This document shows, in pieces, positions 1 through 64,000 of a stretch of DNA of 64,000 bases. Within the stretch, counting starts at the first letter, position 1. Every line of letters begins with the position of its first letter. Source of the stretch: Alphaproteobacteria bacterium. GTDB lineage: Bacteria; Pseudomonadota; Alphaproteobacteria; UBA11073. The stretch covers positions 1,566,642 to 1,630,641 of the forward strand of contig OZ251979.1 in assembly GCA_965246755.1 (NCBI GenBank). The letters run 5' to 3'. The notes under the pieces are model-generated. The model searched no databases. It was given only the letters and a program-made list of their open reading frames with translations, and was not told the origin of the DNA. A program made the position numbers and the translations under genes.

Positions 1-60
1 CTTTTGCGGGCCGGACAGGCCGCGGTAATCTTCGCGTAATTTAACGGGTGCCGTTGCCAT
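1..60 (-). CDS. fliG: Flagellar motor switch protein FliG, N-terminal fragment running off the left edge
   Basis: Reverse-strand ATG at 58-60; translation MATAPVKLREDYRGLSGPQK matches the FliG N-terminus (LSGPQKAAI motif region); lies directly downstream of fliF as expected. Confidence 0.55.
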   Translation of the reverse strand, partial: MATAPVKLREDYRGLSGPQK

Positions 61-70
61 GTCCTATGCC

Positions 71-1774
71 TTACCTGTTCGGATCCTGATACAGCCAGTT
101 ACGTAAAATACCCACGGCCTGTTCAGGATGTTTATCGACAATTTCACTGACCTTTTTAAGTGATGACGCGCGCACGCGGCCCTCCACCTGTTCCAGATTG
201 ATCATGCGGTCGATTTCACTTTCCACGCCAAGCGCGCGGCTGGCATCAACTTCATAACCGCCGCCGGGGCCGGATAGCTGACCCATGCCACCACCACCAC
301 TTTGATCGGTTAGCAGATTACCAGATGACGGTGGTGCAAAACCGCCGCTGCCCCCACCGCCACCGCCGCCGGCTGGCGCCGCCATAACTTTGGTGGTTAG
401 CGGGCGTACTACCAGTAGGATAAACAGGATGGCGACCAGACCCAAAATGACCGTCTCTAGCATTTTACCGAGGTCGTCTTTATTAAGGCCGAGTGGGAGT
501 GCCTTTTCCGGTGCAGCCTCTTCATCACGCGCGAATTGCATATTTTCCAGCTTCACGCTGTCACCGCGTTTTTCATCAAAGCCAATCGCGCTTTTAACCA
601 GATCTTCCAGCTTTTTAATTTCTTCCGGGCTGCGCGGCGCATAGGCCGTTTTGCCATCCTTATCCGGCGCGCTGTAGGTGCCGTCGATCAAGACCGCGAC
701 AGACATCTTTTTAACCTGGCCGATTTCCTTGACCGAGCTGATGACCGTTTTGCCAACTTCATAATTGGTGGTTTCCTCGGTACGGTCGCCGCTAGTGGCA
801 TTACCGCCGGCGCCGCTGGCGCTGGATTTACTTTCCGGCAAGTTATTGGCCACGCTGACCGCGCCGCCACTACCACCCTCACTTGACGTGTTTTTATCAC
901 TGACGGTTTGTGTGGAACGTGCCACCTGGCCTTCCGGATCATATTTTTCCTGGCTGGTGGTGACGCGGTCAAAATCTAGGTCGGCCGTCACGGTCGCCCG
1001 CACTTTACCGAAACCCACTGTGCGGCCCAACAAATCCTCAATGTCACGTACGACACGCGCCTCATAATTATGGCGATTTTCATCCGCCGTCATGCCGCCA
1101 ATCAAGCTTTGGTCACCACCGTCATCACCGCCGCGCGCGAGCAGGTTGCCATTATTATCAATGATGGAAATTGCGTTAGGTTTTAAGCCGGGTACTGCGG
1201 CGGCCACTAGATGTTGCACGGCGGCAATCTGTTCGCGCCCCATCGCATTGGAATTTTTAAGCGTTAAAAAAACGCTAGCGGTCGAAGGTTCGGTTTCTTT
1301 GGCGAATAGTTCATGATACGGTAATACCAGGTGCACGCGTGCGGCTTTAACACCTTGCAGTGATGAAATGGTCCGTGCCAGCTCGCCTTCCAGCGCGCGC
1401 ACCTGATTAATATTCTGGACAAAGCTGGTGGTGCCAAAACCGTTTTGCTTATCAAAAATTTCGTAACCGACCCCACCGCCGGATGGCAAACCATCTCCCG
1501 CCAGCGTCATGCGTAACTTGCCAACCTGATCGGCAGGCACCTTAATCTGCGAGCCATCTGCCGACACGGTAAATGGCACCTGCAAAGCATCCAGCTTGGC
1601 GGTGATTGCGCCGGCATCCGATGTAGGCAGATCATTATATAACAGGGCCATCTGGCCGGTTGACATGCGCGAGGTTAAAAAGAAAAAGAAGACCAGCATG
1701 CCAACCATGACAGCACCCATCAAACCCAGCCGCGCCGGACCCAGATTACGCAGAGTTTGCATCAAGCCGCCCAT
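71..1774 (-). CDS. fliF: Flagellar M-ring protein FliF
   Basis: 567-aa ORF; N-terminal TM segment, YNDL motif, central periplasmic domains, Gly-rich C-terminal region, second TM; typical FliF length. Confidence 0.9.
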   Translation of the reverse strand: MGGLMQTLRNLGPARLGLMGAVMVGMLVFFFFLTSRMSTGQMALLYNDLPTSDAGAITAKLDALQVPFTVSADGSQIKVPADQVGKLRMTLAGDGLPSGGGVGYEIFDKQNGFGTTSFVQNINQVRALEGELARTISSLQGVKAARVHLVLPYHELFAKETEPSTASVFLTLKNSNAMGREQIAAVQHLVAAAVPGLKPNAISIIDNNGNLLARGGDDGGDQSLIGGMTADENRHNYEARVVRDIEDLLGRTVGFGKVRATVTADLDFDRVTTSQEKYDPEGQVARSTQTVSDKNTSSEGGSGGAVSVANNLPESKSSASGAGGNATSGDRTEETTNYEVGKTVISSVKEIGQVKKMSVAVLIDGTYSAPDKDGKTAYAPRSPEEIKKLEDLVKSAIGFDEKRGDSVKLENMQFARDEEAAPEKALPLGLNKDDLGKMLETVILGLVAILFILLVVRPLTTKVMAAPAGGGGGGGSGGFAPPSSGNLLTDQSGGGGMGQLSGPGGGYEVDASRALGVESEIDRMINLEQVEGRVRASSLKKVSEIVDKHPEQAVGILRNWLYQDPNR

Positions 1775-2101
1775 GATTTCGTCCCCACCTGATATTACGT
1801 CTTACAAATTACGCCTCATTGATTAACAAAGCGTGAACCCAGGCAAATTTTGCCTACCCCATTTTTATGATCGGTGATTCTGAAAGCCTGTACAATCAAT
1901 GATTTATACGCCGTTTGTTTCGTTAAAATTTATCACAAATACCATCATTCATATATTATTAACTATTTGAAATCGTTATGTATTTTTATAGTACGGGCTG
2001 TTTTTACTTGATTTTATTGTAGTTTTTTGCTAGTATGCATAATAGGGGTTAAAAATACCCTTGGGAATTAACAAAAGGCCACAGCAAGAAAAGAGGCCAC
2101 A

Positions 2102-2539
2102 ATGGGAAATTTTGACATCACGGCAGTAGGATCTGCCACGACTCCATTTGCGGCCAACAAGGTCAGCACGCGTTTTGAACAGGCGGCCCAACCTCTCGAA
2201 ACGCCAAAACAGAATATAAACGCTCTTTCGCCGGGCCAAGCGGTTTATTTCTCGCCCGCTTTTAAATACGATGCTGAAGCGCAAGTGGTTATTTATGTGC
2301 AGCGCAACATTGAAACCGGCAATGTCATCAATCAATATCCATCCAAAAAAGTTGTCGAGCAATACCGGCAAACTGCGCAGGAAGGCAAAAAAACGGCCGC
2401 CCCGTTAAATTCAACAGTGATTGTACCAGCTGCGCCAAAAACGACTACGACAGCTAAAACGCTTCCTGTAGCACCTGTCCCAACAAGCACTGCAACCGCG
2501 CCGCAAGATGTCGTCGCGCCAGTACAAAGTGATGTTTAA
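2102..2539 (+). CDS. FlaG-like flagellar protein
   Basis: 145-aa ORF divergent from fliF; segment AEAQVVIYVQRNIETGNVINQYPSKKVVEQY fits the FlaG family pattern (D..G..VV.V.D..TGEVIRQIP.EEVL); Pro/Thr/Ala-rich C-terminal tail. Confidence 0.45.
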   Translation: MGNFDITAVGSATTPFAANKVSTRFEQAAQPLETPKQNINALSPGQAVYFSPAFKYDAEAQVVIYVQRNIETGNVINQYPSKKVVEQYRQTAQEGKKTAAPLNSTVIVPAAPKTTTTAKTLPVAPVPTSTATAPQDVVAPVQSDV

Positions 2540-2583
2540 CATCACATAAATTTTCTTTGAAATCTTGGCAGGCTGACTTCCGC

Positions 2584-4686
2584 TTAGGCGCTGGTATTAA
2601 CGCGGTTGCCGACCAGTGAAATCAAATCACTGCTGGAGCCGCTGCCATCCAAGATACTGGAATAAATAGAGGTTTTGGTATTGGTGCCATCCGCATCAGA
2701 GGCGGCCAGAAAACGTTTGATAAACTGGTCGACAAACTTGGGGTCTTTGAGCTTTTTAATGTCAAGATGACGCGAGAAAACCGCTTCTTGGGTTTCAATC
2801 GGCTGTTTGGCCATGCTGGTCGGCAATTGGAATACCTTGGCCACTACATCATGCAGGGCCTTGTCACCCATCAGATTATACATGTTGGTGATCGCGCCAG
2901 CATGTTTTTTAAAATAAACCGCGTAACGCAAAGCATTATTTTCATCACCCAAAGCGACTTCATACTGACTGGATCGATAATTTTTCTTTAACGTATCCAA
3001 AAAGGACATGGTGGTGGTGTTTTTAGCGTCCGCCGCCAAAGTGCTGGAGGGGCGATAAGTGGTCGTGCCAGCCTGGCCACTGTCGGTAAAATAACCAGTT
3101 TTATCGATAGCTTCCAGCAAAGCCGCCGGCTTCTCAAAGCTGGCGTTGGCAAGCTGATAAAGATTAATCTTTTTGGTTCCACTGCCATCCGCTTTGTTAT
3201 ATGTGGCACTGACAATACCGTTTTTATCGATATCGACGCTGGTGCGCTGGCCCAGTGCAATACTATCCATGGCAATCGGCTTAATCGCGTAATTGCCGCC
3301 GGCACGGCTGGTCATACCTGAAAAATCAATGCTGAGCGTTGACGGCCCGTAGCCGCGCTGCCAGTCAACCGCGACGCTGGCACTTTGCACGCTGTCGCCT
3401 GTTTTAATTTCAATCTTATTGGTATCCGTATTATAAGTGCCGGCGATTTTGACAGTGCCATCATTATTAAACTGAACATCAAGCGTACCGCCCAGCGTAT
3501 TCAAATCATCATTGTAGACCTTGACCTGCCAACGATTGGTACCAGCATCAACCTTGTTATATTCCAATCTCACGTTGCGTTTTAAACCGGTTTGATCATA
3601 AACGCCGGTCGTTTGCGAGAAATCAGCATGGTGCGCGAGCGATTTTAAATCAAATGCCTCTGTTGTGGTGCCGCCGGACCAGGTAAGGCTGGACGACAGG
3701 CTGGTTTTGCTGTCGCCATATATGGTGCTTAACTCACCATCGCTGCCAAACCCCAACGCATGAGTTCCAGATGTCAGCACGTTATTGCTACTGTCGGTGA
3801 CTGTAAAGCTCCACTGGTTGGTACTGCTGTCCGCACGGTTCAGCTTGACTTGAATAACCTGAGTGGCGCCGCTGGGATCCTTGACCGTTTGCGCCACACT
3901 GTAGGAATTGATGTTGGCAACTGGCTGGTCGCTATTTAAAATTGTTTGCGGTATCAGCGTTTGCGTGGGGGTAAATTTATTGTCAAACCAATTGACTTGG
4001 ACCGGTTTTATTTCCGCAGTTTGATATCCTTTTACCGCATTTGCTGCCGGCTGCAGCTGGCCGCGATTGTCCAGTTTCATGCCCATGGCATAAAATTTAT
4101 CCGCTGCCTGCAATTTACCATCCGCACCGACGGTTACCGACGCATTATTGCTGAACAAAGTTTTGATGGCGTCGCCGGTTGCTGTCTGTGACTGTACTTC
4201 AAAATAACGGTTGCCAATGGATTGCAACTTGAATTCATCCTTGCTGGTCGCGGTCTGCAGATTGGTCAGCCCGACATTAAAGATGTTCAAGTCTTTGGCC
4301 ATTTTGGCAAAGCGGCTGTCAGCCAGCTTGTTAACAAGTGAAGCCTTTAGGTTAGGGTCCTCCTTAAAAACTTTAGCTAAAATACCGGTTTTATTGGCTT
4401 CGGATTGCAAACCATAAGCGGTTAGCACATAGCCCACCAGCCGGCGGTCTTTTAAAAAATCATCGACAGATTTAATGGTTTTGATGGTTTTGTCGAAATA
4501 ATCCTGCTCACGTTTGATTTGCGGCGCGGCGGCAACTGTGGCCAGTTCTTTGGTATCGCCATTTTTTTGCAAAATGCCATAGGCGGCCTGCGCGGATAAA
4601 TCGCCTAAACCAGCCAAACCCGGTATGATGATCGAATTGATCGATGTCATCGCAATACAGTGACCTTTCTCGTCTGGCCGATGCAA
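2584..4686 (-). CDS. Flagellar-cluster protein with two DUF1217 domains (N- and C-terminal) flanking a ~400-aa FlgE-like (hook D1/D2-like) core; alternative start at 4650 (MTSINSII)
   Basis: N-terminal DYFDKTIKTIKSVDDFLKDRRLVGYVLTAYGL and C-terminal MGDKALHDVVAKVFQLP...DPKFVDQFIKRFL resemble DUF1217; internal SVDIDKNGIVSATYNKADGSGTKKINLYQLANASF is clearly homologous to the adjacent FlgE (GVEIDKDGIVSATFSNGTFAKLYKIPLATF). Confidence 0.7.
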   Translation of the reverse strand: MHRPDEKGHCIAMTSINSIIIPGLAGLGDLSAQAAYGILQKNGDTKELATVAAAPQIKREQDYFDKTIKTIKSVDDFLKDRRLVGYVLTAYGLQSEANKTGILAKVFKEDPNLKASLVNKLADSRFAKMAKDLNIFNVGLTNLQTATSKDEFKLQSIGNRYFEVQSQTATGDAIKTLFSNNASVTVGADGKLQAADKFYAMGMKLDNRGQLQPAANAVKGYQTAEIKPVQVNWFDNKFTPTQTLIPQTILNSDQPVANINSYSVAQTVKDPSGATQVIQVKLNRADSSTNQWSFTVTDSSNNVLTSGTHALGFGSDGELSTIYGDSKTSLSSSLTWSGGTTTEAFDLKSLAHHADFSQTTGVYDQTGLKRNVRLEYNKVDAGTNRWQVKVYNDDLNTLGGTLDVQFNNDGTVKIAGTYNTDTNKIEIKTGDSVQSASVAVDWQRGYGPSTLSIDFSGMTSRAGGNYAIKPIAMDSIALGQRTSVDIDKNGIVSATYNKADGSGTKKINLYQLANASFEKPAALLEAIDKTGYFTDSGQAGTTTYRPSSTLAADAKNTTTMSFLDTLKKNYRSSQYEVALGDENNALRYAVYFKKHAGAITNMYNLMGDKALHDVVAKVFQLPTSMAKQPIETQEAVFSRHLDIKKLKDPKFVDQFIKRFLAASDADGTNTKTSIYSSILDGSGSSSDLISLVGNRVNTSA

Positions 4687-4761
4687 AACTTTACATCGTC
4701 ACCTGCCTTCTGGCAGATGTTAATACTCTTAATATTATGCCTGAAAAAGCTTGCGGAAGTC

Positions 4762-5154
4762 TTACGATGCGACCGCGGCGGGTTCGGCAACGCGGCTTTT
4801 CGGTTTCAATCCTTCAATAATATGCTTGTTAACATCAATCAAACCATCCAAGGCGATGGTCTCGCTGTTAAGAATCCGAAATGTTTCCCGGTCTACCCAA
4901 TGCGACAAATCAATCAACTGCGTTTTAAGGACTAGCGGCAGGCCATTGTCAGGATTGGATAAATCCAGACGAAACACCGCCCATACCTCCCGGTTCCAGC
5001 AAACCGTATCAACTCGCTTGGCAACATCAGTTGGCGCGGCTTCCGCATCCATCAGCGCTGCCGTAACCTGGCCTAACAAGCGATATTCAACATCACGGCC
5101 GGAACCGGGACTAGCTTCCAGATTTTGGGTTTTGGTGTAAGCGTTATAAGACAT
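4762..5154 (-). CDS. flaF: Flagellar biosynthesis regulator FlaF
   Basis: 130-aa ORF MSYNAYTKTQNLEASPGSGRDVEYRLLGQVTAALMDA..., typical FlaF N-terminus, size and position next to flgE. Confidence 0.7.
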   Translation of the reverse strand: MSYNAYTKTQNLEASPGSGRDVEYRLLGQVTAALMDAEAAPTDVAKRVDTVCWNREVWAVFRLDLSNPDNGLPLVLKTQLIDLSHWVDRETFRILNSETIALDGLIDVNKHIIEGLKPKSRVAEPAAVAS

Positions 5155-5244
5155 GAGAGTTCTTCCCTGTGTATGTGTCAGCTTTTGATTTTAACGTCAA
5201 AATTTTAACAAATTATGAACGTTTATAAAAGCGGCTTTACTGCT

Positions 5245-5271
5245 GAAAAAAAGCCCCGCGTTCTGCGGGGC
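5245..5271 (-). terminator. Rho-independent terminator downstream of flgE
   Basis: GC hairpin gccccgcgttctgcggggc followed on the minus strand by a T-run (A7 on the plus strand at 5245-5252). Confidence 0.6.
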
Positions 5272-5307
5272 TGAGTTTGGTGGGTGGGAAAGAAACCGTC
5301 TGGTTAA

Positions 5308-6585
5308 TTAACGGATTTGCAACAGCGCATCGAGCATTTGGTCGGCGGTGGTAATTACCTTGGTACCAGCTGAATAAGCGCGCTGTGTTACAATCATGTT
5401 CGCAAATTCATCGGCCAGATCGACGTTGGAAGTTTCCAGCGAGGTTGGCGCGATCTGCCCTGCCCCGGCTTGGCCGGCTTCGCGCAGATTATAGTCGCCA
5501 CTGGCAGAGGTGACGCTATAGGCGTTACCGGATTGCTCTTCTAGGCCGTTTGGCGCGGTAAAGGTTGCCAACGGTATCTTGTATAATTTGGCAAAGGTAC
5601 CGTTACTAAAGGTTGCCGACACTATACCGTCTTTGTCGATTTCAACCCCGGTTCTAAGCCCTAAGGCCGCACCATCCTGAGTGATGCTGGTAACATTATA
5701 AGACGCTTGATATTGGGTGACTGCCGACAGGTCCAAGTCGATCGCTTGCGTGCTTGAGCCATTACCCCAGTTAATACCGGTAATGTTAATGTCGGTTGTA
5801 GTGGCGCTACCCGCGATCGCGTTCAATTTACCATTACCATCGAATGACAATACTTTCGGCGTGCCTAAACTGGCACCAGCGGCATTGGTCACATTCAACA
5901 GCCACTGGTTCGGCCCAGTCGTGCCCGCATTATTGACATTGGTGTGGGAAAACTTCAGCGTTATAGTCTGCGCGGCGCCGAGCGAGTCAAAGACCGTAAT
6001 CTGGCGTGAAAAGCTGGCTGGAGTCGCAGTAGCTGGCGTTGCCACTGTTTGCAAGACATCATCCGATTTTAAGTTTAGCGCAACGTTAGCATTGTTGGTG
6101 GCCTTGGTCTGACCGCCCAGGAATGAGACGTTGACCGGCTCAAGGCTGCTTAAGTTGGCGTTGGCGGACGGAATATTGCCGGCATTGTCCAGCGGCCAGC
6201 CATACAGCACCATGCCCGCCGTGTTGCGCAACAAGCCATTATTATCTTCCTGAAATGAACCGGCGCGTGTGTACAAAAACGGCTCATCATCAGTCGCATT
6301 CTGGCGCACCACGATAAAGCCTTCGCCGGAAATTGCGAGGTCGGTTGCCGACGCGGTTTGTTGCAAGACGCCTTGGGCATCAACTGATGATTTAGTATTC
6401 GCCAAGACACCACCTGGTGAATAAGCGCCGCCGCTGGCTGAGGTGACCAGTGAACTGAAATCAGTGTTGACCTTTTTATAACCAATCGTCCCGACATTCG
6501 CGATGTTATTGGAAATGGTTGACATTTTTTGACTTTGCGCGCTAAGCGCGGAAACCCCAGTAAATAATGCGCCGAATAATGACAT
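5308..6585 (-). CDS. flgE: Flagellar hook protein FlgE
   Basis: MSLFGALFTGVSALSAQSQKMSTISNNIANVGTIGYK N-terminal rod/hook motif; C-terminal NMIVTQRAYSAGTKVITTADQMLDALLQIR. Confidence 0.9.
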   Translation of the reverse strand: MSLFGALFTGVSALSAQSQKMSTISNNIANVGTIGYKKVNTDFSSLVTSASGGAYSPGGVLANTKSSVDAQGVLQQTASATDLAISGEGFIVVRQNATDDEPFLYTRAGSFQEDNNGLLRNTAGMVLYGWPLDNAGNIPSANANLSSLEPVNVSFLGGQTKATNNANVALNLKSDDVLQTVATPATATPASFSRQITVFDSLGAAQTITLKFSHTNVNNAGTTGPNQWLLNVTNAAGASLGTPKVLSFDGNGKLNAIAGSATTTDINITGINWGNGSSTQAIDLDLSAVTQYQASYNVTSITQDGAALGLRTGVEIDKDGIVSATFSNGTFAKLYKIPLATFTAPNGLEEQSGNAYSVTSASGDYNLREAGQAGAGQIAPTSLETSNVDLADEFANMIVTQRAYSAGTKVITTADQMLDALLQIR

Positions 6586-6630
6586 GGTATGCTCTCCCGT
6601 AGTGTTTTGTGTTGGTGGTTCGATTGCGTG

Positions 6631-7302
6631 TTAAACGTTGCTGCCTGGTAAACTGGCTGAAAGGATTTTGGTCAAATCGGTTGGGATTTTGCCTAACATT
6701 AACTGCAAAGTGCCATCAGCGGCGTTCTGCACGCCGGTTACGCGATTGGTGACATAGGTCGTGGCAGCAACGGAACTGCCGTCTGCTGCCAATGATCCGA
6801 CCGATAGATGATATTGTCCCGCTTTAACAGCATTACCGTCATTATCGGTGCCGTCCCACACCGCAGTGTGACTGCCGATGGCGGTATCGCCATTGAGCGT
6901 TTTAACCAGGTTACCTTTATCATCGATGATGCCGATTTGCGTTTTGTTGGCGGTGCCAGCCAAGCTGTAGTCAATGTTGTAATTACCGCTGGCTGCATAG
7001 TTGAAATCATTGCCCGCCGTTTTAACATCGAGCCCGATATAGCTGAGCGCCGCCTGGGTCTGGATATTGCCTTGCAGGTTGACAAGGTTGGTCAGCTTGT
7101 CATTCATTTTGATCTGCTGTTCAACCTGGCTGTATTGCACCAGCTGCTGGGTAAACTGATTGGTATCGGTCGGCGCCAAAGGATCCTGGTTTTTCAATTG
7201 CGTGGTGAGCAATTTTAAAAACGTGTCGAAGTTGCCCGATAAAGATGTGGCATCTTTTTTAGTGGCGGTTGCTGACAGTGCAGCGTTGATTGCGTCAACC
7301 AT
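6631..7302 (-). CDS. flgD: Flagellar hook assembly/capping protein FlgD
   Basis: FDTFLKLLTTQLKNQDPLAPTDTNQFTQQLVQYSQVEQ motif; C-terminal FlgD Ig-like region with HTAVWDGTDNDGNAVKAGQY. Confidence 0.85.
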   Translation of the reverse strand: MVDAINAALSATATKKDATSLSGNFDTFLKLLTTQLKNQDPLAPTDTNQFTQQLVQYSQVEQQIKMNDKLTNLVNLQGNIQTQAALSYIGLDVKTAGNDFNYAASGNYNIDYSLAGTANKTQIGIIDDKGNLVKTLNGDTAIGSHTAVWDGTDNDGNAVKAGQYHLSVGSLAADGSSVAATTYVTNRVTGVQNAADGTLQLMLGKIPTDLTKILSASLPGSNV

Positions 7303-7313
7303 TGGTCGTCCCC

Positions 7314-8756
7314 TTATATTTTGACATCAACCCGGCCGTCATTGGTGGTGCCGTGTGGCAGCATCGCAAAGGTGCGGGTGACAGTATCTGTGTTTGATGT
7401 TGCAAGCATTGTGCCAAATGCATCATTGTGCGCGGCGGATTTGTGATTGTTTTGCTGTGGTGATTGTCCGCCGTCACGCAAACTGAAACTTAACGTATCG
7501 GCATTGGTATCAAGACCGGCGCTTTGCAACGCGGTTGTTAACGCATCTCCATCTTTTTGCATCAGCTCTAACGTGTCGGCTTTATCAGCGGCGATGTGCG
7601 CCTTGATACGGCCGCCATCAAAACGCAGACGCACTTCAATGCGGCCAAGCTCTTGCGGTTGCAATTGAATAAGCATGGTCTGATTATGACCGCTGAGCGC
7701 CAGTTTTTGCATTTGCACGCTGACCATAACGCTGGCAGGATGAACCGGGGTGGCGGTCCGGGCTTGCTGGGCCAGATAGGCATCCAGTTTTTCTGTGGTG
7801 ATATTAGTATTGTTGGTTGGCAGTGTTTGGGAAATCAACTGCATTGGCATAGTGTCCAAATTTTTATTATCGCTGGTTAGCAGCGGATTAAATTTGTCAT
7901 CACTAACCGCCGCCACCGCAATAGCTGGCTGTTCAACAACCGCGTTAGAAACTTCGGTCAGGTTAAGTATTTTTTCAGGTGCTGGAATGTCGCCGGCGGC
8001 CTCTATAGCATGCGGCGCCCGCAGATGTCCGGCCACGCGTGTCATGTACATAATCCCCGGATCTTTAACCGGTGTTAAGCTGACATTGGCATCGTTATCA
8101 GCCTGGGGCAGGCGTGCGGTGGTCGCCGCCACAGGATTTTCTGAAACGTCCGCAGTGTTTGTGCCATCATCATGTGCAACCGGCGCGGCTTGATCGGCGG
8201 ATTTCGCCAGCAACTGCTTGACCTTATCGTTCAAAGTCACGAGCAGGCTGGGGTCGTTGGTTGCGGTCATCTTACCCAACAGGTCTTTGAAACCTTGCGT
8301 TTGTGCGGCATCAGTGGCGGCAAATTTTTCGAGATCTTTTAAAACCGCCGGATCGAACTTGGCTGTTAGATCAGCTGATAATGTGTTGCCTTTGCTTAAC
8401 GCAGCCAAGGCGGCGCTCACATCGCCGGCTAACAGCTGGCCTGACATCAATTGTTGCAGATTTGGAAACTGCTGCAACAACGCTGCCAGCTTAGCCGTTT
8501 CGGCGTCGGATAGTTTTAAATCCTGATTGTCTTTGTGAGGTGTCGCCAGATTTTGAACTTTTTTCAGCAAGGCACTGCCTTTATCATTAAGCGCAGCCAA
8601 TTGACTGTCACCGGACAAAGCCGCCATTAGTTGCTGCAGAAAATCTTGCGGCGTATCTTGTTTATCAGCGATCACGGCACTGTTTTTAGCAGGGGCTGGC
8701 GCAGCCTGATTAACAAAAGTGGTGATTTGTGGTAATGCAGCCATGATGGATCCCAA
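7314..8756 (-). CDS. fliK: Flagellar hook-length control protein FliK
   Basis: Low-complexity N-terminal region; C-terminal Flg_hook-type domain (QPQELGRIEVRLRFDGGRIKAHIAADKADTLELMQKDGDALTTALQSAGL); position after flgD. Confidence 0.7.
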   Translation of the reverse strand: MGSIMAALPQITTFVNQAAPAPAKNSAVIADKQDTPQDFLQQLMAALSGDSQLAALNDKGSALLKKVQNLATPHKDNQDLKLSDAETAKLAALLQQFPNLQQLMSGQLLAGDVSAALAALSKGNTLSADLTAKFDPAVLKDLEKFAATDAAQTQGFKDLLGKMTATNDPSLLVTLNDKVKQLLAKSADQAAPVAHDDGTNTADVSENPVAATTARLPQADNDANVSLTPVKDPGIMYMTRVAGHLRAPHAIEAAGDIPAPEKILNLTEVSNAVVEQPAIAVAAVSDDKFNPLLTSDNKNLDTMPMQLISQTLPTNNTNITTEKLDAYLAQQARTATPVHPASVMVSVQMQKLALSGHNQTMLIQLQPQELGRIEVRLRFDGGRIKAHIAADKADTLELMQKDGDALTTALQSAGLDTNADTLSFSLRDGGQSPQQNNHKSAAHNDAFGTMLATSNTDTVTRTFAMLPHGTTNDGRVDVKI

Positions 8757-9039
8757 TAAATTCCATCAATCCCATGCAAGCGGTATGCCAAATAAACAGA
8801 TACACCATCGCTAGTAAAACCTATCTTAAATTTTGCTAAAATGTTAATTATTTATGAAAGTAATTGTTTCGTTTGAAAAAGGCGCAAATTTTATGTATAA
8901 CATAATTGTTACATGAACTGAGATTAAGATGAAATTTACAAGGCTATGCCTTGTAAACAATAGGTTATGGGATATATCTCATGTCTATATTTAATTTTGT
9001 GACTGTGGCGTAACATCTGGCAAAGGTAAAGTAAAAATT

Positions 9040-10230
9040 ATGGCAACGGCAGCATCAAAAAAGAAAATTGTATCTAAACAATTAGTTAAATCAAAAAAAC
9101 TTACAAAATCAGTTAAATCACCTGTGAAAGCAAAAATGCCAGTTAAAAAAACGGTCGCCAAAAACATCACAACAAAAACAAAAGCCGTCACTAAACCTGT
9201 CGTTACAAAAACCGTTAAAGCTACTCAGTCTAAAGTCAAAGCTAAAAGTATGCCGGTCAAAGGTAAGGTAGCTAGCAAGGCGAAGCCGGTGGCGAAAAAG
9301 GTTGTAAAGCCAGTGGCTAAAAAAGCCGTGTCCAAGCCTATGGCCAAAACTCTTGCAAAAAAAACCATCATTCAAAAGCCGGTTGCCAAAGCCGCTAAAA
9401 TTGTAGCAAAACCGGCCATCACCGCAAAAACCGTGACTAAAGTCAGTAAGGCGGCCGCCGTGCAGCCTGCTAATAATAATCAGCTGCCTGCAATTGCCGT
9501 CGCCGCGCCGAAAAAGGTTAAAGCGCCAGCGCGCAACAAGAAACAAAAGGCGCTGGATAAAAAACTGGCGCGGACTTTGGTTAAAATCGCTAATGCCGGC
9601 CGCACCGGTCTGGCCAGCACGGGCGTGCAATCCGCGGCGGATGCCGCGTTGCGCGCCACGATGGCGATGGCCGCCAATACCAATAATGCACAAACCGCCG
9701 CGCCAGTGGTGGCGGTGGCTCCGGCCCAGCCAGCCAAATTGGAATTCTCCACCGGTGAAATGGTGGTCTATCCCGCCCACGGCGTTGGCCGGGTGGAAGG
9801 CGTTGAAACGCACACGATTGCCGGTACGGATGTCAAACTGTTCAAAATTACCTTTGAACATGACAAGATGACGTTAAAAGTGCCGGTGCAACGCGCCACC
9901 GGCTCCGGTCTGCGCCGCCTGTCGTCCAAGGATGTCATGAAAAATGCCATGGAAACACTGCGTGGCCGCCCGCGCATTCGCCGCGTCATGTGGTCACGCC
10001 GTGCGCAGGAATATGAGCAAAAGATTAACAGCGGCGATCCGGTCGCCATTGCCGAGGTCTTGCGCGACCTGCGCCGCAACGCGGAGTCGGGCGAGCAGTC
10101 TTATAGCGAACGTCAAATCTTTCAGAACGCGTTAGATCGTTTGGCGCGTGAAGTGGCTGCGGTTGAAAAAATTGAACATGAGAAAGCCGTTAAAAAATTG
10201 GAAGATGTGTTGACAAAAACGGCGGCCTAA
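9040..10230 (+). CDS. cdnL: CarD/CdnL-family transcription factor with ~230-aa N-terminal histone-H1-like Lys/Ala/Val/Thr-rich domain
   Basis: C-terminal 165 aa: FSTGEMVVYPAHGVGRVEGVETHTIAGTDVKLFKITFEHDKMTLKVPV...SERQIFQNALDRLAREVA = CarD_CdnL_TRCF domain; N-terminal KKxVAKP/KAVTKP repeats. Confidence 0.8.
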   Translation: MATAASKKKIVSKQLVKSKKLTKSVKSPVKAKMPVKKTVAKNITTKTKAVTKPVVTKTVKATQSKVKAKSMPVKGKVASKAKPVAKKVVKPVAKKAVSKPMAKTLAKKTIIQKPVAKAAKIVAKPAITAKTVTKVSKAAAVQPANNNQLPAIAVAAPKKVKAPARNKKQKALDKKLARTLVKIANAGRTGLASTGVQSAADAALRATMAMAANTNNAQTAAPVVAVAPAQPAKLEFSTGEMVVYPAHGVGRVEGVETHTIAGTDVKLFKITFEHDKMTLKVPVQRATGSGLRRLSSKDVMKNAMETLRGRPRIRRVMWSRRAQEYEQKINSGDPVAIAEVLRDLRRNAESGEQSYSERQIFQNALDRLAREVAAVEKIEHEKAVKKLEDVLTKTAA

Positions 10231-10249
10231 TTTCTCTGATGTCCAAACT

Positions 10250-10276
10250 AAAAGCGGGCTGCGGCCCGCTTTTTAG
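10250..10276 (+). terminator. Rho-independent terminator after cdnL
   Basis: agcgggctgcggcccgct hairpin followed by T5. Confidence 0.65.
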
Positions 10277-10320
10277 TGTTGCCAATACTTTATTATCTGA
10301 TTAATCTCTAAGAAGGTTTT

Positions 10321-10638
10321 TTGGAGATAGTTATGCGGAGAAAAGCACTTTTAGGAATTCAAGATCAGGGTAGATTATTAAATGCCCTCTGTTATGCATT
10401 CCATACTGGTTATCAAACCCCCAGCCTAATCAAACAAGATATAAGAGACGGAATTCGTGAAGGATCATATCCAAAATGGATGGTTAGAATTCCGCATCAT
10501 AATGTCGCATGCAGGCTCGCTCACTTAAGACAAAGTGGCGTGCTTAAATCTTATGTGCCTTTACCAGAAAAACTTGGGCCTCGACCGAATTTGCAACATG
10601 TAGATTCTGTGGGCTGTCCGTTAGCACCGGCACCATAA
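10321..10638 (+). CDS. Hypothetical protein, AT-rich ORF
   Basis: 105-aa ORF in a low-GC segment; no recognisable family. Confidence 0.25.
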   Translation: MEIVMRRKALLGIQDQGRLLNALCYAFHTGYQTPSLIKQDIRDGIREGSYPKWMVRIPHHNVACRLAHLRQSGVLKSYVPLPEKLGPRPNLQHVDSVGCPLAPAP

Positions 10639-10656
10639 AAATAAAAATTCATTTAG

Positions 10657-10739
10657 AAATGAATTGCTTTGCCATAGGCTGACAGCACGCTTTCGTGCAG
10701 CATTTCGGATAGGGTTGGATGCGGGAAGATGGTGTGCAT
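10657..10739. repeat. Direct repeat copy 1: orphan duplicate of the last 28 codons of lpdA, with the adjacent hairpin terminator aaattcatttagaaatgaatt
   Basis: 81/84 nt identical to 11428-11511; encodes MHTIFPHPTLSEMLHESVLSAYGKAIHF, identical to the LpdA C-terminus; all 3 differences are synonymous. Confidence 0.85.
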
Positions 10740-11086
10740 TATATTTTTTCCTGTTGGCGTGCTTTAGCCAATTGCTGTTGCTGCAGCATAAATTCACGCA
10801 ATACAGCATTCATACGCGATTGGTAACCGCGGCCAAATGATTTAAACCAAGTTACTACATCATTATCAAAACGGATGGTTAGTTGGTTTTTGCGTTCTTG
10901 AAAGCTTTGCATCTTTGTAGCCAGATCTTCTAGGCCATGCACAGCAACGCTATTTTCCCAGTCAATTTCATAAGGCAAAACATCATCCTCATCAGCCAAG
11001 ATTTCAGCTTCGGTCACGGCAACACGCGACCAATCGGTCTTACCCTTTAATTTTTTTAAATCTTCGATAGTGTGAGATTTCAGCAT
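10739..11086 (-). CDS. brnA: BrnA-type antitoxin (DUF4415 N-terminal region plus ribbon-helix-helix C-terminus)
   Basis: KGKTDWSRVAVTEAEILADEDDVLP and TIRFDNDVVTWFKSFGRGYQSRMNAVLREFM match BrnA; overlaps the upstream toxin gene. Confidence 0.7.
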   Translation of the reverse strand: MLKSHTIEDLKKLKGKTDWSRVAVTEAEILADEDDVLPYEIDWENSVAVHGLEDLATKMQSFQERKNQLTIRFDNDVVTWFKSFGRGYQSRMNAVLREFMLQQQQLAKARQQEKI

Positions 11087-11315
11087 CCCTTGCTCTCCTC
11101 ATCGAAATAATGCGAATGACGGACACGCGCATCGTGATAATAACTGAAATGAACCGATTGTCTAAAAGACCGGTAGCAACAAAACGTAACTCTTCATTTC
11201 TATGGGTAGGCAGTAAAATCGGTTTATTTTCAAAAAATCTTGCAACATCTTCAAAATCCAATCCATGCTTGGCTAAATTTGACAGCTGCTTCTCTTCATC
11301 CCATTCAAATTGCAT
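11040..11315 (-). CDS. brnT: BrnT-type toxin (DUF497, RelE-fold ribonuclease)
   Basis: MQFEWDEEKQLSNLAKHGLDFEDVARFF is the hallmark BrnT N-terminus; ~90 aa. Confidence 0.8.
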   Translation of the reverse strand: MQFEWDEEKQLSNLAKHGLDFEDVARFFENKPILLPTHRNEELRFVATGLLDNRFISVIITMRVSVIRIISMRRARDAEISHYRRFKKIKG

Positions 11316-11425
11316 GCTATGCCTTGTTCAATTGAAGTTTTCTTCAAGCAATTGATTTAAGCACAATTCAAGCATCGGTCATTACCGTAAAATTATTATA
11401 ACTACAAATGTAACTACAAGTCAAG

Positions 11426-12826
11426 CTAAAAATGAATTGCTTTGCCATAGGCTGACAGCACGCTTTCATGCAACATTTCGGATAGGGTTGGATGCGGGAA
11501 AATGGTGTGCATCAAGTCCGCCTCGGTTGTTTCCATGGTTTTGGCAATGTTATAACCCTGGATTAGTTCAGTGACTTCAGTGCCGATCATATGCGCACCG
11601 AGCAATTCACCGGTTTTGGCATCAAAGATGGTTTTGATTAAACCTTCGGGTTCACCAAGCGCAATCGCCTTGCCATTACCGATAAACGGAAACTTGCCAA
11701 CCTTGAGCGTATAACCTTTTTCGCGTGCTTTGGCTTCGGTATAGCCAACCGAGGCAACCTGCGGCGTGCAATAGGTACAGCCGGGAATGTTGGTCACATT
11801 CAAGGGATGCACGCCTGGTATGCCAAAGATTTTTTCAACACATATGACGCCTTCATGGCTGGCTTTGTGCGCGAGCCACGGCGGCCCCGCGACATCGCCA
11901 ATCGCATAAACACCCTTTTCCGCCGTTTCGCACCACTGATTGATAACAATCTGGCCGCGCTCAACTTTAATCTTGGTATTTTCCAGGCCGATGTTTTCGA
12001 CGTTGCCAATGATGCCAACTGCAGAAATCACGCGATCAACCGTCAGCGTGTCAATTTTGCCGCCCGCCTCGATAGTAGCGGTCACATTATCCTGGCTTTT
12101 ATCGAGCTTTACAACTTTGGCGCCGGTTTTGATGGTCATACCCTGTTTTTCAAACGCCTTGCGCGCAAAGGCGGAGACCTCGTCATCCTCCACCGGCAGC
12201 ACACGGTCCATGATTTCAACCACCGTGACCTGCGCGCCCAGCGCATTATAAAAGCTGGCGAATTCAATGCCGATCGCGCCGCTGCCGATCACCAGTAATG
12301 ACTTCGGCATCTGCTGCGGCACCATCGCCTCGCGTGAGGTCCAAACCAGTTTGCCGTCTGGCTCCAGTCCCGGCAATATGCGGGGACGCGCGCCGATCGC
12401 CAGCACGATATGCGGTGCGGCGAGGGTCGCGGCATCTTTATTATCTTTACTGACTTTTAATTGGCCCTTGCCGAGCAAAGTCCCCTGCCCGTCAAAAACG
12501 GTAATCTTGTTTTTCTTCATCAAATGCTTGATGCCGCCGACCAACTGTGCCGATACATCGCGCGAACGTTTGACGATTTTGGACAGATCAAATGCCTGAT
12601 CCTTCGCCGAGACGCCATACTCATCAAGATGATGCAAGAGGTGGTAAATTTCAGCCGAGCGCAACAGTGCCTTGGTTGGAATACAGCCCCAGTTAAGGCA
12701 GATGCCGCCTAGATGTTCACGCTCTACCAGTGCGACTTTTTTGCCCAGCTGCGCCGCGCGGATCGCCGCCACATAACCGCCTGGCCCACCGCCGACAATA
12801 ATAATGTCAAAGTTTTCAGACGTCAT
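11426..12826 (-). CDS. lpdA: Dihydrolipoyl dehydrogenase (E3)
   Basis: IIVGGGPGGYVAAIRAAQLG FAD motif, redox-active GGICLNWGCIPTK disulfide, C-terminal dimerisation domain with HAHPTLSE-type motif. Confidence 0.9.
   Translation of the reverse strand: MTSENFDIIIVGGGPGGYVAAIRAAQLGKKVALVEREHLGGICLNWGCIPTKALLRSAEIYHLLHHLDEYGVSAKDQAFDLSKIVKRSRDVSAQLVGGIKHLMKKNKITVFDGQGTLLGKGQLKVSKDNKDAATLAAPHIVLAIGARPRILPGLEPDGKLVWTSREAMVPQQMPKSLLVIGSGAIGIEFASFYNALGAQVTVVEIMDRVLPVEDDEVSAFARKAFEKQGMTIKTGAKVVKLDKSQDNVTATIEAGGKIDTLTVDRVISAVGIIGNVENIGLENTKIKVERGQIVINQWCETAEKGVYAIGDVAGPPWLAHKASHEGVICVEKIFGIPGVHPLNVTNIPGCTYCTPQVASVGYTEAKAREKGYTLKVGKFPFIGNGKAIALGEPEGLIKTIFDAKTGELLGAHMIGTEVTELIQGYNIAKTMETTEADLMHTIFPHPTLSEMLHESVLSAYGKAIHF
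11428..11511. repeat. Direct repeat copy 2 (functional 3' end of lpdA)
   Basis: See copy 1; this copy is in frame with the intact lpdA. Confidence 0.85.
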
Positions 12827-13071
12827 ATGCTAATACTTTCACTGTAATTTTTTGTCCCAAACAATTGCGCGACCCATCCGCCGATTTTTGGAAACAAGGC
12901 ATATACATGATTTTTGACTATATTATCAACGTGTTGTGCCGTGCGACATGTAATTATAAGTCCTGACTTGCCTTGTACCCGCTCAATCTCAAAATCCTGC
13001 ACCAATTCAGGCAAATCAAAGCGGTCTAAAATTTTGTAAGCGCGCAATTGCGCAGCAGTTGGACGTGGCAT
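12823..13071 (-). CDS. Small hypothetical protein between pdhC and lpdA
   Basis: 82-aa ORF with 4-nt overlaps to both neighbours (translationally coupled); no recognisable family. Confidence 0.4.
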   Translation of the reverse strand: MPRPTAAQLRAYKILDRFDLPELVQDFEIERVQGKSGLIITCRTAQHVDNIVKNHVYALFPKIGGWVAQLFGTKNYSESISI

Positions 13072-14345
13072 TACAGCAATAATCCAATTGGGTTTTCAAT
13101 AAAATCTTTAAATGCCGCGATAAACTCCGCGCCGACTGCGCCATCAACCACACGGTGATCGACGGATAATGTAACCGTCATCACAGTCGCGATTTCCAAC
13201 TTGTCATTTTTAACGATGGCACGTTTTTCACCTGCGCCAACCGCCAGAATGCAGCCCTGCGGCGGATTGATGATCGCCGCAAATTGTTTGATGCCGAACA
13301 TACCGAGGTTAGAGATGGTAAAGGTGCCGCCCTGGAATTCCTCCGGCTTTAGTTTGTTCTCACGCGCGCGCAGGCCGAGGTCTTTCATTTCTTTCGAAAT
13401 GTCCGTTAGCGATTTGCCTTCCGCTTTTTTGATGATGGGTGTCACCAGGCCGTTCGGCGTCGCGACCGCGACCGAAACATCGGCATGTTTAAACTTTAAT
13501 ATCGCGTCTTCCGTCCAGGCGGCGTTAGCGGCAGGAATTTTGATCAGTGCCGCGGCAACTGCTTTGATTACCATGTCATTGACAGAAATCTTGGCAATAG
13601 TCTGCGCAGCATTATATTGCGCGCGAATATCCAGCAATTTATCAATTTCGCAATCCACCGTCAGGTAGAAATGCGGCACATTTTGTTTGGACTCGGTCAG
13701 ACGCTTAGCGATAATTTTTCGGATCTGACTGTTTGGTTCCGCCACATAGTCCATGCCCAGCATATCGGCCAATTGTCTGGCGTTAGGGCCCGACATAGTT
13801 GGCGCATTCACTTTAGCTGACGCTACGGCGCGGTCAGCTTGTCCCTTTGGAGCAGACTCGACATCCGCCACAACGATGCGGCCATGCGGGCCGGTGCCTT
13901 TAATAGTGGCGAGGGTAACACCTTTTTCAGCCGCTATACGTTTGGCGAGTGGCGACGCGAAGACACGGGCACCAGATGAAAGTTGGAGATTAGAAATTGG
14001 AGACTGGACAGGCGCAGATTGAACGGCCGGTGACGGTGCGTTGTTGGTGGCAATTGGTGTTTCGGTTTTTTTATCCGACGTCCCGCTTCTGACTTCCATC
14101 TCACCCTCTTCCAGCAAGATGGCGATGGGCGTATTGACGGCAACACCCTCACTCCCTTCGGCAATCAGGATTTTACCGATCCTGCCCTCATCCACGGCTT
14201 CAACTTCCATGGTTGCCTTGTCAGTTTCAATTTCAGCGATGACCTGGCCGCTTTTAACAGTGTCGCCTTCTTTCACTGTCCATTTGGACAATTTGCCCTC
14301 GGTCATGGTGGGCGACAGCGCTGGCATTAAAATTTCAATACTCAT
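13071..14345 (-). CDS. pdhC: Pyruvate dehydrogenase E2 dihydrolipoamide acetyltransferase
   Basis: N-terminal lipoyl domain ([17 protein letters not shown]), E3-binding domain, catalytic domain with DHRVVDGA. Confidence 0.9.
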
Positions 14346-15184
14346 GCGAATACTTCTTTAGATGGATGTTGCGTTGATAGATAAAGACGTGGCCGTAAAA
14401 ACCAATACAAGATTGAAAATAATATTGAATTAATAAGGCAAATTAAAAAACACAATTTACCTACTTTCTGAGCGTATATAGTTAGATGTTGTAAGGTGTC
14501 AAAATTGGTAGGCAATATGAAGAAAAAATTATAAGAAATAGATGATGCAATTAGTGATGATGCACATGACGTAATTAAGAAAGACAATAAATTTGGTTTG
14601 CAAATTCTGTGGATCAAATTCCAAACAATAAAAACAACGAAAGGTACGGTTATAAAATTAGCTAATAATCCAAACGATGGCTCTACGGATCCTCCCAAAA
14701 ATTTTTCTTCAAAATTAATACATAAAAAAAGTAAAATCACATTGAATAAGCCATATACTACCAATCCAAATTCAACCAAAAAACAATAAGCTAAAATTCC
14801 AAGTTTTTTCTGTTTGAAAAAAAGCTTTCCAAACACAATTGTTGCAGGAATCAAAAACAGAAAATCAAAGGCGTAACCAATCGGCGTGCTTTGCTGACCA
14901 CCGACCGCACCAACCGCAATTATTGGCATAAAAAATAGTACGAGGATGGCCCAACCGATTAAACGGTTTTGTTTCTCTATAAAGTTGTTCCCACGTTTTA
15001 AAATTTTCCAAATTATGTTCATGATTAATGGAAATATCAAAAGCGGGATTAAAATAAAATACCCAAAAAAAAGTCCTGAATATACAAATAATGTTGATCC
15101 GCCACCCATTAATGCGACAAACAAAGAATACAGAGACACATAGATAGCTTCATTTTTCTGCAAAAGATTAAATTTAATAAGCAT
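14342..15184 (-). CDS. Hypothetical polytopic membrane protein (AT-rich) inserted between pdhB and pdhC
   Basis: 280-aa ORF, ~8 predicted hydrophobic helices, Phe/Leu/Ile-rich; GC far below flanks; overlaps pdhB stop (TAATG) and pdhC start (ATGA). Confidence 0.55.
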
Positions 15185-16563
15185 TATTTGTTACAGACTT
15201 GCTTCACAGCCGCGACAATATCTTCCACCTGCGGCAATGCCAGATGCTCAAGATTGGCGGCATAGGGCAATGGCACATCTTTCGCGCAGACGCGCGCGAC
15301 CGGCGCATCCAGATAATCAAAGGCATGTTCCATCATCAGCGCCGCCATTTCGGAGCCGATACCGTAAGAAGGCCAGCTTTCCTCAACAGACACCAGGCGG
15401 TTGGTTTTCTTGACACTTTTAACAATCGTGCCGACATCGAGCGGGCGGATGGTGCGCAGGTTAATGACCTCCGCATCTATCCCCTGCTCCGCCAATTGTT
15501 CAGCGGCCTGCAACGCCTTACCGACCATAATTGAATAGGCCGTGATAGTGACATCTTTACCTGCGCGTTCAACCTTAGCCTTGCCAATCGGCAGCACATA
15601 GTCTTCATCCGTCGGCACATCAAACGATTGGCCATACATCATTTCGTTTTCGAGAAAGACCACCGGGTTGGGGTTACGGATGGCCGTCTTCATTAGTCCC
15701 TTGCAGTCCGCGGCCGACCATGGCGCGACGACCAACAGGCCCGGGATATGCCCGTACCAGCTGGCGTAGCATTGTGAATGCTGCGCGCCGACGCGCGACG
15801 CCGCGCCATTGGGGCCGCGGAAAACAATCGGGCAGCCCATCTGGCCGCCCGACATATATAATGTCTTGGCGGCAGAATTGATAATATGGTCAATCGCCTG
15901 CATGGCAAAATTCCAGGTCATGAATTCCACAATCGGTTTTAAACCGCCGAAGGCCGCGCCAACACCAAGACCTGCAAAACCATGTTCCGTGATCGGCGTA
16001 TCAATAACGCGGGTTGGGCCGAATTCATCCAGCAAGCCTTGGGATACCTTGTAAGCGCCGTTGTATTCGGCAACTTCCTCACCCATCAAAAAGACGGTTT
16101 TATCGGCGCGCATTTCTTCAGCCATTGCATCGCGCAAGGCTTCACGGACGGTTTGGTTTTTGACGTCTTTAAAAAAACGCGTCTCATCAAAATCGTCATC
16201 AGCGAACGTCATGTGCTGCTCGGGGTAATCGGTTTTGAGGGCAGTAGCAGCGGCAGCACTAGGTTCACCCAAATCTTTAATTTGCGGTACAGCTTGCGCA
16301 GGTGCAGCAGAGACTGTTTCACCTGCGGCGCCCAACACGGCGATTGGCGCATTGACCGCCACGGCTTCCGTGCCTTCCGGCACCAGGATTTTTAGCAACG
16401 TGCCTTCATCAACTGCCTCGACCTCCATGGTCGCTTTGTCGGTTTCAATTTCGCACAGGACCTGGCCACTTTTAACGGCGTCGCCTTCCGCCTTCAGCCA
16501 GCGAGCGATTTTGCCCTCGGTCATCGTCGGCGACAGCGCCGGCATTAAAACATCAATGGTCAT
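15184..16563 (-). CDS. pdhB: Pyruvate dehydrogenase E1 beta subunit with N-terminal lipoyl domain
   Basis: N-terminal lipoyl domain [22 protein letters not shown]...[17 protein letters not shown], then transketolase-like E1-beta. Confidence 0.9.
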
Positions 16564-16575
16564 TTCAAAATATCC

Positions 16576-17547
16576 TTAAGCAGCCTTTAACACGTCAGTC
16601 CATAAATCTTCCAGCGGCGGTTCCGGCGATTGTTTGGCAAATTCGACCGCCTCCAGGCAGATGGTTTTAATGCGGTCTTCAATTTCTTTAAATCCTGCTT
16701 CATCCAGCATTTTTTTGTCGGTTAGATATTTGCGCAGGCGTTCAATCGGGTCGCGCTGTTCGCGGGTCTCTTCCAGCTCTTCTTTGGTGCGATATTTGGC
16801 GGGGTCTGACATTGAATGCCCGCGATAACGATAAGTTTGAATTTCCAGCAAGACGGGCCCTTTCCCGCTGCGGATATAATCCATGGCATCGTTGGCAGCT
16901 TTGCGCACTGCCAGCACATCCATACCATCGACCTGTTCGCCCGGGATGCCATAGGCCTCGCCGCGTTTATAAAGTTCGCCCGCAGCATGGCGCGCCTGCG
17001 AGGTGCCCATGCCATACTTATTATTTTCAATGACAAACAGCGCCGGCAATTTCCACAGCGCCGCCATATTAAATGTCTCATACACTTGGCCCTGGTTAGA
17101 GGCGCCATCCCCCATATAGGCGACATTGACGCCGCCATCATTATTATATTTGTGCGCGAAGGCCAGACCGGCGCCAATCGGGATTTGCGCGCCGACAATA
17201 CCGTGCCCGCCGTAAAAGTTTTTTTCGCGGCTGAACATATGCATGGAGCCGCCCTTGCCGCGTGAATAACCGCCGCTGCGCCCGGTAAGTTCTGCCATAA
17301 CACCCTTGGCATCCATGCCACAGGCCAGCATATGGCCGTGGTCGCGGTAGGCGGTAATCACACTGTCTTGGGATTGCTGAACGGAATTGATACCGACGAC
17401 GACGGCTTCTTGGCCAATATACAAATGGCAAAAACCGCCGATAAGGCCCATGCCATAAAGCTGCCCAGCGCGTTCTTCAAACCGCCGGATCAGCAGCATG
17501 TCTTCAAACAGTTTTAACAGCAGTTGTTTATTTTTATGATCGGCCAC
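16576..17547 (-). CDS. pdhA: Pyruvate dehydrogenase E1 alpha subunit
   Basis: RRFEERAGQLYGMGLIGGFCHLYIGQEAV...; TPP-binding GDG..NQG motif. Confidence 0.9.
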   Translation of the reverse strand: MADHKNKQLLLKLFEDMLLIRRFEERAGQLYGMGLIGGFCHLYIGQEAVVVGINSVQQSQDSVITAYRDHGHMLACGMDAKGVMAELTGRSGGYSRGKGGSMHMFSREKNFYGGHGIVGAQIPIGAGLAFAHKYNNDGGVNVAYMGDGASNQGQVYETFNMAALWKLPALFVIENNKYGMGTSQARHAAGELYKRGEAYGIPGEQVDGMDVLAVRKAANDAMDYIRSGKGPVLLEIQTYRYRGHSMSDPAKYRTKEELEETREQRDPIERLRKYLTDKKMLDEAGFKEIEDRIKTICLEAVEFAKQSPEPPLEDLWTDVLKAA

Positions 17548-17668
17548 GCAGGAGTCCTGTACGGATGTTTTGACAAGGCCTCTTGTTAATCAAATTTGAC
17601 TGCCGATGCAAGCATTTGGCAGCAATTCAAGATTTATGCGATTGCAAAAAGTATTTTGCAGTGCAGCA

Positions 17669-19645
17669 TTAAATGACGTTTTTATTGAGTGCGGCTTTTT
17701 GCCGCAATTCGCGATCCAGTTTACGTTTCAATTCATCCTGGTTAAATGGTTTAGAGATATAATCTGTCATCCCGGCACTCAGGCATTTTTCGCGATCGCC
17801 TGCCAGCGCATAAGCCGTCATGCCAATGATCGATATTGGCGGCAAATTATGCATTTTTTCATGCTGGCGGATTTGCGCGGTGGCTTCCAATCCATTCATG
17901 TTCGGCATTTGCACATCCATGAGGATGGCATCGTAAATGTGTGCGGTTGCCTTTTCAATCGCCTCATGGCCGTTGTTGGCAACCTCATAACGATAACCAA
18001 AATGTTCTAAAATCGTGGTTGCCACCAGAATATTCGGTGCATAATCTTCCACTAATAAAATTAACGGTGCGTTAGCAGGTTGTTCCAATTTATCAAATTG
18101 AATTATCGAAGCGGTCGGATAGTGAACCGCGGCAGCGGGTTTTTTTTCTTTGGCAATTGTAAGCGGCAATATCACGGTAAAGGTTGAACCCTGGCCCATC
18201 GTGCTGTCCAACGTCACACTGCCATGCATATTTTCTACCAATGATTTGGTAATCGCCAGACCGAGGCCGGTGCCGCCGTAATGACGGTTAATGCTGGTAT
18301 CTGCCTGAATAAATTTTTGAAATATCGCCTCGCGCTTTTCTTCGGCAATGCCAATGCCAGTGTCTGACACTGCTATCACAATATTTTCAGAGTTTTTTTG
18401 CGCGCCAGGCTCAGTGTGAATTTTGATATTTACGATACCTTGCGTGGTAAATTTAATGGCATTACTGCATAAATTCATAATTATCTGGCGCAGCCGCGTG
18501 GTGTCACCAATAAAATTTTTATGACGGATGCTTTCAATATCAGTCATGAGCGACAGATTTTTTTCTACAGCCCGCACGCTCAATATATTGATAATTTCCT
18601 TCATTAAATCATAAAAATTAAACTGTATCTGTTCTAGTTCAAAGCTGCGCGACTCAATTTTAGAAATATCTAGCAGGTCGTTAATCAGAGCCAGTAAGGT
18701 ATCCGCGCTCAGCTGCAGCGTTTTGATAAACTCTTTTTGCTGGGGCGTCAGCGGCACACTGACCGCCAAAATATTCGCAAGACCGATCACCACATTCATT
18801 GGCGTGCGGATTTCATGGCTCATATTCGCCAAAAATTCCGACTTCGCTAGATTGGCTTCTTCGGCTTTTTCCTTGGCCTCACGCAGCGTATTTTCCAATA
18901 ACCGCTGGTCGGTGATATCGGTCGCGGTACCGAACCAGCGCAATATTTTACCTTTATCATCCTGCATCGGCATTGCGCCGGCTAAAAACCAGCGATAGTC
19001 GCCGTCTTTACCGCGCAGCGGGAATGTCGCCTCCCACTTTTCGCCTTTGGTCACCATCGCATCCCGATACTGCATAAAATCTTTATAATAATCAGGGTGA
19101 TGGATTTTAACGCGTTCTTTGTCGGACATCGTTTTAAACGTGTAACCGGTATAGTCATAAAACCGCTGATTGTACCAGGTTGTCTGGCCCGCCGCATCGG
19201 TCATCCAGGCCAACTGCGGAATCGCATTGGCCATTTGGCGAAATCTTTCCTCGCTGCGTTCAACTTCGTCTTCGGCGCGTTTACGCGATGTTACATCCGA
19301 CAATGAAAATACCACGCCCAAAAATTCATGGCCGTTTAAAATCGGCTGGGCGGCGATCCGGAACCAATTGCCATGGTGATCAAACGATTCACGGTATTGG
19401 GGTTGGCAGGTTTCCTTGACTAATTGCAGTGCAATTGGCGTATGCTGATAATTGAGACTGGCCAGGTAATCGCGGAGATTTTCTGACTTTAAGCGGTCCG
19501 CATCCAGCGGCATGATATGCCCCAACGCGCGATTATGTCGCACCATCATCAAATCTTTATCTAGCAAACATATGCCATCGGGCAACGAGTCAAAAATTAT
19601 TGACCACTCATTATCAAAAATTGGTTGCGGTTGGGTCGTGGACAT
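17669..19645 (-). CDS. Hybrid sensor histidine kinase/response regulator with PAS domains
   Basis: HisKA H-box MSHEIRTPMN, HATPase_c, C-terminal receiver (LLVEDYAPN...DAILMDVQMPNMNG). Confidence 0.85.
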   Translation of the reverse strand: MSTTQPQPIFDNEWSIIFDSLPDGICLLDKDLMMVRHNRALGHIMPLDADRLKSENLRDYLASLNYQHTPIALQLVKETCQPQYRESFDHHGNWFRIAAQPILNGHEFLGVVFSLSDVTSRKRAEDEVERSEERFRQMANAIPQLAWMTDAAGQTTWYNQRFYDYTGYTFKTMSDKERVKIHHPDYYKDFMQYRDAMVTKGEKWEATFPLRGKDGDYRWFLAGAMPMQDDKGKILRWFGTATDITDQRLLENTLREAKEKAEEANLAKSEFLANMSHEIRTPMNVVIGLANILAVSVPLTPQQKEFIKTLQLSADTLLALINDLLDISKIESRSFELEQIQFNFYDLMKEIINILSVRAVEKNLSLMTDIESIRHKNFIGDTTRLRQIIMNLCSNAIKFTTQGIVNIKIHTEPGAQKNSENIVIAVSDTGIGIAEEKREAIFQKFIQADTSINRHYGGTGLGLAITKSLVENMHGSVTLDSTMGQGSTFTVILPLTIAKEKKPAAAVHYPTASIIQFDKLEQPANAPLILLVEDYAPNILVATTILEHFGYRYEVANNGHEAIEKATAHIYDAILMDVQMPNMNGLEATAQIRQHEKMHNLPPISIIGMTAYALAGDREKCLSAGMTDYISKPFNQDELKRKLDRELRQKAALNKNVI

Positions 19646-19816
19646 TCAAAACAGGCCTTAAAAACACAAGGTGACAGCAACTGATAGCTCATAAATAACC
19701 GATTTTACTGGGAAATGGTAGGTTTTTTTCAAGGATAGTAACATAACCTTATGTTTTACCAAGCGAAGCCACTAAAATGTATTACAAATTGATATAGCGC
19801 TGTTTAAGCAAAAAAG

Positions 19817-20533
19817 ATGGCACTGGATTTGCGCGATTTTGTTTTAGATATCCATCAGCGGTTATGCAGTCTGTATGGCTGTCCGGTTGCCTATTTTGGC
19901 AATCGCGATCCTTTAAGCCAGCTGGTATCGTCTTTGCTGTCGCAGCGCACCACCAATAAAAATAAAAGTATCGCCTTTAAGGCGCTGGTCGCGGCTTTAC
20001 CGACCTGGGAAGCTGTGCGGGACGCGCCGGTTGAAGAGATTAAACAATTTATTCATGTCGTTACGTACGCAGAACAGAAAGCGCCACGGATCAAAGCGAT
20101 GCTACAGGAAATTACCACCCGCGTTGGTAGCCTGTCGCTGGATTTTTTAGAAAATATGGACCTTGCCGCCGCGCGCAACTGGCTGCAAAGCCTGCATGGC
20201 GTGGGTCCCAAAACCGCCAATGCCGTCCTGTCGTTCAGCCGCCTGCGCATGCGCGCGATGCCGGTGGATGCGCATCATTACCGCGTTGCCGTGCGGCTGG
20301 CGCTGGTGCCGCCCACCGTGGGCGAAGGTAAGGCGCATGATGTACTGGTCGCGTTGTTACCCGACGATTGGAGCGCGCAAGACCTCTATGATCATCATGA
20401 AATCATGATGTTTCACGGCCAGCGCGTGTGTTTTTTCAAAAAGCCGAATTGTCCGGCCTGCGTGCTGCTCGACATCTGCCCAACCGGTCAGGCGCGCCTG
20501 ACCGGATCTGACGCCGCGCCAATTGATGCCTAA
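19817..20533 (+). CDS. Endonuclease III family (HhH-GPD) DNA glycosylase with 4Fe-4S cluster
   Basis: HhH LHGVGPKTANAVL; C-terminal C-X6-C-X2-C-X5-C (CFFKKPNCPACVLLDIC). Confidence 0.7.
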   Translation: MALDLRDFVLDIHQRLCSLYGCPVAYFGNRDPLSQLVSSLLSQRTTNKNKSIAFKALVAALPTWEAVRDAPVEEIKQFIHVVTYAEQKAPRIKAMLQEITTRVGSLSLDFLENMDLAAARNWLQSLHGVGPKTANAVLSFSRLRMRAMPVDAHHYRVAVRLALVPPTVGEGKAHDVLVALLPDDWSAQDLYDHHEIMMFHGQRVCFFKKPNCPACVLLDICPTGQARLTGSDAAPIDA

Positions 20534-21351
20534 CGGCTTTTGACCACCATACAGGGCTGCTGGCGCGTTTTTAATTTGTCGCACACAGCGGCGGCGGCGG
20601 CGCGTGTCATTGGGCCCGCCTGCACACGAAAGAAGGTGCCCTTGTCACCGACATCCGCCTTTACATATTGCGGGTTCAGCGTGCCCAACACATCGCCATT
20701 CTTGCTTTGCATCTTTTTCCATTCGGCGCTGGCCTTGTCCTGTTCCTTAACGGCAGCCAATTGAATATTGAAGGCGGCATCGCCACCGGCCGTCGCCATC
20801 TCTGTTACAGGCGCAACCGGTTTTTGATCGGCCGCCGTGGTCGTTGGTGCCGGGGTTGGCGTGACCGGAGCCGGCTTGGCAACCGGAGTTTCGGCTGCAG
20901 TTACCGGTGGCTTGGCATCAGCTGCAGGCGTTGTTTCCGCCGGGGTCGCTGTCTCGGCAGTTTGTGGCGGTGCCGCCGCTGGTGCATCTTCCGTTATCTC
21001 AACCGGTTTTTCCGGGGTCGGCAATAATTGCTCGACATCTTCGGCCTTCGCATTCTTATCCATGCGGTTGTAAACCAGCGTATCCTGATGCGGAATATCC
21101 ATGCCGCCGGGATCGGTTGGTTTGGTTTTGGACATGCTGCTGTCCGCCTCTACTACCGGCAGGCCGCCTTCGGTTTTTGTCACCGCAACCTTGCTATAAC
21201 CATACCAGGCCAAGGCCGCAAAGACGAGCAGCGCGACGCATGTCGTGCCGATCAGCAGCGGTTTTAACGGCGTGCGCGCACGTTGGGCGCGGCGGTTATC
21301 ATCCGGATAGTAGTTTTTGAAATTATCATTTTCATCATAATTATTGGTCAT
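20530..21351 (-). CDS. SPOR-domain protein with single TM and Pro/Ala/Thr-rich linker
   Basis: C-terminal SPOR domain FNIQLAAVKEQDKASAEWKKMQSK...FFRVQAGPM; start chosen at MTNNYD (21351), preceded by GGAGAG SD. Confidence 0.7.
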   Translation of the reverse strand: MTNNYDENDNFKNYYPDDNRRAQRARTPLKPLLIGTTCVALLVFAALAWYGYSKVAVTKTEGGLPVVEADSSMSKTKPTDPGGMDIPHQDTLVYNRMDKNAKAEDVEQLLPTPEKPVEITEDAPAAAPPQTAETATPAETTPAADAKPPVTAAETPVAKPAPVTPTPAPTTTAADQKPVAPVTEMATAGGDAAFNIQLAAVKEQDKASAEWKKMQSKNGDVLGTLNPQYVKADVGDKGTFFRVQAGPMTRAAAAAVCDKLKTRQQPCMVVKSR

Positions 21352-21364
21352 TGAAATCTCTCCG

Positions 21365-23095
21365 TTACATCTGTTCAACTGGCGCAACGCCAATAATATT
21401 CAATCCAGCCGCGATGACAAGCGCCGTTGCACGCAGCAAAGCCAGCCGCGCCGCGGTTAAGCCCGGATTTTCGGGTTGCAGAAAACGCAGCGTGGCATCA
21501 TCCCTGACCCCAGTCCACAGCTGGTGAAAGGCGGCCGCCGCCTCCATCAGATAAAACGAAAAGCGGTGTGGTTCGTGCAGATCCGCCGCTGTCTCGACCA
21601 GGCGCGGCCAGCCGGCCAGCAGCTTGATCAATGACAGTTCTTCCGGCGCGACCAGCACTGACAGGTCTGCCGCCGTCAGATCGGTATCGGCAATTTTCAA
21701 TTGCGGCAACTGTTCCGCCGCATGCCGCAACACCGAACAGATCCGTGCATGCGCATATTGAATATAAAAAACCGGATTATCTTTGGACTGTTCGGTCACC
21801 TTGGCAAAATCAAAATCGAGCGTTTGGTCTTGGCGGCGCGTTAGCATGATCAGCCGCACGACATCCTTGCCGACCCGCTCCACAACGTCTGATAGGAACA
21901 CCAGGTTACCGGCGCGTTTGGATAGTTTAACCAGCTGACCGTTTTCGAGCAGTCGCACCAGTTGCACGGTTTTGATATCCAGCGCCGCCTGTTGGCCGCT
22001 GACCGCACGTGTCGCCGCGATGATGCGTTTGACATAACCCGCATGATCGGCACCGAACACATTGGCCATTAGCTTAAAGCCGCGCTGGAATTTATCGAAA
22101 TGACAGGCGACGTCGGAGGCAAAATAGGTCCAGCTGCCATCGCTTTTCTTAAGCGGCCGATCGACATCATCGCCAAAATCGGTGGCGCGGAATAAGTACT
22201 GGTCGCGCGGCTCCCAATCCTCAGGCTTTTCACCTTTGGGCGCCTCCAGCTGGCCGAAATAAATATGCCCGTCCGCCTGCAGCTTATCAAACGCAGCCTG
22301 CACGGCGCCGCTTTCCACCAAGTGGCGTTCCGATAACACCACGTCCTGCACAATTCCCAGCAATTCCAGATCTGCCTTGATGATCTTCATCATCTCATCA
22401 ATGGCGAATGCGCGTACCAGCGGCAGCCATTCGTCTTCGGCGGCATTCAGCCAAGTGTCGCCTTCGCGCGCCGCGAGCGCCTGGCCCACCGGTATCAGAT
22501 ATTCACCCGGGTAACAGCCGTCAGGAATGGTGACGGTTTCGCCCAATGCCTCGCGGTAACGCAAATAGACCGAGCGCGCCAAGACATTCACTTGATTGCC
22601 GTAATCATTCAAATAATATTCGCGGCATACTTTATATCCAACGAATTCTAATAAATTGCATAAAGCATCGCCAAACACCGCGCCGCGCGCGTGTGATGCT
22701 AAAAGCGGTCCGGTTGGATTGGCGGACACATATTCCACATTAAACGGCTGCCCTTGGCCCACATCCGCTGCGCCGTAGCGCGCACCGCTTTGCAAAATCG
22801 TTTTTACCTGGCCTTGCCAAAAACTGGGTGACAGCTGCAGATTGATAAAACCGGGTCCAGCTACCGTTACGTCAGTCACTTGCGGATGCGATTTTAAACG
22901 CGCTGCCAATTGTTCCGCCAACGCGCGCGGATTTTGCCCAGCGGGTTTCGCCATAACCATAGCGGCATTGGTCGCCATATCACCATGCGCGGCATCTTTC
23001 GGTGCCTCAACCGTGATTTTATCCAGCGGCAGGTTCGGCAGCAGTACAGCCATTTCCTGCTGCACAAATAATTTCACATCCTGGAAAATATTCAT
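21365..23095 (-). CDS. argS: Arginine--tRNA ligase
   Basis: 576 aa; GPGFINL, HIGH-like region, C-terminal DALR anticodon-binding domain ending ...VAPVEQM. Confidence 0.9.
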   Translation of the reverse strand: MNIFQDVKLFVQQEMAVLLPNLPLDKITVEAPKDAAHGDMATNAAMVMAKPAGQNPRALAEQLAARLKSHPQVTDVTVAGPGFINLQLSPSFWQGQVKTILQSGARYGAADVGQGQPFNVEYVSANPTGPLLASHARGAVFGDALCNLLEFVGYKVCREYYLNDYGNQVNVLARSVYLRYREALGETVTIPDGCYPGEYLIPVGQALAAREGDTWLNAAEDEWLPLVRAFAIDEMMKIIKADLELLGIVQDVVLSERHLVESGAVQAAFDKLQADGHIYFGQLEAPKGEKPEDWEPRDQYLFRATDFGDDVDRPLKKSDGSWTYFASDVACHFDKFQRGFKLMANVFGADHAGYVKRIIAATRAVSGQQAALDIKTVQLVRLLENGQLVKLSKRAGNLVFLSDVVERVGKDVVRLIMLTRRQDQTLDFDFAKVTEQSKDNPVFYIQYAHARICSVLRHAAEQLPQLKIADTDLTAADLSVLVAPEELSLIKLLAGWPRLVETAADLHEPHRFSFYLMEAAAAFHQLWTGVRDDATLRFLQPENPGLTAARLALLRATALVIAAGLNIIGVAPVEQM

Positions 23096-24300
23096 TACTT
23101 ACACTCAACATTCATATCAAATAACCGGTCCCATTCCAGCATCGCGTAGTTGTCTGTCATGCCGGCAATGTAATCACAAATTATGCGCGCCTGCAGATGT
23201 GATGATGATTGGTCGCGGATCATATTATACCAGTCGGTTGGCAGCGTTTCAGGCTCTGCCAGAAAACGGTTGAACAGATCGGTTACAACCTTGCGCGCCT
23301 TGCTGGTCATGCGGTTAACCGTGTAATGGCGGTAAACCCGTTCCATCAGAAACGCGCGCAGCTGCTTGATATTTTGCTGCATACCCGATGAAAAGGCGAT
23401 GACCGCGGTTTTAGCGTGCCGCACATCGCTTGCCGATTGCGGGTTTAACCGTGACAGGCGGTCCTGACTTTCCAGCACCAGGTCTTTGACCATCACATCA
23501 ATCATGCGGCGCACTGCTTCGAATATCAGCCGTGTTTTAGCCAGCTTGGGATATTGCACCATCAGCTTTTCAATAATTTCGCCAATGATCGGCAGATCAC
23601 GAATATCATCAAAGTTAAAAAGTCCTGCACGTAGCCCATCATCAATATCATGATTGTTGTAGGCAATATCATCGGACAGCGCCGCGACCTGCGCCTCTGC
23701 CGATGCAAAGGTGCCAAGCTCCAAATTCATATAGCTTTGAAAACCATTGATGGTATGCGGCAATTGTTTGCCTTCCGCCAATGGCAGCAGCGGGCCGTTA
23801 TGCTTGACGACACCTTCTAGCGTTTCCCATGACAAGTTCAAACCATCGAAGTCCGCATAGCGGCGCTCGAGCTGCGTTAAAATCCGTAGCGCCTGATCAT
23901 TATGATTAAACCCGCCATAAGGCGCCATACATTCCTGCAGCGCATCTTCACCGGCATGACCGAACGGCGGATGCCCCAAATCATGCGCCAGCGCCACCGC
24001 CTCCGCCATATCTTCATCAAGCCCCAGCGTTCGCGCGATGCTGCGCGCGATTTGCGCGACCTCCAATGAATGCGTCAGGCGCGTGCGGTAATAATCGCCC
24101 ATATGCACAACGAAGACCTGGGTTTTTTGTTTCAACTTACGAAAGGCCGCCGAATGCACAATCCGGTCGCGGTCGCGCTGATACGGCGTTTTCATGCTGC
24201 TTTCGGCTTCCGAGTGCCGCCGTCCACGGCTGTCCAGCGGATTGACAGCATAGATCGCCCGCGGCGGCGGTTGGTATGGCGGAATTGCAGCATTATTCAT
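23095..24300 (-). CDS. dgt: dGTPase-like HD-domain triphosphohydrolase
   Basis: YQRDRDRIVHSAAFRKLKQKTQVF...RLTHSLEVAQIARSIA...AHDLGHPPFGH. Confidence 0.85.
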   Translation of the reverse strand: MNNAAIPPYQPPPRAIYAVNPLDSRGRRHSEAESSMKTPYQRDRDRIVHSAAFRKLKQKTQVFVVHMGDYYRTRLTHSLEVAQIARSIARTLGLDEDMAEAVALAHDLGHPPFGHAGEDALQECMAPYGGFNHNDQALRILTQLERRYADFDGLNLSWETLEGVVKHNGPLLPLAEGKQLPHTINGFQSYMNLELGTFASAEAQVAALSDDIAYNNHDIDDGLRAGLFNFDDIRDLPIIGEIIEKLMVQYPKLAKTRLIFEAVRRMIDVMVKDLVLESQDRLSRLNPQSASDVRHAKTAVIAFSSGMQQNIKQLRAFLMERVYRHYTVNRMTSKARKVVTDLFNRFLAEPETLPTDWYNMIRDQSSSHLQARIICDYIAGMTDNYAMLEWDRLFDMNVECK

Positions 24301-24359
24301 GGTTAGAATATTTACAAATATAACATGGCAAAGTCACGCTTTATAATTATATATAAAGT

Positions 24360-24689
24360 ATGACAATTACCCTTACCCCATCTGCAGTATCGCGCATTTA
24401 TGAAATCCGCGAACGGCAAGACAATCCGGCACTGAACCTGCGGTTGCGCGTGGATGGCGGCGGCTGCGCGGGGTTTCAATATATTTGGACGTTTGATGAC
24501 CAGACCCATGGCGATGATCACAAAATCAGTGATGGTGATGCCAACCTGTTAATTGATGACGTATCGTTGGAATTCGTGAGCGGCGCCAAGATTGATTTTG
24601 TGCGCGATCTGCTGGGTGATTATTTCGCGGTAGACAACCCCAATGCGGACAGCGGTTGCGGCTGCGGCACCAGTTTTTCCGTGAAATAG
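24360..24689 (+). CDS. erpA: Iron-sulfur cluster insertion protein, HesB/IscA/ErpA family
   Basis: 109 aa; LRLRVDGGGCAGFQY and C-terminal CGCGTSFSV. Confidence 0.8.
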   Translation: MTITLTPSAVSRIYEIRERQDNPALNLRLRVDGGGCAGFQYIWTFDDQTHGDDHKISDGDANLLIDDVSLEFVSGAKIDFVRDLLGDYFAVDNPNADSGCGCGTSFSVK

Positions 24690-24694
24690 TTCTT

Positions 24695-25465
24695 ATGAAA
24701 ATTGCCACCTGGAATATTAACTCCGTCCGCCTGCGCGCGGCGATGGCGGTAGAATGGCTATCCACCAATAACATCGATGTCATTTGTTTCCAGGAACTCA
24801 AATGCCAGAACGACCAGTTTCCCAAAGATGTGTTTGAACAAGCTGGCTATTTGCATCAGGCCGTTGTCGGGCAAAAGGCGTGGAATGGTGTCGCGGTGCT
24901 GTCCAAACAGCCACTGGAGATTATCAGCACCACCTTACCCGGTGACAATACCGACAGCCATGCCCGTTACCTGGAAGTTGCTATCAATGATGTTCGCATC
25001 ATTAACATCTATGCGCCGAATGGTAACCCGGTCGGCACTGAAAAATTTCCCTATAAGCTGACGTGGTTGGCGCGGCTTTATGCTCATGCCGCGCAGTTGC
25101 GCAAAGACAATTTGCCGTTTTTAATTTGCGGCGATTTCAACATTATCCCTGAAGCCATCGATTGTTATGATCCCAAAGTCTGGCAGGATGACGCGCTGTT
25201 CCGACCGGAGACGCGCAAATTGTGGCGCAGCCTGTGTAATCTGGGGCTGACCGATGCGGTGCGGGTATTTTATCCCACCCAAAAATTATACAGCTTTTGG
25301 GATTACACCGGCGGCGCACGCCAGCGAAATTTAGGCATTCGCATTGATCATTTTTTAACGTCGCCACAACTGACCGACCGTATTATCAACACCGTTATCG
25401 ACGACAGCCCGCGCGACCTTGAAAAACCGTCAGATCACGTGCCAGTGATTTTAGAGTTAACTTAG
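24695..25465 (+). CDS. xthA: Exodeoxyribonuclease III
   Basis: MKIATWNINSVRLR...CFQELK; start set at the ATG at 24695 rather than the overlapping upstream ORF start. Confidence 0.85.
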   Translation: MKIATWNINSVRLRAAMAVEWLSTNNIDVICFQELKCQNDQFPKDVFEQAGYLHQAVVGQKAWNGVAVLSKQPLEIISTTLPGDNTDSHARYLEVAINDVRIINIYAPNGNPVGTEKFPYKLTWLARLYAHAAQLRKDNLPFLICGDFNIIPEAIDCYDPKVWQDDALFRPETRKLWRSLCNLGLTDAVRVFYPTQKLYSFWDYTGGARQRNLGIRIDHFLTSPQLTDRIINTVIDDSPRDLEKPSDHVPVILELT

Positions 25466-25484
25466 TTGCTCTTGGAAGAATTTA

Positions 25485-25637
25485 GCCTCCCCCTTGTGGG
25501 GAGGCACAAAAATTAAAGGCGGCGCGCAGCAAAGCCATGTAATTTTTGGGTGGGGGACTTAATTTAAATCTACCAACCCCCACCCAAATTTTCATCGCTA
25601 CGCTGGAAAATTTGTGCCTCCCCACAAGGGAGGAGGC
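25485..25637. repeat. MITE-like compound palindromic element, copy A
   Basis: Outer hairpins gcctcccccttgtggggaggc and gcctccccacaagggaggaggc are inverted relative to each other; inner inverted repeat ttgggtggggg...cccccacccaa. Confidence 0.75.
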
Positions 25638-25658
25638 TGCACAGCGCTCAACATCAAT

Positions 25659-26804
25659 CTATCGCGTTGGACTATTCAAATCCCCGCCCACCGAAAATTC
25701 AGACAAATTAACAAAAGTTGATTTATCCTGGATAACTGCTTGCGGGATGATTTGCGGGCTATGCGTTTTGGCGATGTCCGGCATTTTTTTAACCGCGGTG
25801 CCAATCGCCATAAATTCAATGATGCCGTTGCCCAGATCATAAACATAGGTCTGCACGCCGAGGATATCATCGGCGCCGGCTTTATCCGCCTCCTGCTTTA
25901 ACTTATCAAAGGCGTTTTCGCGCGCGTCGTAAATAAGTGAGGTGAGTTCAGAAATCTCGCCGCGCACAAAGGATTTTATCATGCTGGTAAAACCGCCGAT
26001 AAAACCCAGCGAATAAACCGAAACACCCATGCACAGCCGCAGCGGCATATAGCCCATCGCGATTACATTCCACATCTCTTCATTGGTGAGATCACTAGTG
26101 ATGGGACTCTTGGTATGCAACGCAGGCAAATTCTCATGATAGGATGCCGTGCCGATCATCAACATTTCTACGACGCCGCCCTGAAACGGCAGGATCGAGG
26201 TTTTGATGCCGACCACGGCATTGGCGCCCACACCGCGCGCATCTTCGACAATGCGTTGCAACGCCAGATGCCGCGTATTATTGAACACCTGGCTGAATTC
26301 GGTAATTTCGCCGCGCCCGAGGCTACGCAACATGCCGAACAAGCCGCCGCCGAGACCGAGCGCATAGGCCACATTGCCGAAAGCAAAGCTGATCGGCTGG
26401 AACCCGCAATCTAGCTGACAGTATAACTCTTGGCCATCAGCTGAGGTTGAAAATTTATAATTTTCAGCGCTTTCGACACCTTTGGTATGCAACGCCGAAC
26501 CGATGCTCAAGAATTCGATATTCGGGCCATGCTGGACAATAGTGGAAGACACCCCAGTAATACCGCGGCTCCCGTGTTTCTTGGCCTCATTCTGTAACCG
26601 CTGGAATGACTCCAGCCGTCCTTCATGAATAACATTGGTGACCTGGGTTACCTCGCCGCCGATAAAGGTTTTGATGCCGGAGCCTAGGCTGCCCAAAAAG
26701 CCCAGTGAAAAAACGCTGTTACCGACCACGATATTGCCGGGCGCATAGCCCTTTTGGTCTAAACAATATAATTCATTGCCGGACAGCCCGGTGACAATCG
26801 CCAT
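25659..26804 (-). CDS. Triplicated YbjQ/UPF0145 (DUF74) domain protein
   Basis: Three tandem ~120-aa units, each with a G(G/R)GE(V/I)T/S..S...(ar)...A...L...A...GA(N/D).(V/I)(V/L)G(V/I) pattern typical of YbjQ. Confidence 0.7.
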   Translation of the reverse strand: MAIVTGLSGNELYCLDQKGYAPGNIVVGNSVFSLGFLGSLGSGIKTFIGGEVTQVTNVIHEGRLESFQRLQNEAKKHGSRGITGVSSTIVQHGPNIEFLSIGSALHTKGVESAENYKFSTSADGQELYCQLDCGFQPISFAFGNVAYALGLGGGLFGMLRSLGRGEITEFSQVFNNTRHLALQRIVEDARGVGANAVVGIKTSILPFQGGVVEMLMIGTASYHENLPALHTKSPITSDLTNEEMWNVIAMGYMPLRLCMGVSVYSLGFIGGFTSMIKSFVRGEISELTSLIYDARENAFDKLKQEADKAGADDILGVQTYVYDLGNGIIEFMAIGTAVKKMPDIAKTHSPQIIPQAVIQDKSTFVNLSEFSVGGDLNSPTR

Positions 26805-26836
26805 TAAAGTAAAACTCCAAACTATCCGTTATGTAT

Positions 26837-26973
26837 TCCTCTCCCTAGCAGGGAGAGGATAGAAACTCTTCGCGCACGCGTAGCATAAGCGGTTAGAATT
26901 TCTTGGTGAAGGGTGATTATAACAACCCCTCACCCGCCCCTAAAGGGGCACCCTCTCCCTCAAAGGGAGAGGG
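26837..26973. repeat. MITE-like compound palindromic element, copy B
   Basis: cctctccctagcagggagagg ... tgaaggg/cccctca ... cccgcccctaaaggggcaccctctccctcaaagggagaggg; right half ~85% identical to copy D. Confidence 0.75.
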
Positions 26974-27028
26974 AAAGTTGACCACCAATTGTATATTTTT
27001 CCCAGCAGAATCGCAATAAAACGATTTT

Positions 27029-27718
27029 ATGCCCGTTTACACATTATTCATCCTTGCTTGCATCATTTTACCCTATCTGATTGGTTCTATACCATTTGGA
27101 CTGATCCTGACCCGCGCCGCAGGCCTGGGCGATGTGCGTAAGATCGGCTCCGGCAATATTGGCGCAACCAACGTGCTGCGCACTGGGCGTAAGGACTTAG
27201 CGATTGCGACATTATTATGCGACGCGGCGAAGGGTGCGCTGGTCATTATCGCTTATCGCTATTTTATCGAACACAAGGTTATGCCGCAGATGGATTATTA
27301 TATGGGCATCACCTTTGGTGGCACACCTGCGCAAAAAGAACTTGTACAATGGTTGCCCTATGTGCCGCTGCTGGCGGGCGGCATGGTCATCATCGGCCAT
27401 ATGTTTTCCATTTGGCTGCGCTTTAAAGGCGGCAAGGGCGTTGCCACCTCGCTCGGCGTCATCACGGCGGTCAGCTGGCCGGTGGGAGTGGCAGCTTTTG
27501 GTACCTGGTTGCTGGTTGCTTTTGTCAGCCGTTATTCATCCCTGTCAGCAATGGCCGCCGCCGCCGCCGCGCCAATCTATGCCTGGTATTTTACCGACCA
27601 CGTAACCGCCCTTGCCTTTCTGGGTATTGCACTGCTCGTAATCACGAGGCATTACAAAAATATCAGAAATTTGCTGCAAGGCGCTGAAGCAAAAATTAAA
27701 TTAAAAAATTCCGTTTAG
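27029..27718 (+). CDS. plsY: Glycerol-3-phosphate acyltransferase PlsY
   Basis: GSIPFGL...GSGNIGATNVLR...KGGKGVAT motifs. Confidence 0.85.
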   Translation: MPVYTLFILACIILPYLIGSIPFGLILTRAAGLGDVRKIGSGNIGATNVLRTGRKDLAIATLLCDAAKGALVIIAYRYFIEHKVMPQMDYYMGITFGGTPAQKELVQWLPYVPLLAGGMVIIGHMFSIWLRFKGGKGVATSLGVITAVSWPVGVAAFGTWLLVAFVSRYSSLSAMAAAAAAPIYAWYFTDHVTALAFLGIALLVITRHYKNIRNLLQGAEAKIKLKNSV

Positions 27719-27996
27719 GGTTCGGATTTTGAACTCGTATTAAATTTTCTGATCATATTAACGTTGGTTTTTTTAGGTTTCATAATTATATCGTTTCCAG
27801 ACAAAACCTTAGTAAAAGAAGCTCTGTTTAATGGTGCGGTTATATTGTCATAGCTTGAATTATTGGATTTATGTAAAGAGTATACAGCAGCAGCAATAGG
27901 AGGAATACCAATAACAACTCCAATAAAAAATCCAGATACGATATGTGGAGCTATTTTTTTATTAGACATGTAGTTTTTCATAACATAAAATAGCAT
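27715..27996 (-). CDS. Hypothetical small single-TM protein (AT-rich)
   Basis: 93-aa ORF in a low-GC patch between plsY and dprA; one hydrophobic helix. Confidence 0.3.
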   Translation of the reverse strand: MLFYVMKNYMSNKKIAPHIVSGFFIGVVIGIPPIAAAVYSLHKSNNSSYDNITAPLNRASFTKVLSGNDIIMKPKKTNVNMIRKFNTSSKSEP

Positions 27997-28083
27997 ATTG
28001 TTTTACTTTCAACAAACAAATTAAAAATAATCCTTCCCATTCCCCCCAAAAGCCTGTTATAGCCCGCCGCGTTCGGACCAGCC

Positions 28084-29250
28084 TTGGGGGGCCTCATGCC
28101 GGTTACACCAGACACATATATAATAAGTGAGGCCGAGCGGCTGGCCTGGTTGCGCCTGTCGCGCAGTGAAAATGTCGGCCCCATCACCTTTAACCGCCTG
28201 CTGCGGCAATTCGGCTCTGCCGTCCGGGCGCTGGACGCCATCCCTGACCTGGCCCGCCGCGGCGGGCGCCTGCAAAAACTGAAGATCCAAAGTGAGGCGG
28301 ATGGCCGCGCGGAAATCCAGGCCCTTACCAAACTGGGGGCCCGGCACCTGTTATCCTGTGATGCCGCTTACCCCGCCATCCTGCGCCATTTGGAAGATGC
28401 GCCGCCGGTTTTGACGGTGAAGGGCAATCCGGCGCTGCTCGAAAAACCGATGGTCAGCATCGTGGGCGCGCGGAATGCCTCGCTGCCCGGCCGGCGCATG
28501 GCGGAAATTCTAGCCGCAGAATTGGGCCAAGCCGGCTATACTATCGTCTCCGGTCTCGCGCGCGGGATTGATACCGCCGCGCATGGCGCTAGCCTTACCG
28601 ACGGTACAGTGGCCGTGGTCGCGGGCGGTATTGATATTGTTTATCCGGCGGAAAACCAAACCCTGTATGACAAGATTTGCGCGCAAGGTATTGTAATTGC
28701 GGAAAATCCGCCAGGGGTGCCGCCCACCAACCGTGACTTTCCCCGCCGCAACCGCATCATCTCCGGCCTCGCCCTCGGCACCGTCATTGTCGAGGCTGCG
28801 CTGAAATCCGGCTCGCTCATCACCGCGCGTTATGCGCTGGAGCAAGGGCGCGAAGTGTTTGCCATCCCCGGCTCGCCCCTTGATCCGCGCGCCGGCGGTA
28901 CCAATAAATTAATCAAGGATGGCGCAACCCTGGTGGAAAGCGCCGCCGACATTATAAATGTGTTGCGAAATATGCAGGAACCAACCGCCCTTGCCGAGCC
29001 GTGGCAAACCTACCGCAATGCGCCGCTGCAATATGATGATAATGCCGTGGCGGTCGCACGGCGGCGCACGCTGACCGATTTGCTATCCTTCACCCCCGTA
29101 ACGCTGGATGAAATCCTGCGCACGGGCGAGGTCAATCCGGCGGCGCTCCACACTGCCCTGCTCGAACTTGAACTCGCCGGGCGCGCCCAGCGCCTGTCCG
29201 GCAACCGCGTTATTTTGGCGACTGATGATACAGAAATGAAGGCAATGTAA
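28084..29250 (+). CDS. dprA: DNA processing protein DprA (Smf)
   Basis: Rossmann-like DprA core IVSGLARGIDTAAHGASL..., C-terminal winged-helix region. Confidence 0.85.
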   Translation: MGGLMPVTPDTYIISEAERLAWLRLSRSENVGPITFNRLLRQFGSAVRALDAIPDLARRGGRLQKLKIQSEADGRAEIQALTKLGARHLLSCDAAYPAILRHLEDAPPVLTVKGNPALLEKPMVSIVGARNASLPGRRMAEILAAELGQAGYTIVSGLARGIDTAAHGASLTDGTVAVVAGGIDIVYPAENQTLYDKICAQGIVIAENPPGVPPTNRDFPRRNRIISGLALGTVIVEAALKSGSLITARYALEQGREVFAIPGSPLDPRAGGTNKLIKDGATLVESAADIINVLRNMQEPTALAEPWQTYRNAPLQYDDNAVAVARRRTLTDLLSFTPVTLDEILRTGEVNPAALHTALLELELAGRAQRLSGNRVILATDDTEMKAM

Positions 29251-31904
29251 TGGCACAAGATAACCTCGTCATCGTCGAAAGTCCGGCCAAAGCTAAAACC
29301 ATCGAAAAATATCTGGGGCCGGATTATAAAGTCCTCGCCAGTTTCGGGCATATCCGCGATCTGCTGCCCAAAGATGGCGCGGTGCGCCCCGATGAAGACT
29401 TCGCGATGGATTGGGTGCTGGGCGACCGTGCTCATAAAAATGTCAAAGAGATTGAACGCGCCGTTAAAACCTCTAAAACATTATATCTTGCGACCGACCC
29501 GGACCGCGAGGGCGAGGCCATTTCCTGGCATGTCAAAGAATATCTGGATGAAAAGAATTTATTAAAAGGCCGCACTATTCATCGCGTCACTTTTAACGAA
29601 ATTACCAAAAGCGCGATTCAGACTGCGTTTAAGCAGCCGCGGGAAATCAATGCCGAGCTGGTTGAAGCTTATCTGGCGCGCCGCGCGCTGGATTTTTTAG
29701 TCGGCTTTAACCTGTCGCCGATTTTGTGGCGCAAATTGCCGGGCGCACGGTCGGCGGGGCGGGTGCAGTCGGTCGCGCTGCGCCTCATCTGCGAACGTGA
29801 ATTTGAAATTGAACAGTTTAAGCCCCAAGAATATTGGTCAGTTGAAGCGCTGTTTCAAACGAATAGCGGCGCCACTTTTACCGCGCGGCTAACGCATTTT
29901 GACGGCCAAAAACTGGACAAATTTGCCATCAATAACGAAACGCGCGCGCAAGAGATTCTAGCCGCATTGCAAAAACAAAATTTTACCGTCAGCGATGTGA
30001 CGAAGAAAGAAGTCAAACGTCATCCGGCCGCGCCATTTATTACCTCAAGCTTGCAGATGGAAGCGTCACGCAAACTCGGTTTCGGCGCTAGCCAAACCAT
30101 GCGCACCGCGCAAAAACTTTATGAAGGCGTGACGCTGGGCGGCGAAACGGTCGGACTTATCACCTATATGCGGACTGATGGCGTGCAATTGTCCCAAGAT
30201 GCAATCTACTCCTGCCGCACGACGATTGATAAATTGTACGGCCAGGATTATTTGCCGGAACAACCACGCATCTATTCATCAAAAGCCAAAAACGCGCAGG
30301 AAGCGCATGAGGCAATTCGCCCCACCGATCTCGCGCGTACGCCTGATTACGTCGCCAAATATGTCGATCATGATCAGGCGCGGTTGTATGAATTGATCTG
30401 GAAACGCACGTTGGCCGCGCAGATGGCTAGCGCGGTTCTGGACCAGGCTACCGTCGATATTACCGGCACGAACAAGGCGGCGTTCCGCGCCACCGGTTCG
30501 GTGGTGAAATTCGACGGGTTTTTTAAACTCTATTTTGAAGATACTGACGATATGCCGTCTGACAGTGAGGATAATCGCCGCTTGCCGCCGCTGACTGTCA
30601 AAGACGCGTTGCAGACGAACAGCATTAAACCCGAACAGCATTTCACGCAGCCGCCGCCACGTTTCAGCGAGGCGTCGCTGGTCAAGGCCTTGGAAGAGCT
30701 TGGCATCGGCCGCCCTTCTACCTATGCCTCGATCATCCAGGTGTTGCAGGACCGCAATTATGTGCGGCTCGATAAAAAGCGTTTTGTGCCCGAAGATCGC
30801 GGGCGGATTGTCACAACCTTCCTTACCAATTTTTTCCGCCGTTATGTGGAATATGATTTTACCGCCGCGCTTGAAGGCCAGCTGGATGAAATTTCCGCCG
30901 GCGCGTTGGATTGGAAAGACATGCTGCGCAAATTCTGGGTCGAATTTATCGGCGCGGTCGATGAAACCAAACCACTTACCATCACGCAGGTGATTGATGT
31001 GCTGGATGCGGAGCTGGATAAGTTTTTATTTCCGCCGCGCGCAGATGGCAGTGATCCGCGCAAATGTCCGCGTGATAGTGGTCGCCTTGGTTTAAAGCTC
31101 GGTAAATTCGGCGCCTTTGTCGGCTGCTCGAATTATCCGGAGTGCAAAGAAACGCGGCCATTGGGTCTCGCCGAAAGCGCCGCCGCTGCCAACGGCGGCG
31201 GTGTGTTTGAACCGCGTGAAATCGGCATTGATCCTGACAGTGGTGAAGTTATCACCATCAAGCTTGGCCCCTATGGCCCTTATCTCGAACGGCCTAATGG
31301 TGACAACAAGCCCAAACGCGCGTCGTTGACGCCCGGCACCAACCTGGATGCCATTACGCTGGAAGATGCCGTCAAATTATTATTGCTGCCGCGCGAGGTG
31401 GGGATTTTCCCCGAAACCGGCGATCCGATTTACGCCAACGTCGGCCGGTTCGGGCCCTATATTCAAACCGGTAAATTGCTGGCGTCATTGCCCAAGGGTG
31501 AAACGGCGCAGGATATCGGCCCCAACCGCGCGGTGGATATTTTGATGGAGAAAATTGCGCGCAGCCTGCCGGTTAAAGAATTGGATAATCATCCAGACGA
31601 TGATGCGCCAATCGGCATTTATCGTAGCCGGTTTGGTTTTGTCATTCGTCATAATGATATCGAGGCGCGCCTTGCCAAAGGCACCGACCCACAAGACATC
31701 GACAGTGCCACCGCCATTTTGTTATTAAAGCAGATGGGCAAACCGGCGTTCAAATTTGGCAAGAAAAAGGGCAAAGGTAAAACCACCGCGCCAAAGAAAA
31801 CAGCTGTTAAAAAAACCGCCGTGAAAAAGACAGCTGCCAAAAAAACTGCCGCTAAAAAATCTGCGGTAAAAAAGACCGCCGCTAAGCAAGTTACGGCAAA
31901 ATAA
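29250..31904 (+). CDS. topA: DNA topoisomerase I with C-terminal Lys-rich (VKKTA)n tail
   Basis: TOPRIM N-terminus (LVIVESPAKAKTIEKYLG), catalytic Tyr region, C-terminal Zn-ribbon-like repeats, terminal KKTAVKKTAVKKTAAKKTAAKKSAVKKTAAK. Confidence 0.9.
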   Translation: MAQDNLVIVESPAKAKTIEKYLGPDYKVLASFGHIRDLLPKDGAVRPDEDFAMDWVLGDRAHKNVKEIERAVKTSKTLYLATDPDREGEAISWHVKEYLDEKNLLKGRTIHRVTFNEITKSAIQTAFKQPREINAELVEAYLARRALDFLVGFNLSPILWRKLPGARSAGRVQSVALRLICEREFEIEQFKPQEYWSVEALFQTNSGATFTARLTHFDGQKLDKFAINNETRAQEILAALQKQNFTVSDVTKKEVKRHPAAPFITSSLQMEASRKLGFGASQTMRTAQKLYEGVTLGGETVGLITYMRTDGVQLSQDAIYSCRTTIDKLYGQDYLPEQPRIYSSKAKNAQEAHEAIRPTDLARTPDYVAKYVDHDQARLYELIWKRTLAAQMASAVLDQATVDITGTNKAAFRATGSVVKFDGFFKLYFEDTDDMPSDSEDNRRLPPLTVKDALQTNSIKPEQHFTQPPPRFSEASLVKALEELGIGRPSTYASIIQVLQDRNYVRLDKKRFVPEDRGRIVTTFLTNFFRRYVEYDFTAALEGQLDEISAGALDWKDMLRKFWVEFIGAVDETKPLTITQVIDVLDAELDKFLFPPRADGSDPRKCPRDSGRLGLKLGKFGAFVGCSNYPECKETRPLGLAESAAAANGGGVFEPREIGIDPDSGEVITIKLGPYGPYLERPNGDNKPKRASLTPGTNLDAITLEDAVKLLLLPREVGIFPETGDPIYANVGRFGPYIQTGKLLASLPKGETAQDIGPNRAVDILMEKIARSLPVKELDNHPDDDAPIGIYRSRFGFVIRHNDIEARLAKGTDPQDIDSATAILLLKQMGKPAFKFGKKKGKGKTTAPKKTAVKKTAVKKTAAKKTAAKKSAVKKTAAKQVTAK
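31791..31885 (+). repeat. 15-bp tandem repeat (~6 units) encoding the (V/A)KKTA pentapeptide tail of TopA
   Basis: Units gttaaaaaaaccgcc / gtgaaaaagacagct / gccaaaaaaactgcc / gctaaaaaatctgcg / gtaaaaaagaccgcc. Confidence 0.8.
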
Positions 31905-31940
31905 GATGACAAACTTTGCCGAATGGGTTAAACTTTATTT

Positions 31941-32213
31941 ATGAAAATGGAGCTTAACCTGCCTGACAATTTACCGCCACCGCTGGTTAATCATATCGGC
32001 CAATTGCTTGACCGTATTCAAGATGATCCGTCGTTTGCCGAAGATATTTGGTTACACGATGATGCACCGGATAATTTTGTTATGACGCCGGAAATTCGCA
32101 CCAAAATTGAAGAGGGTTTGGCTGATATTGCTGTAGGACGTATTTTGACCTCTGAACAAGTTGATAAAAATTTGGCCGAATATCGGGCACAATGGCTAGC
32201 TCAGAACAATTAA
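31941..32213 (+). CDS. Putative antitoxin paired with the downstream ParE-like toxin
   Basis: 90-aa acidic protein; overlaps the toxin gene by 22 nt; C-terminal TPEIRTKIEEGLADIAVGRILTSEQV resembles addiction-module antidote proteins. Confidence 0.5.
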   Translation: MKMELNLPDNLPPPLVNHIGQLLDRIQDDPSFAEDIWLHDDAPDNFVMTPEIRTKIEEGLADIAVGRILTSEQVDKNLAEYRAQWLAQNN

Positions 32214-32524
32214 AGGTTATATATTCTGAAAGTGCCCAAAAAGATTTAAAGGAAATCTGGCGTTGGAATGCTAAAACTTATTGTTTAAATCATGCTGATA
32301 AATATATCGAACAGTTAAAGACAAAAATCTGTATTTTAGAATCGGACCCCCATCGTGGCACTGCAATAATTGAATATCAGGATTTACGGGGCCTGCTGAT
32401 TAAAAAACGTAACAGTAAACATGGGCATATGGCCTTTTATAAAATCAATCAAAGCACAATTTATATAGCGCGCATTCTACATACTGCAATGAATTGGCAA
32501 ATTCATCTAGATGGCAATGCATGA
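32192..32524 (+). CDS. parE: ParE/RelE-family type II toxin
   Basis: 110 aa; SAQKDLKEIWRW..., C-terminal HGHMAFYKINQSTIYIARILHTAMN matches the ParE H.I.YR....I.I.RILH..MD signature. Confidence 0.75.
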   Translation: MASSEQLKVIYSESAQKDLKEIWRWNAKTYCLNHADKYIEQLKTKICILESDPHRGTAIIEYQDLRGLLIKKRNSKHGHMAFYKINQSTIYIARILHTAMNWQIHLDGNA

Positions 32525-34473
32525 AACACACTAAACACCGCAAAGCTAAATCAAGCCCACCCAAAAGCGTCCAACACAAAAACGTGGCGCGAAAATTTGC
32601 CGCCGGTAAAATCAAACCGCAGGCGGCAGCAACGCGTCCCGCGATTGAGTCTGGTTTTGTCATGGGCATCGCCAAACGCCAGGGCAAAACATTTTTAATC
32701 GAAAGTGTTAGCAAGCGCGACCATAACAGCTATCAGCTCGCCGATGGTAAAAAACACGGCATCAACGATGGTGACCTGGTCAAAGTCAAACTTGACCCAC
32801 GCAGTAAGGAACACAAACTAAAACGCGTCGAATTTGTCGAGAATTTTGGTGATATCAACAATGCCGGTACCTTTAGCCTGATTGCCATCCATTCCCTTAG
32901 CATCCCGCATGAATTTCCGGAAGAGGCTTTGGCACAAGCCGCGCAAGGTGCGGTGCCGTCGCTGGGCGCGCGTGAAGATCTCCGCAACATATCGCTCGTC
33001 ACCATCGACGGTGCAGATGCGCGCGACTTCGACGATGCGGTCTTTGCCGAGCCCGACGGCAATGGCTGGCATCTGATTGTCGCGATTGCCGATGTGTCTT
33101 ATTATGTGCGGTCGGGCAATGCGCTGGACCAGGAGGCGTTTAACCGTGGCAATTCCGTCTATTTCCCCGACCGCGTCGTGCCGATGTTGCCGGAAGCGCT
33201 GTCCAATGACCTATGTTCACTGCGACCCAACGAACCGCGTGCGGCGATGGCCGTGCATCTATGGATTAATGCCAATGGAAATTTACAAAAACATAAATTC
33301 ACGCGTGCCCTGATCCGTTCGCATGCCCGGCTGACCTATGAACAGGTGCAGGAGGCACGCGACAGCAATGCCGACAAAACCACCACGGCGCTGATGGATA
33401 AAGTTATCAATCCATTATACAGCGCTTATCAGGCTTTGCTGAAGGCACGGCTTAAACGCGGTACGCTTGACCTCGATGTGCCGGAACGCAAAGTACAGCT
33501 GGGTGATGATGGCAAGGTTATTGCCATTGTGCCGCGCACGCGGCTCGACAGTCACCGGCTAATCGAAGAGTTTATGGTGTTGGCGAATGTCGCGGCGGCG
33601 ATGGAGCTTATCAAACATAAATCACCCTGTATCTTCCGCATCCATGACCATCCCGACGTCACCAAGCTGGATATTGCGCGCCAGGTGTTGAGCAGTATGG
33701 GATTGGAATTGGCGAAGGGCAATAAACTCGCGCCGAAAGATTTTACCAAACTGCTGGACGAAACGCGCGGGCGTGAGGATGCGCATGTCGTGCATCAACT
33801 GATTTTACGCAGCCAAAGCCAGGCGATCTACAGCCCCAACAACATCGGTCACTTTGGCCTCGCGCTGGAACGCTATGCGCATTTCACGTCGCCCATCCGC
33901 CGCTATGCGGATTTGATTGTACATCGCAGCCTGATCCGCGCGCTGGATTTGGGTGATGGTGGTCTTACGGATTATGAAGCCAAACAGGTCGATAAAATCG
34001 CCGAACATATTTCGGTCACCGAACGCCGCGCGGTCGAGGCCGAACGCCAGACCATGGATCGCTATACAGCTTCTTTTTTGGAAAATGAAGTCGGCGCGGT
34101 TTTCAACGCGCGTATTTCATCGGTCACACGCTTCGGTTTGTTTGTCACGCTAGACGACACCGGCGCAGATGGCATCATCCCCATGCGCAATTTGGGCGGT
34201 GATTATTTTACGCATGACGAGCCGCGCCAACAACTGGTCGGCCAACGCACCAAATATGTTTACAAGCTGGGGCAGCGTCTGACGGTAAGATTGCTGGAAG
34301 CCAATGTCTTGACCGGCGGCCTGGCGTTTGAGCCGGTCCAGCAAGTTTTGGAGCAGCCTGCCCCAAAAACAGCTGCAAAATCTTCTGCCGCCAAGCCGAC
34401 TGCCACCAGCCGCAGTTTTAAACAGCGTCCGGGCAGTGCCGCCCCGCAAAAACCTCGTCAACGTCGCCGCTAA
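32521..34473 (+). CDS. rnr: Ribonuclease R; start set at the ATG overlapping the parE stop (ATGA)
   Basis: RNB catalytic domain (FFPDRVVPMLPEALSNDLCSLRP, HFGLALERYAHFTSPIRRYADL), C-terminal S1 domain and basic tail. Confidence 0.85.
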   Translation: MKHTKHRKAKSSPPKSVQHKNVARKFAAGKIKPQAAATRPAIESGFVMGIAKRQGKTFLIESVSKRDHNSYQLADGKKHGINDGDLVKVKLDPRSKEHKLKRVEFVENFGDINNAGTFSLIAIHSLSIPHEFPEEALAQAAQGAVPSLGAREDLRNISLVTIDGADARDFDDAVFAEPDGNGWHLIVAIADVSYYVRSGNALDQEAFNRGNSVYFPDRVVPMLPEALSNDLCSLRPNEPRAAMAVHLWINANGNLQKHKFTRALIRSHARLTYEQVQEARDSNADKTTTALMDKVINPLYSAYQALLKARLKRGTLDLDVPERKVQLGDDGKVIAIVPRTRLDSHRLIEEFMVLANVAAAMELIKHKSPCIFRIHDHPDVTKLDIARQVLSSMGLELAKGNKLAPKDFTKLLDETRGREDAHVVHQLILRSQSQAIYSPNNIGHFGLALERYAHFTSPIRRYADLIVHRSLIRALDLGDGGLTDYEAKQVDKIAEHISVTERRAVEAERQTMDRYTASFLENEVGAVFNARISSVTRFGLFVTLDDTGADGIIPMRNLGGDYFTHDEPRQQLVGQRTKYVYKLGQRLTVRLLEANVLTGGLAFEPVQQVLEQPAPKTAAKSSAAKPTATSRSFKQRPGSAAPQKPRQRRR

Positions 34474-34534
34474 CGGCTTGAAAAATTCTGAATAGTCTGC
34501 GACAACAAGGCAGATTTTACTGGAGACGCTCCTG

Positions 34535-35434
34535 ATGTACCGCAAACTTAGCTTTTTGGCGCTGGCTACTGCCGCCCTGTCACTATCCGCCTGTGCCTAT
34601 ATGGACAGCAGCTTTGCGGTGGATCAGTTGAATAAAGCACAGCCGACCGGCTCGGAGTTTGCCAAACAGCTGACCGAGCAATATAAGGCACGCGCCAACG
34701 ACAGCCAGGACAGTACCCAAAATTACGAACAGGCCTATAATAACGCGTTGCGCGGTCTGCAAACCGCCGAAGGCCAAGAAGTGCCGCCCTACGCGCCTGA
34801 TCAATTTGACGTCGCGCCTGAAAAAACGGTCGAACTGACTGCGGCTCGCACCAAGTTAATAAACACCCTTAAAACTGCCAAGGCCAATGCGCCCAAGGAA
34901 GCCGCGCTGGCCCAGGCAAAATATGATTGCTGGGTGGAAGATGCCGCGAAAGATTGGGCGCCTGAGCAATATCAGGCTTGCCAGGCAGAATTCAAACAGG
35001 CGATGGATCAGCTGCAGGGTTTGAATGCCGAGCCGGTTAATATGACCGCGGGCGCTATGCCGCCGCAGGCCCAGCAAGCGTTGAATGCCGTGCCCGCCAC
35101 TGCCAATCAGTTCTTTGTGTTTTTTACCTTTAAGGGTAAGGATTTGCCGTATAGCGCAAAGGAAACGCTGGACATGGCGGCCCAGCAAATTATGGCCAGT
35201 CACCCGCGCATCGTTTATGTGATCGGCCATTCGGATGCCGCCGGATCCAAAAAATCCAAGCTGAAAATTTCACAACAGCGTGCCGCGGCGATTGCCGCCA
35301 GCCTGGTCACACGCGGTGTGCCAGCCAATATTATTGCCGCGCGCGGCGTGGGCGACACTATGCCATTGGTTAAGGTGCATAGCAAAGGCGGCAAGGAAGC
35401 CGCCAACCGCCGGGTTGAAATTCGCCTGCAGTAA
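34535..35434 (+). CDS. OmpA-family lipoprotein
   Basis: Lipobox LSLSAC; C-terminal OmpA-like domain (...IGHSDAAGSKKSKLKISQQRAAAIAASL..., RRVEIRL). Confidence 0.75.
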   Translation: MYRKLSFLALATAALSLSACAYMDSSFAVDQLNKAQPTGSEFAKQLTEQYKARANDSQDSTQNYEQAYNNALRGLQTAEGQEVPPYAPDQFDVAPEKTVELTAARTKLINTLKTAKANAPKEAALAQAKYDCWVEDAAKDWAPEQYQACQAEFKQAMDQLQGLNAEPVNMTAGAMPPQAQQALNAVPATANQFFVFFTFKGKDLPYSAKETLDMAAQQIMASHPRIVYVIGHSDAAGSKKSKLKISQQRAAAIAASLVTRGVPANIIAARGVGDTMPLVKVHSKGGKEAANRRVEIRLQ

Positions 35435-35443
35435 TCCCATCTA

Positions 35444-35854
35444 ATGGGAATGCAAGGAATTCTTTATCACGCGAAAACCGACGATATTGGTATCAAGGTG
35501 TTGCCAATTTTTCTGGATCATGAATCCGATCCCGACGCGGAAAAATATGTCTGGGCTTATCACATCCGCATCGAAAACGATGGGCGGGATACTGTGCAAT
35601 TGTTGAACCGGCATTGGAAAATCACCGATGCCTTCGGCCATACGCAGGAAGTCAAAGGCCCTGGAGTGATTGGCGTGCAACCGATTATCGGCCCTGGTAA
35701 ATCACACGAGTATGTCTCGGGGGTGCCGTTGCACACGCCTTCCGGCATCATGACCGGCAGCTATCAGATGGAAAATGACAAGGGCGAAGCCTTTGATGTT
35801 GAAATACCGGCCTTTTCATTGGATAGCCCGTATCAGGTTGTACAGTTGAATTAG
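35444..35854 (+). CDS. apaG: ApaG (DUF525) protein
   Basis: YVWAYHIRIENDGRDTVQLLNRHWKITDAFGHTQEVKGPGVIGVQPII.PG matches ApaG. Confidence 0.8.
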   Translation: MGMQGILYHAKTDDIGIKVLPIFLDHESDPDAEKYVWAYHIRIENDGRDTVQLLNRHWKITDAFGHTQEVKGPGVIGVQPIIGPGKSHEYVSGVPLHTPSGIMTGSYQMENDKGEAFDVEIPAFSLDSPYQVVQLN

Positions 35855-35875
35855 TGCAGATTTAGCTGTGAACGC

Positions 35876-36045
35876 CCGCCTCTCCCTGCAGGGAGAGGCC
35901 GAAATACTTAGCGTTAGCGCGCAGCGCCAAGCTTAGTATTTTGGGTGAGGGGGACATTACTAAGCGCAAAACTTTATAATTGACCAAAATCCAAATTCCC
36001 CCTCATCCGGCCTATCGGCCACCTTCTCACTGCAGGGAGAAGGGC
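35876..36045. repeat. MITE-like compound palindromic element, copy C
   Basis: cctctccctgcagggagagg; tgaggggga...tccccctca inverted repeat; cttctcactgcagggagaag. Confidence 0.75.
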
Positions 36046-36118
36046 GACAATTTCATAGATATGAGTTGTTTAACTAAATAACCTAGCCATCTTACCTTAT
36101 CGCGACTAAACTTTCCGC

Positions 36119-36919
36119 ATGATCACGCCGTTGCGTCTTTTCAATCATTCCCTTACCGACACTGAACAATTATTGCGCGCCATCGAAAACTTGGCGCGCG
36201 ACGTCGGCGATTTTTTGCGCGCGCATGAAATATCGCACACCCAGGTTAAGGCGGACGGCTCGCCGGTATCCTCCGCCGATCATGGCGCGGAGGCGATTAT
36301 TGTCGCCGCGCTTCTGCAACTGACGCCGAATATTCCGATCATCGCGGAAGAACAATTCAGCCAGGGGAATGTGCCGAGCATCGCAGGCGGTATCTTTTGG
36401 CTGGTCGATGCTTTGGATGGCACCAAGGAATATTTAAAAGCCTCGCCGGATTACACGGTCAACATCGCGCTGGTTGAGGATGGCATCCCGGCCCTCGGCG
36501 TCATTCATGCGCCGCATTTTAAAGTGACGTACAGCGGTTGCGGCGCAACCAGCGCGATGCGCATCGACGAAACCGGCGCACGCGAAACGATTGCCGCCGC
36601 GGACTCCGACATGGATTATGGCCTGCGCGTCGTGTCGTCAAAATCATTCGGCAGTGAATTACATCTCGCCAAATATATGGCGGGCCGTCAGGTGCGCGAA
36701 CATCGCCACCGCGGCAGCTCGATTAAATTTTGCGAAGTCGCGGAAGGCCGCGTCGATCTGTTTCCGCGTTTCGGCCCTAGCCGCGAATGGGACACCGCCG
36801 CGGGGCAAGCCATTGTCGAGGCCGCCGGCGGCGCCGTCACCACCCCCACCGGCGACCGCCTGACCTATGGCAAGCCGGATTTCATGAATGCCAACTTTAT
36901 CGCCAAGGGCCGACGATAG
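36119..36919 (+). CDS. cysQ: Inositol monophosphatase/CysQ-family 3'(2'),5'-bisphosphate nucleotidase
   Basis: WLVDALDGTKEY and later Asp-rich metal-binding motifs. Confidence 0.75.
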   Translation: MITPLRLFNHSLTDTEQLLRAIENLARDVGDFLRAHEISHTQVKADGSPVSSADHGAEAIIVAALLQLTPNIPIIAEEQFSQGNVPSIAGGIFWLVDALDGTKEYLKASPDYTVNIALVEDGIPALGVIHAPHFKVTYSGCGATSAMRIDETGARETIAAADSDMDYGLRVVSSKSFGSELHLAKYMAGRQVREHRHRGSSIKFCEVAEGRVDLFPRFGPSREWDTAAGQAIVEAAGGAVTTPTGDRLTYGKPDFMNANFIAKGRR

Positions 36920-36924
36920 TCTTT

Positions 36925-37437
36925 TTATGATTCTGGTGCAGGCGTAGATGAGGGTATTGGTGATGATGTTTGAGTAACAGCATCACTTCCCTGCAAAATG
37001 TTAACAGCATTAAAGTCAGTTGCAGTACGCCTAAATGGGTTAGGAGTACTTTTTACGCGGGCCGCCTTTAACTCGGTAAATTTTTCGTACCTATATTCTT
37101 CCCAAGATAAACCGTCATCGTTAATTGCGGCAACTAATTTGTTAACATCTTTTAAATTACTAACGCGAGACAGTGTATCTGTTAAGTAATTAACTTTTGG
37201 CTCAATTAGTAAATCTGGAATTATTTTCACGCGGTGTGCTAGCTCTTGAACTGCATCCACAAGACCATCTTCATTGATCTGTTTATCTAGGCCCATGTCG
37301 AGTTCACGAACAATATTCAATATGGTGCTAATAAGACCAAGAGTTGGCGATTTTGTTCTAAATGCACGACTTGCCCATGACCCGCTTTGAAATTCTCCGT
37401 AAGCTTTTAAGTTTTCATTTTCAAAATCAAAAGACAT
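36925..37437 (-). CDS. Hypothetical protein (AT-rich)
   Basis: 170-aa ORF in a low-GC patch between cysQ and prfB; no family recognised. Confidence 0.4.
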   Translation of the reverse strand: MSFDFENENLKAYGEFQSGSWASRAFRTKSPTLGLISTILNIVRELDMGLDKQINEDGLVDAVQELAHRVKIIPDLLIEPKVNYLTDTLSRVSNLKDVNKLVAAINDDGLSWEEYRYEKFTELKAARVKSTPNPFRRTATDFNAVNILQGSDAVTQTSSPIPSSTPAPES

Positions 37438-37503
37438 TGTTTCTCCTTAATAATTAATATTGAAGCCACTCTGTCAGATTGCGCACAAATTTGTCAATAA
37501 ATT

Positions 37504-38620
37504 TTAAACCCTATCTTCCTTCTTATCCACCCGGGCCGCCAATGCTGCGGCCATGAATTTGTCGAGGTCGCCGTCGAGGACGCCCTGGCTGTCCGTCGTT
37601 TCAACCTCGGTGCGCAAGTCTTTCACCATCTGGTAGGGATGCAGCACATAGGAACGGATCTGGCGGCCCCAACCGATCTCGGTTTTTTCGGCTTGATATT
37701 CAGCGAGGTTATCCTCGCGCTTTTTGAGCTCCAATTCATATAGGCGCGCGCGAAGCATTTGCATGACCATGACGCGGTTTTGGATTTGCGAGCGCTGCTG
37801 TTGCGACGCGACCACAATGCCGGTCGGGATGTGCGTCACGCGCACCGCGCTGTCCGTTTTATTAACATGCTGGCCGCCCGCACCCTGCGCGCGATAGGTG
37901 TCAACGCGCAAATCTTTATCGAGGATTTCAACGTCAATCGTATCGTCAATCTCTGGCGAGACCAGCACTGCCGCAAAGCTGGTATGCCGCCGCGCGTTAC
38001 TGTCAAAGGGCGAAATACGCACCAACCGGTGCACCCCGGCCTCGGTCTTTAACCAGCCATAGGCATTATGCCCCACGAACTGCACGGTGGCGGATTTTAT
38101 ACCGGCGCCATCGCCATCAATTTTGTCTATCAATTCAACTTTATAATTATGTGCTTCACCCCAGCGCAGATACATGCGCAGCAGCATGTCAGCCCAGTCT
38201 TGGGCCTCCGTGCCGCCACTGCCAGAATTAATTTCGAGATAGGCGTTGTTGGCGTCCGCCTCCCCCGACAATAGCGTTTCCAGTTCACGGCGCGCTGATG
38301 TTTGCTGCAGGCTAATGATCACCTGTTCGGCTTCGCGCACGATACCGGCGTCGCCCTCGGCTTCGCCCAGCTCAATCATCTCCGCCGCATCGCGTAAGTC
38401 GGTTTCCATTTGACTAATATTATTGAGCACAGTTTCCAGTTTAGCTTTGTCACGCATCACGCTTTGCGCGCGTTTGGCGTCCAACCATAAATCCGGATTT
38501 TCACTTTGCGAGGTTAAATCACGCAGACGATAGCATGCGGCATCCCAGTCAAAGATGCCTCCTCAGCAATGATATGCATTGCTCTACTTTATGTTTTGCA
38601 CTTATTATTTCTGCACGCAT
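37504..38620 (-). CDS. prfB: Peptide chain release factor 2, with programmed +1 ribosomal frameshift
   Basis: Frame 0 reads [23 protein letters not shown] then stop at CTT TGA C; the +1 frame continues [29 protein letters not shown]... through the SPF motif and GGQHVN. Confidence 0.85.
38548..38554 (-). promoter_or_regulatory. prfB +1 frameshift site CTT TGA C with an upstream internal SD-like AGGAGG
   Basis: Minus-strand sequence gctgAGGAGGcatCTTTGACtgg; classic autoregulatory RF2 recoding signal. Confidence 0.85.
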
Positions 38621-38681
38621 AGGTTGAAACGATCTGTTAAGCTTTTCGCGGTAAGTTTTTTTAAGTACTGGAGATGTATCA

Positions 38682-40634
38682 ATGACGCTTCGAAATTTCA
38701 AGCCAACGCTGCCGAATATCATCGTGCCGGTCATTGCATTGCTGTTGCTGACCTTTGTTGGCGTTGGCCTGATCATGACACACGCCGTCAATATCCTGGA
38801 TGATCAGTATAACAAGGCGCGCATTAAATCGGTGGAAGCGGTTTTAAAAATGCAGACTGAAAAGGTTGCCGAAAGTTTGGCCAGCTATGCCTATTGGGAC
38901 GACAGCGTCGAACATTTCATTTTAAAATATGATCCGAAGTGGGCCAAAGATGTCATCGGCGATATCGTGCCCGAACAACAAAGCATTGAATATATTTTAG
39001 TTTATAATCCGCAAGGCAAAATCATCTACACCTATCCGGATAAGATTACCGATCAAATCCTGCTGGACAATGCCAAATACGCGGTCGATAATTTGCACGA
39101 AACGATGCATTACAATCCGCAGCGCGTTTTTACCGCGGTCAACCTGTCGCAGGACCGCAAAGTTGAAGTGCTGGCGGCTACTTTTATCCGGGGCCATGAA
39201 AAAAATTATCCTGATTTTGCCGAACAGGGTATTATGGTTTTCGTTAACAAAGTCCAAGACGATGAAGAAGTCGCCACGCTCGAAGAACAAATGTGGGTAT
39301 CCGACCTGCGGGTGGAAAATTACGCGCCGTCCAATACCCCATCCATCCGGTTGCGTAATCCCAATCAGGATACAATCGGTTATCTGACCTGGACGCACGT
39401 GCCGCTATCACGCGAGCTGTTACGCGTCACCGCCATCCCCGTGACGATTGGCTTTATACTTATTATGCTGGCCGGTTACATCATTTTGACGCGCAGCCGC
39501 CGCGCCATTACCGGTCTGGTAGAAAGCGAAGCCAATATTCGTTACATGGCGGCGGGCATTGATGCCGCCAACGCGCCGATTGCAATTATCAGCACGGTCG
39601 ATCAGACCTATCCGTTCATTTATATCAATCCGGCATTTCGCGCGCTGACCGGTTATCATTTTGATGAAATCCACCGAGCAAGTCTGGACATTCTAAACGG
39701 CTTTGCAACCGCGCCGGAGGTGCCGCAAATCTGGCGTGAGGCGATACGCAATTTGCAGAGCGCCAAATATGAAAGCCTTTATTACCGTAAGGATAAAAGC
39801 AGCTTTTGGGGTGAAATTAATCTGTCACCCATTTTCGACCAGCGCAATTCCATGATCGGTTATGTGTTGCAGATGCGCGATATTTCGATTGAGCGCCGCG
39901 AGCATGATGTCAAAATCCATCGCGACAAAATGCTGTCGCTGGGACAAATGGTAGGTGGCGTCGCGCATGAAATTAATAACCTGATGCAACCGGCCCTGAC
40001 TTTCTCGCAAATCACTATGAATAAATTACCTGAAGGCGACCTGGAAAACCGCGATCATCTGAATAATGTAGTCGATTGCTGCCGCCGCGTGATTGCGATT
40101 ATCAAAAATATGATGACTTTTTCGCGCCAGGGCGAAACCACGTTGACTGCACAGCCGTTGGGCCCATTGGTGCTGCGTGATCTAGCGGTCGTGCGCGAAC
40201 TGATGCCGCAAACTTTGACGATTATTGATGACAACCTGTCACTGTATCAAATCCCTGTAAAAGTGAATGAGTGCCAGGTGGCGCAACTGCTGTCCAATAT
40301 ACTGCTTAATTCCGTATGGGCGACCGACCGTACCGGCACTGTCAAAATATCACTGGAAACCAAAGCCGTCGCCGGCAACCAGGCCGACAGCATGCTGCTA
40401 TCACCTGGCAATTACGCAGTGCTAACCATCGCCGATGATGGCGTGGGTATGGATGACGCAACAATGGCACGTATCTTTGAGCCATTCTTTTCAGCGCGGC
40501 CTATCGGCCAAGGAGTCGGGCTGGGCTTGTCAATTGTATACAGCATCGTCAAAACCTGGCATGGCGCGATTAAAGTGACATCAGCACCCGGTCAAGGCGC
40601 GCGCTTTGACATTTATATTCCAGTTGAGACCTAA
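38682..40634 (+). CDS. Sensor histidine kinase (two TM segments, periplasmic domain, PAS, HisKA, HATPase)
   Basis: H-box GGVAHEINNLMQP; G-boxes in the C-terminal HATPase_c. Confidence 0.85.
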   Translation: MTLRNFKPTLPNIIVPVIALLLLTFVGVGLIMTHAVNILDDQYNKARIKSVEAVLKMQTEKVAESLASYAYWDDSVEHFILKYDPKWAKDVIGDIVPEQQSIEYILVYNPQGKIIYTYPDKITDQILLDNAKYAVDNLHETMHYNPQRVFTAVNLSQDRKVEVLAATFIRGHEKNYPDFAEQGIMVFVNKVQDDEEVATLEEQMWVSDLRVENYAPSNTPSIRLRNPNQDTIGYLTWTHVPLSRELLRVTAIPVTIGFILIMLAGYIILTRSRRAITGLVESEANIRYMAAGIDAANAPIAIISTVDQTYPFIYINPAFRALTGYHFDEIHRASLDILNGFATAPEVPQIWREAIRNLQSAKYESLYYRKDKSSFWGEINLSPIFDQRNSMIGYVLQMRDISIERREHDVKIHRDKMLSLGQMVGGVAHEINNLMQPALTFSQITMNKLPEGDLENRDHLNNVVDCCRRVIAIIKNMMTFSRQGETTLTAQPLGPLVLRDLAVVRELMPQTLTIIDDNLSLYQIPVKVNECQVAQLLSNILLNSVWATDRTGTVKISLETKAVAGNQADSMLLSPGNYAVLTIADDGVGMDDATMARIFEPFFSARPIGQGVGLGLSIVYSIVKTWHGAIKVTSAPGQGARFDIYIPVET

Positions 40635-41212
40635 CGTACTACGCCGCCTAGTTTATTTTTAACCGAATTTGTCATCAGGCGGTTCAATTCATCCAACATG
40701 GCAAGATTCATGTTATGCCAGCCTTCATCACGCGCACTGAGCGCAATCGACTCTTTGGTCTGCATTGTGCGAATGACTTTCACCGCCGCAAAGGGCGTAT
40801 TCTCATATTTAGGCGAGGTAATTTCGATCCGTACCTGTACCAGCATGTCATACTGCTTATCCACAGTATCGTTAAACATATTGGCAAAGGCGTTATCATT
40901 GCCGGACTTGATGTCTTTTTGTACAACACTAGCGTTTTCAATAATAATTTTAGCAACGCCAATACTGCCTACTGCTTGGAAACGGCGCCCCGCCCAATCC
41001 CGCACCACGACATACGGCGGCACGACAAATTGCTGTTCAACATGGGGTGCCTGCATAGGCGGAATGTAAGAATTCACAATTTGAATTTCGCGGACGTCTA
41101 GCCGCGTCACACCATATTTTTCATAATTGGGCGGCTGCAGTTCCGGCAGCGCGCCGACGCTGGCACAAGCGGCTAGTAGAAATGCCATACCGGCGATAAT
41201 AATGAGGCGCAT
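40631..41212 (-). CDS. Hypothetical lipoprotein downstream of the OMF gene
   Basis: Lipobox LLAACAS; start set at MRLIII (AGGAG SD upstream); family uncertain (possibly YmbA/PqiC-like auxiliary lipoprotein, weak). Confidence 0.5.
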   Translation of the reverse strand: MRLIIIAGMAFLLAACASVGALPELQPPNYEKYGVTRLDVREIQIVNSYIPPMQAPHVEQQFVVPPYVVVRDWAGRRFQAVGSIGVAKIIIENASVVQKDIKSGNDNAFANMFNDTVDKQYDMLVQVRIEITSPKYENTPFAAVKVIRTMQTKESIALSARDEGWHNMNLAMLDELNRLMTNSVKNKLGGVVR

Positions 41213-41225
41213 CGGTAACTCCTGA

Positions 41226-42794
41226 TTAATGAATGACGGTGACAATATCACCATTCTTATTTTCTTGAATTACTTCGGGACTTGCCGCCACGGCCACACC
41301 TGCTGTCGGCAGAATAACTGATTTGGGCGGTGGTGCATCAGCGACTGTACCGATTGTTTGCGGCGCGGCGGCCTGAGCTTCCGGCAGCACGCCCTGCCAA
41401 CCGCCGCCCACCGCCTTATATAATGTAACCAACGTATTGGCGACATCGGCCTGGGCCTGGATCACATCCAGCTGCCCTGTGGCATAAGTCCGCGTGGCGT
41501 CCGACACTTCCAGATAACTTGATAATCCGCTTTTATATTTGGCCTGCACCAGGGTTAAACTTTGCTGACGTGCGCTGGCGGCCTTGACCAAGGTTTCATA
41601 ACGGTTGATCGAGGCCAGATGATCGGATAACGCGGTTTCCACGTCCGCCAGCGCACCGATCACGGTGTGCTGATAGGTTAAAAATGCGGCTTCGGCATTG
41701 GCATCTGATACATCGATATCGGCGCGGATGCGGCCAAAGTCCACCAGCGGCGCCACCAGCCCGCCACCAAACGACCAACTTTGCGCGGCGGTATTGAACA
41801 AATTGCCGGTACGGAACGATTGCCAGCCAAACGCCAGCGGCAGCGAGATTTTGGGATAATATTGTGCGGCGGCAACTTGCTGTACCTGTGTTGCTGATGC
41901 CAAGGCATGTGCCGCAGCGCGGATATCCGGCCGCGCTGCCACCACAGACGCTGGCGCGGTTAGTGTAAAGCCGGATGGCACCTGCGGAATATCAGCTTTA
42001 TTGATGGTCAGTTGCGCCAAGGTACCCGGCAAGCCGCCCAATAATACTTCTAAACGATGCGTAGTGGCAATTTGCGCTGCCTCCAACGCCGGGCGGGTCG
42101 CACGCGATGTATCCAGATCAGCTTGGGTGCGCGCAACATCCAGACCGCTGGACAGGCCGGCAGTTTGCCGTGCGGTGGTTAAATTAACCGTGCTTTGCAA
42201 AGCGCCAATGACATCATCGGTCGTTGCAATCGACGCCTGCAAACGGCGCAGTTCAATGTAATTGCGCGCAACCTCTCCCAATACGGATACCAGTACACTA
42301 CGCTGTGCCTCTTCCTGAAACTTGATTTGCTCTTCAGCGGCTTTTAACGCCGGATCCACCTGGAAAATATTGAATTCCCAACTGGCATCCAGGTTAACCG
42401 TATAAAGATTGCGCGCCTGGCCGATAGCATTGCCGAACCCGCCGGAGTTGCCATAAAAATATTCAGAGGTTTTGGCGCGCTGATAAACCGTATTGAGATT
42501 GACCTGTGGCAAAAATCCGGCCTGGGTTGACAGTAAATCCGCCCGCGCAGTGCGCACGCGGATGGCCGCGAGTTTAATATCCTGATTATTCTTGATGGCC
42601 TTAGCGACCAGATCGTTCAATACCGGATCATTCAGCTTTTGCCACCACGCCGCCTGCAGCACACTATCGCCGGCCTGCGGCGCCTGGGTTTGCCAGGCTT
42701 GTGGTACCGGCTGATCCGCAGTGGTGAAGACCGGCTGGTCAACACAAGCCGTTAACAAAGATGTCGCCAGCAAAAGCCCGCAGATACGTTTCAT
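41226..42794 (-). CDS. Efflux outer-membrane factor lipoprotein, NodT/OprM family
   Basis: Lipobox LLTAC; two OEP repeats with coiled-coil segments; start set at MKRICGLL. Confidence 0.8.
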   Translation of the reverse strand: MKRICGLLLATSLLTACVDQPVFTTADQPVPQAWQTQAPQAGDSVLQAAWWQKLNDPVLNDLVAKAIKNNQDIKLAAIRVRTARADLLSTQAGFLPQVNLNTVYQRAKTSEYFYGNSGGFGNAIGQARNLYTVNLDASWEFNIFQVDPALKAAEEQIKFQEEAQRSVLVSVLGEVARNYIELRRLQASIATTDDVIGALQSTVNLTTARQTAGLSSGLDVARTQADLDTSRATRPALEAAQIATTHRLEVLLGGLPGTLAQLTINKADIPQVPSGFTLTAPASVVAARPDIRAAAHALASATQVQQVAAAQYYPKISLPLAFGWQSFRTGNLFNTAAQSWSFGGGLVAPLVDFGRIRADIDVSDANAEAAFLTYQHTVIGALADVETALSDHLASINRYETLVKAASARQQSLTLVQAKYKSGLSSYLEVSDATRTYATGQLDVIQAQADVANTLVTLYKAVGGGWQGVLPEAQAAAPQTIGTVADAPPPKSVILPTAGVAVAASPEVIQENKNGDIVTVIH

Positions 42795-42888
42795 GGTAAA
42801 CCTTGAGGCGTAGGAAAGTGCCCCGCCGTGCCTCAACTATATAAGCATGTTAACGATAAAGGTAAATAATACGAAAAACAACTTTTCG

Positions 42889-43981
42889 TCATTCGTTCGG
42901 CAGTGTGACATCGTCATTTAAATTCGGCAGCAGCAGCGCGCCGCGGTTTTGTTTATCATGAATTTCAGCAACGGTTTGTTGCAAATTCCAAATTCGTTCC
43001 GCCGTGGCCGGATGGCTGCTGCCGTCGCGTAATGTCTCCGGCGCGTCATAGGCCATCTTTTGCATGGCAGTGATAGCGCCTTCCGGGTCAAACCCGGCAC
43101 GCGCAGCCAGATAAGCGCCCACATAATCCGCTTCACGTTCATAGGCCTGTTCAAACACTGCATCATTTATGTTTGCCCCAACATTGCCGCCCGCGGTATG
43201 AACGCCGCCCAAAGCTCCGCCAAGATTAACCATGCTGCTGATAATTTTACTTAGTAGCGTGCTGATAACACCGCGTTGGGGATGTTCAAACAAATTATGT
43301 GCCAGCTCATGGCCAACCACACCAGCTAGCTCATCATCGCCTTGCATCATATTCATCATCGATGGACTAACCCGTATGAGCCAGCCATTCGCATCGGCAT
43401 TCAACGCTTTATTGCGCTCATCAATTTTGAAGCCATAAGCGCATTTGAAAACCGGCACGATAGTTACCTTAACCTGCTTGCTTGTTTCAACATGCGTGAC
43501 CGTCAAGCTAACTGGATGATTTTGCCGCGCATCATGTTGCAAACGACGCATAACCTGCATTGCGCCGCGGTGGCCTTGGTCGACCGGTACTTCATCAATA
43601 GCATAAACCTTATCATTGTATTGGATCTGTTCGGTTTGGCCAGGTGCAGTTTCAGCGTTTGGTACTGTAATAACCGGCTGGGCATGCCCGCGGTTTTACC
43701 CGCAACAGAAACGACCGCATGACATAACGGCCGCACATATCACGATTGGCTACCAATAAACGGTTGGCAATCACCGCCAATCGGTCGGCGCGCGCATAAC
43801 GTTCGTCAGTCATTTGGTTGTCATCAAAATCCAATGGTGGCGTATCCAACGTTTCAATTTCGAAGGCATCAGCAGTCTGTTCCGTCATCTCGGTGGTTGC
43901 TTCAGGATATTTTGTGCGCGTGCCACAGGCCGACAGCAACAGTGAGATCAGACAGAGACAAGTAAAGTTTTTTGCGCGCAT
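42889..43981 (-). pseudogene. M48-family metallopeptidase lipoprotein interrupted by a +1-nt frameshift in a T4 run (43694-43697); candidate pseudogene or sequencing error
   Basis: N-terminal piece (43981..43652, lipobox LLSAC) and C-terminal piece (HELAHN Zn motif) are in different frames; removing one T from the T4 run restores a single ~364-aa ORF. Confidence 0.5.
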
Positions 43982-44109
43982 TATTATGTTTCGTTTACAT
44001 AATTTTTATATGCCATGCGTGCTGTTTTTGCACATGTATAATGCAACTGTGCAATCTGTTAAAAAAATGCTAGATTCGTTGCCTAAAACTTGAACAGGAG
44101 AATTTCAAG

Positions 44110-44775
44110 ATGGCAACTCAGAACAAAAATAATCTTTTATCCGAAATCACTGACGGTCTTGGCGATGCAATGGACGCATTCCAAAAACGTTGGGCGGACG
44201 GCGCCGGTACGGGACGCGGCAAATCTGCCAGCAAATCGTCAAGCCGCAGCACCTCCAGCCGGACTGGCGCGCGCAAAACCACTGCAAAAAAATCCAGCAC
44301 CGGCACGCGCAGCACAACTGCAAAAAAACCGACCGCTAAAAAATCAACGGCCAAAAAAACCACTGCCAAAAAATTAACTGCTGGCCGTAAAGCGACTACC
44401 ACCGCGCGCAAGGCAACCACTGCTGCCAAACGCAGCACAACTGCCACCCGCAAAACCGGCAGCGGCACGGCGCGTAAATCTGGTACTGCCGCACGCAGCA
44501 CCGCAAAAAAATCCACGGTGCGCAAGTCAACTGCCGGTAAGGCTACCAGCCGCACTGCCGGCAGCAAAGCCGCTGCCCGCAAGTCAACTGGCAGCAAAAC
44601 AACTGCACGTAAATCAACTACAAGTCGCAGCAGCACGACAGGACGTAAAGCCACCACTGCGGCACGCAAAGCAGTTTCAACTGCGAAACGTGCTATTGGT
44701 CGTGCAACGACTGGCCGTAAAACCGCTGGTCGCCCGTCAACGGCAAGCCGCACCGGTAGCAGCCGCAGCAGATAA
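44110..44775 (+). CDS. Histone-H1-like, highly basic low-complexity protein (A/T/K/R/S repeats)
   Basis: 221 aa; after a ~40-aa N-terminal region the rest is (A/T)(K/R)K(S/T)T-type repeats; followed by a strong terminator. Confidence 0.6.
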   Translation: MATQNKNNLLSEITDGLGDAMDAFQKRWADGAGTGRGKSASKSSSRSTSSRTGARKTTAKKSSTGTRSTTAKKPTAKKSTAKKTTAKKLTAGRKATTTARKATTAAKRSTTATRKTGSGTARKSGTAARSTAKKSTVRKSTAGKATSRTAGSKAAARKSTGSKTTARKSTTSRSSTTGRKATTAARKAVSTAKRAIGRATTGRKTAGRPSTASRTGSSRSR

Positions 44776-44795
44776 TTTCATCTGTGATATTTTTA

Positions 44796-44825
44796 AAAAG
44801 CGGGCTGTGGCCCGCTTTTTTTTAT
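44796..44825 (+). terminator. Rho-independent terminator
   Basis: aaaaagcgggctgtggcccgc hairpin plus T9. Confidence 0.7.
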
Positions 44826-44878
44826 TCATAATATGCTATAAATTATGTGACTGTAATACACTAACGATTGAGATAGTA

Positions 44879-45382
44879 ATGTTAAAATGCACCAGCCTGT
44901 TAGTTATATTATTAATGATACTCGGCCAGCCGCTACATGCGGAGACGCGTGATATTGGCGCAATAAGCACCGCCTTTAAGTTAATCGGCCCCAATCATAA
45001 AATTATTATTACTGCCTTTGATGATCCTAAGGTGCATGGTGTCACCTGTTATGTGGCGCGGCCGCGCACCGGCGGCATCAAAGGCGGGCTGGGTCTGGCG
45101 GAAGATCCTTCTATCGCCAGCGTGTCATGCGCGCAAACCGGGCCGATTACATTTTTAGGCAAGATCGCCAGCGATGACAGTGGTGAAAAGGTGTTTGATG
45201 AAAGCCGCTCGCTAATTTTCAAATCCCTGCAAATCGACCGCCTGTATGACAAAGGCAACGGCAGTTTAATTTATGTCGCGCGTACGACGCGCATCATCGA
45301 AGGCTCGCCCACTACATCAATCTCTGTTGTGGCGCCAGCCAGCTGGAATAACGTGCAGCCGCAATCGGCACCGCTGAAATAA
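44879..45382 (+). CDS. creA: CreA-family periplasmic protein
   Basis: Signal peptide, then TAFKLIGPNHKIIITAFDDPKVHGVTCYVARPRTGGIKGGLGLAEDPS...IFKSLQIDRLYD typical CreA. Confidence 0.75.
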   Translation: MLKCTSLLVILLMILGQPLHAETRDIGAISTAFKLIGPNHKIIITAFDDPKVHGVTCYVARPRTGGIKGGLGLAEDPSIASVSCAQTGPITFLGKIASDDSGEKVFDESRSLIFKSLQIDRLYDKGNGSLIYVARTTRIIEGSPTTSISVVAPASWNNVQPQSAPLK

Positions 45383-45408
45383 TATTTAAAACTAATCTGC
45401 CATTAAAA

Positions 45409-45484
45409 TGGTGCCTGGGATTGGAATCGAACCAACGACACAGGGATTTTCAATCCCTTGCTCTACCGACTGAGCTACCCAGGC
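45409..45484 (-). tRNA. tRNA-Phe (GAA)
   Basis: 76 nt incl. CCA; acceptor GCCTGGG/CCCAGGC, anticodon loop TTGAAAA, T-loop GGTTCGATTCC. Confidence 0.9.
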
Positions 45485-45490
45485 ACATCG

Positions 45491-46075
45491 TCAAACGATG
45501 TAAGGTTTATAACCCAAGCCTTGCAGCAATTGCAAGGTTTCACGCAGCGGCAAACCGATAATATTTGAAATGGTGCCGTTGATTTGCGTGACGAAGGCTT
45601 CGGCGCGGCCCTGAATGGCATAGGTCCCGGCCACGCCCTGCCATTCGCCGCTATTCAGATACCAATCCAAATCAGCCTTGGTTAATTGTTTAAACTGCAT
45701 GGCGCTAATCCCCACCCGCTGCGCAATTTTGCCGCCGGGCGCGATAATGCACAGGCCGGTTAAAACGCGATGGCTGCGGCCGGACAATAATTTTAAAAAA
45801 CGTGCGGCTTCATCTCTATTCTTAGGCTTGCCCAAGATCCGCCGTCCGACTGCAACCGTGGTATCGGCGGCAATCACAAAGGCTTGCTCATGTTGTGCAT
45901 GGATGGCTTTTGCCTTGGCTAGCGCTATACGCGCGACATAGGCCGGCGGTAATTCATCCTTCAACGGTGTTTCATCAATATCGGCAGGAATGACCTGGTC
46001 CGGTACAATGCCAATCTGTGCAAGCAATTCCAAACGGCGCGGGGATGCGGAGGCAAGTATAAGCTGCTGCGGCAC
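45491..46075 (-). CDS. maf: Maf-like nucleoside triphosphate pyrophosphatase
   Basis: LILASASPRRLELLAQIGI... Confidence 0.8.
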   Translation of the reverse strand: MPQQLILASASPRRLELLAQIGIVPDQVIPADIDETPLKDELPPAYVARIALAKAKAIHAQHEQAFVIAADTTVAVGRRILGKPKNRDEAARFLKLLSGRSHRVLTGLCIIAPGGKIAQRVGISAMQFKQLTKADLDWYLNSGEWQGVAGTYAIQGRAEAFVTQINGTISNIIGLPLRETLQLLQGLGYKPYIV

Positions 46076-46076
46076 C

Positions 46077-46295
46077 TTATTTATGACGATAAATAACCCG
46101 GCCTTTGGTCAGGTCGTATGGCGTCATCTCAACCCGTACTTTGTCCCCCGCTAAAATACGAATGCGGTTTTTACGCATTTTTCCGGAGGTGTGCGCCAAA
46201 ATGGCATGGCCGTTCTCAAGCTCAACCCGAAACATCGCGTTGGGGAGCAGTTCCTTGACCACCCCGTCAAATTCAATCAAATCTTCTTTAGACAT
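46077..46295 (-). CDS. infA: Translation initiation factor IF-1
   Basis: 72 aa; [28 protein letters not shown]... Confidence 0.9.
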
Positions 46296-46400
46296 AGCGC
46301 GGTTTTACGCGGCATAGCCTAGGATGACAAGCTAAATTAAGCCTTTAAAGGCTTTCTATAATTATGAAAGTAATAAAAAGTTTGCGCATGTAATTATTTA

Positions 46401-46799
46401 ATGATTAACTTAATAGATAAATCTAGGGAGATACAAATGAACCGGAGAGACCAGCTATTAAATGTTATTGGCATAATAGAAGATTATTTGAATTCTTTTG
46501 AATTTTGGGTGACCCGTGACGAAGACCTTACTTTGTTACTTAAGGCTGATAAGTGTTTTGAAAGCTTTCCCCGTCAAGAACAGGCTATTTTTAAAAAATT
46601 TGGTATTAATGTAACAGTAGAAGGAACTTTGTTGCGGTTGGATACGACGCAAGAAAATTTGAAAAGTAATCTTAGTAAGATGGTTTCTTATCGAGGAGGT
46701 TTTAATTGGGGACGCGTAAAAACTTTGCCAGAACCGCGACGAAATGATGCGCGTGTGTTTAGAAATGCTAGCCAATGGGGTGGCTGGGTTGGCCCTTAA
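46401..46799 (+). CDS. Hypothetical protein (AT-rich)
   Basis: 132-aa ORF in a low-GC patch; no family recognised. Confidence 0.3.
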   Translation: MINLIDKSREIQMNRRDQLLNVIGIIEDYLNSFEFWVTRDEDLTLLLKADKCFESFPRQEQAIFKKFGINVTVEGTLLRLDTTQENLKSNLSKMVSYRGGFNWGRVKTLPEPRRNDARVFRNASQWGGWVGP

Positions 46800-47276
46800 T
46801 CACCGCCGCTGCACCAGCAAGAACAACAGCGTATACAGCAACCGTGCCGTGCCAAGATCCATGGTCAGCTGCGGGGCGAGCTGTTGCATCACCATCTCCG
46901 CGCCTTCATTATGCATCGCGCGGCGGCCCATATCGATCGCCTCAATGCGCGCGCCAGGCGCCTGATGGCGCAGTGCCGAACCGTGCGCGCCAATAATCAT
47001 ATCATAATCCTGCATGATGCGTTTGAGCGGCGACATATAAATGGGAACGTCCAGCGGTTGTTCCAACAGCGGACCGCTCACATGCAGATGCAGCGCATGA
47101 TCAGTCAGGTCGAAAATAAAATTATAGGGTGGCGGGCCACCTTGCGAAAAGACCGCCGCACCTTCGCGGATTTCACCGCACACTGTTTCACAATCCTGGC
47201 GTAAGACATCGGGCAGGCGATCCAACGTGTTAGGCATGATGGTAACGGCGGTAAGACAGGTGCTGTTGAGGAACAT
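46800..47276 (-). CDS. UPF0262-family protein (possible alternative start at 47237)
   Basis: C-terminal ...RIEAIDMGRRAMHNEGAEMV... matches the conserved UPF0262 core; murA neighbourhood typical of alphaproteobacteria. Confidence 0.6.
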   Translation of the reverse strand: MFLNSTCLTAVTIMPNTLDRLPDVLRQDCETVCGEIREGAAVFSQGGPPPYNFIFDLTDHALHLHVSGPLLEQPLDVPIYMSPLKRIMQDYDMIIGAHGSALRHQAPGARIEAIDMGRRAMHNEGAEMVMQQLAPQLTMDLGTARLLYTLLFLLVQRR

Positions 47277-47316
47277 TAAAGTTTATAACAAAATATGTAT
47301 TACGCGCGAAGGACTT

Positions 47317-47441
47317 CCTTCTCCCTTTTAGGGAGAAGGTGGTGTGCAGCGCCGGATGAGGGGTATGATTAAGTTTAGAGAGATGAAATTACCCCCCTTA
47401 CCCGCCGCTAAAGGGGTACCCTGTCCCTAAAAGGGAGAGGG
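47317..47441. repeat. MITE-like compound palindromic element, copy D
   Basis: ccttctcccttttagggagaagg ... gatgagggg/cccccctta ... cccgccgctaaaggggtaccctgtccctaaaagggagaggg. Confidence 0.75.
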
Positions 47442-47463
47442 AAAATTTACAGTATATAGTGAA

Positions 47464-48738
47464 TCAACTTATCGTCTCGACATCATGCTCACGTACAATA
47501 GATGCGCCGCAGGCCGCGAGTTTCTCCTCAAATTTTTCATATCCGCGGTCGAGGTGGTAAATACGGCTGACTGTTGTGGTACCATTCGCAACCAGACCAG
47601 CCAGAATTAATGATACTGACGCACGTAGGTCGGTCGCCATCACCGGCGCGCCTTTCAAACCGGCGACACCGCGCACAAGTGCCGATGAATGATGAATGGT
47701 AATATCGGCACCCATGCGTGCCAGTTCCGGCACATGCATAAAACGGTTTTCAAAAATTGTTTCGGTGATCATGGACGCACCCTGCGCCACTGTCATCAGG
47801 GTCATGAACTGCGCCTGCAGATCGGTTGGAAAACCCGGATAAGGTTCAGTCATCGCATCCGCGCCGATCAAGCCATTGCGGCGTTTAGAAATCAGTCCTG
47901 TCGCCGTCTCGGTAAATTCCATGCCCGCGCGTTCAAAGGCGGCAATCGCCGCACCCAAATCCGCTGCGCGCGCCCCGATTAACTCCAGCTCACCGTGTGT
48001 AATGCCCGCGGCCGCAATATATGTCCCCGTTTCAATACGGTCCGGCACCACGCTGTGTATCGCCCCATGCAAACGCTCTACGCCGGTTATAATAATGGTA
48101 TCAGTGCCCAACCCTTCCAATTGCGCGCCCATCGCATTTAAACACACGCCGAGGTCGATAATCTCCGGCTCACGCGCGGCATTGCCGATGATGGTGGTGC
48201 CTTTGGCCAGTGCCGCTGCCATCATCAAATTTTCCGTACCCGTTACGGAAATTTTGGGGAAATTAAACCGTGCGCCCTTTAATCCCTGCGGCGCCTTCGC
48301 ATCAATGTAACCGTCACACAATTCTATTTGCGCGCCCAGCGCCTTCAGTGCCTCGATATGCAAATCAACCGGCCGCGCGCCGATTGCACAACCGCCGGGC
48401 AGCGAAACTTTCGCCTCCCCAGCCCGCGCCAACAGCGGGCCTAGCACTACAATCGACGCGCGCATTTTGCGCACCATCTCATAAGGCGCGGTATAAGATG
48501 TCAAATCTTTGGCGGTAATCACCAGATCACCCGCCGCATCACGCGCAACTGTTGCACCCAGACCTTGCAGTAATTCACCCATGGTGGCGATGTCCGCCAG
48601 CTGTGGCGCATTTTGCAGTATGAATTTATCTTCGGTCAATAATCCCACCGCCATTAGGGGCAAAGCGGCATTCTTGGCGCCGCTTATTTTAACCTGGCCT
48701 TTTAACCGCGCGCCGCCAGTAATGCGAATGCTGTCCAT
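47464..48738 (-). CDS. murA: UDP-N-acetylglucosamine 1-carboxyvinyltransferase
   Basis: [27 protein letters not shown]...; 424 aa. Confidence 0.9.
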
Positions 48739-49304
48739 CAGGACGCTTTCTCCAACCGCGGTAACGTCACACCCAGCTGGTTCATATATTTGCCCTGGCG
48801 TTGCGCATAATTGACTTCACAGGCGCTGTCGCCCTGCAAAAATAGGAACTGGCAGATGCCTTCATGCGCATAAACCTTAGCCGGCAGCGGCGTGGTATTG
48901 GAAATCTCCAGCGTGACCTGGCCTTCCCAGCCTGGCTCTAAGGGTGTTACATTCACGATCAAGCCGCAGCGTGCATAGGTGCTTTTCCCCAGGCAAATCA
49001 CCAGCACATCGGGCGGAATGCGAAAATACTCAACCGTATGCGACAGCACAAATGAATTGGGCGGAATGATACAGACATCGGTTTTGCGGCTGACAAAGCT
49101 AGTATCCGAAAAACTTTTGGGGTCAACCAAGGCGTTATCGACATTGGTAAAAATCTTGAATTCATCGGACAAGCGCGCGTCATAACCATACGATGACAGG
49201 CCATAGGAAATCAGCCCGCCGCCGCTGGTGCGTTCTGAAAACGGTTCAATCATCGCTGTCTCAGCAGCCTGGCCGCGAATCCAGTGATCTGGCATTAATC
49301 CCAT
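48738..49304 (-). CDS. dcd: dCTP deaminase
   Basis: [11 protein letters not shown] and catalytic ICQ motifs; start set at MGLMPDHWI. Confidence 0.85.
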
Positions 49305-49344
49305 AACAATCCCTTTAATGAATATCCGGCCCAATTACAGAGAC

Positions 49345-49420
<76 letters not shown>

Positions 49421-49454
49421 TGCGTCTTTAACGAGGCTCCTTCATAAATAGCTG

Positions 49455-49640
49455 ATGGAAGAAATACAAGCGTCCGCGGTGCCTTTACCAAAAAAAGTCG
49501 TAAGCCGCACTGACAAACTGGCAGACTCTTTAAAAGCTAATTTACGCCGGCGCAAGGAACAGGCCGCCCAACGTCTGGCGACTTCATCGATAGTGCCAAA
49601 ACCTGAAAACAATAGCCAAGACCAGGTCAAAATCGAGTAG
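49455..49640 (+). CDS. Small basic hypothetical protein (possibly DUF4169-like)
   Basis: 61 aa with KANLRRRKEQAAQR stretch; weak. Confidence 0.25.
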   Translation: MEEIQASAVPLPKKVVSRTDKLADSLKANLRRRKEQAAQRLATSSIVPKPENNSQDQVKIE

Positions 49641-49712
49641 CGGCCTATTAACACTTTCTTAAGCTCCTTGCCTTTCTTTCGTAATATTTATGCGTTAGAA
49701 TTTTGACTGACG

Positions 49713-52247
49713 ATGGCAGAACGCACCGCTCAGCAACCCCGGATCCAGCCCGAACGGTATACCAACCGCTGGCGCAGCACGGTTATTCTGGTCCCGATGG
49801 TGGGGGTCGTGCTATCGCTGCTGGTCAGTTTTTACCTGCTGTTCAATCTGCTGGAAAGCAATAAGTCCCAGCTTTACAACCAGATCAATGCCATTACTAA
49901 ATCTTATCAGGATCGCCTAAACGGCATTAACAGTATCACCTCATCACTGCGCGCCTATGTGTCGCAATCGGATGATGTGCGGCAAAGCGGATTTAATCAG
50001 ATTTATAAATCGATGAATCCGCAGGAACAAACCGTGCTGGGCGCCTTTTGGCTGTTGCGCGATGGCAATGATTTTCATGTCTTTCGCTATTCCGACATTG
50101 GCGCCAATCTCAACAAAATCGAAGAGTCTTTTAATCAAAACAGCTCGCTGCGCGCGGTGCAGGCTGAAACCGCCGATGATAAAATCGGCATCATCCTTAA
50201 TCTGCCGGGCAGCATGTTCGGCATTACCGAAAAACAGGTGTCACTGGTGCTGCTGCGCGCCAATAACAGCGCCAACATGGAAGGCTATGTAGTGCTGCTG
50301 GTCCAGCAAATGTTTCCGGTGGCGCTAAACAGCAACACGCCTGGTATTCTGGATATGACGGTCAATTTAAAAACCCGCGTCGGCATGACCACACTTTATC
50401 ATGAAAAAAATGATGGCGGCCCGACCTGGCTGCCGCAGACGTACCCCACCCGTACGCTCAACTTCCGTAATCAAGCCTGGCAGCTAAAATTTACGGCGAT
50501 TGAAACCGGTGTCACGCCCGGCATGTTCGCAATGCCGATTTTCATTTTGCTAGCCGGTTTTGGCTTTACCTTCGCACTGACCAGCAGTGTTGTCGTTACC
50601 CAGCGCCGCGCCGCCAAAATCGCCAACCTTGCCTCATCAATTGATAAAACCAACAAAGAACTAAAAAGCCGGATTGAAGAACGAGATAAAATCGCCGAAA
50701 CGCTGCGCAATAACGACCGGGAATTTCGCGCCGTTATTAACGGTGTCAACGACGTTATTTTTGAAACCAATTCGCTTGGTACCTTGGCCTTTGTTAACGC
50801 GTCATGGACCGCGCTGACCGGGTTTGACATTCGCGAAACACTGACCAAATCCCTGTTTGATTTCGTGCAGGATGCCGACCGCCAAACGCTGCAAAATCAT
50901 TTTAACAATGTCCTGTCGGGCGAGGAAAGCAACCGCCGGCATGAGGTGCGCCTGCTGCGCAAAACCGGCGGTTTCCGTTTAGTCGAAATTTCACTACGGT
51001 CGCTGCGCCGCGCCGGTTATGCCACTGTGCGCGTGGTTGGCATGATGACCGATGTTTCGGAACGCCGCCGCCAGGAAGCACAATTGCGCGAAGCTGAACA
51101 GAAATACCGCGCCATGGTTGAAAATTCCGTCGCGGGTTTTTTCCAGGCGACACCCGATGGCCGCTATATCAGCGTCAACCCCGCTTTCTCGCATATCATG
51201 GGCTATGACAGTCCGGCTGAACTGGTCAATATGATCAAGGATATTCGTGATGATGTTTATCTCGACGGCAGCAATTGGGATACCTTCGTCAATCAATTGG
51301 CCGAAGAAGGCGCGATTACCGAACATGAGGCGCGCGTGCGGCGCAAGGATGCCGCGATTATCTGGGTTGCCATCAATGCCCGCGCGGTGCGCGATGAAGA
51401 AGGCCAGGTGCTGTATTACGATGGCACGCTGGAACATGTGACGCGCCGTAAAGAAGCCGAGATCGATCTGCGTTCCGCCATGGAACAGGCGGATATGGCC
51501 AACCGCGCCAAATCGGAATTTCTCGCCAACATGTCGCATGAGCTGCGCACCCCGCTGAATGCCATTATCGGCTTTTCAGAAATTATCCGTGACGAAATGT
51601 TCGGTCCGGTCGAACGCCGTGATTATGTCGAATATGCGCGTGATATTCATGGCTCCGGCACACACTTGTTGGAACTGATCAATGACATTCTTGATGTGTC
51701 GAAAATTGAAGCCGGTAAAAAGGAACTGAATGAAAATCTGTTTGATCTTGGCCGTGTCAGTAAATCCTGTCTCGATCTCGTCAAAACCCGTGCAGAAAAC
51801 GGCAAACTGACGCTTATCAACGACGTGCCAACCAACCTGCCGCCCATCTATGGCGAGGAACTTGCCATCAAACAGGTGATTGTAAATCTGTTGTCCAATG
51901 CTGTAAAATTCACGCCCGAAGGCGGCAAGGTCGTTTTGTCCGCATACTTGGAAAGCGATGGCCGCTTGCGCATTTGGGTTAGCGATAGTGGGATTGGCAT
52001 TCGCCAGGAAGATATCGCCAAGGTGCTAATACCGTTCGGCCAGGTGGATAGTTCGTTTGCCCGCCGTTACGCTGGTACTGGCCTGGGTCTGACATTGGTT
52101 ATTTCCCTCGTCGAATTGCATGGCGGTGAATTCAAACTGGAAAGCGTGTTTGGCAAAGGCACCGATGCGTCATTCTGGTTGCCTGCTGAACGCATCATCA
52201 CCAGTAATTATGATACGTTATTAAAGAAAGAGTTGGCGGCGCCTTAA
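49713..52247 (+). CDS. PAS-domain sensor histidine kinase (two TM segments, periplasmic region, 2x PAS, HisKA, HATPase)
   Basis: RAKSEFLANMSHELRTPLNAIIGFSE H-box; C-terminal G1/G2 boxes. Confidence 0.85.
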   Translation: MAERTAQQPRIQPERYTNRWRSTVILVPMVGVVLSLLVSFYLLFNLLESNKSQLYNQINAITKSYQDRLNGINSITSSLRAYVSQSDDVRQSGFNQIYKSMNPQEQTVLGAFWLLRDGNDFHVFRYSDIGANLNKIEESFNQNSSLRAVQAETADDKIGIILNLPGSMFGITEKQVSLVLLRANNSANMEGYVVLLVQQMFPVALNSNTPGILDMTVNLKTRVGMTTLYHEKNDGGPTWLPQTYPTRTLNFRNQAWQLKFTAIETGVTPGMFAMPIFILLAGFGFTFALTSSVVVTQRRAAKIANLASSIDKTNKELKSRIEERDKIAETLRNNDREFRAVINGVNDVIFETNSLGTLAFVNASWTALTGFDIRETLTKSLFDFVQDADRQTLQNHFNNVLSGEESNRRHEVRLLRKTGGFRLVEISLRSLRRAGYATVRVVGMMTDVSERRRQEAQLREAEQKYRAMVENSVAGFFQATPDGRYISVNPAFSHIMGYDSPAELVNMIKDIRDDVYLDGSNWDTFVNQLAEEGAITEHEARVRRKDAAIIWVAINARAVRDEEGQVLYYDGTLEHVTRRKEAEIDLRSAMEQADMANRAKSEFLANMSHELRTPLNAIIGFSEIIRDEMFGPVERRDYVEYARDIHGSGTHLLELINDILDVSKIEAGKKELNENLFDLGRVSKSCLDLVKTRAENGKLTLINDVPTNLPPIYGEELAIKQVIVNLLSNAVKFTPEGGKVVLSAYLESDGRLRIWVSDSGIGIRQEDIAKVLIPFGQVDSSFARRYAGTGLGLTLVISLVELHGGEFKLESVFGKGTDASFWLPAERIITSNYDTLLKKELAAP

Positions 52248-52909
52248 GCTTCATCGATTCCCGCCATCGCCTCGGCATTCATGATTTCCTTGATAATCGC
52301 ATAGCTGAACCCGGCGCGCGCCATGCTGGCCAAATCCTTTTGTTCGGCATTGTCTTTCGCACGCAAACGATACGGACCCAGCTTTTTGCGCCGCGCATAG
52401 GTTTGCGCTGCCTGTAATTCATCGGTATCTTCTACGAGATCATTTTTTTCAATCACGTCATTGACGATATCGGATGCCACCCCCTTTTGCTGCAGCTTTT
52501 GCTGGATTTTGCGCGTGCTGGCACCGCTATAGCGCAACCCGCGCACTTTAGTTTCGGCAAACGCCGTGTCATTCAACAACCCGCTGCCCTCATACCGCAC
52601 GATCAGCTCTTCAATCATCTGGTAACCCGGCGCGGGATCGGTCTCATGTGCGCGCGCTGATCGCATGACCTTGCGCCGCAGCACTGTACGTAATTGCGCG
52701 GCGGAACTGGCATAACGCTGCAGATAATAAAGCGCGGCATTGGCCAAATAGGTCGGCGTGATCAGTTTTGGCTTGCGGCGCGCGCGCTTTTTTGGCAAGC
52801 TATCACCATTATGCGCCTGTTCAACATTACTGCCGCGCCGCGACGACCGTTTAAACGCTGATTTTCCAGCGCGTTTTTTGTCGTCCCTTTTTTCTTGTTC
52901 AACTAGCAC
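52244..52909 (-). CDS. recX: Recombination regulator RecX with basic N-terminal extension
   Basis: YLANAALYYLQRYASSAAQLRTVLRRK..., three-helix repeat architecture. Confidence 0.7.
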   Translation of the reverse strand: MLVEQEKRDDKKRAGKSAFKRSSRRGSNVEQAHNGDSLPKKRARRKPKLITPTYLANAALYYLQRYASSAAQLRTVLRRKVMRSARAHETDPAPGYQMIEELIVRYEGSGLLNDTAFAETKVRGLRYSGASTRKIQQKLQQKGVASDIVNDVIEKNDLVEDTDELQAAQTYARRKKLGPYRLRAKDNAEQKDLASMARAGFSYAIIKEIMNAEAMAGIDEA

Positions 52910-52921
52910 GAGTTTTTATCC

Positions 52922-54115
52922 ATGAACCACACAATATTACCTTTATATAATATGTTTATGCCTGCTTTTATCAAGGGCGAAGGCGTTTATTTGTATGATA
53001 CGGACGGCAAACGCTATGTCGATTTTGCCTGCGGTTATGGCGTCAATGCCCTGGGTCACTGTCATCCGCATGTGGTTAAGGCGCTGACCGACCAGGCGCA
53101 AAAGGTCTGGCATATCTCCAACATGTTTCACCATCCGCTACGCGAACAGCTGGCCGACCGTTTCACCGCCGCCTGTTTTGCGGACAAAGTCTTTTTTACC
53201 AACTCAGGCGTGGAGGCCTGGGAGCTCGGCCTCAAAATGACGCGCAAGTATTTCGCGGCCAAGGGCCAGCCGCAAAAATACCGTTTAATCTGCATGGATG
53301 GCGCCTTTCACGGCCGCACGATGGGCGCCATTTCTGCCGCGCCGCGCGATTACATGGTGGATGGCTTTCAGCCGCTGCTGGACGGTTTTGACATTGTACC
53401 GTTTAACGACATCGCGGCGCTCAAGTCTGCTATTACGCCTAACACCGCCGCCATTCATCTGGAACCCATCCAGGGCGAAGGCGGCATTCGCCCGCATGCC
53501 AAAGACTACATGCAGGCGGTTAAGGAGCTCGCCGCACAGCACGACTTGTTGATTTTTTACGATGAAGTGCAATGCGGCATGGGCCGTACCGGCCATCTGT
53601 TTGCGGGTGAGGGTTATTATGGCGTCGCGCCGGATATTTTATGCACAGCCAAGGGCATCGGCACCGGCTTCCCGCTTGGCGCGCTGTTAGCGAATGACAA
53701 AGCTGCTAGCGCCATGACTGCGGGCAGCCATGGCTCAACTTATGCCGGTAATCCCTTGGCGATGGCGGTCGGTAATGCGGTGCTGGATATCATGCTGGCA
53801 GATGATTTTATGCCGCAGGTGCGCAAGCTGGGCGATCACCTGTCCTATGGCCTGCAAAAATTGATGCTGGAATTTCCGGAGGTTTACATTGAACATCGCG
53901 GCCTGGGCCTGATTCAGGGCTTGCAATGCGCGCCCGCTATTAACAACCGCGCATTGATTGAAACCATGCATGCTGCGGGCGTCATCTCCATACCCTCGGG
54001 TGAAAACACGGTACGTATCCTGCCGCCGCTGATCATTAGCGAAACTGAAATCGATGAAGGCATTGCCGCCATGAAGATAGCAACGCAAAAGTTTATGAAA
54101 GGAAAAACATCATGA
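52922..54115 (+). CDS. argD: Acetylornithine aminotransferase (class III PLP aminotransferase)
   Basis: YVDFACGYGVNALGHCHPHVVKAL..., DEVQCGMGRTG, PLP-Lys region TAKGIG. Confidence 0.85.
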   Translation: MNHTILPLYNMFMPAFIKGEGVYLYDTDGKRYVDFACGYGVNALGHCHPHVVKALTDQAQKVWHISNMFHHPLREQLADRFTAACFADKVFFTNSGVEAWELGLKMTRKYFAAKGQPQKYRLICMDGAFHGRTMGAISAAPRDYMVDGFQPLLDGFDIVPFNDIAALKSAITPNTAAIHLEPIQGEGGIRPHAKDYMQAVKELAAQHDLLIFYDEVQCGMGRTGHLFAGEGYYGVAPDILCTAKGIGTGFPLGALLANDKAASAMTAGSHGSTYAGNPLAMAVGNAVLDIMLADDFMPQVRKLGDHLSYGLQKLMLEFPEVYIEHRGLGLIQGLQCAPAINNRALIETMHAAGVISIPSGENTVRILPPLIISETEIDEGIAAMKIATQKFMKGKTS

Positions 54116-54450
54116 CAAAAGCTGTTACTGACTATAATAATTTTGGCGCCCTCGATATGCATGTTGGCAAAATAATCAAAGTTGAAGATGCCGACACAAA
54201 AAAACCTACCTATCGGATGACGGTCGATTTTGGTGCCGATATTGGCATAAAAGTTAGCTGTGGTGCTTATCGTAACTATGCGAAGGATGAACTAATTGGA
54301 AAACAAATTATTGGCGTAATGAATTTGGGCAGCCGCAAAATGGGTCCAGAAATTTCAGAGTTTCTACTGTCGGGTGTGCCAAATGAAGCAGGTGAAACGA
54401 TTTATTTAATGCCTCAATCAAACGTGCCGTTGGGCGTAGAAATATTTTAG
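54112..54450 (+). CDS. CsaA/Trbp111-type tRNA-binding protein (EMAP-fold)
   Basis: FGALDMHVGKIIKVE...TVDFGADIGIKVSCGAYRNYAKDELIGKQIIGVMNLGSRKMGP matches the tRNA_bind domain. Confidence 0.7.
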   Translation: MTKAVTDYNNFGALDMHVGKIIKVEDADTKKPTYRMTVDFGADIGIKVSCGAYRNYAKDELIGKQIIGVMNLGSRKMGPEISEFLLSGVPNEAGETIYLMPQSNVPLGVEIF

Positions 54451-54451
54451 T

Positions 54452-55480
54452 GTGAAACTTTTCGTTTTTTATGTTGGCGGTGATGCGCCGGGGTCAAATA
54501 TTGAACTGCATGACCTGCGCATGGTGGCTGGAAAATCTATGACAGATTGTTTTCCAACCTTACGCAAAGACTGGTGGGGCATTCCGGAAAGCTTGCATCT
54601 CGATTGCTGGGGCGAATTGAAACATGCTGATGGCTATGACATTGCACTCAAGTCCGAGCCTTACACCGGCCCTGAAAAATTGTGGTTTATCAATTTGGGC
54701 GGCTATCAACCCGGTGAGTTTACCGAGCTGCATAAAAACGTCTTCGTTGTCGCGCCGCGTGAGGTTAAGGCACGTGCCAAGGCGCTCGCGCAAATTCTTG
54801 ATTGGCGCGGCCATCATAAGGATGCACAATTTGAGGTTGAAAAAATCATCAACCTCGACACCGTCGCCGCCGCGCAAGGCCTGCATATTCACCTAACGCC
54901 CAACAGCAACGGTGAAGAATTTAAATTCAGCTATGGCTATAAACCGATTGGCAAAGCTGAACAGGCGGTTGAATTCACCAGCAATACTTCCGTACGGCAA
55001 CTCGCGCCCGATGAATGGCCGTTATTCAAAGAGTGGCGTCTGAAAGCGTTGAAAAGCGATGCTGGGATGTTTAGTGCTACCTATGAAGATAAGCTGCAAC
55101 AGCAAGATGACGAATGGCAAAAGTTTACTAATAGTCCAGATACAGCGATCTTTATCGTGTATGATCATAATGAAGCAATTGGGCTAACTGCAATTAGCAT
55201 TGATCACAAAGATTTAACCCGCACCCAGGCCGTATTATGGGGATCTTGGCTTAAACCGGAATATCGTAGTCGCGGTATTTCCAAGCAATTATATGCAGCG
55301 CGTCTGACGTGGGCAAGGCAACAGCCATCAATTAAAAAAATCATTGCCGGTCATCGTGCGTCAAATATTGCTTCCCGCCAAGCCATTCTTAAACATGGAT
55401 TTACTTATACTTCAACCGAAACAAAATTGTGCCCTGACGGAGAAACTGATGATGTGCACGACTATGAACTTATTCTTTAA
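54452..55480 (+). CDS. DUF1543-like N-terminal domain fused to a C-terminal GNAT acetyltransferase
   Basis: N-terminus MKLFVFYVGGDAPGSNIELHDLRMVAG...LHLDCW resembles DUF1543 (from memory); C-terminal FIVYDHNEAIGLTAISI...EYRSRGISKQLYAARLTWARQQ is a GNAT acetyl-CoA-binding fold. Confidence 0.55.
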   Translation: MKLFVFYVGGDAPGSNIELHDLRMVAGKSMTDCFPTLRKDWWGIPESLHLDCWGELKHADGYDIALKSEPYTGPEKLWFINLGGYQPGEFTELHKNVFVVAPREVKARAKALAQILDWRGHHKDAQFEVEKIINLDTVAAAQGLHIHLTPNSNGEEFKFSYGYKPIGKAEQAVEFTSNTSVRQLAPDEWPLFKEWRLKALKSDAGMFSATYEDKLQQQDDEWQKFTNSPDTAIFIVYDHNEAIGLTAISIDHKDLTRTQAVLWGSWLKPEYRSRGISKQLYAARLTWARQQPSIKKIIAGHRASNIASRQAILKHGFTYTSTETKLCPDGETDDVHDYELIL

Positions 55481-55495
55481 ATTCTGGATTTTAAC

Positions 55496-56410
55496 ATGAC
55501 GCCAAAACACTTCCTCGATCTCAACAACATTCCTACCGATGTCATCAAACACCTGTTGGTACTGGCGCATTCACTGAAACGCGACCGTAAGATGCATAGC
55601 GAAACGCTGAAGGGTAAAACGCTGGCGATGCTGTTTGAAAAACCGTCGCTGCGAACGCGCGTGTCATTTGATGTCGGCATGCATCAGCTGGGCGGGCATT
55701 CAATCATGCTGACGGGGCAGGAAATCCAGCTGAAAAGCGATACGTCCATACCGGATGCCGCACGGGCGCTGTCGCGCTATGCGAACCTGATGATGTTCAG
55801 GACGCATGCGCATGACTACCTCACCACGCTTGCCGAACATTCGACCATTCCTGTCATCAATGGCCTGACCAATGACACCCATCCCTGTCAGGTCATGGCG
55901 GATATGTTGACGATTGAAGAACATCGTGGTCCCTTGAATGGCAAAATCATTGCCTTTGTCGGTGATGGTCAGGATAATGTTTGCACGTCATGGATTCATG
56001 CCGCGCAGCATTTTAAAGTCACGCTGCGTATCGCGGCGCCCACCGGTCATCAACCACTATCGGCAATTATCGATGCTGCAACCGCCGCTGGTGCCATGAT
56101 TGAAGTTATGGAAGACCCCGCCGCCGTGGCACATAATGCCGATGTTATTATGACAGACACCTGGGTCTCCATGGGTCAGGAAGATGAAACCATGGCACGG
56201 CGCGAAATGTTTGCGCCTTATCAGGTCAATAGCCAGCTTATGCAACGCGCCAAAGCTGACGCGATTTTCCTGCATTGCCTCCCCGCCTATCGCGGCCAGG
56301 AAGTCACCCGCGATGTTATCGACGGTGCCCAGTCGGTCGTCTGGGATGAAGCAGAAAATCGCCTGCATACGCAAAAGGCCATTATGCTGTGGTGCGTTGG
56401 TGCGGTTTAG
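55496..56410 (+). CDS. argF: Ornithine carbamoyltransferase
   Basis: FEKPSLRTRVSF (STRTR motif), HCLP motif. Confidence 0.9.
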   Translation: MTPKHFLDLNNIPTDVIKHLLVLAHSLKRDRKMHSETLKGKTLAMLFEKPSLRTRVSFDVGMHQLGGHSIMLTGQEIQLKSDTSIPDAARALSRYANLMMFRTHAHDYLTTLAEHSTIPVINGLTNDTHPCQVMADMLTIEEHRGPLNGKIIAFVGDGQDNVCTSWIHAAQHFKVTLRIAAPTGHQPLSAIIDAATAAGAMIEVMEDPAAVAHNADVIMTDTWVSMGQEDETMARREMFAPYQVNSQLMQRAKADAIFLHCLPAYRGQEVTRDVIDGAQSVVWDEAENRLHTQKAIMLWCVGAV

Positions 56411-56454
56411 CGCCGCAAAATATAAATGGGTGCGGCTTAACGCTGCCTATTAGA

Positions 56455-56907
56455 TTATTTTTTTGGCCGGTCAAATGTTGCGACAATATTCATAAATTGT
56501 TTTGACTTAACCTCATCATCACGCAATTGCGCATAAATGCGCAACAATTTAATCGCATTGGCATCCGTCATCAAATCACTGCCAAAACTGGCCTGTTTAG
56601 TTTCATCGGCAAAACCGGATTGCAGCTCACCACTATAGTCTTCAAAAAAATGACTGACCGGCACATTCAGCGCCTTGGCAATCTTATAGAGGCGGCTGGC
56701 GCCAATGCGGTTATCCGCGCGCTCATACTTTTGCACCTGCTGAAACGTCAGGCCCAGTTCATTGGCCAGTTTTTCCTGACTGATCTGTTTTAATTTGCGC
56801 AACGTGCGCAGACGCGACCCGACATGGCGATCAACCGGGTCTGGGCCAGTCACATCGTCATCATACGAAATTTTAGCGGTGGCTTTTTTTGTGGTTTTGG
56901 CTTTCAT
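56455..56907 (-). CDS. XRE-family HTH transcriptional regulator
   Basis: LRTLRKLKQISQEKLANELGLTFQQVQKYERADNRIGASRLYKIAKALNV = Cro/C1-type HTH. Confidence 0.65.
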   Translation of the reverse strand: MKAKTTKKATAKISYDDDVTGPDPVDRHVGSRLRTLRKLKQISQEKLANELGLTFQQVQKYERADNRIGASRLYKIAKALNVPVSHFFEDYSGELQSGFADETKQASFGSDLMTDANAIKLLRIYAQLRDDEVKSKQFMNIVATFDRPKK

Positions 56908-56942
56908 AATTTAGAGTATCCATGACTACTTATGCGTGTGAC

Positions 56943-56962
56943 GATAGCGCATACTATCGTAC
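56943..56962. promoter_or_regulatory. Operator-like palindrome ACGATAG-N6-CTATCGT upstream of the XRE regulator gene
   Basis: Perfect 7-bp inverted repeat about 36 bp upstream of the regulator start codon, in the divergent regulator/mlaD intergenic region. Confidence 0.4.
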
Positions 56963-57078
56963 GACGTCAAGCTCTATGTAGGCGGATGCATAACAATTAT
57001 CCATACGGATGCACCTTGCCGGATGCCAATACTGTCAGTAAAATAGCGCACCAATATCAATTTAGCATCAGGAAAACC

Positions 57079-57612
57079 ATGCGCCGCAATGTCATTGAAA
57101 CCGTATTAGGCGCCGTTGTCCTCGTTGGCGCCATTCTTTTCCTGGCCTTCGCCTATAAAACGGCCGATGTGAAAAAGACTGAAGGTTATGCGCTGTTGGC
57201 GCCTTTTAATAAGATTGACGGCATTAATTTGGGTGCTGACGTTTCCTTAAACGGCATCAAGGTTGGCAATGTCAGCGCGATGAAACTGGATGAACACTAC
57301 CGTGCTGTTTTGACATTGAGTATCGATAACAACATAAAGTTACCCCAGGATACCGCAGCGGTCATAACCAGTAGCGGTTTGCTGGGCGAAAAATTCATTT
57401 CACTACAACCCGGCGCTGATGAACAAATGATGGCGGCCAATGATACATTTACTTATACAGAGTCGCCGCCCGGGCTGGAACAACTGCTCGGCCAGGTTAT
57501 TTTTAGCATGAATAAAAGTGCCCAAGCCGCCCCTGCGGCGGCAGAGTCTGCTGCCACACCAACCGCACCGGTTCCGGCAACACCCGCACCTGCCGCCGCC
57601 GTACCGCATTAA
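57079..57612 (+). CDS. mlaD: MlaD-like MCE-domain protein
   Basis: MRRNVIETVLGAVVLVGAILFLAF TM anchor, then MCE domain; Ala/Pro-rich tail. Confidence 0.7.
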   Translation: MRRNVIETVLGAVVLVGAILFLAFAYKTADVKKTEGYALLAPFNKIDGINLGADVSLNGIKVGNVSAMKLDEHYRAVLTLSIDNNIKLPQDTAAVITSSGLLGEKFISLQPGADEQMMAANDTFTYTESPPGLEQLLGQVIFSMNKSAQAAPAAAESAATPTAPVPATPAPAAAVPH

Positions 57613-57619
57613 CAGTTGA

Positions 57620-58270
57620 ATGCGCACACCTCGATTTATGCTGGCAGGTCTTGTTAGCGCCACACTAACTCTATGCTGCATCGTATCACCGACCCTGGCG
57701 CAAGATGATACTGCACCAGATGATGCGCCAGTTACCAACCTGTTACAGCAATTTCAAAAAGACAGCACCGCACCGGACGCTGGGCCAACAATTCCAGCCG
57801 GCCCACCCGCTGCGCCATTAGTGGGGAAAGATAATACGCCAGCTGACATCACAAATATTGTGCCCGCACCCATATCACCAGATACTGCGGCACCAGTGGG
57901 AATCGCACCAGTTTTGGGACCGGACGGTCTTCCTCTCATTACGCCGCAACCCGCAACCTATGAAGATCAGCCGACAGCGCGGCTGCGCGCGCTGGACAAG
58001 GTTACCGGCCGCACGTCAACCTTTAACATTCCGGTGGGCCAGGAATTTATATTTGGCAAACTGACCATTGCCGTCCGCACCTGCAAAAAACGTCCGCCGA
58101 TTGAACCGCCGGAGTCGGCGGTGTTTTTACAAATTGTCGAGAAACAACAGGCCAAGTCCAAAGACTTCACGCCTATTTTCAGCGGCTGGATGTTCGCGTC
58201 ATCGCCATCGCTGTCTGCGCTCGAACATCCGGTTTATGACGTGTGGCTGGTCGAGTGTGTGGGGAAATAA
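57620..58270 (+). CDS. DUF2155-like secreted protein
   Basis: Signal peptide; Pro-rich region; C-terminal RLRALDKVTGRTSTFNIPVGQEFIFGKLTIAVRTCKKRPP matches the DUF2155 core (from memory). Confidence 0.5.
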   Translation: MRTPRFMLAGLVSATLTLCCIVSPTLAQDDTAPDDAPVTNLLQQFQKDSTAPDAGPTIPAGPPAAPLVGKDNTPADITNIVPAPISPDTAAPVGIAPVLGPDGLPLITPQPATYEDQPTARLRALDKVTGRTSTFNIPVGQEFIFGKLTIAVRTCKKRPPIEPPESAVFLQIVEKQQAKSKDFTPIFSGWMFASSPSLSALEHPVYDVWLVECVGK

Positions 58271-58750
58271 TTAAGCAGCAAGGCTGAGAGTCAAATCAGC
58301 ATTACGTTTTTGATACCGTAGTCGCTGTAAAGTATTTTGACTTTTGCCAGCCACCCCAAATGCTTCTAAAAGCTGCAAACGTACAGCAGGCAAACCCGCG
58401 CTTTCACTAGCTTCAGAAATAACGCCAACAATTTCATCCTTAGACATATCTTGTTTTGCGAACACACTGGCAAACATATGTTTATCAAAATCATCACAAT
58501 CCTCATAATAATGTTTGCACAATTCACCAAAAAACAGGGTGAGCGCTTTCATATCATCCGTGCAAAAAGCAGGAGTGATTACCACACGCTGTAAACTTTG
58601 CAGATATATGGATCCGTCAATGTTAAGATCGCCTATTAATCTACGCGCGTGTTTAATATCGCGCTCTTCCAGATTCTGCAGCCATCGCTCGGCCAGCATA
58701 CTATTTAATTTATCAGATGGTACAAAATCCCTAATTTTACTGGTGGTCAC
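58271..58750 (-). CDS. Hypothetical protein (AT-rich)
   Basis: 159-aa ORF in a low-GC patch; no family recognised. Confidence 0.4.
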   Translation of the reverse strand: MTTSKIRDFVPSDKLNSMLAERWLQNLEERDIKHARRLIGDLNIDGSIYLQSLQRVVITPAFCTDDMKALTLFFGELCKHYYEDCDDFDKHMFASVFAKQDMSKDEIVGVISEASESAGLPAVRLQLLEAFGVAGKSQNTLQRLRYQKRNADLTLSLAA

Positions 58751-58812
58751 AATCTGTCCCCTTGTTGATATTTTGTTAAAGATAATTATTCTTTTTGAAA
58801 AAGTACAGAAAT

Positions 58813-59394
58813 TTATACAAAGCCAATTTTTTGCTGCAATGCAATATTTAACTTTTTTACGTAGTCTTTTCGCAACACTTCTATTACACCAAATGATCGC
58901 AGATGCTCAGTTTGAAATTGCACATCCAACAGCAAAAATCCTTGGCTTTTAAGCCTCTCGACTAGCGCCACCAGCGCGACTTTGGAGGCATCGGTCACCG
59001 TTGAGAACATGCTTTCGCCGAAAAAGGCGCCACCGAGGCTGACGCCATAGAGGCCACCAACTAGCTGTCCGTCCTGCCAGCTTTCCACGGAATGGGCATG
59101 GCCAAGTGCATGCAACTGATTGTAAACCGCGAAAATTTCAGCATTAATCCAACTGTCAGACCGCAGGTCGGCACAGGCGCGCATCACGTTCGCAAAGTTT
59201 TTATCTATATGTATATCAAACTTGCCGCTGCGATAGGTACGCAATAACCGTTTGGAAAAATGCACGGCATCCAGCGGCAAAATCGCGCGCGGGTCAGGTG
59301 AATACCAATCGAGCTCCGTTGCCGTCGTACTGTCTGCCATCGGGAAATAGCCATTGGCATAGGCGTTGAGAAGAATTTCCGGCGTTAGGTGCAC
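58813..59394 (-). CDS. aat: Leucyl/phenylalanyl-tRNA--protein transferase
   Basis: LLNAYANGYFPM...SWQDGQLVGGLYGVSLGGAFFGESMF. Confidence 0.85.
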   Translation of the reverse strand: MHLTPEILLNAYANGYFPMADSTTATELDWYSPDPRAILPLDAVHFSKRLLRTYRSGKFDIHIDKNFANVMRACADLRSDSWINAEIFAVYNQLHALGHAHSVESWQDGQLVGGLYGVSLGGAFFGESMFSTVTDASKVALVALVERLKSQGFLLLDVQFQTEHLRSFGVIEVLRKDYVKKLNIALQQKIGFV

Positions 59395-59438
59395 AAATTA
59401 TTATAGAAACAAACCCTTTATTTAGCTACCTTGATACC

Positions 59439-59816
59439 ATGCGCATGCTTGAAATCCATCTAGAAGTTGCCGATCCCGTGGCTTCGCTGGGTATCTATGC
59501 GCAATTGATACCTCACAGCAAAATCCGACGCTGGGATGATGATACGGCTATTGCCTTGGTCATGGAAGACGGCGCGGCATTTGGCTTATGGCAAACCGGC
59601 AAGCATGGTATCCACAATAGCCGCGGCGGCAAGCATGTACATTTTGCTTTCCAAATTAGATCTGACGAATATGAATTGTATAAAACCAAAATTATTCAGG
59701 TAGGCTTTGAACCGTTGGAGTATATCTGGCCCGATAATAGCAAAAGCATTTATTTTTTTGATATTGACGGGCATCAAGGCGAATTCATGACGGTCGATTG
59801 GCTAGGTCACTTTTAG
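59439..59816 (+). CDS. VOC-family (glyoxalase/bleomycin-resistance-like) protein
   Basis: 125 aa; beta-alpha-beta-beta-beta pattern with HVHFAFQI and YFFDIDGH. Confidence 0.55.
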   Translation: MRMLEIHLEVADPVASLGIYAQLIPHSKIRRWDDDTAIALVMEDGAAFGLWQTGKHGIHNSRGGKHVHFAFQIRSDEYELYKTKIIQVGFEPLEYIWPDNSKSIYFFDIDGHQGEFMTVDWLGHF

Positions 59817-60392
59817 ATGCAAAGCATAGTCACACTGACCAGCAGCATTACCATTAGTGCAATTCGTACCGATGACGAAATTGAAATGATGCGCGTCATC
59901 AACGCGGAAATTTGGCGCGGCTATTTTCCAACGATTTTGCCCGCCGAACAAACCGAATATATGCTCAAAAAATTTTACAGCGCCGCCACTATTCGTGCCA
60001 AAATCGACCAGGGCGAGCAGTGGTTCTTAATCAAAATTGGTGACGAACTGACCGGACATTTTTTATACAGCCTATATCCAGATGATAAAAGCGTAAAATA
60101 TGAAAAAGCATTTTTCAAAGCAGATTTTCGCGGCCGCGGTATTTTTCCGATCACGTTGAACTATGTTGAAGGATTGGCGCGCATGCAAGGCTTAGACAAA
60201 ATTACCATGTGCACGGATATTCACAATCAGCGCGTCATTGACGTGGCGCATAAGTTTGGCTTTAAAACTGTCGCGCAGCGCGATATCGACATTGGTGCCG
60301 GCTATCACATGCGGGACTATTTTTTTGAAAAAGAATTGACTGGACCCGAACCGGTTTCAGTGCTTGCCGTCAATCGTGATATTGCGCCCTAA
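59817..60392 (+). CDS. GNAT-family N-acetyltransferase
   Basis: ADFRGRGIFPITLNYVEGLARMQGLDKITMCT... acetyl-CoA-binding motif. Confidence 0.7.
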   Translation: MQSIVTLTSSITISAIRTDDEIEMMRVINAEIWRGYFPTILPAEQTEYMLKKFYSAATIRAKIDQGEQWFLIKIGDELTGHFLYSLYPDDKSVKYEKAFFKADFRGRGIFPITLNYVEGLARMQGLDKITMCTDIHNQRVIDVAHKFGFKTVAQRDIDIGAGYHMRDYFFEKELTGPEPVSVLAVNRDIAP

Positions 60393-61736
60393 TTATAACC
60401 CCTCGTCGATCTTTTTCTCCAGCCAGTGAATATTATATTCGCCGTTGATGAATTCGGCGTCACGGATGATGCGCAGATGCAGCGGCAGCGTCGTTTTAAT
60501 GCCGTCAATCACGCATTCTTCCAGTGCACGCTTCAAACGCAGTAAACAGTCATTGCGGTTCGCACCATGCACAATCAGTTTCGCCACCATGCTGTCGTAA
60601 TAGGGCGGCACGGAATAACCCGCATAAACCGCGCTGTCGAACCGCACGCCGAGGCCGCCCGGCGCATGAAAATCAGTGATTTTGCCGGGTGACGGCGCAA
60701 AGGTGTCGGGGTCTTCCGCGTTCAGGCGACATTCAATCGCATGGCCGCTAAACTTAATATCTTCCTGTTTAAATGGCAGCGGCGCGCCGGAGGCGACGCG
60801 GATCTGCTCGCGCACCAGATCGGTACCCGTGATCATCTCGGTCACCGGATGTTCCACCTGCAGCCGCGTGTTCATTTCCATGAAATAAAATTTGCCGTCC
60901 TGATACAAAAATTCGATGGTACCAAGGCCGCGATAACCCATCAGTTTCGCGGTGCGCGTTGCGACCTTGCCGATGTGTTCGCGTTCTTCGGCATTGAGCG
61001 CGGGGGACGGCCCCTCCTCCACTACCTTCTGGTGTTTGCGCTGCACCGAACAATCGCGCTCGCCGAAATGCACAACATTGCCATGCATATCGCCCAACAA
61101 TTGCATTTCAATATGCCGCGGATGTCCCAGGAACTGTTCCATATAGAGGCCGCCGTTGCCAAAGGCCGCAGTTGCCTCACCGCTGGCAAGATTAAAGGCT
61201 TCTTCCAACCCCGCGCGGTCGCGGGCGATCTTCATACCCTTGCCGCCGCCGCCGGCCACTGCCTTTAGCAATACGGGATAGCCAATCTGGTCCGCGATGC
61301 GATGCGCTTCGGCAACATCGGTTAAAACGCCTTCGGAACCGCGGATGACCGGCATGCCGAGGCCCGCCACGGTTTTCTTGGCGGTCGCTTTATCACCCAT
61401 GATGCGGATATGTTCGGGCGTGGGACCGATGAAGACAAACCCATGCTCCTCTACCATCTCGGCGAATTGCGCATTTTCGGACAGAAAGCCGATACCGGGA
61501 TGAATGGCATCCGCGCCGGTGATTTCCGCCGCAGAAATGATCGCCGCCATATTAAGGTAAGAGTCTTTAGATGGCGGCGGGCCGATGCACACGCTTTCAT
61601 CCGCCAGGCGCACATACATGGCATCAGAATCCGCTGTAGAATGTACCGCCACGGTTTTGATCCCCAATTCGCGGCAGGCGCGGTGGATGCGCAGCGCCGT
61701 CTCGCCGCGATTGGCAATGAGAACTTTTTCAAACAT
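60393..61736 (-). CDS. accC: Acetyl-CoA carboxylase biotin carboxylase subunit
   Basis: [17 protein letters not shown]..., ATP-grasp, 447 aa. Confidence 0.9.
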
Positions 61737-62186
61737 TTATTCCAACACCAACAGCGCTTCGCCGAACTCGACCGGCTGGGCGTTATCAACAAAAATTTGT
61801 TTAACAGTGCCGGATTTGGCGGCCTTGATCGGATTCATAACTTTCATAGCTTCGATAATTAATAGTGTGTCGCCCTGCTTTACGGTGGCGCCAGGCGTGA
61901 TAAACGGCGGCGAGTCTGGCGACGCCTGCATATAAACCGTACCGACCATGGGGGATTTAAGAGTTCCTTCGGCTGCCGCGGCGGGCGCACTGCCACCGGC
62001 TGGCGCGGCCCCGGCCATCATTTGCGGTATGGCACCCATCAGCGGCGCGCCCATCACCACATTATTTTGTTTGGCAACGCGGATGTTTTTTTCGCCTTCG
62101 GAGACTTCAATTTCGGTGAGACCCGTTTCATCCATCAATTTCGCCAGCGCGCGGATGGCATCTTCATCAACAATTATTTGGCTCAT
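61737..62186 (-). CDS. accB: Biotin carboxyl carrier protein
   Basis: C-terminal biotinyl domain EAMKVMN... Confidence 0.9.
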   Translation of the reverse strand: MSQIIVDEDAIRALAKLMDETGLTEIEVSEGEKNIRVAKQNNVVMGAPLMGAIPQMMAGAAPAGGSAPAAAAEGTLKSPMVGTVYMQASPDSPPFITPGATVKQGDTLLIIEAMKVMNPIKAAKSGTVKQIFVDNAQPVEFGEALLVLE

Positions 62187-62223
62187 TTTTTTCTATTGTT
62201 ACCTGTTTTGAGATTCGAGAAGT

Positions 62224-62655
62224 TTAAACTAATTTCGCCAACGCTTCGAGCGCTAAGACATACCCTGGCGCGCCGAGACCCATGACACAGCCGGTCGCCG
62301 CGCGCGAGACAAAAGAATTATGCCGGAAATCGTCGCGTTTGGCGAGGTTGGATAAATGCACCTCGATGATCGGCATCGTGCAGGCCTGGAGCGCATCCAT
62401 AATCGCAATCGAGGTATGCGAATAGGCGCCGGGATTGATGATGATACCGGCGGCTTGGTCCCGCGCGGTTTGGATAAAATTGACCAGCTCGCCTTCAACG
62501 TTGCTTTGATAAAATTCAACCGCGAGATTTTTAACGGCGGCCACCGCGCGGCAATCGCGTTCAATATCCGCAAGCGTCGCCGTGCCATACAGCTCCGGCT
62601 CGCGCGTGCCGAGCAAATTCAAATTCGGGCCATTGATGATGGCAATGGTTTTCAT
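62224..62655 (-). CDS. aroQ: 3-dehydroquinate dehydratase, type II
   Basis: [18 protein letters not shown]. Confidence 0.9.
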
Positions 62656-62727
62656 GGGCCGGAAACTAGCGAAATTTTATTAAGTTTCCAAGTTTATTAT
62701 GTAATCTTGATAGTAGAACCTAAAATA

Positions 62728-63525
62728 TTATGATTGGAAAAAATTAGGAAATCGTGTTTGAGCTATTTTCGCCGCCGCTTGAGGCGTCACAGCAATTTCG
62801 CAAGGCACAAGATGCGCAGCCACATTATCGAAAGTTGCAGTGCGTCTGTTTAGTTTAGCTGCAGCATATTGATCGCCATGGCTGAAATGCCAATATTCAT
62901 TATCCAAACCGACAATATCTTCCGCGGCAAAAGCGCGTTTCAAGACGCCGCGTAACTTTTGAATAGTTTCGTTTAATCCTTCAACGTCCATAGGTGCAAA
63001 GGCTCTATTACCGTCATAACAATGAGAAACATTTTCACGAACAAGTTCATCTTCAGCTTGCGTTAAATCTATTAAATATCGTTGTCCCATATAATTCAAT
63101 CGCAAACGAACATCAATGGCTCCGCCGCTTAAATGTGCGGGACGCTTTGCCTCACCAACCGGAGCGACATATTCGTCTACGATTTGCCTTAATTCTGTTT
63201 CAGACTTTTCCGGATAAGCCAACTGCGCTTCATTCATAAAATGTTTGTGATACGCTGCTTGCTGTACTGGCGACCTAAAGGCATCAAATATGTAAAGTTC
63301 TAAGTGCGACGAAAGATCACGCAGAGTCGGGATTTTGTCACATTCGGTATGAACATGAATAGAAACACGCTCCAACTTTTTAGCAAAGCTTTTGCGAACA
63401 TAAGGAATTAAATATTCATCATCAGCAAGCGCAACGTAGGGCGCAAACTCATGAATATGAACAAGCGGTTCATTATTTTCTTCAATTTCAATTTTTGCTG
63501 CATCAGCGTCTGTAATAAAAGCCAT
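62728..63525 (-). CDS. ddpX: D-Ala-D-Ala dipeptidase, VanX/DdpX family (peptidase M15D), low-GC gene
   Basis: LYIFDAFRSP, HLSGGAIDVRL, EYWHFSHGDQ motifs. Confidence 0.65.
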   Translation of the reverse strand: MAFITDADAAKIEIEENNEPLVHIHEFAPYVALADDEYLIPYVRKSFAKKLERVSIHVHTECDKIPTLRDLSSHLELYIFDAFRSPVQQAAYHKHFMNEAQLAYPEKSETELRQIVDEYVAPVGEAKRPAHLSGGAIDVRLRLNYMGQRYLIDLTQAEDELVRENVSHCYDGNRAFAPMDVEGLNETIQKLRGVLKRAFAAEDIVGLDNEYWHFSHGDQYAAAKLNRRTATFDNVAAHLVPCEIAVTPQAAAKIAQTRFPNFFQS

Positions 63526-63573
63526 AAATAAGCCCTAATTTATCATTAAATATAACAGTTTATTATGACAATT

Positions 63574-64000
63574 TTATTTCAGGTTAGAACGAACAGCAGT
63601 TTCGCCATCTGCAAAAGTTAGTTGCAAATTTTTGTATTGTTTGGCTTGGCTGGCAGATTTTATCAATTGGCCTGTTTCATCAGTCACCAATGCAAAACCG
63701 CGAGACAGGATTTTTTTGTGTGAATAGCTTTCCAGTAGGCTGTCGAGACGTGCGAGGTTTTGTTGCGTTTTATCACGGCGGCGGTCAAAGGCGGGCAGCA
63801 GACGATTATCGGCATGTTGCAAACGCAGGCGCGCGTTATTTAGCACAGTCTCCGACGGCGCAAGACGATTGGCAAGACCGCAGAACTTCTGGTTCAGTTC
63901 GGCCTGCCAGCGCACCGGCACCACGGTCAGGCGGGTGACCAGTTCGTCAAACCGTACACGCGTGAAATCCAGCCGTTGCACCGGCGGTTGCAGGCGCAGG
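63574..64000 (-). CDS. xseA: Exodeoxyribonuclease VII large subunit, C-terminal part (start beyond window end)
   Basis: C-terminal ...KKILSRGFALVTDETGQLIKSASQAKQYKNLQLTFADGETAV typical XseA end. Confidence 0.65.
   Translation of the reverse strand, partial: LRLQPPVQRLDFTRVRFDELVTRLTVVPVRWQAELNQKFCGLANRLAPSETVLNNARLRLQHADNRLLPAFDRRRDKTQQNLARLDSLLESYSHKKILSRGFALVTDETGQLIKSASQAKQYKNLQLTFADGETAVRSNLK

Follow-up and report, generated by a model that had tools for sequence, protein, structure and literature searches.

Between xthA and plsY, in the 64,000-nucleotide stretch of a 1.93-Mb alphaproteobacterial genome that we analysed (hereafter, the window), lies a gene for a protein made of three fused YbjQ units, here called ybjQ3, with a palindromic element in the spacer on each of its sides. 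The explanation that best accounts for the locus as a whole, and which we consider probable, is that of an intact, stand-alone three-repeat YbjQ gene inserted long ago at the xthA-plsY junction, with copies of a structured repeat in the spacers and with the roles for protein and repeats that are proposed below.

YbjQ/UPF0145 is an old family of the “structure known, function unknown” kind. Its three-repeat form shows an unusual conservation over distant phyla, but the gene stands alone and its context offers no clue to a role. The question of wider appeal is what role such a slowly evolving three-repeat YbjQ plays, and how three units assemble as against the five-fold arrangement of their single-domain relatives. 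The locus also shows, in a clean form, what appears to be an insertion of the gene at a conserved housekeeping junction (xthA on one side, plsY-dprA-topA on the other), and it documents a lineage-specific family of nested-hairpin repeats. Our results correct the impression, left by an initial annotation of this DNA, of a rare architecture and of a gene mobilised by repeats, and they leave the current understanding unchanged.

The gene and its three units

The gene and its surroundings comprise the following features:

23095..24300, minus strand: dgt (Pfam)
24360..24689, plus strand: erpA-like gene (Pfam)
24695..25465, plus strand: xthA, exodeoxyribonuclease III, left neighbour (Pfam Exo_endo_phos; homologues so named by their sources)
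25659..26804, minus strand: ybjQ3, three-repeat YbjQ/UPF0145 protein, 381 aa plus stop codon, ATG start (ORF list, PF01906, colinearity with homologues)
26481..26804, minus strand: YbjQ unit 1, aa ~1-108 (41 bits alone on PF01906)
26133..26450, minus strand: YbjQ unit 2, aa ~119-224 (52 bits alone; same order of helices and strands as unit 1)
25785..26096, minus strand: YbjQ unit 3, aa ~237-340 (59.5 bits alone; aligns to PDB 2gtc and 1vr4)
25662..25784, minus strand: conserved C-terminal tail of ~40 aa, aa 341-381 (invariant residues in 48 sequences; low-confidence model from about aa 362)
26815..26818, minus strand: GGAG Shine-Dalgarno-like motif, 10 nt 5′ of the ybjQ3 ATG (read from the sequence)
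27029..27718, plus strand: plsY, glycerol-3-phosphate acyltransferase, right neighbour (Pfam G3P_acyltransf, 175.8 bits)
28084..29250, plus strand: dprA (Pfam)
29250..31904: topA, after dprA

The reading of this 381-aa open reading frame as three YbjQ units, made in the initial annotation, is borne out by the domain scan. The YbjQ_1 model (PF01906) matches the protein in three stretches with a total of 143.4 bits (cut-off 23, E 4e-42), and each third taken separately still scores above that cut-off (41, 52 and 59.5 bits). NCBIfam models of the YbjQ type match three stretches of the product as well, with scores below their equivalog cut-offs. The units are joined by linkers of 10-12 aa. In an alignment of four sequences, the three units and the E. 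coli YbjQ protein, unit 1 is 27% identical to unit 2, 34% to unit 3 and 23% to E. coli YbjQ, and identities within the set span 23-34%. No N-terminal signal-like segment can be read in the sequence of the protein. The gene has a GC content of 0.511 and a GC3 of 0.60, with a codon-usage distance of 0.084 as compared with a window mean of 0.112; its codon usage is fully host-like.

Single-domain YbjQ/UPF0145 (DUF74) proteins, such as E. coli/Shigella YbjQ (1y2i) or Bacillus cereus BC_1816 (1vr4, 2gtc), are chains of ~103-111 aa, in keeping with the norm of about 105 aa from which the initial annotation had started, and homopentamers have been reported for 1y2i, 1vr4 and 3qkb (PMC2954204, PMC4092069). 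The window protein departs from this pattern in that three diverged units are fused in one 381-aa chain, each with a helix in place of the canonical first strand, and in that the three-repeat family has its own invariant glutamates and conserved tail. Several units per chain also occur in two other proteins with tandem YbjQ_1 domains, one of 627 aa with five canonical units (P0306) and one of 460 aa with four (P0315), whose units score ~93 bits each, whereas the diverged ones of the three-repeat family score 41-60 bits. Since the ring of the solved single-domain proteins is five-fold, a five-unit chain fits it and a three-unit chain does not. Among eukaryotes, C2CD5 carries five YbjQ-like domains, of the Pfam types YbjQ_2 and YbjQ_3 (PMC13635605).

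A large family spread over distant phyla

The three-unit architecture may give an impression of rarity. Database comparison indicates that it is not unusual at all, and that it defines a large, highly conserved and already annotated family. A word-indexed search retrieved at least 4207 proteins at E <= 0.001, and the best 120 of them all measure 375-470 aa (most of them 376-410), are 60-66% identical to the window protein and, in nearly all cases, cover 97-100% of it colinearly. Their sources name these homologues “heavy metal-binding domain-containing protein”, “YbjQ family protein” or “uncharacterized protein YbjQ (UPF0145 family)”. An exhaustive search of representatives clustered at 50% identity gave 1581 matches at E <= 0.001 and 102 at E <= 1e-30; several dozen in this set are full-length three-unit proteins, with identities down to ~31%. 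Relatives are encoded in at least 530 genome stretches from contigs representing one genome per species, and the best 80 of these loci belong to Armatimonadota, Cyanobacteria, Melainabacteria/Obscuribacterales, Legionella, Acidobacteria, Planctomycetota, Eremiobacterota and one Bacillota MAG.

Three-repeat proteins of ~376-410 aa from Armatimonadota, Cyanobacteria, Legionella and others are 99-100% colinear with the window protein and have the same units and tail, and by these features (full-length colinearity, three units and tail) the latter can be classed as a member of the three-repeat YbjQ subfamily. It differs from the other members in forming an isolated branch, in an alphaproteobacterium, that is equidistant from every group (59-65% identity) and has no close relative. 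No alphaproteobacteria appear among the named homologues listed, nor in the best 80 of the at least 530 genome loci.

Mean identities within the family are 54-67% between phyla and ~70-79% inside phyla, figures by which the family diverges slowly between phyla. Because the units of one chain are only 27-34% alike, whereas the same unit keeps ~60% or more across phyla, the triplication is older than the radiation of the family.

Structure model and conserved residues

An AlphaFold2 model of the ybjQ3 protein, built on 48 homologues, reached a mean pLDDT of 82.9 and a pTM of 0.82. All three units are modelled with one common succession of elements (a helix, a long strand, two helices of which the second is long, and two strands), which in unit 1 correspond to helix 9-17, strand 20-33, helices 37-48 and 53-76, and strands 81-92 and 95-107; the YbjQ-like fold, that of a dodecin-like subunit, is recognisable in the protein. 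Low confidence is limited to a glycine-rich segment in each unit and to the last ~20 residues, with pLDDT below 50 at aa 362-381. The initial annotation had raised the question of whether the units form an intramolecular pseudo-oligomer, and the model answers half of it, as the pTM of 0.82 speaks for three units that pack in a defined manner.

In an alignment of 48 three-repeat sequences (mean column identity 73%), eight glutamates are invariant: E11, E51, E97, E166, E213, E243, E283 and E330. They occupy three columns of the four-sequence alignment, one set per unit, at which the E. coli YbjQ sequence has Q, R and L. Two cysteines, C14 of unit 1 and C129 of unit 2, are also invariant, each placed in the N-terminal helix of its unit, and the tail has its own invariant residues in the 48 sequences (T347, Q355, A356, D360, T363, N366 and L376).

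A family of nested-hairpin repeats

The palindromic elements that the initial annotation placed on each side of ybjQ3 are indeed present, and they belong to a family with four copies in the window:

25484-25638: repeat copy A, in the spacer between xthA and ybjQ3, whose 3′ ends converge (perfect 20-nt inverted arms, fold z)
26837-26982: repeat copy B, in the spacer between ybjQ3 and plsY, whose 5′ ends diverge (terminal hairpins, fold z)
35877-36045: repeat copy D, between apaG and a gene of the inositol-monophosphatase family (sequence and hairpin scan; neighbours by Pfam)
47315-47450: repeat copy C, between murA and a UPF0262 gene (UPF0262 by Pfam)

Copy A begins 18 nt past the xthA stop codon and ends 20 nt before that of ybjQ3, and its 20-nt arms (25491-25510 and 25611-25630) are a perfect inverted match. 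Copy B, which stands 32 nt upstream of the ybjQ3 start codon and 46 nt short of that of plsY (ATG in both), has terminal hairpins at 26837-26859 and 26951-26973, with arms of 21 nt that are 86% complementary. Folded as DNA, copy A reaches -51.3 kcal/mol (z -10.1 against shuffled sequence), and the z values of B, D and C are -8.3, -6.5 and -4.9, respectively. When the whole spacers are folded as RNA, that of A gives -95.6 kcal/mol (z -8.2) and that of B -92.4 kcal/mol (z -6.7), A in the shape of one long stem and B as a string of five hairpins.

A hairpin scan together with a profile search found exactly these four copies in the 64 kb, all of them intergenic; the profile was built from copies A-D themselves and recovered no fifth one. 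The family measures ~140-170 bp (copies of 136-169 bp), has arms of 20-26 nt and follows a modular plan in which two terminal hairpins, the first of the type CCTCTCCC-loop-GGGAGAGG, enclose a spacer, then a central hairpin of the type GGGTGAGGGG...CCCCTCACCC and then a small one. All pairs align better than shuffled controls, with z values from 4.2 to 18.3. The highest value is that of B and C, which are 88% identical over 57 nt, and A is the most diverged copy (A-B 6.1, A-D 8.5; B-D 10.1). The earlier description of A and B as copies of one repeat stands insofar as they are related (z 6.1), but they have diverged and are not close copies of each other. Nor is their pairing special to ybjQ3, given that C and D sit in unrelated spacers.

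A further copy occurs in L085, one of the two nearest relatives of the host that we found, in the spacer between argS and dgt (nhmmer E 1e-10). Its occurrence in L085 makes the family older than the split of these lineages, and the loci that it occupies differ between the window and L085. In a more distant relative (L083), the homologues of murA and of the UPF0262 gene abut without any spacer, and copy C therefore also looks like an insertion.

Structured intergenic repeats of bacteria include REP/BIME, ERIC and Correia/NEMIS sequences and the palindromic elements of Rickettsia. The window family resembles them all in being short, multi-copy, intergenic in the copies seen and made of nested palindromes with terminal inverted repeats; it differs in having no Rfam match, no target-site duplication found and no associated transposase identified. 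With five out of five copies intergenic, strong folds and dispersal in a relative, it is a REP/ERIC-like structured intergenic repeat. Of the features expected from a MITE, the terminal inverted repeats, the small size and the copy number (four in 64 kb plus one in L085) were found, and target-site duplications were not. Comparison of spacers and elements with Rfam gave sub-threshold chance matches only, and for the module found in B and C alone the metagenome collection yielded no exact match. A generic two-hairpin pattern was tried and discarded as uninformative on the repeat family, as it retrieves at least 120 mostly high-GC contigs that have in common only the searched hairpins.

A possible role for the elements beside ybjQ3

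The initial annotation had offered hairpins serving as promoter and terminator of the gene. On this account, A would be a bidirectional terminator and B a promoter or a 5′ regulatory leader, as their positions invite one to think: A separates two converging 3′ ends and as RNA forms a single long stem (-95.6 kcal/mol, z -8.2), B stands between divergent starts, and transcription from a minus-strand promoter-like match 5′ of B (27016 to 26988) would produce B as a structured leader. However, a consensus scan found no site with a stem and T-run in A on either strand, and the region holds three terminator-like sites where 2.4 are expected, the only one inside an element being weak, on the minus strand and in B, upstream of ybjQ3. 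Promoter-like matches are likewise at chance level (2 against 2.2 expected, none significant), the spacers have no Rfam counterpart, and C and D lie between co-directional genes, where such a promoter-terminator pair is not needed. We regard this account as rather unlikely.

A role as RNA 3′-end hairpin or insulating structure is plausible by likeness to REP-type elements only. Copy A would supply a very stable 3′ stem-loop to both convergent transcripts, giving a REP-like protection, delimitation or insulation of the RNA ends and not a canonical terminator, and copy B, in the divergent control region, could insulate the ybjQ3/plsY pair.

Gene order in relatives and the origin of ybjQ3

The host has no close relatives in the databases (its best XthA match is 59% identical, and the named matches are from Rhodospirillales and Micavibrio). 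In the two nearest relatives that we found, xthA and plsY are adjacent, a point that the initial annotation had thought worth looking at. The gap is 9 bp in L081, whose plsY directly succeeds xthA and is 47% identical to that of the window, and 82 bp in L085, where the order is argS-dgt<->xthA-plsY-dprA-topA. The XthA proteins of L081 and L085 are 77% identical to each other and 58-59% to that of the window. These two are thus sisters and count as one observation, which means that synteny alone fails to separate gain from loss. In four more distant relatives dgt is found beside xthA, with erpA between them in three of the four (L083 has no erpA there), and in none of the four does ybjQ3 follow xthA, other genes being found downstream of it.

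The segment that is missing from the xthA-plsY junction of the relatives amounts to 1563 bp, with the elements at both its ends. Given the adjacency of xthA and plsY in the two nearest relatives, ybjQ3 looks inserted, and its host-like codon usage implies that any transfer was old; a recent horizontal transfer is ruled out by composition. Taking synteny together with the lack of alphaproteobacteria among the named homologues listed, a gain of ybjQ3 in the window lineage appears to be the simpler reading.

The opposite possibility, that ybjQ3 was ancestral at the site and was deleted once in the ancestor of L081 and L085, draws on the same sister relationship, under which, judged by synteny alone, a single loss is no less parsimonious than a single gain, and on a composition that is indistinguishable from that of the host. 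Against this, the gene is near xthA in zero out of four more distant alphaproteobacterial relatives, alphaproteobacteria are absent both from the named homologues listed and from the best 80 genome loci, and the window protein, equidistant from each phylum, has no close relative, all of which makes an ancestral presence followed by loss unlikely.

According to the old gain that we favour, ybjQ3 would have entered the junction of xthA and plsY in this alphaproteobacterial lineage, in an orientation opposed to theirs, and the two new spacers would then, or simultaneously, have been taken by copies of the lineage-wide nested-hairpin repeat. Since the opposite-strand ybjQ3 separates plsY from xthA, plsY must presumably have a promoter of its own, in the 224-bp spacer that holds B.

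Mobilisation of the gene by the flanking elements, the other proposal of the initial annotation, is unsupported. No direct repeats of at least 4 nt occur within 10 nt of the ends of A, C or D, nor around the unit from A to B, and the flanks of B show only a 5-nt direct repeat, TGTAT, offset by 7 nt. Neither a transposase nor a second copy of the cargo was found in the 64-kb window of the 1.93-Mb genome. Depending on the number of spacers counted as available, 0.18-0.92 adjacent copy pairs are expected, and the fact that two of four copies flank one gene is not statistically remarkable. A composite MITE transposon, in which A and B were recognised jointly by a transposase and ybjQ3 was the cargo brought into the xthA-plsY junction, is very unlikely: multi-copy elements with terminal inverted repeats do lie at both junctions of the 1563-bp segment missing from the relatives, and the nearest homologues of the gene, among the matches listed, are in other phyla, but the likeness between A and B is distant (z 6.1, while B-C reaches 18.3), A and the unit from A to B lack flanking direct repeats of at least 4 nt, copies C, D and that of L085 have no cargo, the fully host-like codon usage makes any event old, no full-length homologue occurs on plasmids or phages in the collections searched, and the pairing falls in the expected range.

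Other structured or extra sequences were seen around this gene cluster. The 82-bp xthA-plsY spacer of L085 (5772-5853 of that locus) is a long palindrome of different sequence, with arms AGAAGCTAGAGGCTAGAAGCTAGA, which suggests that the junction draws structured elements in that lineage too. A 93-aa open reading frame on the minus strand (27715-27996), with a hydrophobic segment and no Pfam match, fills the 365-bp gap between plsY and dprA; as these two genes abut in L085, it may represent another small insertion into this conserved cluster. PlsY itself (gene 27029-27718) has at residues ~84-110 an insertion of 27 aa with respect to its L081 orthologue.

Possible function of the protein

In the literature searched we found no experimental function for any YbjQ protein. 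The idea of YbjQ as an analogue of ThiE can be discarded as a misprint for YjbQ, which is a different family: one paper attributes thiamin phosphate synthase activity to “YbjQ”, while both the source that it cites and the legend of its own figure have YjbQ (PMC7084401). This misprint could mislead annotation. Gene context gives no hint either, since clustering of open reading frames in 74 loci of three-repeat ybjQ revealed no conserved neighbour and the recurring ones are lineage-specific only. A PADLOC scan for defence systems returned nothing meaningful.

The family name “heavy metal-binding” is a prediction, for which the invariant glutamates and cysteines are suggestive only. With low confidence, and by likeness to other dodecin-like assemblies, we propose that the ybjQ3 protein could be a soluble, cytoplasmic single-chain pseudo-oligomer with a dodecin-like YbjQ fold, which might bind a cation or a small ligand through the family-specific invariant glutamates at equivalent positions of its units. 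A bolder version, which we think unlikely to hold, would make of the three-repeat YbjQ a single-chain ring or arc of non-five-fold order, where the eight glutamates and the two cysteines form one asymmetric site for a cation or small ligand. If true, it would give a domain family with structures solved since 2005 its first function that is concrete and testable, and the 54-67% identity between phyla would reflect a tightly constrained binding machine, spread by occasional transfer.

Other features of the window

Five open reading frames of the window are poor in GC (14342-15184, 36925-37437, 46401-46799, 58271-58750 and 62728-63525), with GC of 0.32-0.42 and GC3 of 0.27-0.34 as compared with window means of 0.51 and 0.55, and their codon usage is deviant; they may be recently acquired or orphan genes. 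Two near-identical 26-nt palindromes (AAAAGCGGGCTGCGGCCCGCTTTT), at 10250-10275 and 44794-44819, resemble bidirectional intrinsic terminators. A repeat with a period of 15 nt (31785-31897) encodes the Lys/Ala-rich C-terminal tail of TopA, of the KKTAAKK type, and a similar repeat occurs 12.5 kb away (44314-44381) in another reading-frame context. Finally, the stretches 14115-14360 and 16333-16578, 2218 bp apart, are 75-80% identical and lie at the 5′ ends of two apparent paralogues on the minus strand (13071..14345 and 15184..16563), which bracket the open reading frame of lowest GC in the window.

Follow-up and report, generated by a model that had tools for sequence, protein, structure and literature searches.

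The relA-mazE-mazF-mazG genes of Escherichia coli include a chromosomal type II toxin-antitoxin cassette set amid housekeeping and stress genes, with the downstream gene co-transcribed, and mazG has been reported to modulate the mazE-mazF system. The locus described here, a predicted ParE-type cassette between topA and rnr, differs from it in toxin family (MazF in E. coli), and nothing here suggests that RNase R, the product of rnr, acts on the cassette. In the paaR-paaA-parE and toxin-antitoxin-chaperone modules the third gene encodes a dedicated regulator or chaperone which travels with the cassette. Those modules also consist of three tightly packed cistrons headed by a toxin-antitoxin pair, but rnr is a conserved host gene which lies next to topA without a cassette in two relatives (L004 and L007). 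Related cassettes have unrelated genes on their 3' side, so that rnr does not behave as a dedicated third partner of the kind found in those modules. In the RelB and Rv2865 antitoxins the N-terminal domain is of the Phd/YefM type, and their partners are RelE-like. The Mycobacterium tuberculosis RelB (9g12_C) and Rv2865 (3g5o_A) share with the antitoxin predicted here a C-terminal neutralising segment, TP..a.I.EGLADi.aGR...e.v, a match limited to the C-terminal half of the protein; here, in contrast, the N-terminus appears RHH-like and the partner is ParE-like. With ParD1-ParE1 of Caulobacter crescentus (3kxe; ParE1 alone, 8c24) the locus shares the antitoxin-first order, overlapping genes and a toxin of the same size, which aligns over nearly its full length and carries the ...R[IV]LH..MN... 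C-terminus. However, the identity to ParE1 is low, the toxin sequence on its own reaching an E-value of only about 1e-5, and no Pfam antitoxin family, ParD_antitoxin included, matches the antitoxin.

Of documented cases, the nearest is higBA-higX of C. crescentus, likewise an alphaproteobacterial cassette just upstream of a conserved host gene, where a recent insertion of higBA has brought the conserved higX under the cassette promoter (PMC13384398). That case involves HigB and HigA, a 42-bp spacer and experimental proof, whereas here there is a 4-nt overlap, a ParE-type toxin and RNase R, all known from sequence alone. A cassette and RNase R have also been connected in Pseudomonas syringae Lz4W, in which psA-psT is a RelE/ParE-family cassette with an RHH antitoxin and overexpression of the antitoxin rescued the cold sensitivity of an rnr mutant (PMC11375266). 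The link to RNase R in that strain is an indirect one by way of plasmid copy number, and psA-psT lies on a plasmid and not beside rnr (PMC11375266).

The features of the locus, numbered within the 64-kb stretch of DNA that was analysed as a whole (the window), are as follows:

29250 to 31904, + strand: topA, the upstream neighbour of the cassette, encoding topoisomerase I (884 aa; Pfam Topoisom_bac, Toprim, Zn_ribbon_Top1 and Toprim_C_rpt)
31894 to 31921, + strand: hairpin or inverted repeat CGGCAAA-N14-TTTGCCG across the topA stop codon
31906 to 31934, + strand: promoter-like ATGACA-17-TAAACT in the 36-nt topA-antitoxin spacer (consensus scan, 9 of 12 matches)
31926 to 31959, no strand assigned: imperfect palindrome (12 of 15 positions per arm, 4-nt centre ATGA) on the antitoxin start codon
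31941 to 32213, + strand: predicted antitoxin gene (90 aa, pI 4.28), from a family profile and gene order with ParE
32192 to 32524, + strand: predicted ParE-family toxin gene (110 aa, pI 9.27), from a PF05016 match
32416 to 32445, + strand: promoter-like TAAACA-18-TAAAAT in the 3' part of the toxin gene, about 75 nt before the rnr ATG (9 of 12 matches)
32521 to 34473, + strand: rnr, encoding RNase R (650 aa) in a short form, CSD2-RNB-S1, without HTH and CSD1 (TIGR02063; Pfam CSD2, RNB and S1)
32521 to 32661, + strand: Lys/Arg-rich N-terminal tail of RNase R (47 codons; 46 aa before the conserved core; pI 11.8)

An earlier note on this DNA had described a 110-aa toxin frame overlapping a 90-aa acidic frame by 22 nt, and both frames and their overlap (32192-32213) were confirmed, the smaller protein being acidic with 17 D+E against 7 K+R. 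The ATGA at 32521-32524 is shared in a similar manner, TGA 32522-32524 ending the toxin frame and ATG 32521 beginning the 650-aa RNase R frame. Further upstream is dprA (28084-29250), and in the table of open reading frames the last base of its stop codon is common to the topA start. The five genes thus run head to tail on one strand, separated in turn by a 1-nt overlap, a 36-nt gap, a 22-nt overlap and a 4-nt overlap. Public annotation has precisely the same three products of 90, 110 and 650 aa, on a 1.93-Mb contig, each the sole member of its cluster, and the toxin and antitoxin are each alone at 90% identity. An Rfam scan of the window found two tRNAs only, neither at the cassette locus, and no PADLOC defence-family model matched, including for the antitoxin.

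The insertion of the cassette between topA and rnr, which the earlier note had also proposed, is supported by its low GC and by the adjacency of the two genes in relatives. The cassette has a GC content of 38.4% in comparison with 50.3% for the window, 52% for topA and 54% for rnr, and just 2.5% of equal-length windows are as low. The toxin gene is lower again at 34.8% (GC3 29%), and its codon-usage score of 0.23 lies about 1.6 standard deviations below the 0.41 +/- 0.12 of the genes of the window. When the junctions of relatives were compared, topA and rnr were found to be 8 nt (L004) and 27 nt (L007) apart, and it follows that the cassette is an insertion into a dprA-topA-rnr array. Two other relatives (L001 and L003) have different cargo in the topA-rnr gap, with genes for an ADP-ribosylglycohydrolase and also for a peptidase C26 and a DUF1508 protein found in that set. 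A further candidate junction, L002, was rejected, the upstream frame being a second RNB protein. No close relative was available for comparison: the scan of the genome collection with RNase R gave only four loci, at 47-53% identity, and the best match among 5.8 billion proteins is 57% identical. No direct repeats of the kind left by target-site duplication were found flanking the cassette. An 8-nt inverted pair, ATGACAAA/TTTGTCAT (31906 and 32656), was considered as a scar and attributed to chance, since 13 pairs of this kind occur within 1.1 kb. The cassette itself is of an ordinary toxin-antitoxin kind in a slightly unusual place.

Taken together, we think it probable that a ParE-type type II cassette was acquired horizontally in the topA-rnr spacer and that the expression of rnr is now linked through it. 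With the cassette in place rnr lacks an upstream spacer of its own, and expression of rnr must consequently pass through foreign DNA. A scan of the + strand from topA to rnr found no terminator, and the hairpin across the topA stop codon is not a canonical one because no T-run directly follows it. With no terminator and no spacer before rnr, co-transcription of rnr with the cassette is likely. Translational coupling of rnr to the toxin through the ATGA may also occur, in that ribosomes ending on the toxin frame would restart at the overlapping rnr ATG.

Signals that could control such a message are concentrated around the start of the antitoxin gene. The RNA of 31880-31960 is predicted to fold at -19.6 kcal/mol (z = -3.2), better than all 200 shuffles; at the toxin/rnr junction and the antitoxin/toxin overlap folding is similar to that of shuffled sequence (z = 0.12 and -0.26, respectively). 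Transcription from the promoter-like sequence at 31906-31934 would start roughly at the antitoxin ATG, giving a message nearly or wholly without a leader. Sites of this quality number four in the region with 2.6 expected, which is not significant alone. The palindrome at 31926-31959, with its GGTTAA/TTAACC arms, also forms the second hairpin of the predicted fold, and it is a reasonable candidate for an antitoxin operator, or for an RNA hairpin with the AUG in its loop. Palindromes of this quality occur only 10 times in the window, and one arises in 4.7% of shuffled versions of the 620-nt region.

It is possible, though we doubt it, that the cassette is real and its link to rnr physical only, rnr being served by a promoter of its own within the toxin gene, or starting at GTG 32584, with the ATGA having no regulatory role. 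The promoter-like sequence at 32416-32445 is a possible independent rnr promoter, but it occurs at the background frequency for an AT-rich stretch, like the promoter-like sites of the region in general, and with no terminator upstream read-through should still reach rnr. Among bacterial genes the four-base ATGA overlap is the commonest kind. In C. crescentus translational reporters have indicated that higBA and higX are largely independently regulated (PMC13384398). As regards the start codon, the coding score is 0.08 for 32521-32583, the first 21 codons (still the best of the three frames), and rises to 0.39 for 32584-32661, which would suit a start at the in-frame GTG 32584 (residue 22). Against this, public annotation starts rnr at 32521, and in nearly all of 19 other short alphaproteobacterial RNase R proteins an initial M[KR] leads into a basic tail of 23-56 aa. 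The overlap of an rnr ATG with the toxin stop codon, pointed out in the earlier note, is therefore real as a sequence, and ATG 32521 is probably, if not certainly, the start that is used; GTG 32584 is a possible one. TTG 32494 is another candidate, and ATG 32662 is unlikely since translation from there would lose part of the first CSD2 strand, which is conserved. The lack of a Shine-Dalgarno sequence before rnr is uninformative here, as most of the starts that were tested pair only weakly.

The identification of the toxin as ParE-type, which had been suggested from its C-terminus, is supported by a Pfam match and by the nearest solved structures. The 110-aa protein had been said to end in HGHMAFYKINQSTIYIARILHTAMN; that string is present at residues 77-101, but nine further residues, WQIHLDGNA, follow it. 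The match to PF05016 (ParE_toxin) scores 51.7 bits, in comparison with a cut-off of 23 (E 1.4e-13), and places residues 9-102 on profile positions 1-89 of 89, the full model. Searched against solved structures, the toxin sequence is nearest to C. crescentus ParE1 3kxe (E 1.9e-5) and ParE1 8c24. A word-indexed homologue search with the toxin returned only the toxin itself, and an AF2 model from the single sequence was discarded (pLDDT 37.8). An alignment of the toxin with four partner toxins reached through the antitoxin family (A2; 29-38% identity) contains 13 invariant residues, all of which are present in the window toxin. As a profile this subfamily matches 8c24 and 3kxe (both 4e-10) and also 7r5a, 7ycs, 6x0a and 5ceg, as well as 7etr (E 0.0015), which its depositors termed 'RelE/StbE family'.

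PF05016 is functionally mixed, comprising mRNA-cleaving toxins and gyrase inhibitors and including E. coli RelE, YoeB and YafQ (PMC11980606), and the target of the toxin is consequently judged from nearest neighbours only; on these, poisoning of gyrase is the predicted activity. It is unlikely that the protein is instead a ribosome-dependent mRNA endonuclease of the RelE type, with no action on gyrase. Such an activity would fit the breadth of PF05016, the sole NCBIfam match (RelE_StbE, 22.9 bits, below its cut-off of 27.9) and an antitoxin tail resembling those of RelB and Rv2865, whose partners are RelE-like. The structures matched by the sequence and profile, 7etr apart, are nevertheless labelled ParE, no RelE, YoeB, HigB or YafQ chain was matched at E up to 1 by either the single sequence or the A2 profile, and the toxin C-terminus ...IARILHTAMNWQIHL aligns with ...IIRVLHQSMNARAHL of C. 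crescentus ParE1.

The designation of the upstream frame as an antitoxin stood on different grounds from those first envisaged. Scans with curated antitoxin families (ParD PF03693, RHH_1, RelB PF04221, PhdYeFM, Unstab_antitox and others) gave no match to the protein, nor did any Pfam or NCBIfam family at E up to 1. The role is supported by gene order with ParE, by similarity of the C-terminal tail to RelB and Rv2865 and by the opposite charges of the two proteins, and it is the pairing with ParE at all four loci, not the family scans, which is decisive for the prediction. The family is rare: an exhaustive HMMER scan of 1.84 billion protein representatives found only 24 relatives of the antitoxin, most of them being 86-95 aa and many matching end to end. 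In each of four independent contexts examined, a member of the family lies directly upstream of a ParE_toxin gene of 108-114 aa, the two overlapping by 22, 31, 25 and 31 nt. These contexts are beside an NAD synthase gene (L008/L009), after csrA in fliW-csrA (L010-L012), and in plasmid-like loci with RepA and TraG (L013/L014) and with TrwC (L015/L016). In four of five pairs, that of the window included, the toxin ATG lies over the codon of an invariant Trp of the antitoxin. The same gene order in unrelated flanks indicates a conserved, mobile two-gene module.

The family alignment (A1) has an N-terminal strand-like segment, M[RK][LF]E[LI]x[IV]PD, then helices, an acidic linker and a conserved C-terminal segment, TPE...I..(G)LAD[IV].AG...T.E.V...L...R..W. 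The corresponding half of the window antitoxin, TPE...EGLADIAxGR...W, is the predicted toxin-binding part; the family profile matches residues 40-86 of M. tuberculosis RelB (9g12_C), its toxin-binding tail, at E 3.5e-5 and residues 61-93 of Rv2865 (3g5o_A) at E 0.0094. The N-terminal third may be RHH-like, although such a fold is only hinted at: a second subgroup of the family has a classic RHH-looking head (MHQVNLNDQLYQDVQRRAAEAGF..VDDYV), one of the 24 members gave a weak FitA-like RHH match (E 0.0036), and the family profile matched RHH proteins weakly only (CopG 6xrw, E 0.33; MazE6, E 0.63). An AF2 model of the antitoxin, of moderate confidence (pLDDT 71.7), is mostly helical (residues 13-28, 30-35, 50-64 and 71-89) with residues 1-12 unstructured, and a Foldseek search with it gave nothing better than E = 2. 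The absence of this family from Pfam, NCBIfam and PADLOC is the one new detail of the locus. An RHH-like head is apparently joined in it to a neutralising tail of the RelB/Rv2865 type, with the partner always from one ParE subfamily, and the family should be useful for annotation and for the study of antitoxin module exchange.

If the locus is, as we favour, an acquired ParE-type cassette through which rnr expression is linked, the following sequence of events can be suggested. A tight dprA-topA-rnr array would have received the cassette, oriented as its own genes are, in its very short topA-rnr spacer. From homology and what is known of such families, the 90-aa antitoxin would dimerise through its RHH-like N-terminus and bind the palindrome over its own start codon, in this way repressing its own promoter, while its C-terminal helices would wrap the basic 110-aa toxin. 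Loss of the labile antitoxin would free the toxin, by homology a gyrase poison. A topA/antitoxin/toxin/rnr message would end with the rnr cistron, for which the autoregulated cassette promoter would provide additional input. Nothing here shows RNase R to be a component of the toxin-antitoxin system as such.

The short form of RNase R raises the question of whether the insertion cut off the 5' part of rnr, with its HTH and CSD1 regions, and left a short gene with a new start. The product scores 655.7 bits against TIGR02063 (cut-off 597.85) with RNB, S1 and CSD2 present, but the match covers the 711-position model only from position 139 onwards, the 46-aa basic tail taking the place of HTH and CSD1, homologues are mostly 720-780 aa long, and in a rough NJ tree the protein falls outside the clade formed by the 19 other short proteins. 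Those proteins (612-639 aa) nevertheless have the same arrangement without HTH and CSD1, and short RNase R with an MK-basic tail exists without any cassette, as in L007, where it begins 27 nt after topA. The window protein and the short clade share the entry into CSD2, 'ES..[IV]xG..K.G', and no remnant of HTH or CSD1 was found anywhere in the window, from which truncation by the insertion appears decidedly unlikely. The GC content of the tail, 51%, is also host-like, and a comparison of the tail with the N-termini of the long RNase R forms gave no sign of residual similarity (z = 1.2). It is very unlikely that the cassette has lost its function and is an inactive relic in decay. Erosion does affect many chromosomal toxin-antitoxin loci (PMC13617665), and the two proteins have no companions in their 90% identity clusters. 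Both frames are nevertheless intact, the family-typical 22-nt overlap is retained, and no residue is missing either from the 13 that are invariant in the toxin subfamily or from P50, G66 and W85, which are conserved across the antitoxin family.

The reading to which we give least credence is that the dprA-topA-rnr operon now has, in a domesticated cassette, a control element. In that event the synthesis of RNase R would need the autoregulated cassette promoter and ribosomes that complete the toxin frame, and loss of antitoxin under stress would raise RNase R along with the toxin. A gyrase poison encoded right after topA would then tie supercoiling homeostasis to RNA decay. On the favoured reading, of an acquired cassette with rnr expression linked through it, rnr offers a natural test case for insertions which rewire conserved housekeeping genes, comparable to higBA-higX in Caulobacter.

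In another alphaproteobacterium an unrelated RelB/YafQ cassette was found in the dprA-topA gap. It is a hint that elements of this kind land recurrently in the tight spacers of the operon.

The spacers of the dprA-topA-rnr array may be a recurrent landing site, because at another alphaproteobacterial locus with this array (L007, from MAG GCA_031291435.1) a RelB/YafQ cassette that is unrelated to the ParE cassette of the window lies between dprA and topA, at positions 1560-2091 of that locus.

Another toxin-antitoxin pair is present in the window at 10739-11315. It is of low GC, at 37-41% compared with 50% for the window, and its two genes have 47 nt in common:

11040-11315, minus strand, BrnT toxin gene (PF04365, 78.9 bits)
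10739-11086, minus strand, BrnA antitoxin gene (PF14384, 60.9 bits)

Five further window ORFs, with a GC content of 30-41%, have no match in Pfam and may represent additional foreign islands:

14342-15184, low-GC ORF
27715-27996, low-GC ORF of 93 aa, immediately 5' of dprA and on the strand opposite to it
36925-37437, low-GC ORF
46401-46799, low-GC ORF
58271-58750, low-GC ORF

The RNase R of the window is a short form from which the HTH and CSD1 are missing, both being replaced by a Lys/Arg-rich N-terminal tail:

32521-34473, plus strand, short-form RNase R gene

The same build is found in a clade of 19 other alphaproteobacterial proteins of 612-639 aa, and the RNase R of a Rickettsiales locus (L003) has the basic tail and also CSD1. 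A Micavibrio MAG (locus L002, 2221-6803) carries a tandem pair of RNB-domain exoribonuclease genes, encoding 760 and 744 aa.

In both plasmid-like loci with relatives of the ParE cassette, L013 and L015, a small third ORF lies 3' of the toxin gene:

L013, 3087-3278, third ORF of 63 aa, overlapping the toxin stop by 4 nt
L015, 3108-3314, third ORF of 68 aa

These two ORFs are related neither to each other nor to the rnr tail.

A lysine-rich tail (KKTAVKKTAAKK...) is encoded at the 3' end of topA (window 31779-31881). Its coding stretch consists of five tandem units of 15 nt each, and the tail gives a weak Pfam match to HC2 (histone H1-like; E 0.0057).

Follow-up and report, generated by a model that had tools for sequence, protein, structure and literature searches.

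The 64,000-nucleotide stretch of alphaproteobacterial DNA analysed here (the window) contains, at positions 44110–44775 of the plus strand (stop codon included), the coding sequence of a 221-amino acid basic repeat protein. With a probability of about 0.6, we regard its product as a small H1-like or Hc2-like nucleoid-associated protein of the abundant type, i.e., a disordered polycation that would bind nucleic acids non-specifically. From the regular spacing of its charge, we infer that the protein would coat DNA or another polyanion. The similarities of CreA and CdnL suggest that the host belongs to a Micavibrio-like lineage.

The gene has its own expression signals. A Shine-Dalgarno-like AGGAG (44096–44100) is located 9 nt 5′ of the ATG, within an AT-rich, 128-bp divergent intergenic region (43982–44109, GC content about 0.42) shared with a gene coding for a 109-amino acid lipoprotein-like protein. 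This region includes two candidate −10 elements, TGTATAAT at 44035–44042 and TGcTAGATT at 44068–44076; a consensus scan of its plus strand identified no full −35/−10 promoter. An intrinsic terminator with an 11-bp stem, a 4-nt loop and a T-run lies between the gene and creA (about 44795–44828, plus strand); its folding energy is −20.2 kcal/mol (z = −5.0), and none of 200 shuffled sequences was equally stable. With its own Shine-Dalgarno sequence and terminator, the gene is not linked to others in an operon. If the gene were removed, about 0.9 kb would be non-coding amid densely packed genes, and no Rfam match reached a gathering score. The translation genes infA, prfB and argS are found nearby in the window, outside any operon with the gene. 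Apart from itself, the neighboring M48 protein has no relative with more than 38% identity.

An ORF with a GTG start mirrors the gene on the minus strand (44118–44753). Both strands are open because the plus and minus frames share their wobble positions. Since the third positions are shared, ordinary synonymous-site variation cannot separate the strands, and a Lys/Asn wobble test was used instead. This test considers only those sites whose 4-fold degeneracy in the minus frame coincides with a Lys/Asn distinction in the plus frame. A purine was present at all 14 of these sites, compared to a background of 32% (P = 1.4e-7). The codon log-odds score was best in the plus frame (0.276, versus 0.112 for the mirror ORF), where synonymous usage was near average. 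The mirror ORF has no Shine-Dalgarno sequence, and a Pfam search with it found no match. These results indicated that the ORF is constrained as a protein in the plus frame, and coding was assigned to the plus strand by the Shine-Dalgarno sequence, the terminator, the codon usage and the Lys/Asn test. The sequence-only reading had described an ORF almost wholly made of small and basic repeats after a short N-terminal region, preceded by a Shine-Dalgarno-like sequence and followed by a strong terminator, and all of this was borne out. It had also pointed to the reverse-strand ORF and to antisense noise as the way in which the gene could prove spurious; that ORF does exist, but the same four lines of evidence disfavor it.

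The basic repeat tail comprises residues 36–221 (186 amino acids, 44215–44772) and has a net charge of +55. Six amino acids account for 97% of it (T 24%, A 18%, S 17%, K 16%, R 13% and G 8%), its entropy is 2.7 bits, and the pI of the protein is about 12. The order of abundance, Thr > Ala > Ser > Lys > Arg, does not agree with the initial description of the protein as Lys/Ala-rich. Thr and Ser together represent 41%, nearly half of the approximately 57 basic residues in the tail are Arg (31 K and 26 R), and there are only two Pro residues (1%) and no KPAA. The tail can be written as 36 units of one to eight residues with the consensus [S/T/A]-T-[T/A]-[A/S/G]-[K/R]-[K/R], the most common lengths being five (12 units), four (seven), seven (seven) and six (six). 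The basic clusters, separated by the small residues T, A, S and G, are single or, mostly, dibasic (19 pairs), and none is tribasic. They follow each other at distances of four to eight residues (sd 1.36), a regularity that was not equaled in any of 20,000 composition-preserving shuffles. The period-3 power was 16.2, compared to 0.74 ± 0.45. The pattern of the tail thus exceeds mere composition. At the DNA level, TRF detected periods of 15 and 30 nt only, each over about 60 nt with 73–85% matches. The most regular sub-array (44315–44381) consists of 4.5 copies of a 15-nt unit that encodes (T/P/S)TAKK pentamers (75% matches); a second short array is located at 44560–44619, and outside both arrays the tail is degenerate. 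Because these DNA repeats are short and degenerate, the tail is not a recent slippage array.

The non-repetitive segment that precedes the tail (residues 3–32, 44116–44205) is predicted to be an amphipathic, net-acidic α-helix; the N-terminus encoded by the plus frame includes MATQNKNNLLSEITDGLGDAMDAFQK. In a single-sequence AlphaFold model, the helix at residues 3–32 had pLDDT values of about 71–83, and most of the protein was modeled as low-confidence disorder with no globular domain. The hydrophobic moment of residues 7–29 was 1.44, a value reached in 0.34% of shuffles (0.57 ± 0.29), and the net charge of residues 1–35 is −2. The pLDDT of the tail was mainly low, with helical propensity at residues 90–110 and 176–207, where most dibasic pairs are seven residues apart; this seven-residue distance is found in the stretches 93–115 and 179–194. 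The acidic, polar and helical N-terminus includes no signal peptide or recognizable secretion signal. A search of PDB sequences found no relative, the best match (E = 1.6) being the Lys-rich part of a chain of the RNA polymerase sigma factor SigA.

The protein belongs to no curated family. The only family matches were to H1-like models, all of them over roughly residues 38–217, and none reached its cut-off: Pfam PF07382 HC2 (27.8 bits, E = 3.2e-6, residues 38–217 against profile positions 8–174; gathering cut-off 40), NCBIfam NF038053 hist_H1_lk_Burk, the BpH1 type of Burkholderiales (16.9 bits, E = 0.0058; curated cut-off 80), and NCBIfam NF038052 histone_lik_HC2 (13.3 bits, E = 0.071; curated cut-off 135). 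No phasin or AlgP-type model in Pfam or NCBIfam and no Linker_histone model in Pfam matched it at E ≤ 1, and it matched no family of ribosome-associated factors. An exhaustive HMMER phmmer search of 1.84 billion representative proteins gave no matches, not even a self-match, and the exact 221-amino acid sequence was not in a 15-billion-protein collection that does hold the neighboring proteins. Its absence there implies that public gene calling did not support the ORF or that the entry was withheld. A word-indexed search with the full protein produced only three weak compositional matches; the best database matches were HU proteins with similar tails and repeat proteins annotated as HC2. No entry had three 5-residue words in common with the N-terminal 50 amino acids alone. 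The homology searches have a low sensitivity for the 35-residue N-terminal segment by itself, so that distant relatives could escape. When metagenomes were scanned with the protein, the matches were limited to (TTARK)n blocks of high-GC organisms, among them one inside a 638-amino acid protein (locus L018) and a standalone 174-amino acid protein adjoining an HU gene (locus L019); the N-terminal pattern MDAFQKRW had no match in the metagenome scan. An exact look-up of encoding contigs left the ORF, its Met21 variant and six antisense variants unmatched, as it did IF-1, Maf and the 100%-identical M48 protein. The 17 loci collected by creA-anchored synteny included none that was syntenic and none with a standalone basic ORF. 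Homology searches probably fail because this lineage-specific sequence keeps its composition, and not its individual positions, as it evolves, which is possibly also why it is absent from the protein databases. Phage, defense-system, plasmid and RNA-gene readings of the locus were dropped after nothing meaningful was found in PHROGs, PADLOC, plasmid tblastn and Rfam.

The C-terminal domain of eukaryotic linker histone H1 is a disordered, highly basic, low-complexity region in which Ser and Thr stand beside basic residues. The 221-amino acid protein has no winged-helix globular domain, no S/TPKK motifs and no detectable homology to H1, and it is rich in Thr, Ser and Arg, whereas H1 is rich in Lys, Ala and Pro. 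Bacterial basic tails have been likened to the H1 C-terminal domain (PMC9239181). Chlamydial Hc2, 165–237 amino acids long, consists of consecutive pentamers of two basic and three small residues after a 24-residue non-repetitive N-terminus (PMC2848022). By its length, its dibasic units and its 35-residue N-terminus, the protein follows the Hc2 pattern of that work. Like Hc2 (HctB) and the BpH1 proteins of Bordetella, Burkholderia and Herminiimonas, it stands alone, with evenly spaced charge and a short non-repetitive N-terminus. It differs from them in the variable length of its units, its Thr/Ser instead of Ala/Val/Pro spacers, its nearly equal content of Arg and Lys, its alphaproteobacterial host, an acidic amphipathic N-terminal helix unrelated in sequence, and scores far under the curated cut-offs. 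Unlike C. trachomatis Hc2, which has 36-residue higher-order repeats made of pentamers and one hexamer, it contains none detectable by TRF, which found no 108-nt element. AlgP and PhaF of Pseudomonas combine a helical N-terminal domain with a DNA-binding basic repeat tail, and the net charge of AlgP is +55 (PMC9239181). The protein shares this build, with a long, disordered polycation as the tail behind a helical part, and the charge of its tail equals that of the whole of AlgP. However, its N-terminal segment has about 30 residues, compared to 124 in AlgP and about 140 in PhaF, and only one helix (residues 3–32); it has no KPAA tandem repeats and 1% Pro. This architecture is shared by P0001, an uncharacterized metagenomic protein of 135 amino acids (JGI Ga0455888_0053299) with a MAT...DGL acidic N-terminal segment followed by (STAKK)n; STAKK, PTAKK and TTAKK units are present in both proteins. 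The local score between their N-termini was 39, compared to 19.4 ± 3.8 in shuffles, 0.045% of which reach 39. P0001 is shorter, with perfectly regular pentamers, and comes from an organism of 60.5% GC where a DUF2188 gene is the neighbor. Homology between the two proteins is suggestive only. The best reading is that the 221-amino acid protein is probably a lineage-specific compositional analogue of the Hc2/BpH1/AlgP-type proteins and nothing new in kind.

Two other proteins of the window carry long basic modules. The CdnL protein (9040–10230) has an N-terminal extension of about 240 amino acids rich in Lys, Ala, Val and Pro (9040–9759, plus strand), which precedes CarD_TRCF_RID (48.3 bits, cut-off 23) and CarD_C (79.4 bits, cut-off 23.1) domains at residues 236–387. 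Only frame +0 is open along the extension, and the Lys/Asn test supports its coding (P = 1.2e-8). A CarD-family RNA polymerase-binding protein binds DNA through an H1-like domain (Garcia-Heras et al. 2009 PNAS, cited in PMC5324124), and the DNA-binding domain of CarD is C-terminal (PMC2919716); in contrast, the basic module of this CdnL is N-terminal and about 240 residues long. A survey of alphaproteobacterial CdnL proteins reports more than 90% coverage to Caulobacter CdnL and leaves such an extension unmentioned. An orthologue in a Micavibrio sp. MAG (locus L003) has a counterpart of 119 amino acids, about half the length; since the module recurs there, its use on CdnL, at least, is a lineage trait. 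The topoisomerase TopA (29250–31904), which has Toprim, Topoisom_bac and C-terminal repeat domains, continues after the last Toprim_C_rpt with a Lys-rich tail of 48 amino acids (31758–31901, plus strand) that includes six KKTA/KKSA pentamers (31791–31885) and ends in ...PKKTAVKKTAVKKTAAKKTAAKKSAVKKTAAKQVTAK. The Lys-repeat tail of Streptomyces and other actinobacterial TopA enzymes stabilizes the enzyme–DNA complex and increases processivity (PMC5714199). Such repeats were described as characteristic of that group, and the host here is an alphaproteobacterium.

A scan of all six frames across the window found exactly three long basic modules, in addition to a short basic tail on an RNase R-like protein. 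The modules of CdnL (35 K, 0 R) and TopA (19 K, 0 R) have Lys only, accompanied by V, P and A, whereas the standalone protein mixes K and R (31/26) and is rich in Thr and Ser. An origin of the three by duplication was rejected because they differ in composition and resemble each other in neither DNA nor protein sequence, with only 9–13-nt words in common. The 161 kb of related genomes covered contained no counterpart of the standalone protein; the only basic regions were the CdnL extension and tails on two orthologous Ku-like proteins. The sequence-only reading had located the CdnL and TopA modules correctly, as the scan, the domain matches and the CdnL coding test confirmed. Its view of three modules of one kind survives in that there are three basic low-complexity modules, but they are compositionally distinct and not paralogous. 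The term H1-like, which it applied to the standalone protein, agrees with composition and pattern only: the protein stays below the cut-offs curated for the two H1-like families, and no homologue is detectable. The comparison with Hc2, AlgP and BpH1 that it suggested is justified for the Hc2 unit pattern and size, and fails at the cut-offs, the 36-residue repeat, KPAA and the large N-terminal domain.

A nucleoid-associated polycation of this build would work through its evenly spaced dibasic clusters, which could neutralize the phosphates of DNA, RNA or polyphosphate and produce compaction or bridging, as with Hc2, BpH1 and the tails of AlgP and PhaF. The tail stretches 93–115 and 179–194 may turn helical upon binding, with one basic face, and the N-terminal helix may serve for self-association or for contact with a partner or surface, in analogy to PhaF, with its amphipathic helix, and Hc1, whose N-terminal domain dimerizes. 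In E. coli, Hc1 and Hc2 bring about condensation of the nucleoid. The abundant Thr and Ser of the tail offer many potential phosphorylation sites, and phosphorylation could weaken binding. The polycationic modules on CdnL and TopA, two proteins of the window certain to act on DNA, were counted in support of this function. Counted against it were the departure from the classical H1/AlgP/Hc2 composition (scant Pro, a high content of Thr and Ser, nearly half of the basic residues being Arg), the missed H1-like cut-offs, the lack of an orthologue or of a counterpart in the 17 related loci, and the missing entry in the 15-billion-protein collection. Polycations bind any polyanion; therefore, the physiological ligand could be DNA, RNA, ribosomes or polyphosphate.

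It is conceivable, but rather improbable, that the protein and P0001 represent an unrecognized, fast-evolving family of developmental nucleoid condensers like chlamydial Hc2, missed by gene callers and homology searches. That whole proposal, taken jointly, would have as the family hallmark a MAT...DGL acidic amphipathic helix with an S/T-T-A-K-K-type tail, and as the switch either Ser/Thr phosphorylation of the tail or folding of the acidic N-terminal helix onto it. It would also require a small-celled, possibly predatory host in which the CdnL and TopA extensions are part of a lineage-wide, charge-based control of chromatin.

AlgP and PhaF proteins locate granules of polyphosphate or PHA to the nucleoid (PMC9239181), and the 221-amino acid protein could likewise be a tether with its N-terminal helix on such a granule or another surface and its tail on the nucleoid or polyphosphate, positioning granules instead of organizing the chromosome as a whole. 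The two-part build, the tail charge equal to that reported for AlgP and an amphipathicity of the helix that is significant against shuffles speak for this possibility, which we nonetheless consider unlikely: the N-terminal segment is a fraction of the length found in AlgP or PhaF, KPAA repeats and Pro are absent or scarce, no phasin or AlgP-type family matched, and the 41 window ORFs scanned include no ppk, CHAD or pha gene. Arg-rich and Ser/Thr-rich disordered tails are frequent among RNA-binding proteins. The protein might be directed to RNA or ribosomes, where it would silence translation or chaperone RNA, for example in a non-growing dispersal stage, and not be a DNA architectural protein. 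Hc2 is reported to bind both DNA and RNA, the latter with an affinity above that of Hc1, and to repress translation (PMC2848022), and infA, prfB and argS are close in the window; with no RNA-binding domain, no operon linkage to those genes and no match to a ribosome-associated factor, we regard this function as quite unlikely.

It is very unlikely that there is no functional gene at 44110–44775, the open frame being a by-product of biased repeat-derived DNA or the antisense ORF (44118–44753) being the real gene. Both strands are open, and the large protein collection has no entry, the representative set no self-match and the databases no orthologue. However, the Lys-versus-Asn constraint and the best codon score are in the plus frame, the Shine-Dalgarno sequence and the strong terminator are rightly placed for it, and the antisense ORF has a GTG start, no Shine-Dalgarno sequence and no family match. 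The short, degenerate DNA repeats, the gap that would otherwise open in a dense region and the lack of an Rfam gathering score argue in the same direction. Polycationic peptides have general antimicrobial activity, and the Micavibrio-like taxonomic neighborhood could suggest that an epibiotic predator exports the protein against its prey, either as an antimicrobial resembling protamines or histones or as an effector that binds prey DNA. This is most improbable, since the protein has no signal peptide, no secretion genes adjoin it, and the predatory lifestyle of the host is itself inferred.

To our knowledge, bacterial H1-like polycations occur in a few lineages only (Chlamydia, Bordetella/Burkholderiales, Pseudomonas and Actinobacteria), where they govern the compaction of the nucleoid, transitions in development or the placement of granules. 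The gene at 44110–44775 adds a clear case of the H1-like kind in a Micavibrio-like alphaproteobacterium. It illustrates that genes of this kind can escape standard resources, being in no family, among none of 1.84 billion representatives and without an entry in the 15-billion-protein collection. Low-complexity basic ORFs therefore merit detection by composition and pattern, and mirror ORFs that share wobble positions can be resolved by the Lys/Asn degeneracy test. The content of this one window raises the question of whether polycationic modules are systematically attached to the DNA and transcription machinery of the lineage.

The gene for the basic repeat protein occupies positions 44110-44775 of the forward strand and codes for 221 amino acids, as the sequence-only reading had proposed. 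Residues 1-35 are ordinary sequence with a net charge of -2, and residues 36-221 are made up almost entirely of T (24%), A (18%), S (17%), K (16%), R (13%) and G (8%), which agrees with the earlier description of a protein dominated by A, T, K, R and S after a short N-terminal region. The tail carries a net charge of +55 and its entropy is 2.7 bits; the pI of the whole protein is about 12. A Shine-Dalgarno sequence, AGGAG, is located 9 nt upstream of the ATG. The strong terminator noted after the gene was located 20 nt 3′ of the stop codon, as a G+C-rich hairpin with an 11-bp stem and then a T-run (-20.2 kcal/mol; z = -5.0 relative to dinucleotide shuffles). An Rfam scan of the region produced no match at the gathering score, and the weak matches all fell on this hairpin. 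The terminator stands between the gene and creA, and a 128-bp AT-rich spacer separates the gene from the divergent gene of a 109-aa lipoprotein-like protein. The gene is therefore a separate transcription unit. Since the DNA of the tail contains just two short degenerate arrays, with periods of 15 and 30 nt and 73-85% matches, the tail is not a recent slippage array.

The reverse-strand ORF that had been remarked upon does exist (44118-44753, minus strand, 211 aa). Because third codon positions are common to both frames, ordinary synonymous variation cannot tell the gene from this mirror ORF. Nonetheless, four lines of evidence favour the plus strand. A codon log-odds score trained on 27 long window genes was highest in the plus frame (0.276 versus 0.112 in the mirror frame), and synonymous-codon preference was 0.19 in the plus frame and 0.05 in the mirror frame, the gene mean being 0.22. 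Lys (AAR) accounts for all 30 AA[N] codons in the basic tail and Asn (AAY) for none; where such a site would be 4-fold degenerate in the minus frame, a purine was found in 14 of 14 cases (P = 1.4e-7), the background being 32% purine at sites 4-fold degenerate in both frames. The positions of the Shine-Dalgarno sequence and the terminator suit the plus-strand gene, whereas the mirror ORF starts with a GTG that lacks a Shine-Dalgarno sequence, and a family search with it gave no match. Finally, the period-3 power of the gene is 16.2 versus 0.74 +/- 0.45. A real, well-delimited gene thus encodes the basic repeat protein.

The basic residues of the tail occur as single or, mostly, double clusters, with 19 dibasic pairs and no tribasic run, in units with the consensus [S/T/A]-T-[T/A]-[A/S/G]-[K/R]-[K/R]. 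Apart from two terminal dipeptide units, successive clusters are 4-8 residues apart (sd 1.36). This regularity was matched by none of 20,000 composition-preserving shuffles, and a maximum gap as small was seen in just 0.075% of them; the pattern exceeds mere composition. In a single-sequence AlphaFold model the sole confident helix spans residues 3-32 (pLDDT about 71-83), and the chain beyond it is mostly of low confidence. Helical propensity is predicted at residues 90-110 and 176-207, which overlap stretches with a spacing of mostly 7 residues between dibasic pairs. Over residues 7-29 the N-terminal helix has a hydrophobic moment of 1.44 versus 0.57 +/- 0.29 (0.34% of shuffles reach 1.44); it is amphipathic, and its polar residues are in the main acidic.

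Only H1-like models matched the protein, all below threshold: Pfam HC2 scored 27.8 bits (cut-off 40), the NCBIfam Burkholderiales H1-like model 16.9 (cut-off 80) and the NCBIfam Hc2 model 13.3 (cut-off 135). A word-indexed search of 5.8 billion proteins returned three weak matches, namely an HC2-annotated repeat protein and a pair of HU proteins whose tails are (TTAKK/TTARK)n; the N-terminal 50 residues shared no three 5-residue words with any protein there. An exhaustive phmmer search of 1.84 billion representatives had zero matches, self included. The 221-aa sequence, its variant starting at Met21 and six variants of the antisense ORF were all absent from an exact look-up in a collection of 15 billion proteins. 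As that collection holds the M48 peptidase, the lipoprotein-like protein, CreA, TopA and CdnL of the same contig, it appears that no predicted protein was ever called or deposited for this gene. A metagenome scan matched the tail alone, to (TTARK)n blocks of high-GC organisms. One high-GC metagenome contig (L019) encodes an HU protein with a Lys/Ala tail (85-522, plus strand) and, immediately after it, a separate (TTARK)n protein of 174 aa (536-1060, plus strand), the product of a standalone H1-like gene beside hup. The build of P0001, a 135-aa metagenomic protein (JGI Ga0455888_0053299; L020, 926-1333), is that of the basic repeat protein: from Met19 it has an acidic segment, MAT...DGL...AD.AG, and then (STAKK)n. 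Their N-terminal alignment scored 39 versus 19.4 +/- 3.8, a score reached by 0.045% of shuffles, which hints at P0001 as a possible second member of a loose family. Its contig has 60.5% GC and different neighbours, P0001 lying downstream of a DUF2188 gene.

Hc2 and Hc2-like/BpH1 proteins are standalone proteins of 165-237 aa in which a short non-repeat N-terminus is joined to consecutive units, each with two basic residues and about three small ones, and the charge is spread evenly; they bind DNA and RNA (PMC2848022), and the basic repeat protein fits this description by pattern. Its architecture, a helix and then a polycationic tail, recalls AlgP/PhaF, which have a helical N-terminal part and a DNA-binding polycationic tail (net charge +55 in AlgP) and act as tethers between the nucleoid and polyP or PHA granules (PMC9239181). 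The earlier H1-like label holds for composition and pattern, but the curated family scores do not support it, and 36-aa elements, KPAA motifs and a large N-domain are all absent. Membership in the Hc2, BpH1 or AlgP families is consequently not claimed.

On the strength of the Hc2/BpH1-like pattern and the AlgP/PhaF-like architecture, we hypothesize (probability about 0.6) that this is a nucleoid protein that would coat and compact nucleic acid non-specifically. Its regularly spaced dibasic clusters would neutralise backbone phosphates, and the amphipathic helix would mediate self-association or partner contact. The analysis establishes the gene, its strand, its charge pattern and its build of helix plus tail; we infer DNA binding and compaction, as well as any regulation through the many Ser/Thr residues. 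A granule tether would account for the same architecture; no polyphosphate or PHA genes were detected among the 41 window ORFs scanned, and this variant is unlikely. A role directed at RNA or the ribosome, which the RNA binding of Hc2-like proteins would allow, is somewhat less probable. That 44110-44775 is not a gene, for all its absence from protein collections, is quite improbable given the four lines of evidence on the coding strand, and an exported anti-prey polycation is scarcely credible.

The surroundings are an ordinary chromosomal region (50.3% GC) of a flagellated alphaproteobacterium. The window carries flagellar hook and basal-body genes, cdnL, the pyruvate dehydrogenase complex, argS, dprA-topA-rnr, prfB, creA, maf, infA, murA and genes for histidine kinases, an outer-membrane efflux protein, an M48 peptidase and a UPF0262 protein. 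CreA shares 65-81% identity with proteins from MAGs that bear the label Micavibrio sp. or Alphaproteobacteria, and the CdnL core shares 65% identity with its counterpart in a Micavibrio sp. MAG. The M48 peptidase has a 100% identical entry on a 1.93-Mb contig; its next relative by ranking is only 36% identical, with none above 38%, and the lineage therefore appears poorly sampled. Loci anchored on creA in 17 related genomes revealed no synteny and no counterpart of the basic repeat protein; the creA neighbourhood, where creA adjoins the H1-like gene here, differs in all 17, and the MAG taxon labels attached to these CreA loci, which are close relatives, conflict (Micavibrio, Rickettsiales, Bdellovibrionales, Patescibacteria). 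The prfB gene (RF-2; 37504-38620, minus strand) has the classical programmed +1 frameshift site, AGGAGG CAT CTT TGA C, at about 38546-38562; the first ~25 codons are missing from the listed 326-aa ORF, being in a different frame that starts at the ATG at 38620. Between infA and the UPF0262 gene, a 132-aa ORF (46401-46799, plus strand) with no Pfam, PHROG or PADLOC match lies in a low-GC island (46200-46800; 33-41% versus 50% overall) and could be an orphan gene or the result of a recent insertion.

The sequence-only reading had placed three H1-like modules in the window. A six-frame scan for basic low-complexity segments identified exactly these three plus a 32-aa basic tail, AKSSAAKPTATSRSFKQRPGSAAPQKPRQRRR (34375-34470, plus strand), at the end of the RNB/S1-domain (RNase R-like) protein downstream of topA. 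The modules differ in composition and have only 9-13-nt words in common, which indicates that they are independent in origin. Comparable segments in 161 kb of related DNA were limited to a 119-aa K/A/P/T-rich extension before the CdnL core of a Micavibrio sp. MAG (L003, orthologue at ~260-1090, minus strand) and the Lys-rich C-terminal tails, …KKTAAKAARKPVAKKTTATKKRRKAG, of two orthologous ~290-aa proteins of two related MAGs that we take to be Ku-like (L004, 3355-3468, and L009, 3203-3325, both plus strand). The N-terminal extension of the window CdnL (9040-10230, plus strand) is about 240 aa long and K/A/V/P-rich; its residues 1-225 have a net charge of +53, and the Lys-rich core (9100-9450) contains no Arg. 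The extension is a true coding sequence: a purine occupies 29 of 30 Lys/Asn-discriminating sites versus a 48.5% background (P = 1.2e-8), frame +0 alone is open, and period-3 power is 10.9 versus 0.74. This extension is arguably the most unusual of the three modules. A survey of alphaproteobacterial CdnL proteins reported >90% coverage relative to Caulobacter CdnL and mentioned no extension (PMC5324124); the closest precedent comes from a CarD protein whose DNA-binding domain is H1-like (Garcia-Heras 2009, cited in PMC5324124). The window CdnL ends in Ala-Ala, a C-terminal motif linked to proteolysis of Caulobacter CdnL (PMC5324124). The TopA tail (31758-31901, plus strand) comprises 48 Lys-rich aa with six KKTA/KKSA pentamers. 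Lysine repeats in TopA tails have been described as an actinobacterial characteristic that raises processivity (PMC5714199), but here the host is an alphaproteobacterium.

The basic repeat protein is lineage-specific and of the known bacterial H1-like/Hc2-like kind, to which it would be new by analogy and not by homology. What mainly sets it apart is the Thr/Ser/Arg-rich chemistry of its spacers, the acidic helix at its N-terminus and the failure of standard annotation resources to see it. That this organism makes repeated use of polycationic modules on its DNA-transaction proteins is plausible on the scale of the window and, in the case of CdnL, on that of the lineage.

Follow-up and report, generated by a model that had tools for sequence, protein, structure and literature searches.

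A DUF1543-GNAT fusion as a candidate N-acetyltransferase in a variable argD-argF slot of a small bacterial genome

Results

Gene content of the argD-argF region

The locus lies in a 64 kb stretch of DNA (the window, by which we mean the whole stretch that was analysed). It consists of argD, a gene for a CsaA-like protein, a gene encoding a DUF1543 domain joined to a GNAT domain, and argF, which form one closely packed block on the same strand (Table 1). Domains were assigned with Pfam, and every assignment is above the gathering score; this includes PF01588, PF07566, PF00583 and PF13302, the four profiles named for the two middle genes in a preliminary description of this DNA. The flanking genes also exceed the NCBIfam cut-offs, the argD product scoring 530 bits against PRK01278 (cut-off 372) and 419.5 against TIGR00707 (cut-off 410), and the argF product 424 bits against PRK00779 (cut-off 306) and 365 against TIGR00658 (cut-off 281).

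Table 1. Positions in the window of the genes and modules of the argD-argF block.
Feature	Position	Strand	Basis
argD (acetylornithine aminotransferase), first gene of the block	52922..54115	+	PF00202, E 4e-109
CsaA-like gene, 112 aa, single OB-fold	54112..54450	+	PF01588 tRNA_bind (Pfam)
DUF1543-GNAT fusion gene, 342 aa	54452..55480	+	PF07566 + PF00583/PF13302
DUF1543 module, residues 1-170, a complete standalone DUF1543 protein	54452..54961	+	PF07566
Linker, ~8 residues (EQAVEFSN region)	54962..54985	+	Alignments A1 and A3, motif positions
GNAT module, residues 179-342, a complete ~167-aa standalone GNAT	54986..55477	+	PF00583 4e-13, PF13302 2e-9
argF (ornithine carbamoyltransferase), last gene of the block	55496..56410	+	PF02729 + PF00185

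The spacing is as tight as had been described. The stop codon of argD and the ATG of the CsaA-like gene overlap as ATGA, with an AGGA ~10 nt upstream of that ATG, and the GTG start of the fusion gene lies 1 nt past the TAG stop of the CsaA-like gene and has no clear Shine-Dalgarno sequence. These two features of the GTG start make translational coupling of the fusion to the CsaA-like gene likely. A gap of 15 nt separates the fusion gene from argF. Promoter-like and terminator-like sites between positions 52000 and 57200 were not in excess over the shuffled expectation, which is consistent with the four genes being a single transcription unit. Both middle genes had been described as lower in GC. 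This was observed for the CsaA-like gene (GC 0.40, GC3 0.35) and for the GNAT half of the fusion (GC 0.43, GC3 0.37), but not for the DUF1543 half (GC 0.50, GC3 0.52), which is typical of the window (ORF mean GC3 0.53, sd 0.10).

The CsaA-like protein

The first of the two middle genes does encode a tRNA-binding-type domain, with PF01588 covering residues 16-108 of the 112 at 45.2 bits (gathering score 27). As in CsaA, Trbp111 and YgjH, this one domain of ~110 aa spans the entire protein. In PDB the best match was CsaA of T. thermophilus (1gd7, 5e-18), followed by CsaA of B. subtilis, a secretion chaperone of A. tumefaciens, YgjH (7e-11) and Trbp111 (2e-6), so that the nearest characterised or solved relatives are the CsaA secretion chaperones. 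Trbp111, a PF01588 relative, binds the 3' end of tRNA, and tRNA binding has also been reported for the chaperone CsaA (PMC11286949). The protein differs from these relatives in that it lies within an arginine operon in this clade and stays below every NCBIfam equivalog cut-off for CsaA and tRNA-binding proteins (PRK10089.x and TIGR02222 chap_CsaA; best scores 91.4 against 117 and 86.5 against 119.65), and tRNA binding and chaperone activity are putative for it. Orthologues in the corresponding argD-argF slot of related contigs share 75-76% identity with it, a value in line with those of ArgD (57-71%) and ArgF (68-74%) in the same comparison, which argues against a recent horizontal gain. The low GC3 of the gene is particular to this genome. 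A homologue of 75% identity was observed in an unrelated cbb3-oxidase/peptidase setting (L005).

The DUF1543 module and the start of the fusion gene

The DUF1543 half scored 66.7 bits against PF07566 (gathering score 22.9). It aligns over its full length with standalone proteins of ~190 aa (alignment A3, 47 sequences), the form in which members of the family usually occur, and retains all family-invariant residues, namely G9, G10, E18, H20, D21, W41, H49, D51, N81, E92, H94, H122 and D124. Full-length similarity was also found to the solved structure 2qsd (Idiomarina loihiensis IL1583). Since residues 2-29 match 2qsd and include the invariant G9, G10, E18, H20 and D21, the GTG at 54452 is the true start, and the public annotation (P0001, 313 aa) is therefore truncated at its N-terminus. 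A fold search with the module, which was modelled separately from the GNAT module, gave nothing informative beyond 2qsd, and a literature search on DUF1543, 2QSD, IL1583 and PF07566 found nothing relevant. Standalone DUF1543 genes occur in heterogeneous and mutually unrelated settings; the one locus returned by a scan of genome contigs with a single protein (L002, in an alphaproteobacterial MAG) is such a gene, and neither arg genes nor CsaA nor a GNAT lie close to it.

The GNAT module

The GNAT half scored 50.0 bits against PF00583 (gathering score 20.7) and 38.6 against PF13302 (25.4). Its motif R272-S-R-G275-I-S277 corresponds to the acetyl-CoA consensus R/Q-x-x-G-x-G/A except at the last position; throughout the family the Arg and the central Gly do not vary, and an invariant Ser takes the place of the final Gly/Ala. 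A conserved H301-R302-x-S-N305 motif is also present. The module is 40-55% identical to standalone GNATs, the highest value being that of the standalone GNAT of L010. The AF2 model had a pLDDT of 93, and Foldseek matched it with probability 1.0 to PaiA, RimL, PAT, SpeG and TTR (TM 0.7-0.8), placing small-molecule and N-terminal acetyltransferases as the nearest solved structures. Weak profile matches were obtained to RimL (E 7e-4) and MccE (E 0.02), both of them enzymes that acetylate aminoacyl-nucleotide antibiotics. PHROGs gave a generic acetyltransferase match only.

No curated NCBIfam cut-off was reached by the GNAT (AAC_6p_group_E 39.1 against 140, rimI 17.3 against 86.4, PRK10151 (rimL) 15.8 against 184). 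It has the GNAT fold, Pfam scores above threshold and, save for the final Ser, the acetyl-CoA motif in common with RimJ/RimL-type and small-molecule GNATs (PaiA, RimL, phosphinothricin/ArsN, SpeG, TTR), but differs from them in reaching no curated subfamily cut-off; a match to a well-characterised small-molecule subfamily would, by the preliminary description, have counted against the pair. It resembles generic acetyltransferases of the RimL/PaiA/phosphinothricin type. In its relatives the GNAT is joined to a variety of unrelated partners (a second GNAT, NUDIX, His_Phos_1, DUF4387, acylphosphatase). The window holds a second GNAT gene (59817-60392), and the two are not paralogous (E 0.095).

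The fusion is rare and occurs in three assemblies

The linker bridges the conserved C-terminus of DUF1543 (GYKPIGK) and the conserved N-terminus of the GNAT (TSVRQL), and standalone GNATs begin at the equivalent of fusion residues ~177-179. Fused proteins were found in three independent assemblies, namely the window genome (P0001), P0002/L001 and L008/L009, and we therefore reject the possibility that a sequencing frameshift produced it. The joining of the two domains, already noted in the preliminary description, is thus real, and it is rare: among the matches in 5.8 billion proteins only P0001 and P0002 are fused, and none of the best 150 matches among 1.84 billion cluster representatives is a fused protein. 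The fusion of the window is 59% identical to that of P0002/L001, and the range over P0002 and L008 is 59-67%. All invariant residues are intact in both halves, and their retention through this divergence speaks for the fused protein being under selection.

The argD-argF slot in related contigs

For comparison we used the 64 kb of this genome together with short metagenomic contigs. Related contigs share the synteny HK-RecX-argD...argF-HTH-MlaD-DUF2155-Aat, and within it the slot between argD and argF varies. It contains CsaA only (L003/L004), CsaA with the DUF1543-GNAT fusion (L008/L009), CsaA with a standalone GNAT at a TGATG overlap (L011) or GNAT only (L015, L016, L058); the orders argD-GNAT-argF-CsaA (L010) and DUF1543-GNAT-argF (L001) were also observed. 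At least seven different contigs have a GNAT orthologue at this site, namely the window, L001, L008, L010, L011, L015/L016 and L058, and within the slot these genes have overlapping or nearly overlapping stop and start codons, or short gaps. In L016 the cluster runs on to ArgJ (PF01960, 475 bits), and a PheRS-B3/4-like gene follows argF; the B3_4 protein is a passenger in both L015 and L016. An orphan gene of 159 aa at 58271-58750 of the window is another lineage-specific passenger of the same neighbourhood.

These arrangements make it misleading to speak of two genes inserted between argD and argF, since the CsaA-like gene and the GNAT are long resident clade-wide (L003/L004, L008/L009, L010, L011, L015, L016, L058). 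It is the DUF1543 moiety alone that is confined to a narrow lineage. The pair of CsaA and GNAT does co-occur outside the window (L008/L009 and L011), but only within the same inherited synteny block, and it is not conserved as a unit: elsewhere the two genes are split or single. In the window, L008 and L011, which represent three lineages, the GNAT follows CsaA with stop and start codons that overlap or are 1 nt apart, and this adjacency may reflect a functional link between the two. Most of the GNAT family lies outside the slot. Its closest ~8 loci are in the arginine cluster, and 51 of the 55 metagenomic loci of the family have no argD or argF nearby, the other settings including OYE, FliI-FliJ, Ser/Thr kinases and GlyRS, whose gene is overlapped by the GNAT homologue of L055.

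Discussion

We consider it probable that the DUF1543-GNAT protein is a lineage-restricted, two-module acetyl-CoA-dependent N-acetyltransferase encoded in an arginine operon of a probably alphaproteobacterial genome of ~1.9 Mb, and not part of a tRNA-directed, toxin-like system. The region around argD and argF is a variable slot of the clade for small passenger genes, in which the CsaA-like OB-fold protein and a RimJ/RimL-like GNAT of ~167 aa are old residents, each able to occur without the other. In a narrow lineage a complete DUF1543 gene would have been fused in frame, by way of the short linker, with the 5' end of the GNAT already resident there. The GNAT half is predicted to use acetyl-CoA to acetylate a primary amine, the acceptor being a small metabolite or a compound resembling an amino acid or, less likely, a protein N-terminus. 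Judging from its invariant Glu/His/Asp pattern, the DUF1543 half probably acts on that ligand or a related one, by binding or processing it. The fusion would share a transcript with the arginine genes, and its translation is probably coupled to that of the CsaA-like gene.

The preliminary description had raised, as a speculation, a tRNA- or aminoacyl-tRNA-directed acetylation system chemically akin to AtaT/TacT. In such a two-gene system the CsaA-like OB-fold would recruit the tRNA or aminoacyl-tRNA and the GNAT would acetylate it. The tight CsaA-to-GNAT order in three lineages, the tRNA binding known for Trbp111 and CsaA (PMC11286949), the RimL and MccE profile matches, the overlap with GlyRS in L055 and the PheRS-B3/4-like gene past argF in L016 would all suit such a system. 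The partners are separable, however, since either can occupy the slot without the other and argF stands between them in L010; PF01588 was found at none of the 51 non-arg GNAT loci (DNA fetched; 38 with at least 350 nt upstream), a closely similar CsaA lies in the unrelated context of L005, and the 112-aa protein has secretion chaperones as its nearest characterised relatives. With TacT, AtaT, ItaT and KacT the fusion shares general GNAT chemistry and a small catalytic module and nothing more. None of these four appears among the 46 PDB sequence matches at E<=10 or the best 50 Foldseek matches, so that specific similarity is missing in both sequence and fold; no DUF1778/RHH antitoxin flanks the GNAT in Pfam, its neighbours being the PF01588 gene upstream and argF downstream, and PADLOC returned no matches. 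A dispensable partner and a location in a biosynthetic operon are further differences. The proposal is thus unsupported, and we regard it as very improbable; on the present comparisons the CsaA-like protein and the DUF1543-GNAT fusion appear to be separable passengers in a variable slot. Canonical toxin-antitoxin genes do occur elsewhere in the window (ParE, BrnA) and are quite unlike this locus.

Other readings start from the position of the gene. The GNAT, alone or fused, might be an unrecognised short N-acetylglutamate synthase (NAGS) or another arginine-pathway acetyltransferase, which we think quite unlikely; equally doubtful is the form of this idea in which it is kept at argD-argF as the primer of the acetyl cycle, with DUF1543 as a regulatory or substrate-binding partner. 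Its recurrence with close spacing at argD-argF in at least seven contigs and the continuation to ArgJ in L016 point this way, as do structural neighbours (phosphinothricin/ArsN/PA4866-type, TTR) that acetylate glutamate analogues at the alpha-amino group. There is also precedent, in that several unrelated single-domain GNATs, such as S-NAGS Rv2747 and C-NAGS Cg3035, turned out to be NAGS, and short NAGS, among them the ArgH(A) fusions, are likewise GNATs of ~165 aa in arginine clusters that are sometimes fused to other domains (PMC3827942). Our GNAT differs in having no detectable sequence relation to ArgA or S-NAGS: no NCBIfam ArgA/NAGS model matched at E<=0.01, and the PDB sequence matches at E<=10 include no NAGS. 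Most of its family lies outside arg clusters, in varied settings, and the non-arg GNATs of L017 and L028 are as close to the arg-slot GNATs (56-59%) as these are to each other (~60%); moreover, L003/L004 retain the operon without any GNAT. Somewhat more plausible, yet still unlikely in our judgement, is pure hitch-hiking, by which the three modules have no functional connection among themselves or with arginine synthesis, and the fusion is a neutral read-through accident with independent halves. The combinatorial content of the slot, the other lineage-specific passengers nearby (B3_4 and the 159-aa orphan), the many domains joined to GNAT relatives and the heterogeneous settings of standalone DUF1543 speak for it. 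Against it, the fusion has persisted through the divergence that separates the window from P0002 and L008, with every invariant residue kept in both halves.

In this clade of small-genome Alphaproteobacteria the argD-argF region is a variable slot (CsaA-like, GNAT, DUF1543, B3/4), which is a caution against inferring function from tight operon spacing alone, and the public gene model is corrected from an N-terminally shortened 313 aa to 342 aa. The locus also offers a candidate answer to the recurring 'missing NAGS' problem. It is a long shot that the argD-argF GNAT of this clade represents a new class of NAGS, or an arginine-pathway or antimetabolite-directed acetyltransferase; if this were true, the fusion would be the first functional handle on DUF1543, as an amino-acid-binding or -processing partner domain. 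In a weaker variant, the CsaA-like protein might act together with the GNAT on a substrate of aminoacyl or peptidyl type. The DUF1543::GNAT architecture, rare but conserved, is a Rosetta-stone clue to the function of a domain family that has a solved structure.

Organisation of the argD-argF gene block

The ORF map of the region shows four ORFs on one strand with near-zero spacing, and both the ATGA overlap and the 1-nt gap claimed in the preliminary description were seen. Its domain calls (PF01588, DUF1543 and GNAT) were likewise correct by Pfam scan, with scores over the gathering thresholds. Of the two inserted genes, both described as lower in GC, the CsaA-like one (GC3 0.35) and the GNAT half of the fusion (0.37) bore this out, but the DUF1543 half (0.52) did not, the reference being the window ORFs (mean 0.53, sd 0.10). 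Promoter- and terminator-like sites across the block showed no excess over shuffled expectation. Since the fusion gene starts with a GTG that has no clear Shine-Dalgarno sequence and lies 1 nt after the CsaA stop, its translation is probably coupled to that of the CsaA-like gene. Elsewhere in the window, a 280-aa orphan ORF may encode a membrane protein, because its N-terminus appears hydrophobic.

Features of the window discussed in the text
Feature	Position	Strand	Remarks
BrnA antitoxin	10739-11086	-	PF14384; GC 0.41
Pyruvate dehydrogenase E2	13071-14345
Orphan ORF, 280 aa	14342-15184	-	Between E2 and E1-beta; lowest GC in window (0.316); no Pfam match
Pyruvate dehydrogenase E1-beta	15184-16563		N-terminal lipoyl domain
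ParE toxin	32192-32524	+	PF05016; GC 0.35
argD	52922-54115	+	Opens block; PF00202; NCBIfam PRK01278, 530 bits (cut-off 372)
CsaA-like ORF, 112 aa	54112-54450	+	ATG shares ATGA with argD stop; PF01588 tRNA_bind, 45.2 bits (27)
DUF1543-GNAT ORF, 342 aa	54452-55480	+	GTG after CsaA-like TAG; Pfam PF07566 DUF1543, 66.7 bits (22.9), then GNAT models PF00583 and PF13302
argF	55496-56410	+	After 15-nt gap; NCBIfam PRK00779, 424 bits (306)
ORF, 159 aa	58271-58750	-	Between DUF2155 and aat; GC 0.41; no Pfam match
aat	58813-59394		Leu/Phe-tRNA-protein transferase
Second GNAT gene	59817-60392	+	Adjoins aat; PF00583 (2.9e-8) and PF13302

Start and origin of the fusion

Because residues 2-138 of the fusion align to PDB 2qsd (E 9e-31) and the family-invariant G9, G10, E18, H20 and D21 of the DUF1543 alignment fall within residues 9-21, the GTG at 54452 is the true start. 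P0001, the publicly annotated gene model (313 aa), begins at M30, lacks 29 residues (window 54452-54541) that include all these invariant positions, and is N-terminally truncated, the conserved N-terminus needing the GTG.

Of the matches retrieved from 5.8 billion clustered proteins, just P0001 and its orthologue P0002 are fused; contigs L008/L009 provide a third lineage. When 1.84 billion representatives were searched exhaustively with HMMER, none of the best 150 matches was a DUF1543-GNAT fusion, the GNAT relatives there being fused instead to a second GNAT, NUDIX, His_Phos_1, DUF4387 or acylphosphatase. DUF1543-GNAT is a new domain architecture built from known families. At the junction, the conserved DUF1543 C-terminus (GYKPIGK) is followed by ~8 residues and the conserved GNAT N-terminus (TSVRQL), the layout that stop-codon loss between two neighbouring genes would produce. 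A sequencing artefact was excluded, because three independent assemblies carry the fusion.

The argD-argF slot in relatives

Contigs with the closest CsaA-like homologues retain the entire neighbourhood (PAS histidine kinase, RecX, argD, ..., argF, HTH, MlaD, DUF2155, Aat). The order is argD-CsaA-argF in L003/L004, argD-CsaA-DUF1543-GNAT in L008/L009, where the contig ends, argD-CsaA-GNAT-argF with a standalone GNAT in L011, argD-GNAT-argF with flanks lacking CsaA in L015, L016 and L058, DUF1543-GNAT-argF in L001, and argD-GNAT-argF-CsaA in L010, whose standalone GNAT is 55% identical to the C-terminal half of the fusion. Within the clade, this variable slot has long housed both the CsaA-like gene and the GNAT, each of them dispensable on its own, and DUF1543 is its sole narrow-lineage addition, which came as a fusion to the GNAT.

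In L001 (1-68), the fused gene has a G+C-rich hairpin (CCCCGG-CACAA-GGCCGGGG) upstream of it and, in place of the overlapping CsaA stop, a strong AGGAG ribosome-binding site, the contig ending there; a CsaA-like gene thus probably does not stand directly before the fusion in this lineage. In L016 (2959-4934), the genes after argF encode, in order, a standalone B3_4 protein (PF03483, homologue of the PheRS-beta editing domain), ArgJ (PF01960) and an MFS transporter; L015 holds the start of the same B3_4 gene, a second aaRS-related domain in this arg cluster. The 159-aa ORF of the window is missing from the syntenic L003/L004 and is thus another lineage-specific passenger.

The component families

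When the GNAT alignment was used to scan metagenomes, 57 loci came back, 55 of them with a GNAT match. argD or argF lies near four of these and a PF01588 gene in one; PF01588 was found in none of the 51 non-arg loci, 38 of which include at least 350 nt upstream, and whose neighbours include OYE reductases, FliI-FliJ, Ser/Thr kinases and a GlyRS gene. Non-arg GNATs (L017, L028) resemble arg-slot GNATs (56-59%) as closely as the latter resemble one another (~60%). In a single case (L055, 2-1953), a class II GlyRS-like gene (PF00587 and HGTP_anticodon) ends where a more remote GNAT-family member (38% identity) begins. Standalone DUF1543 genes occur in varied contexts (SDR/MobA-like/MobB/TusA; TonB receptor with FAD oxidoreductases; GH/GT with CNNM), and no CsaA or GNAT was found beside them in the contexts examined.

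Fusion residues 179-342 are equivalent to a complete standalone GNAT of ~167 aa (alignment A1). Its model (pLDDT 93) lies nearest, at TM 0.7-0.8, to PaiA, RimL, phosphinothricin/ArsN-type enzymes, SpeG and tabtoxin-resistance protein, structural neighbours that are generic acetyltransferases. Profile matches to PDB sequences were weak (top 2jlm, 5e-6), and no curated NCBIfam cut-off was reached. GNAT GC3 is low in all relatives (0.44-0.48), unlike that of the CsaA-like gene (0.35 in the window, 0.58-0.64 in the same-slot orthologues of L003, L010 and L011, with proteins 69-76% identical). The second GNAT of the window is unrelated to the fused one (BLASTP E 0.095).

The CsaA-like protein best matches T. 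thermophilus CsaA (1gd7, 5e-18), then B. subtilis CsaA and an A. tumefaciens 'secretion chaperone' and, more weakly, E. coli YgjH (7e-11) and Trbp111 (2e-6), falling under every NCBIfam equivalog cut-off. Because its closest solved relatives are CsaA proteins, 'tRNA-binding' is here just Pfam's name for the fold; CsaA proteins are described as protein-secretion chaperones for which tRNA binding is also reported (PMC11286949). The protein is strongly conserved (hundreds at 63-76% identity), and one homologue, 75% identical, lies in an unrelated cbb3 oxidase/S26 peptidase context (L005). Its 66-71% identity to P0102, P0153 and P0168, labelled Candidatus Zambryskibacteria, Kaiserbacteria (CPR) and Pacearchaeota, is unusually high for such remote taxa; strong conservation, transfer or MAG mis-binning are possible causes.

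Proposed role

From the CsaA-like gene and GNAT as old dispensable residents, and DUF1543 as a later fused addition, we read the 342-aa protein as a predicted two-module acetyl-CoA-dependent N-acetyltransferase, whose gene would be transcribed together with the arginine genes. Pure hitch-hiking with a neutral fusion is doubtful. The preliminary description had proposed that the CsaA-like protein and GNAT acetylate tRNA or aminoacyl-tRNA in the manner of AtaT/TacT. This is very improbable: the partners co-occur in L008/L009 and L011 and are separable in other relatives, no antitoxin-type partner gene was found beside the fusion, PADLOC gave no matches, and PDB sequence and fold searches revealed no TacT/AtaT-type similarity in the GNAT half. 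In contrast to the fusion locus, canonical type II toxin-antitoxin pieces (ParE, BrnA) occur elsewhere in the window, among its lowest-GC ORFs.

Of the rival readings, the most interesting casts the arg-slot GNAT as an N-acetylglutamate synthase that has gone unrecognised, or as a different acetyltransferase related to arginine. A precedent in its favour is that this synthase activity has been demonstrated for several unrelated single-domain GNATs (PMC3827942), and the L016 arg cluster reaches on to ArgJ. However, NCBIfam and PDB searches gave no sequence link to any class of the enzyme, the contexts of the GNAT family are mostly non-arg and the L003/L004 operon has no GNAT, which makes this role distinctly unlikely. 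The main value of the fusion lies in the hint it gives about what DUF1543 does and in offering a candidate for argA complementation.
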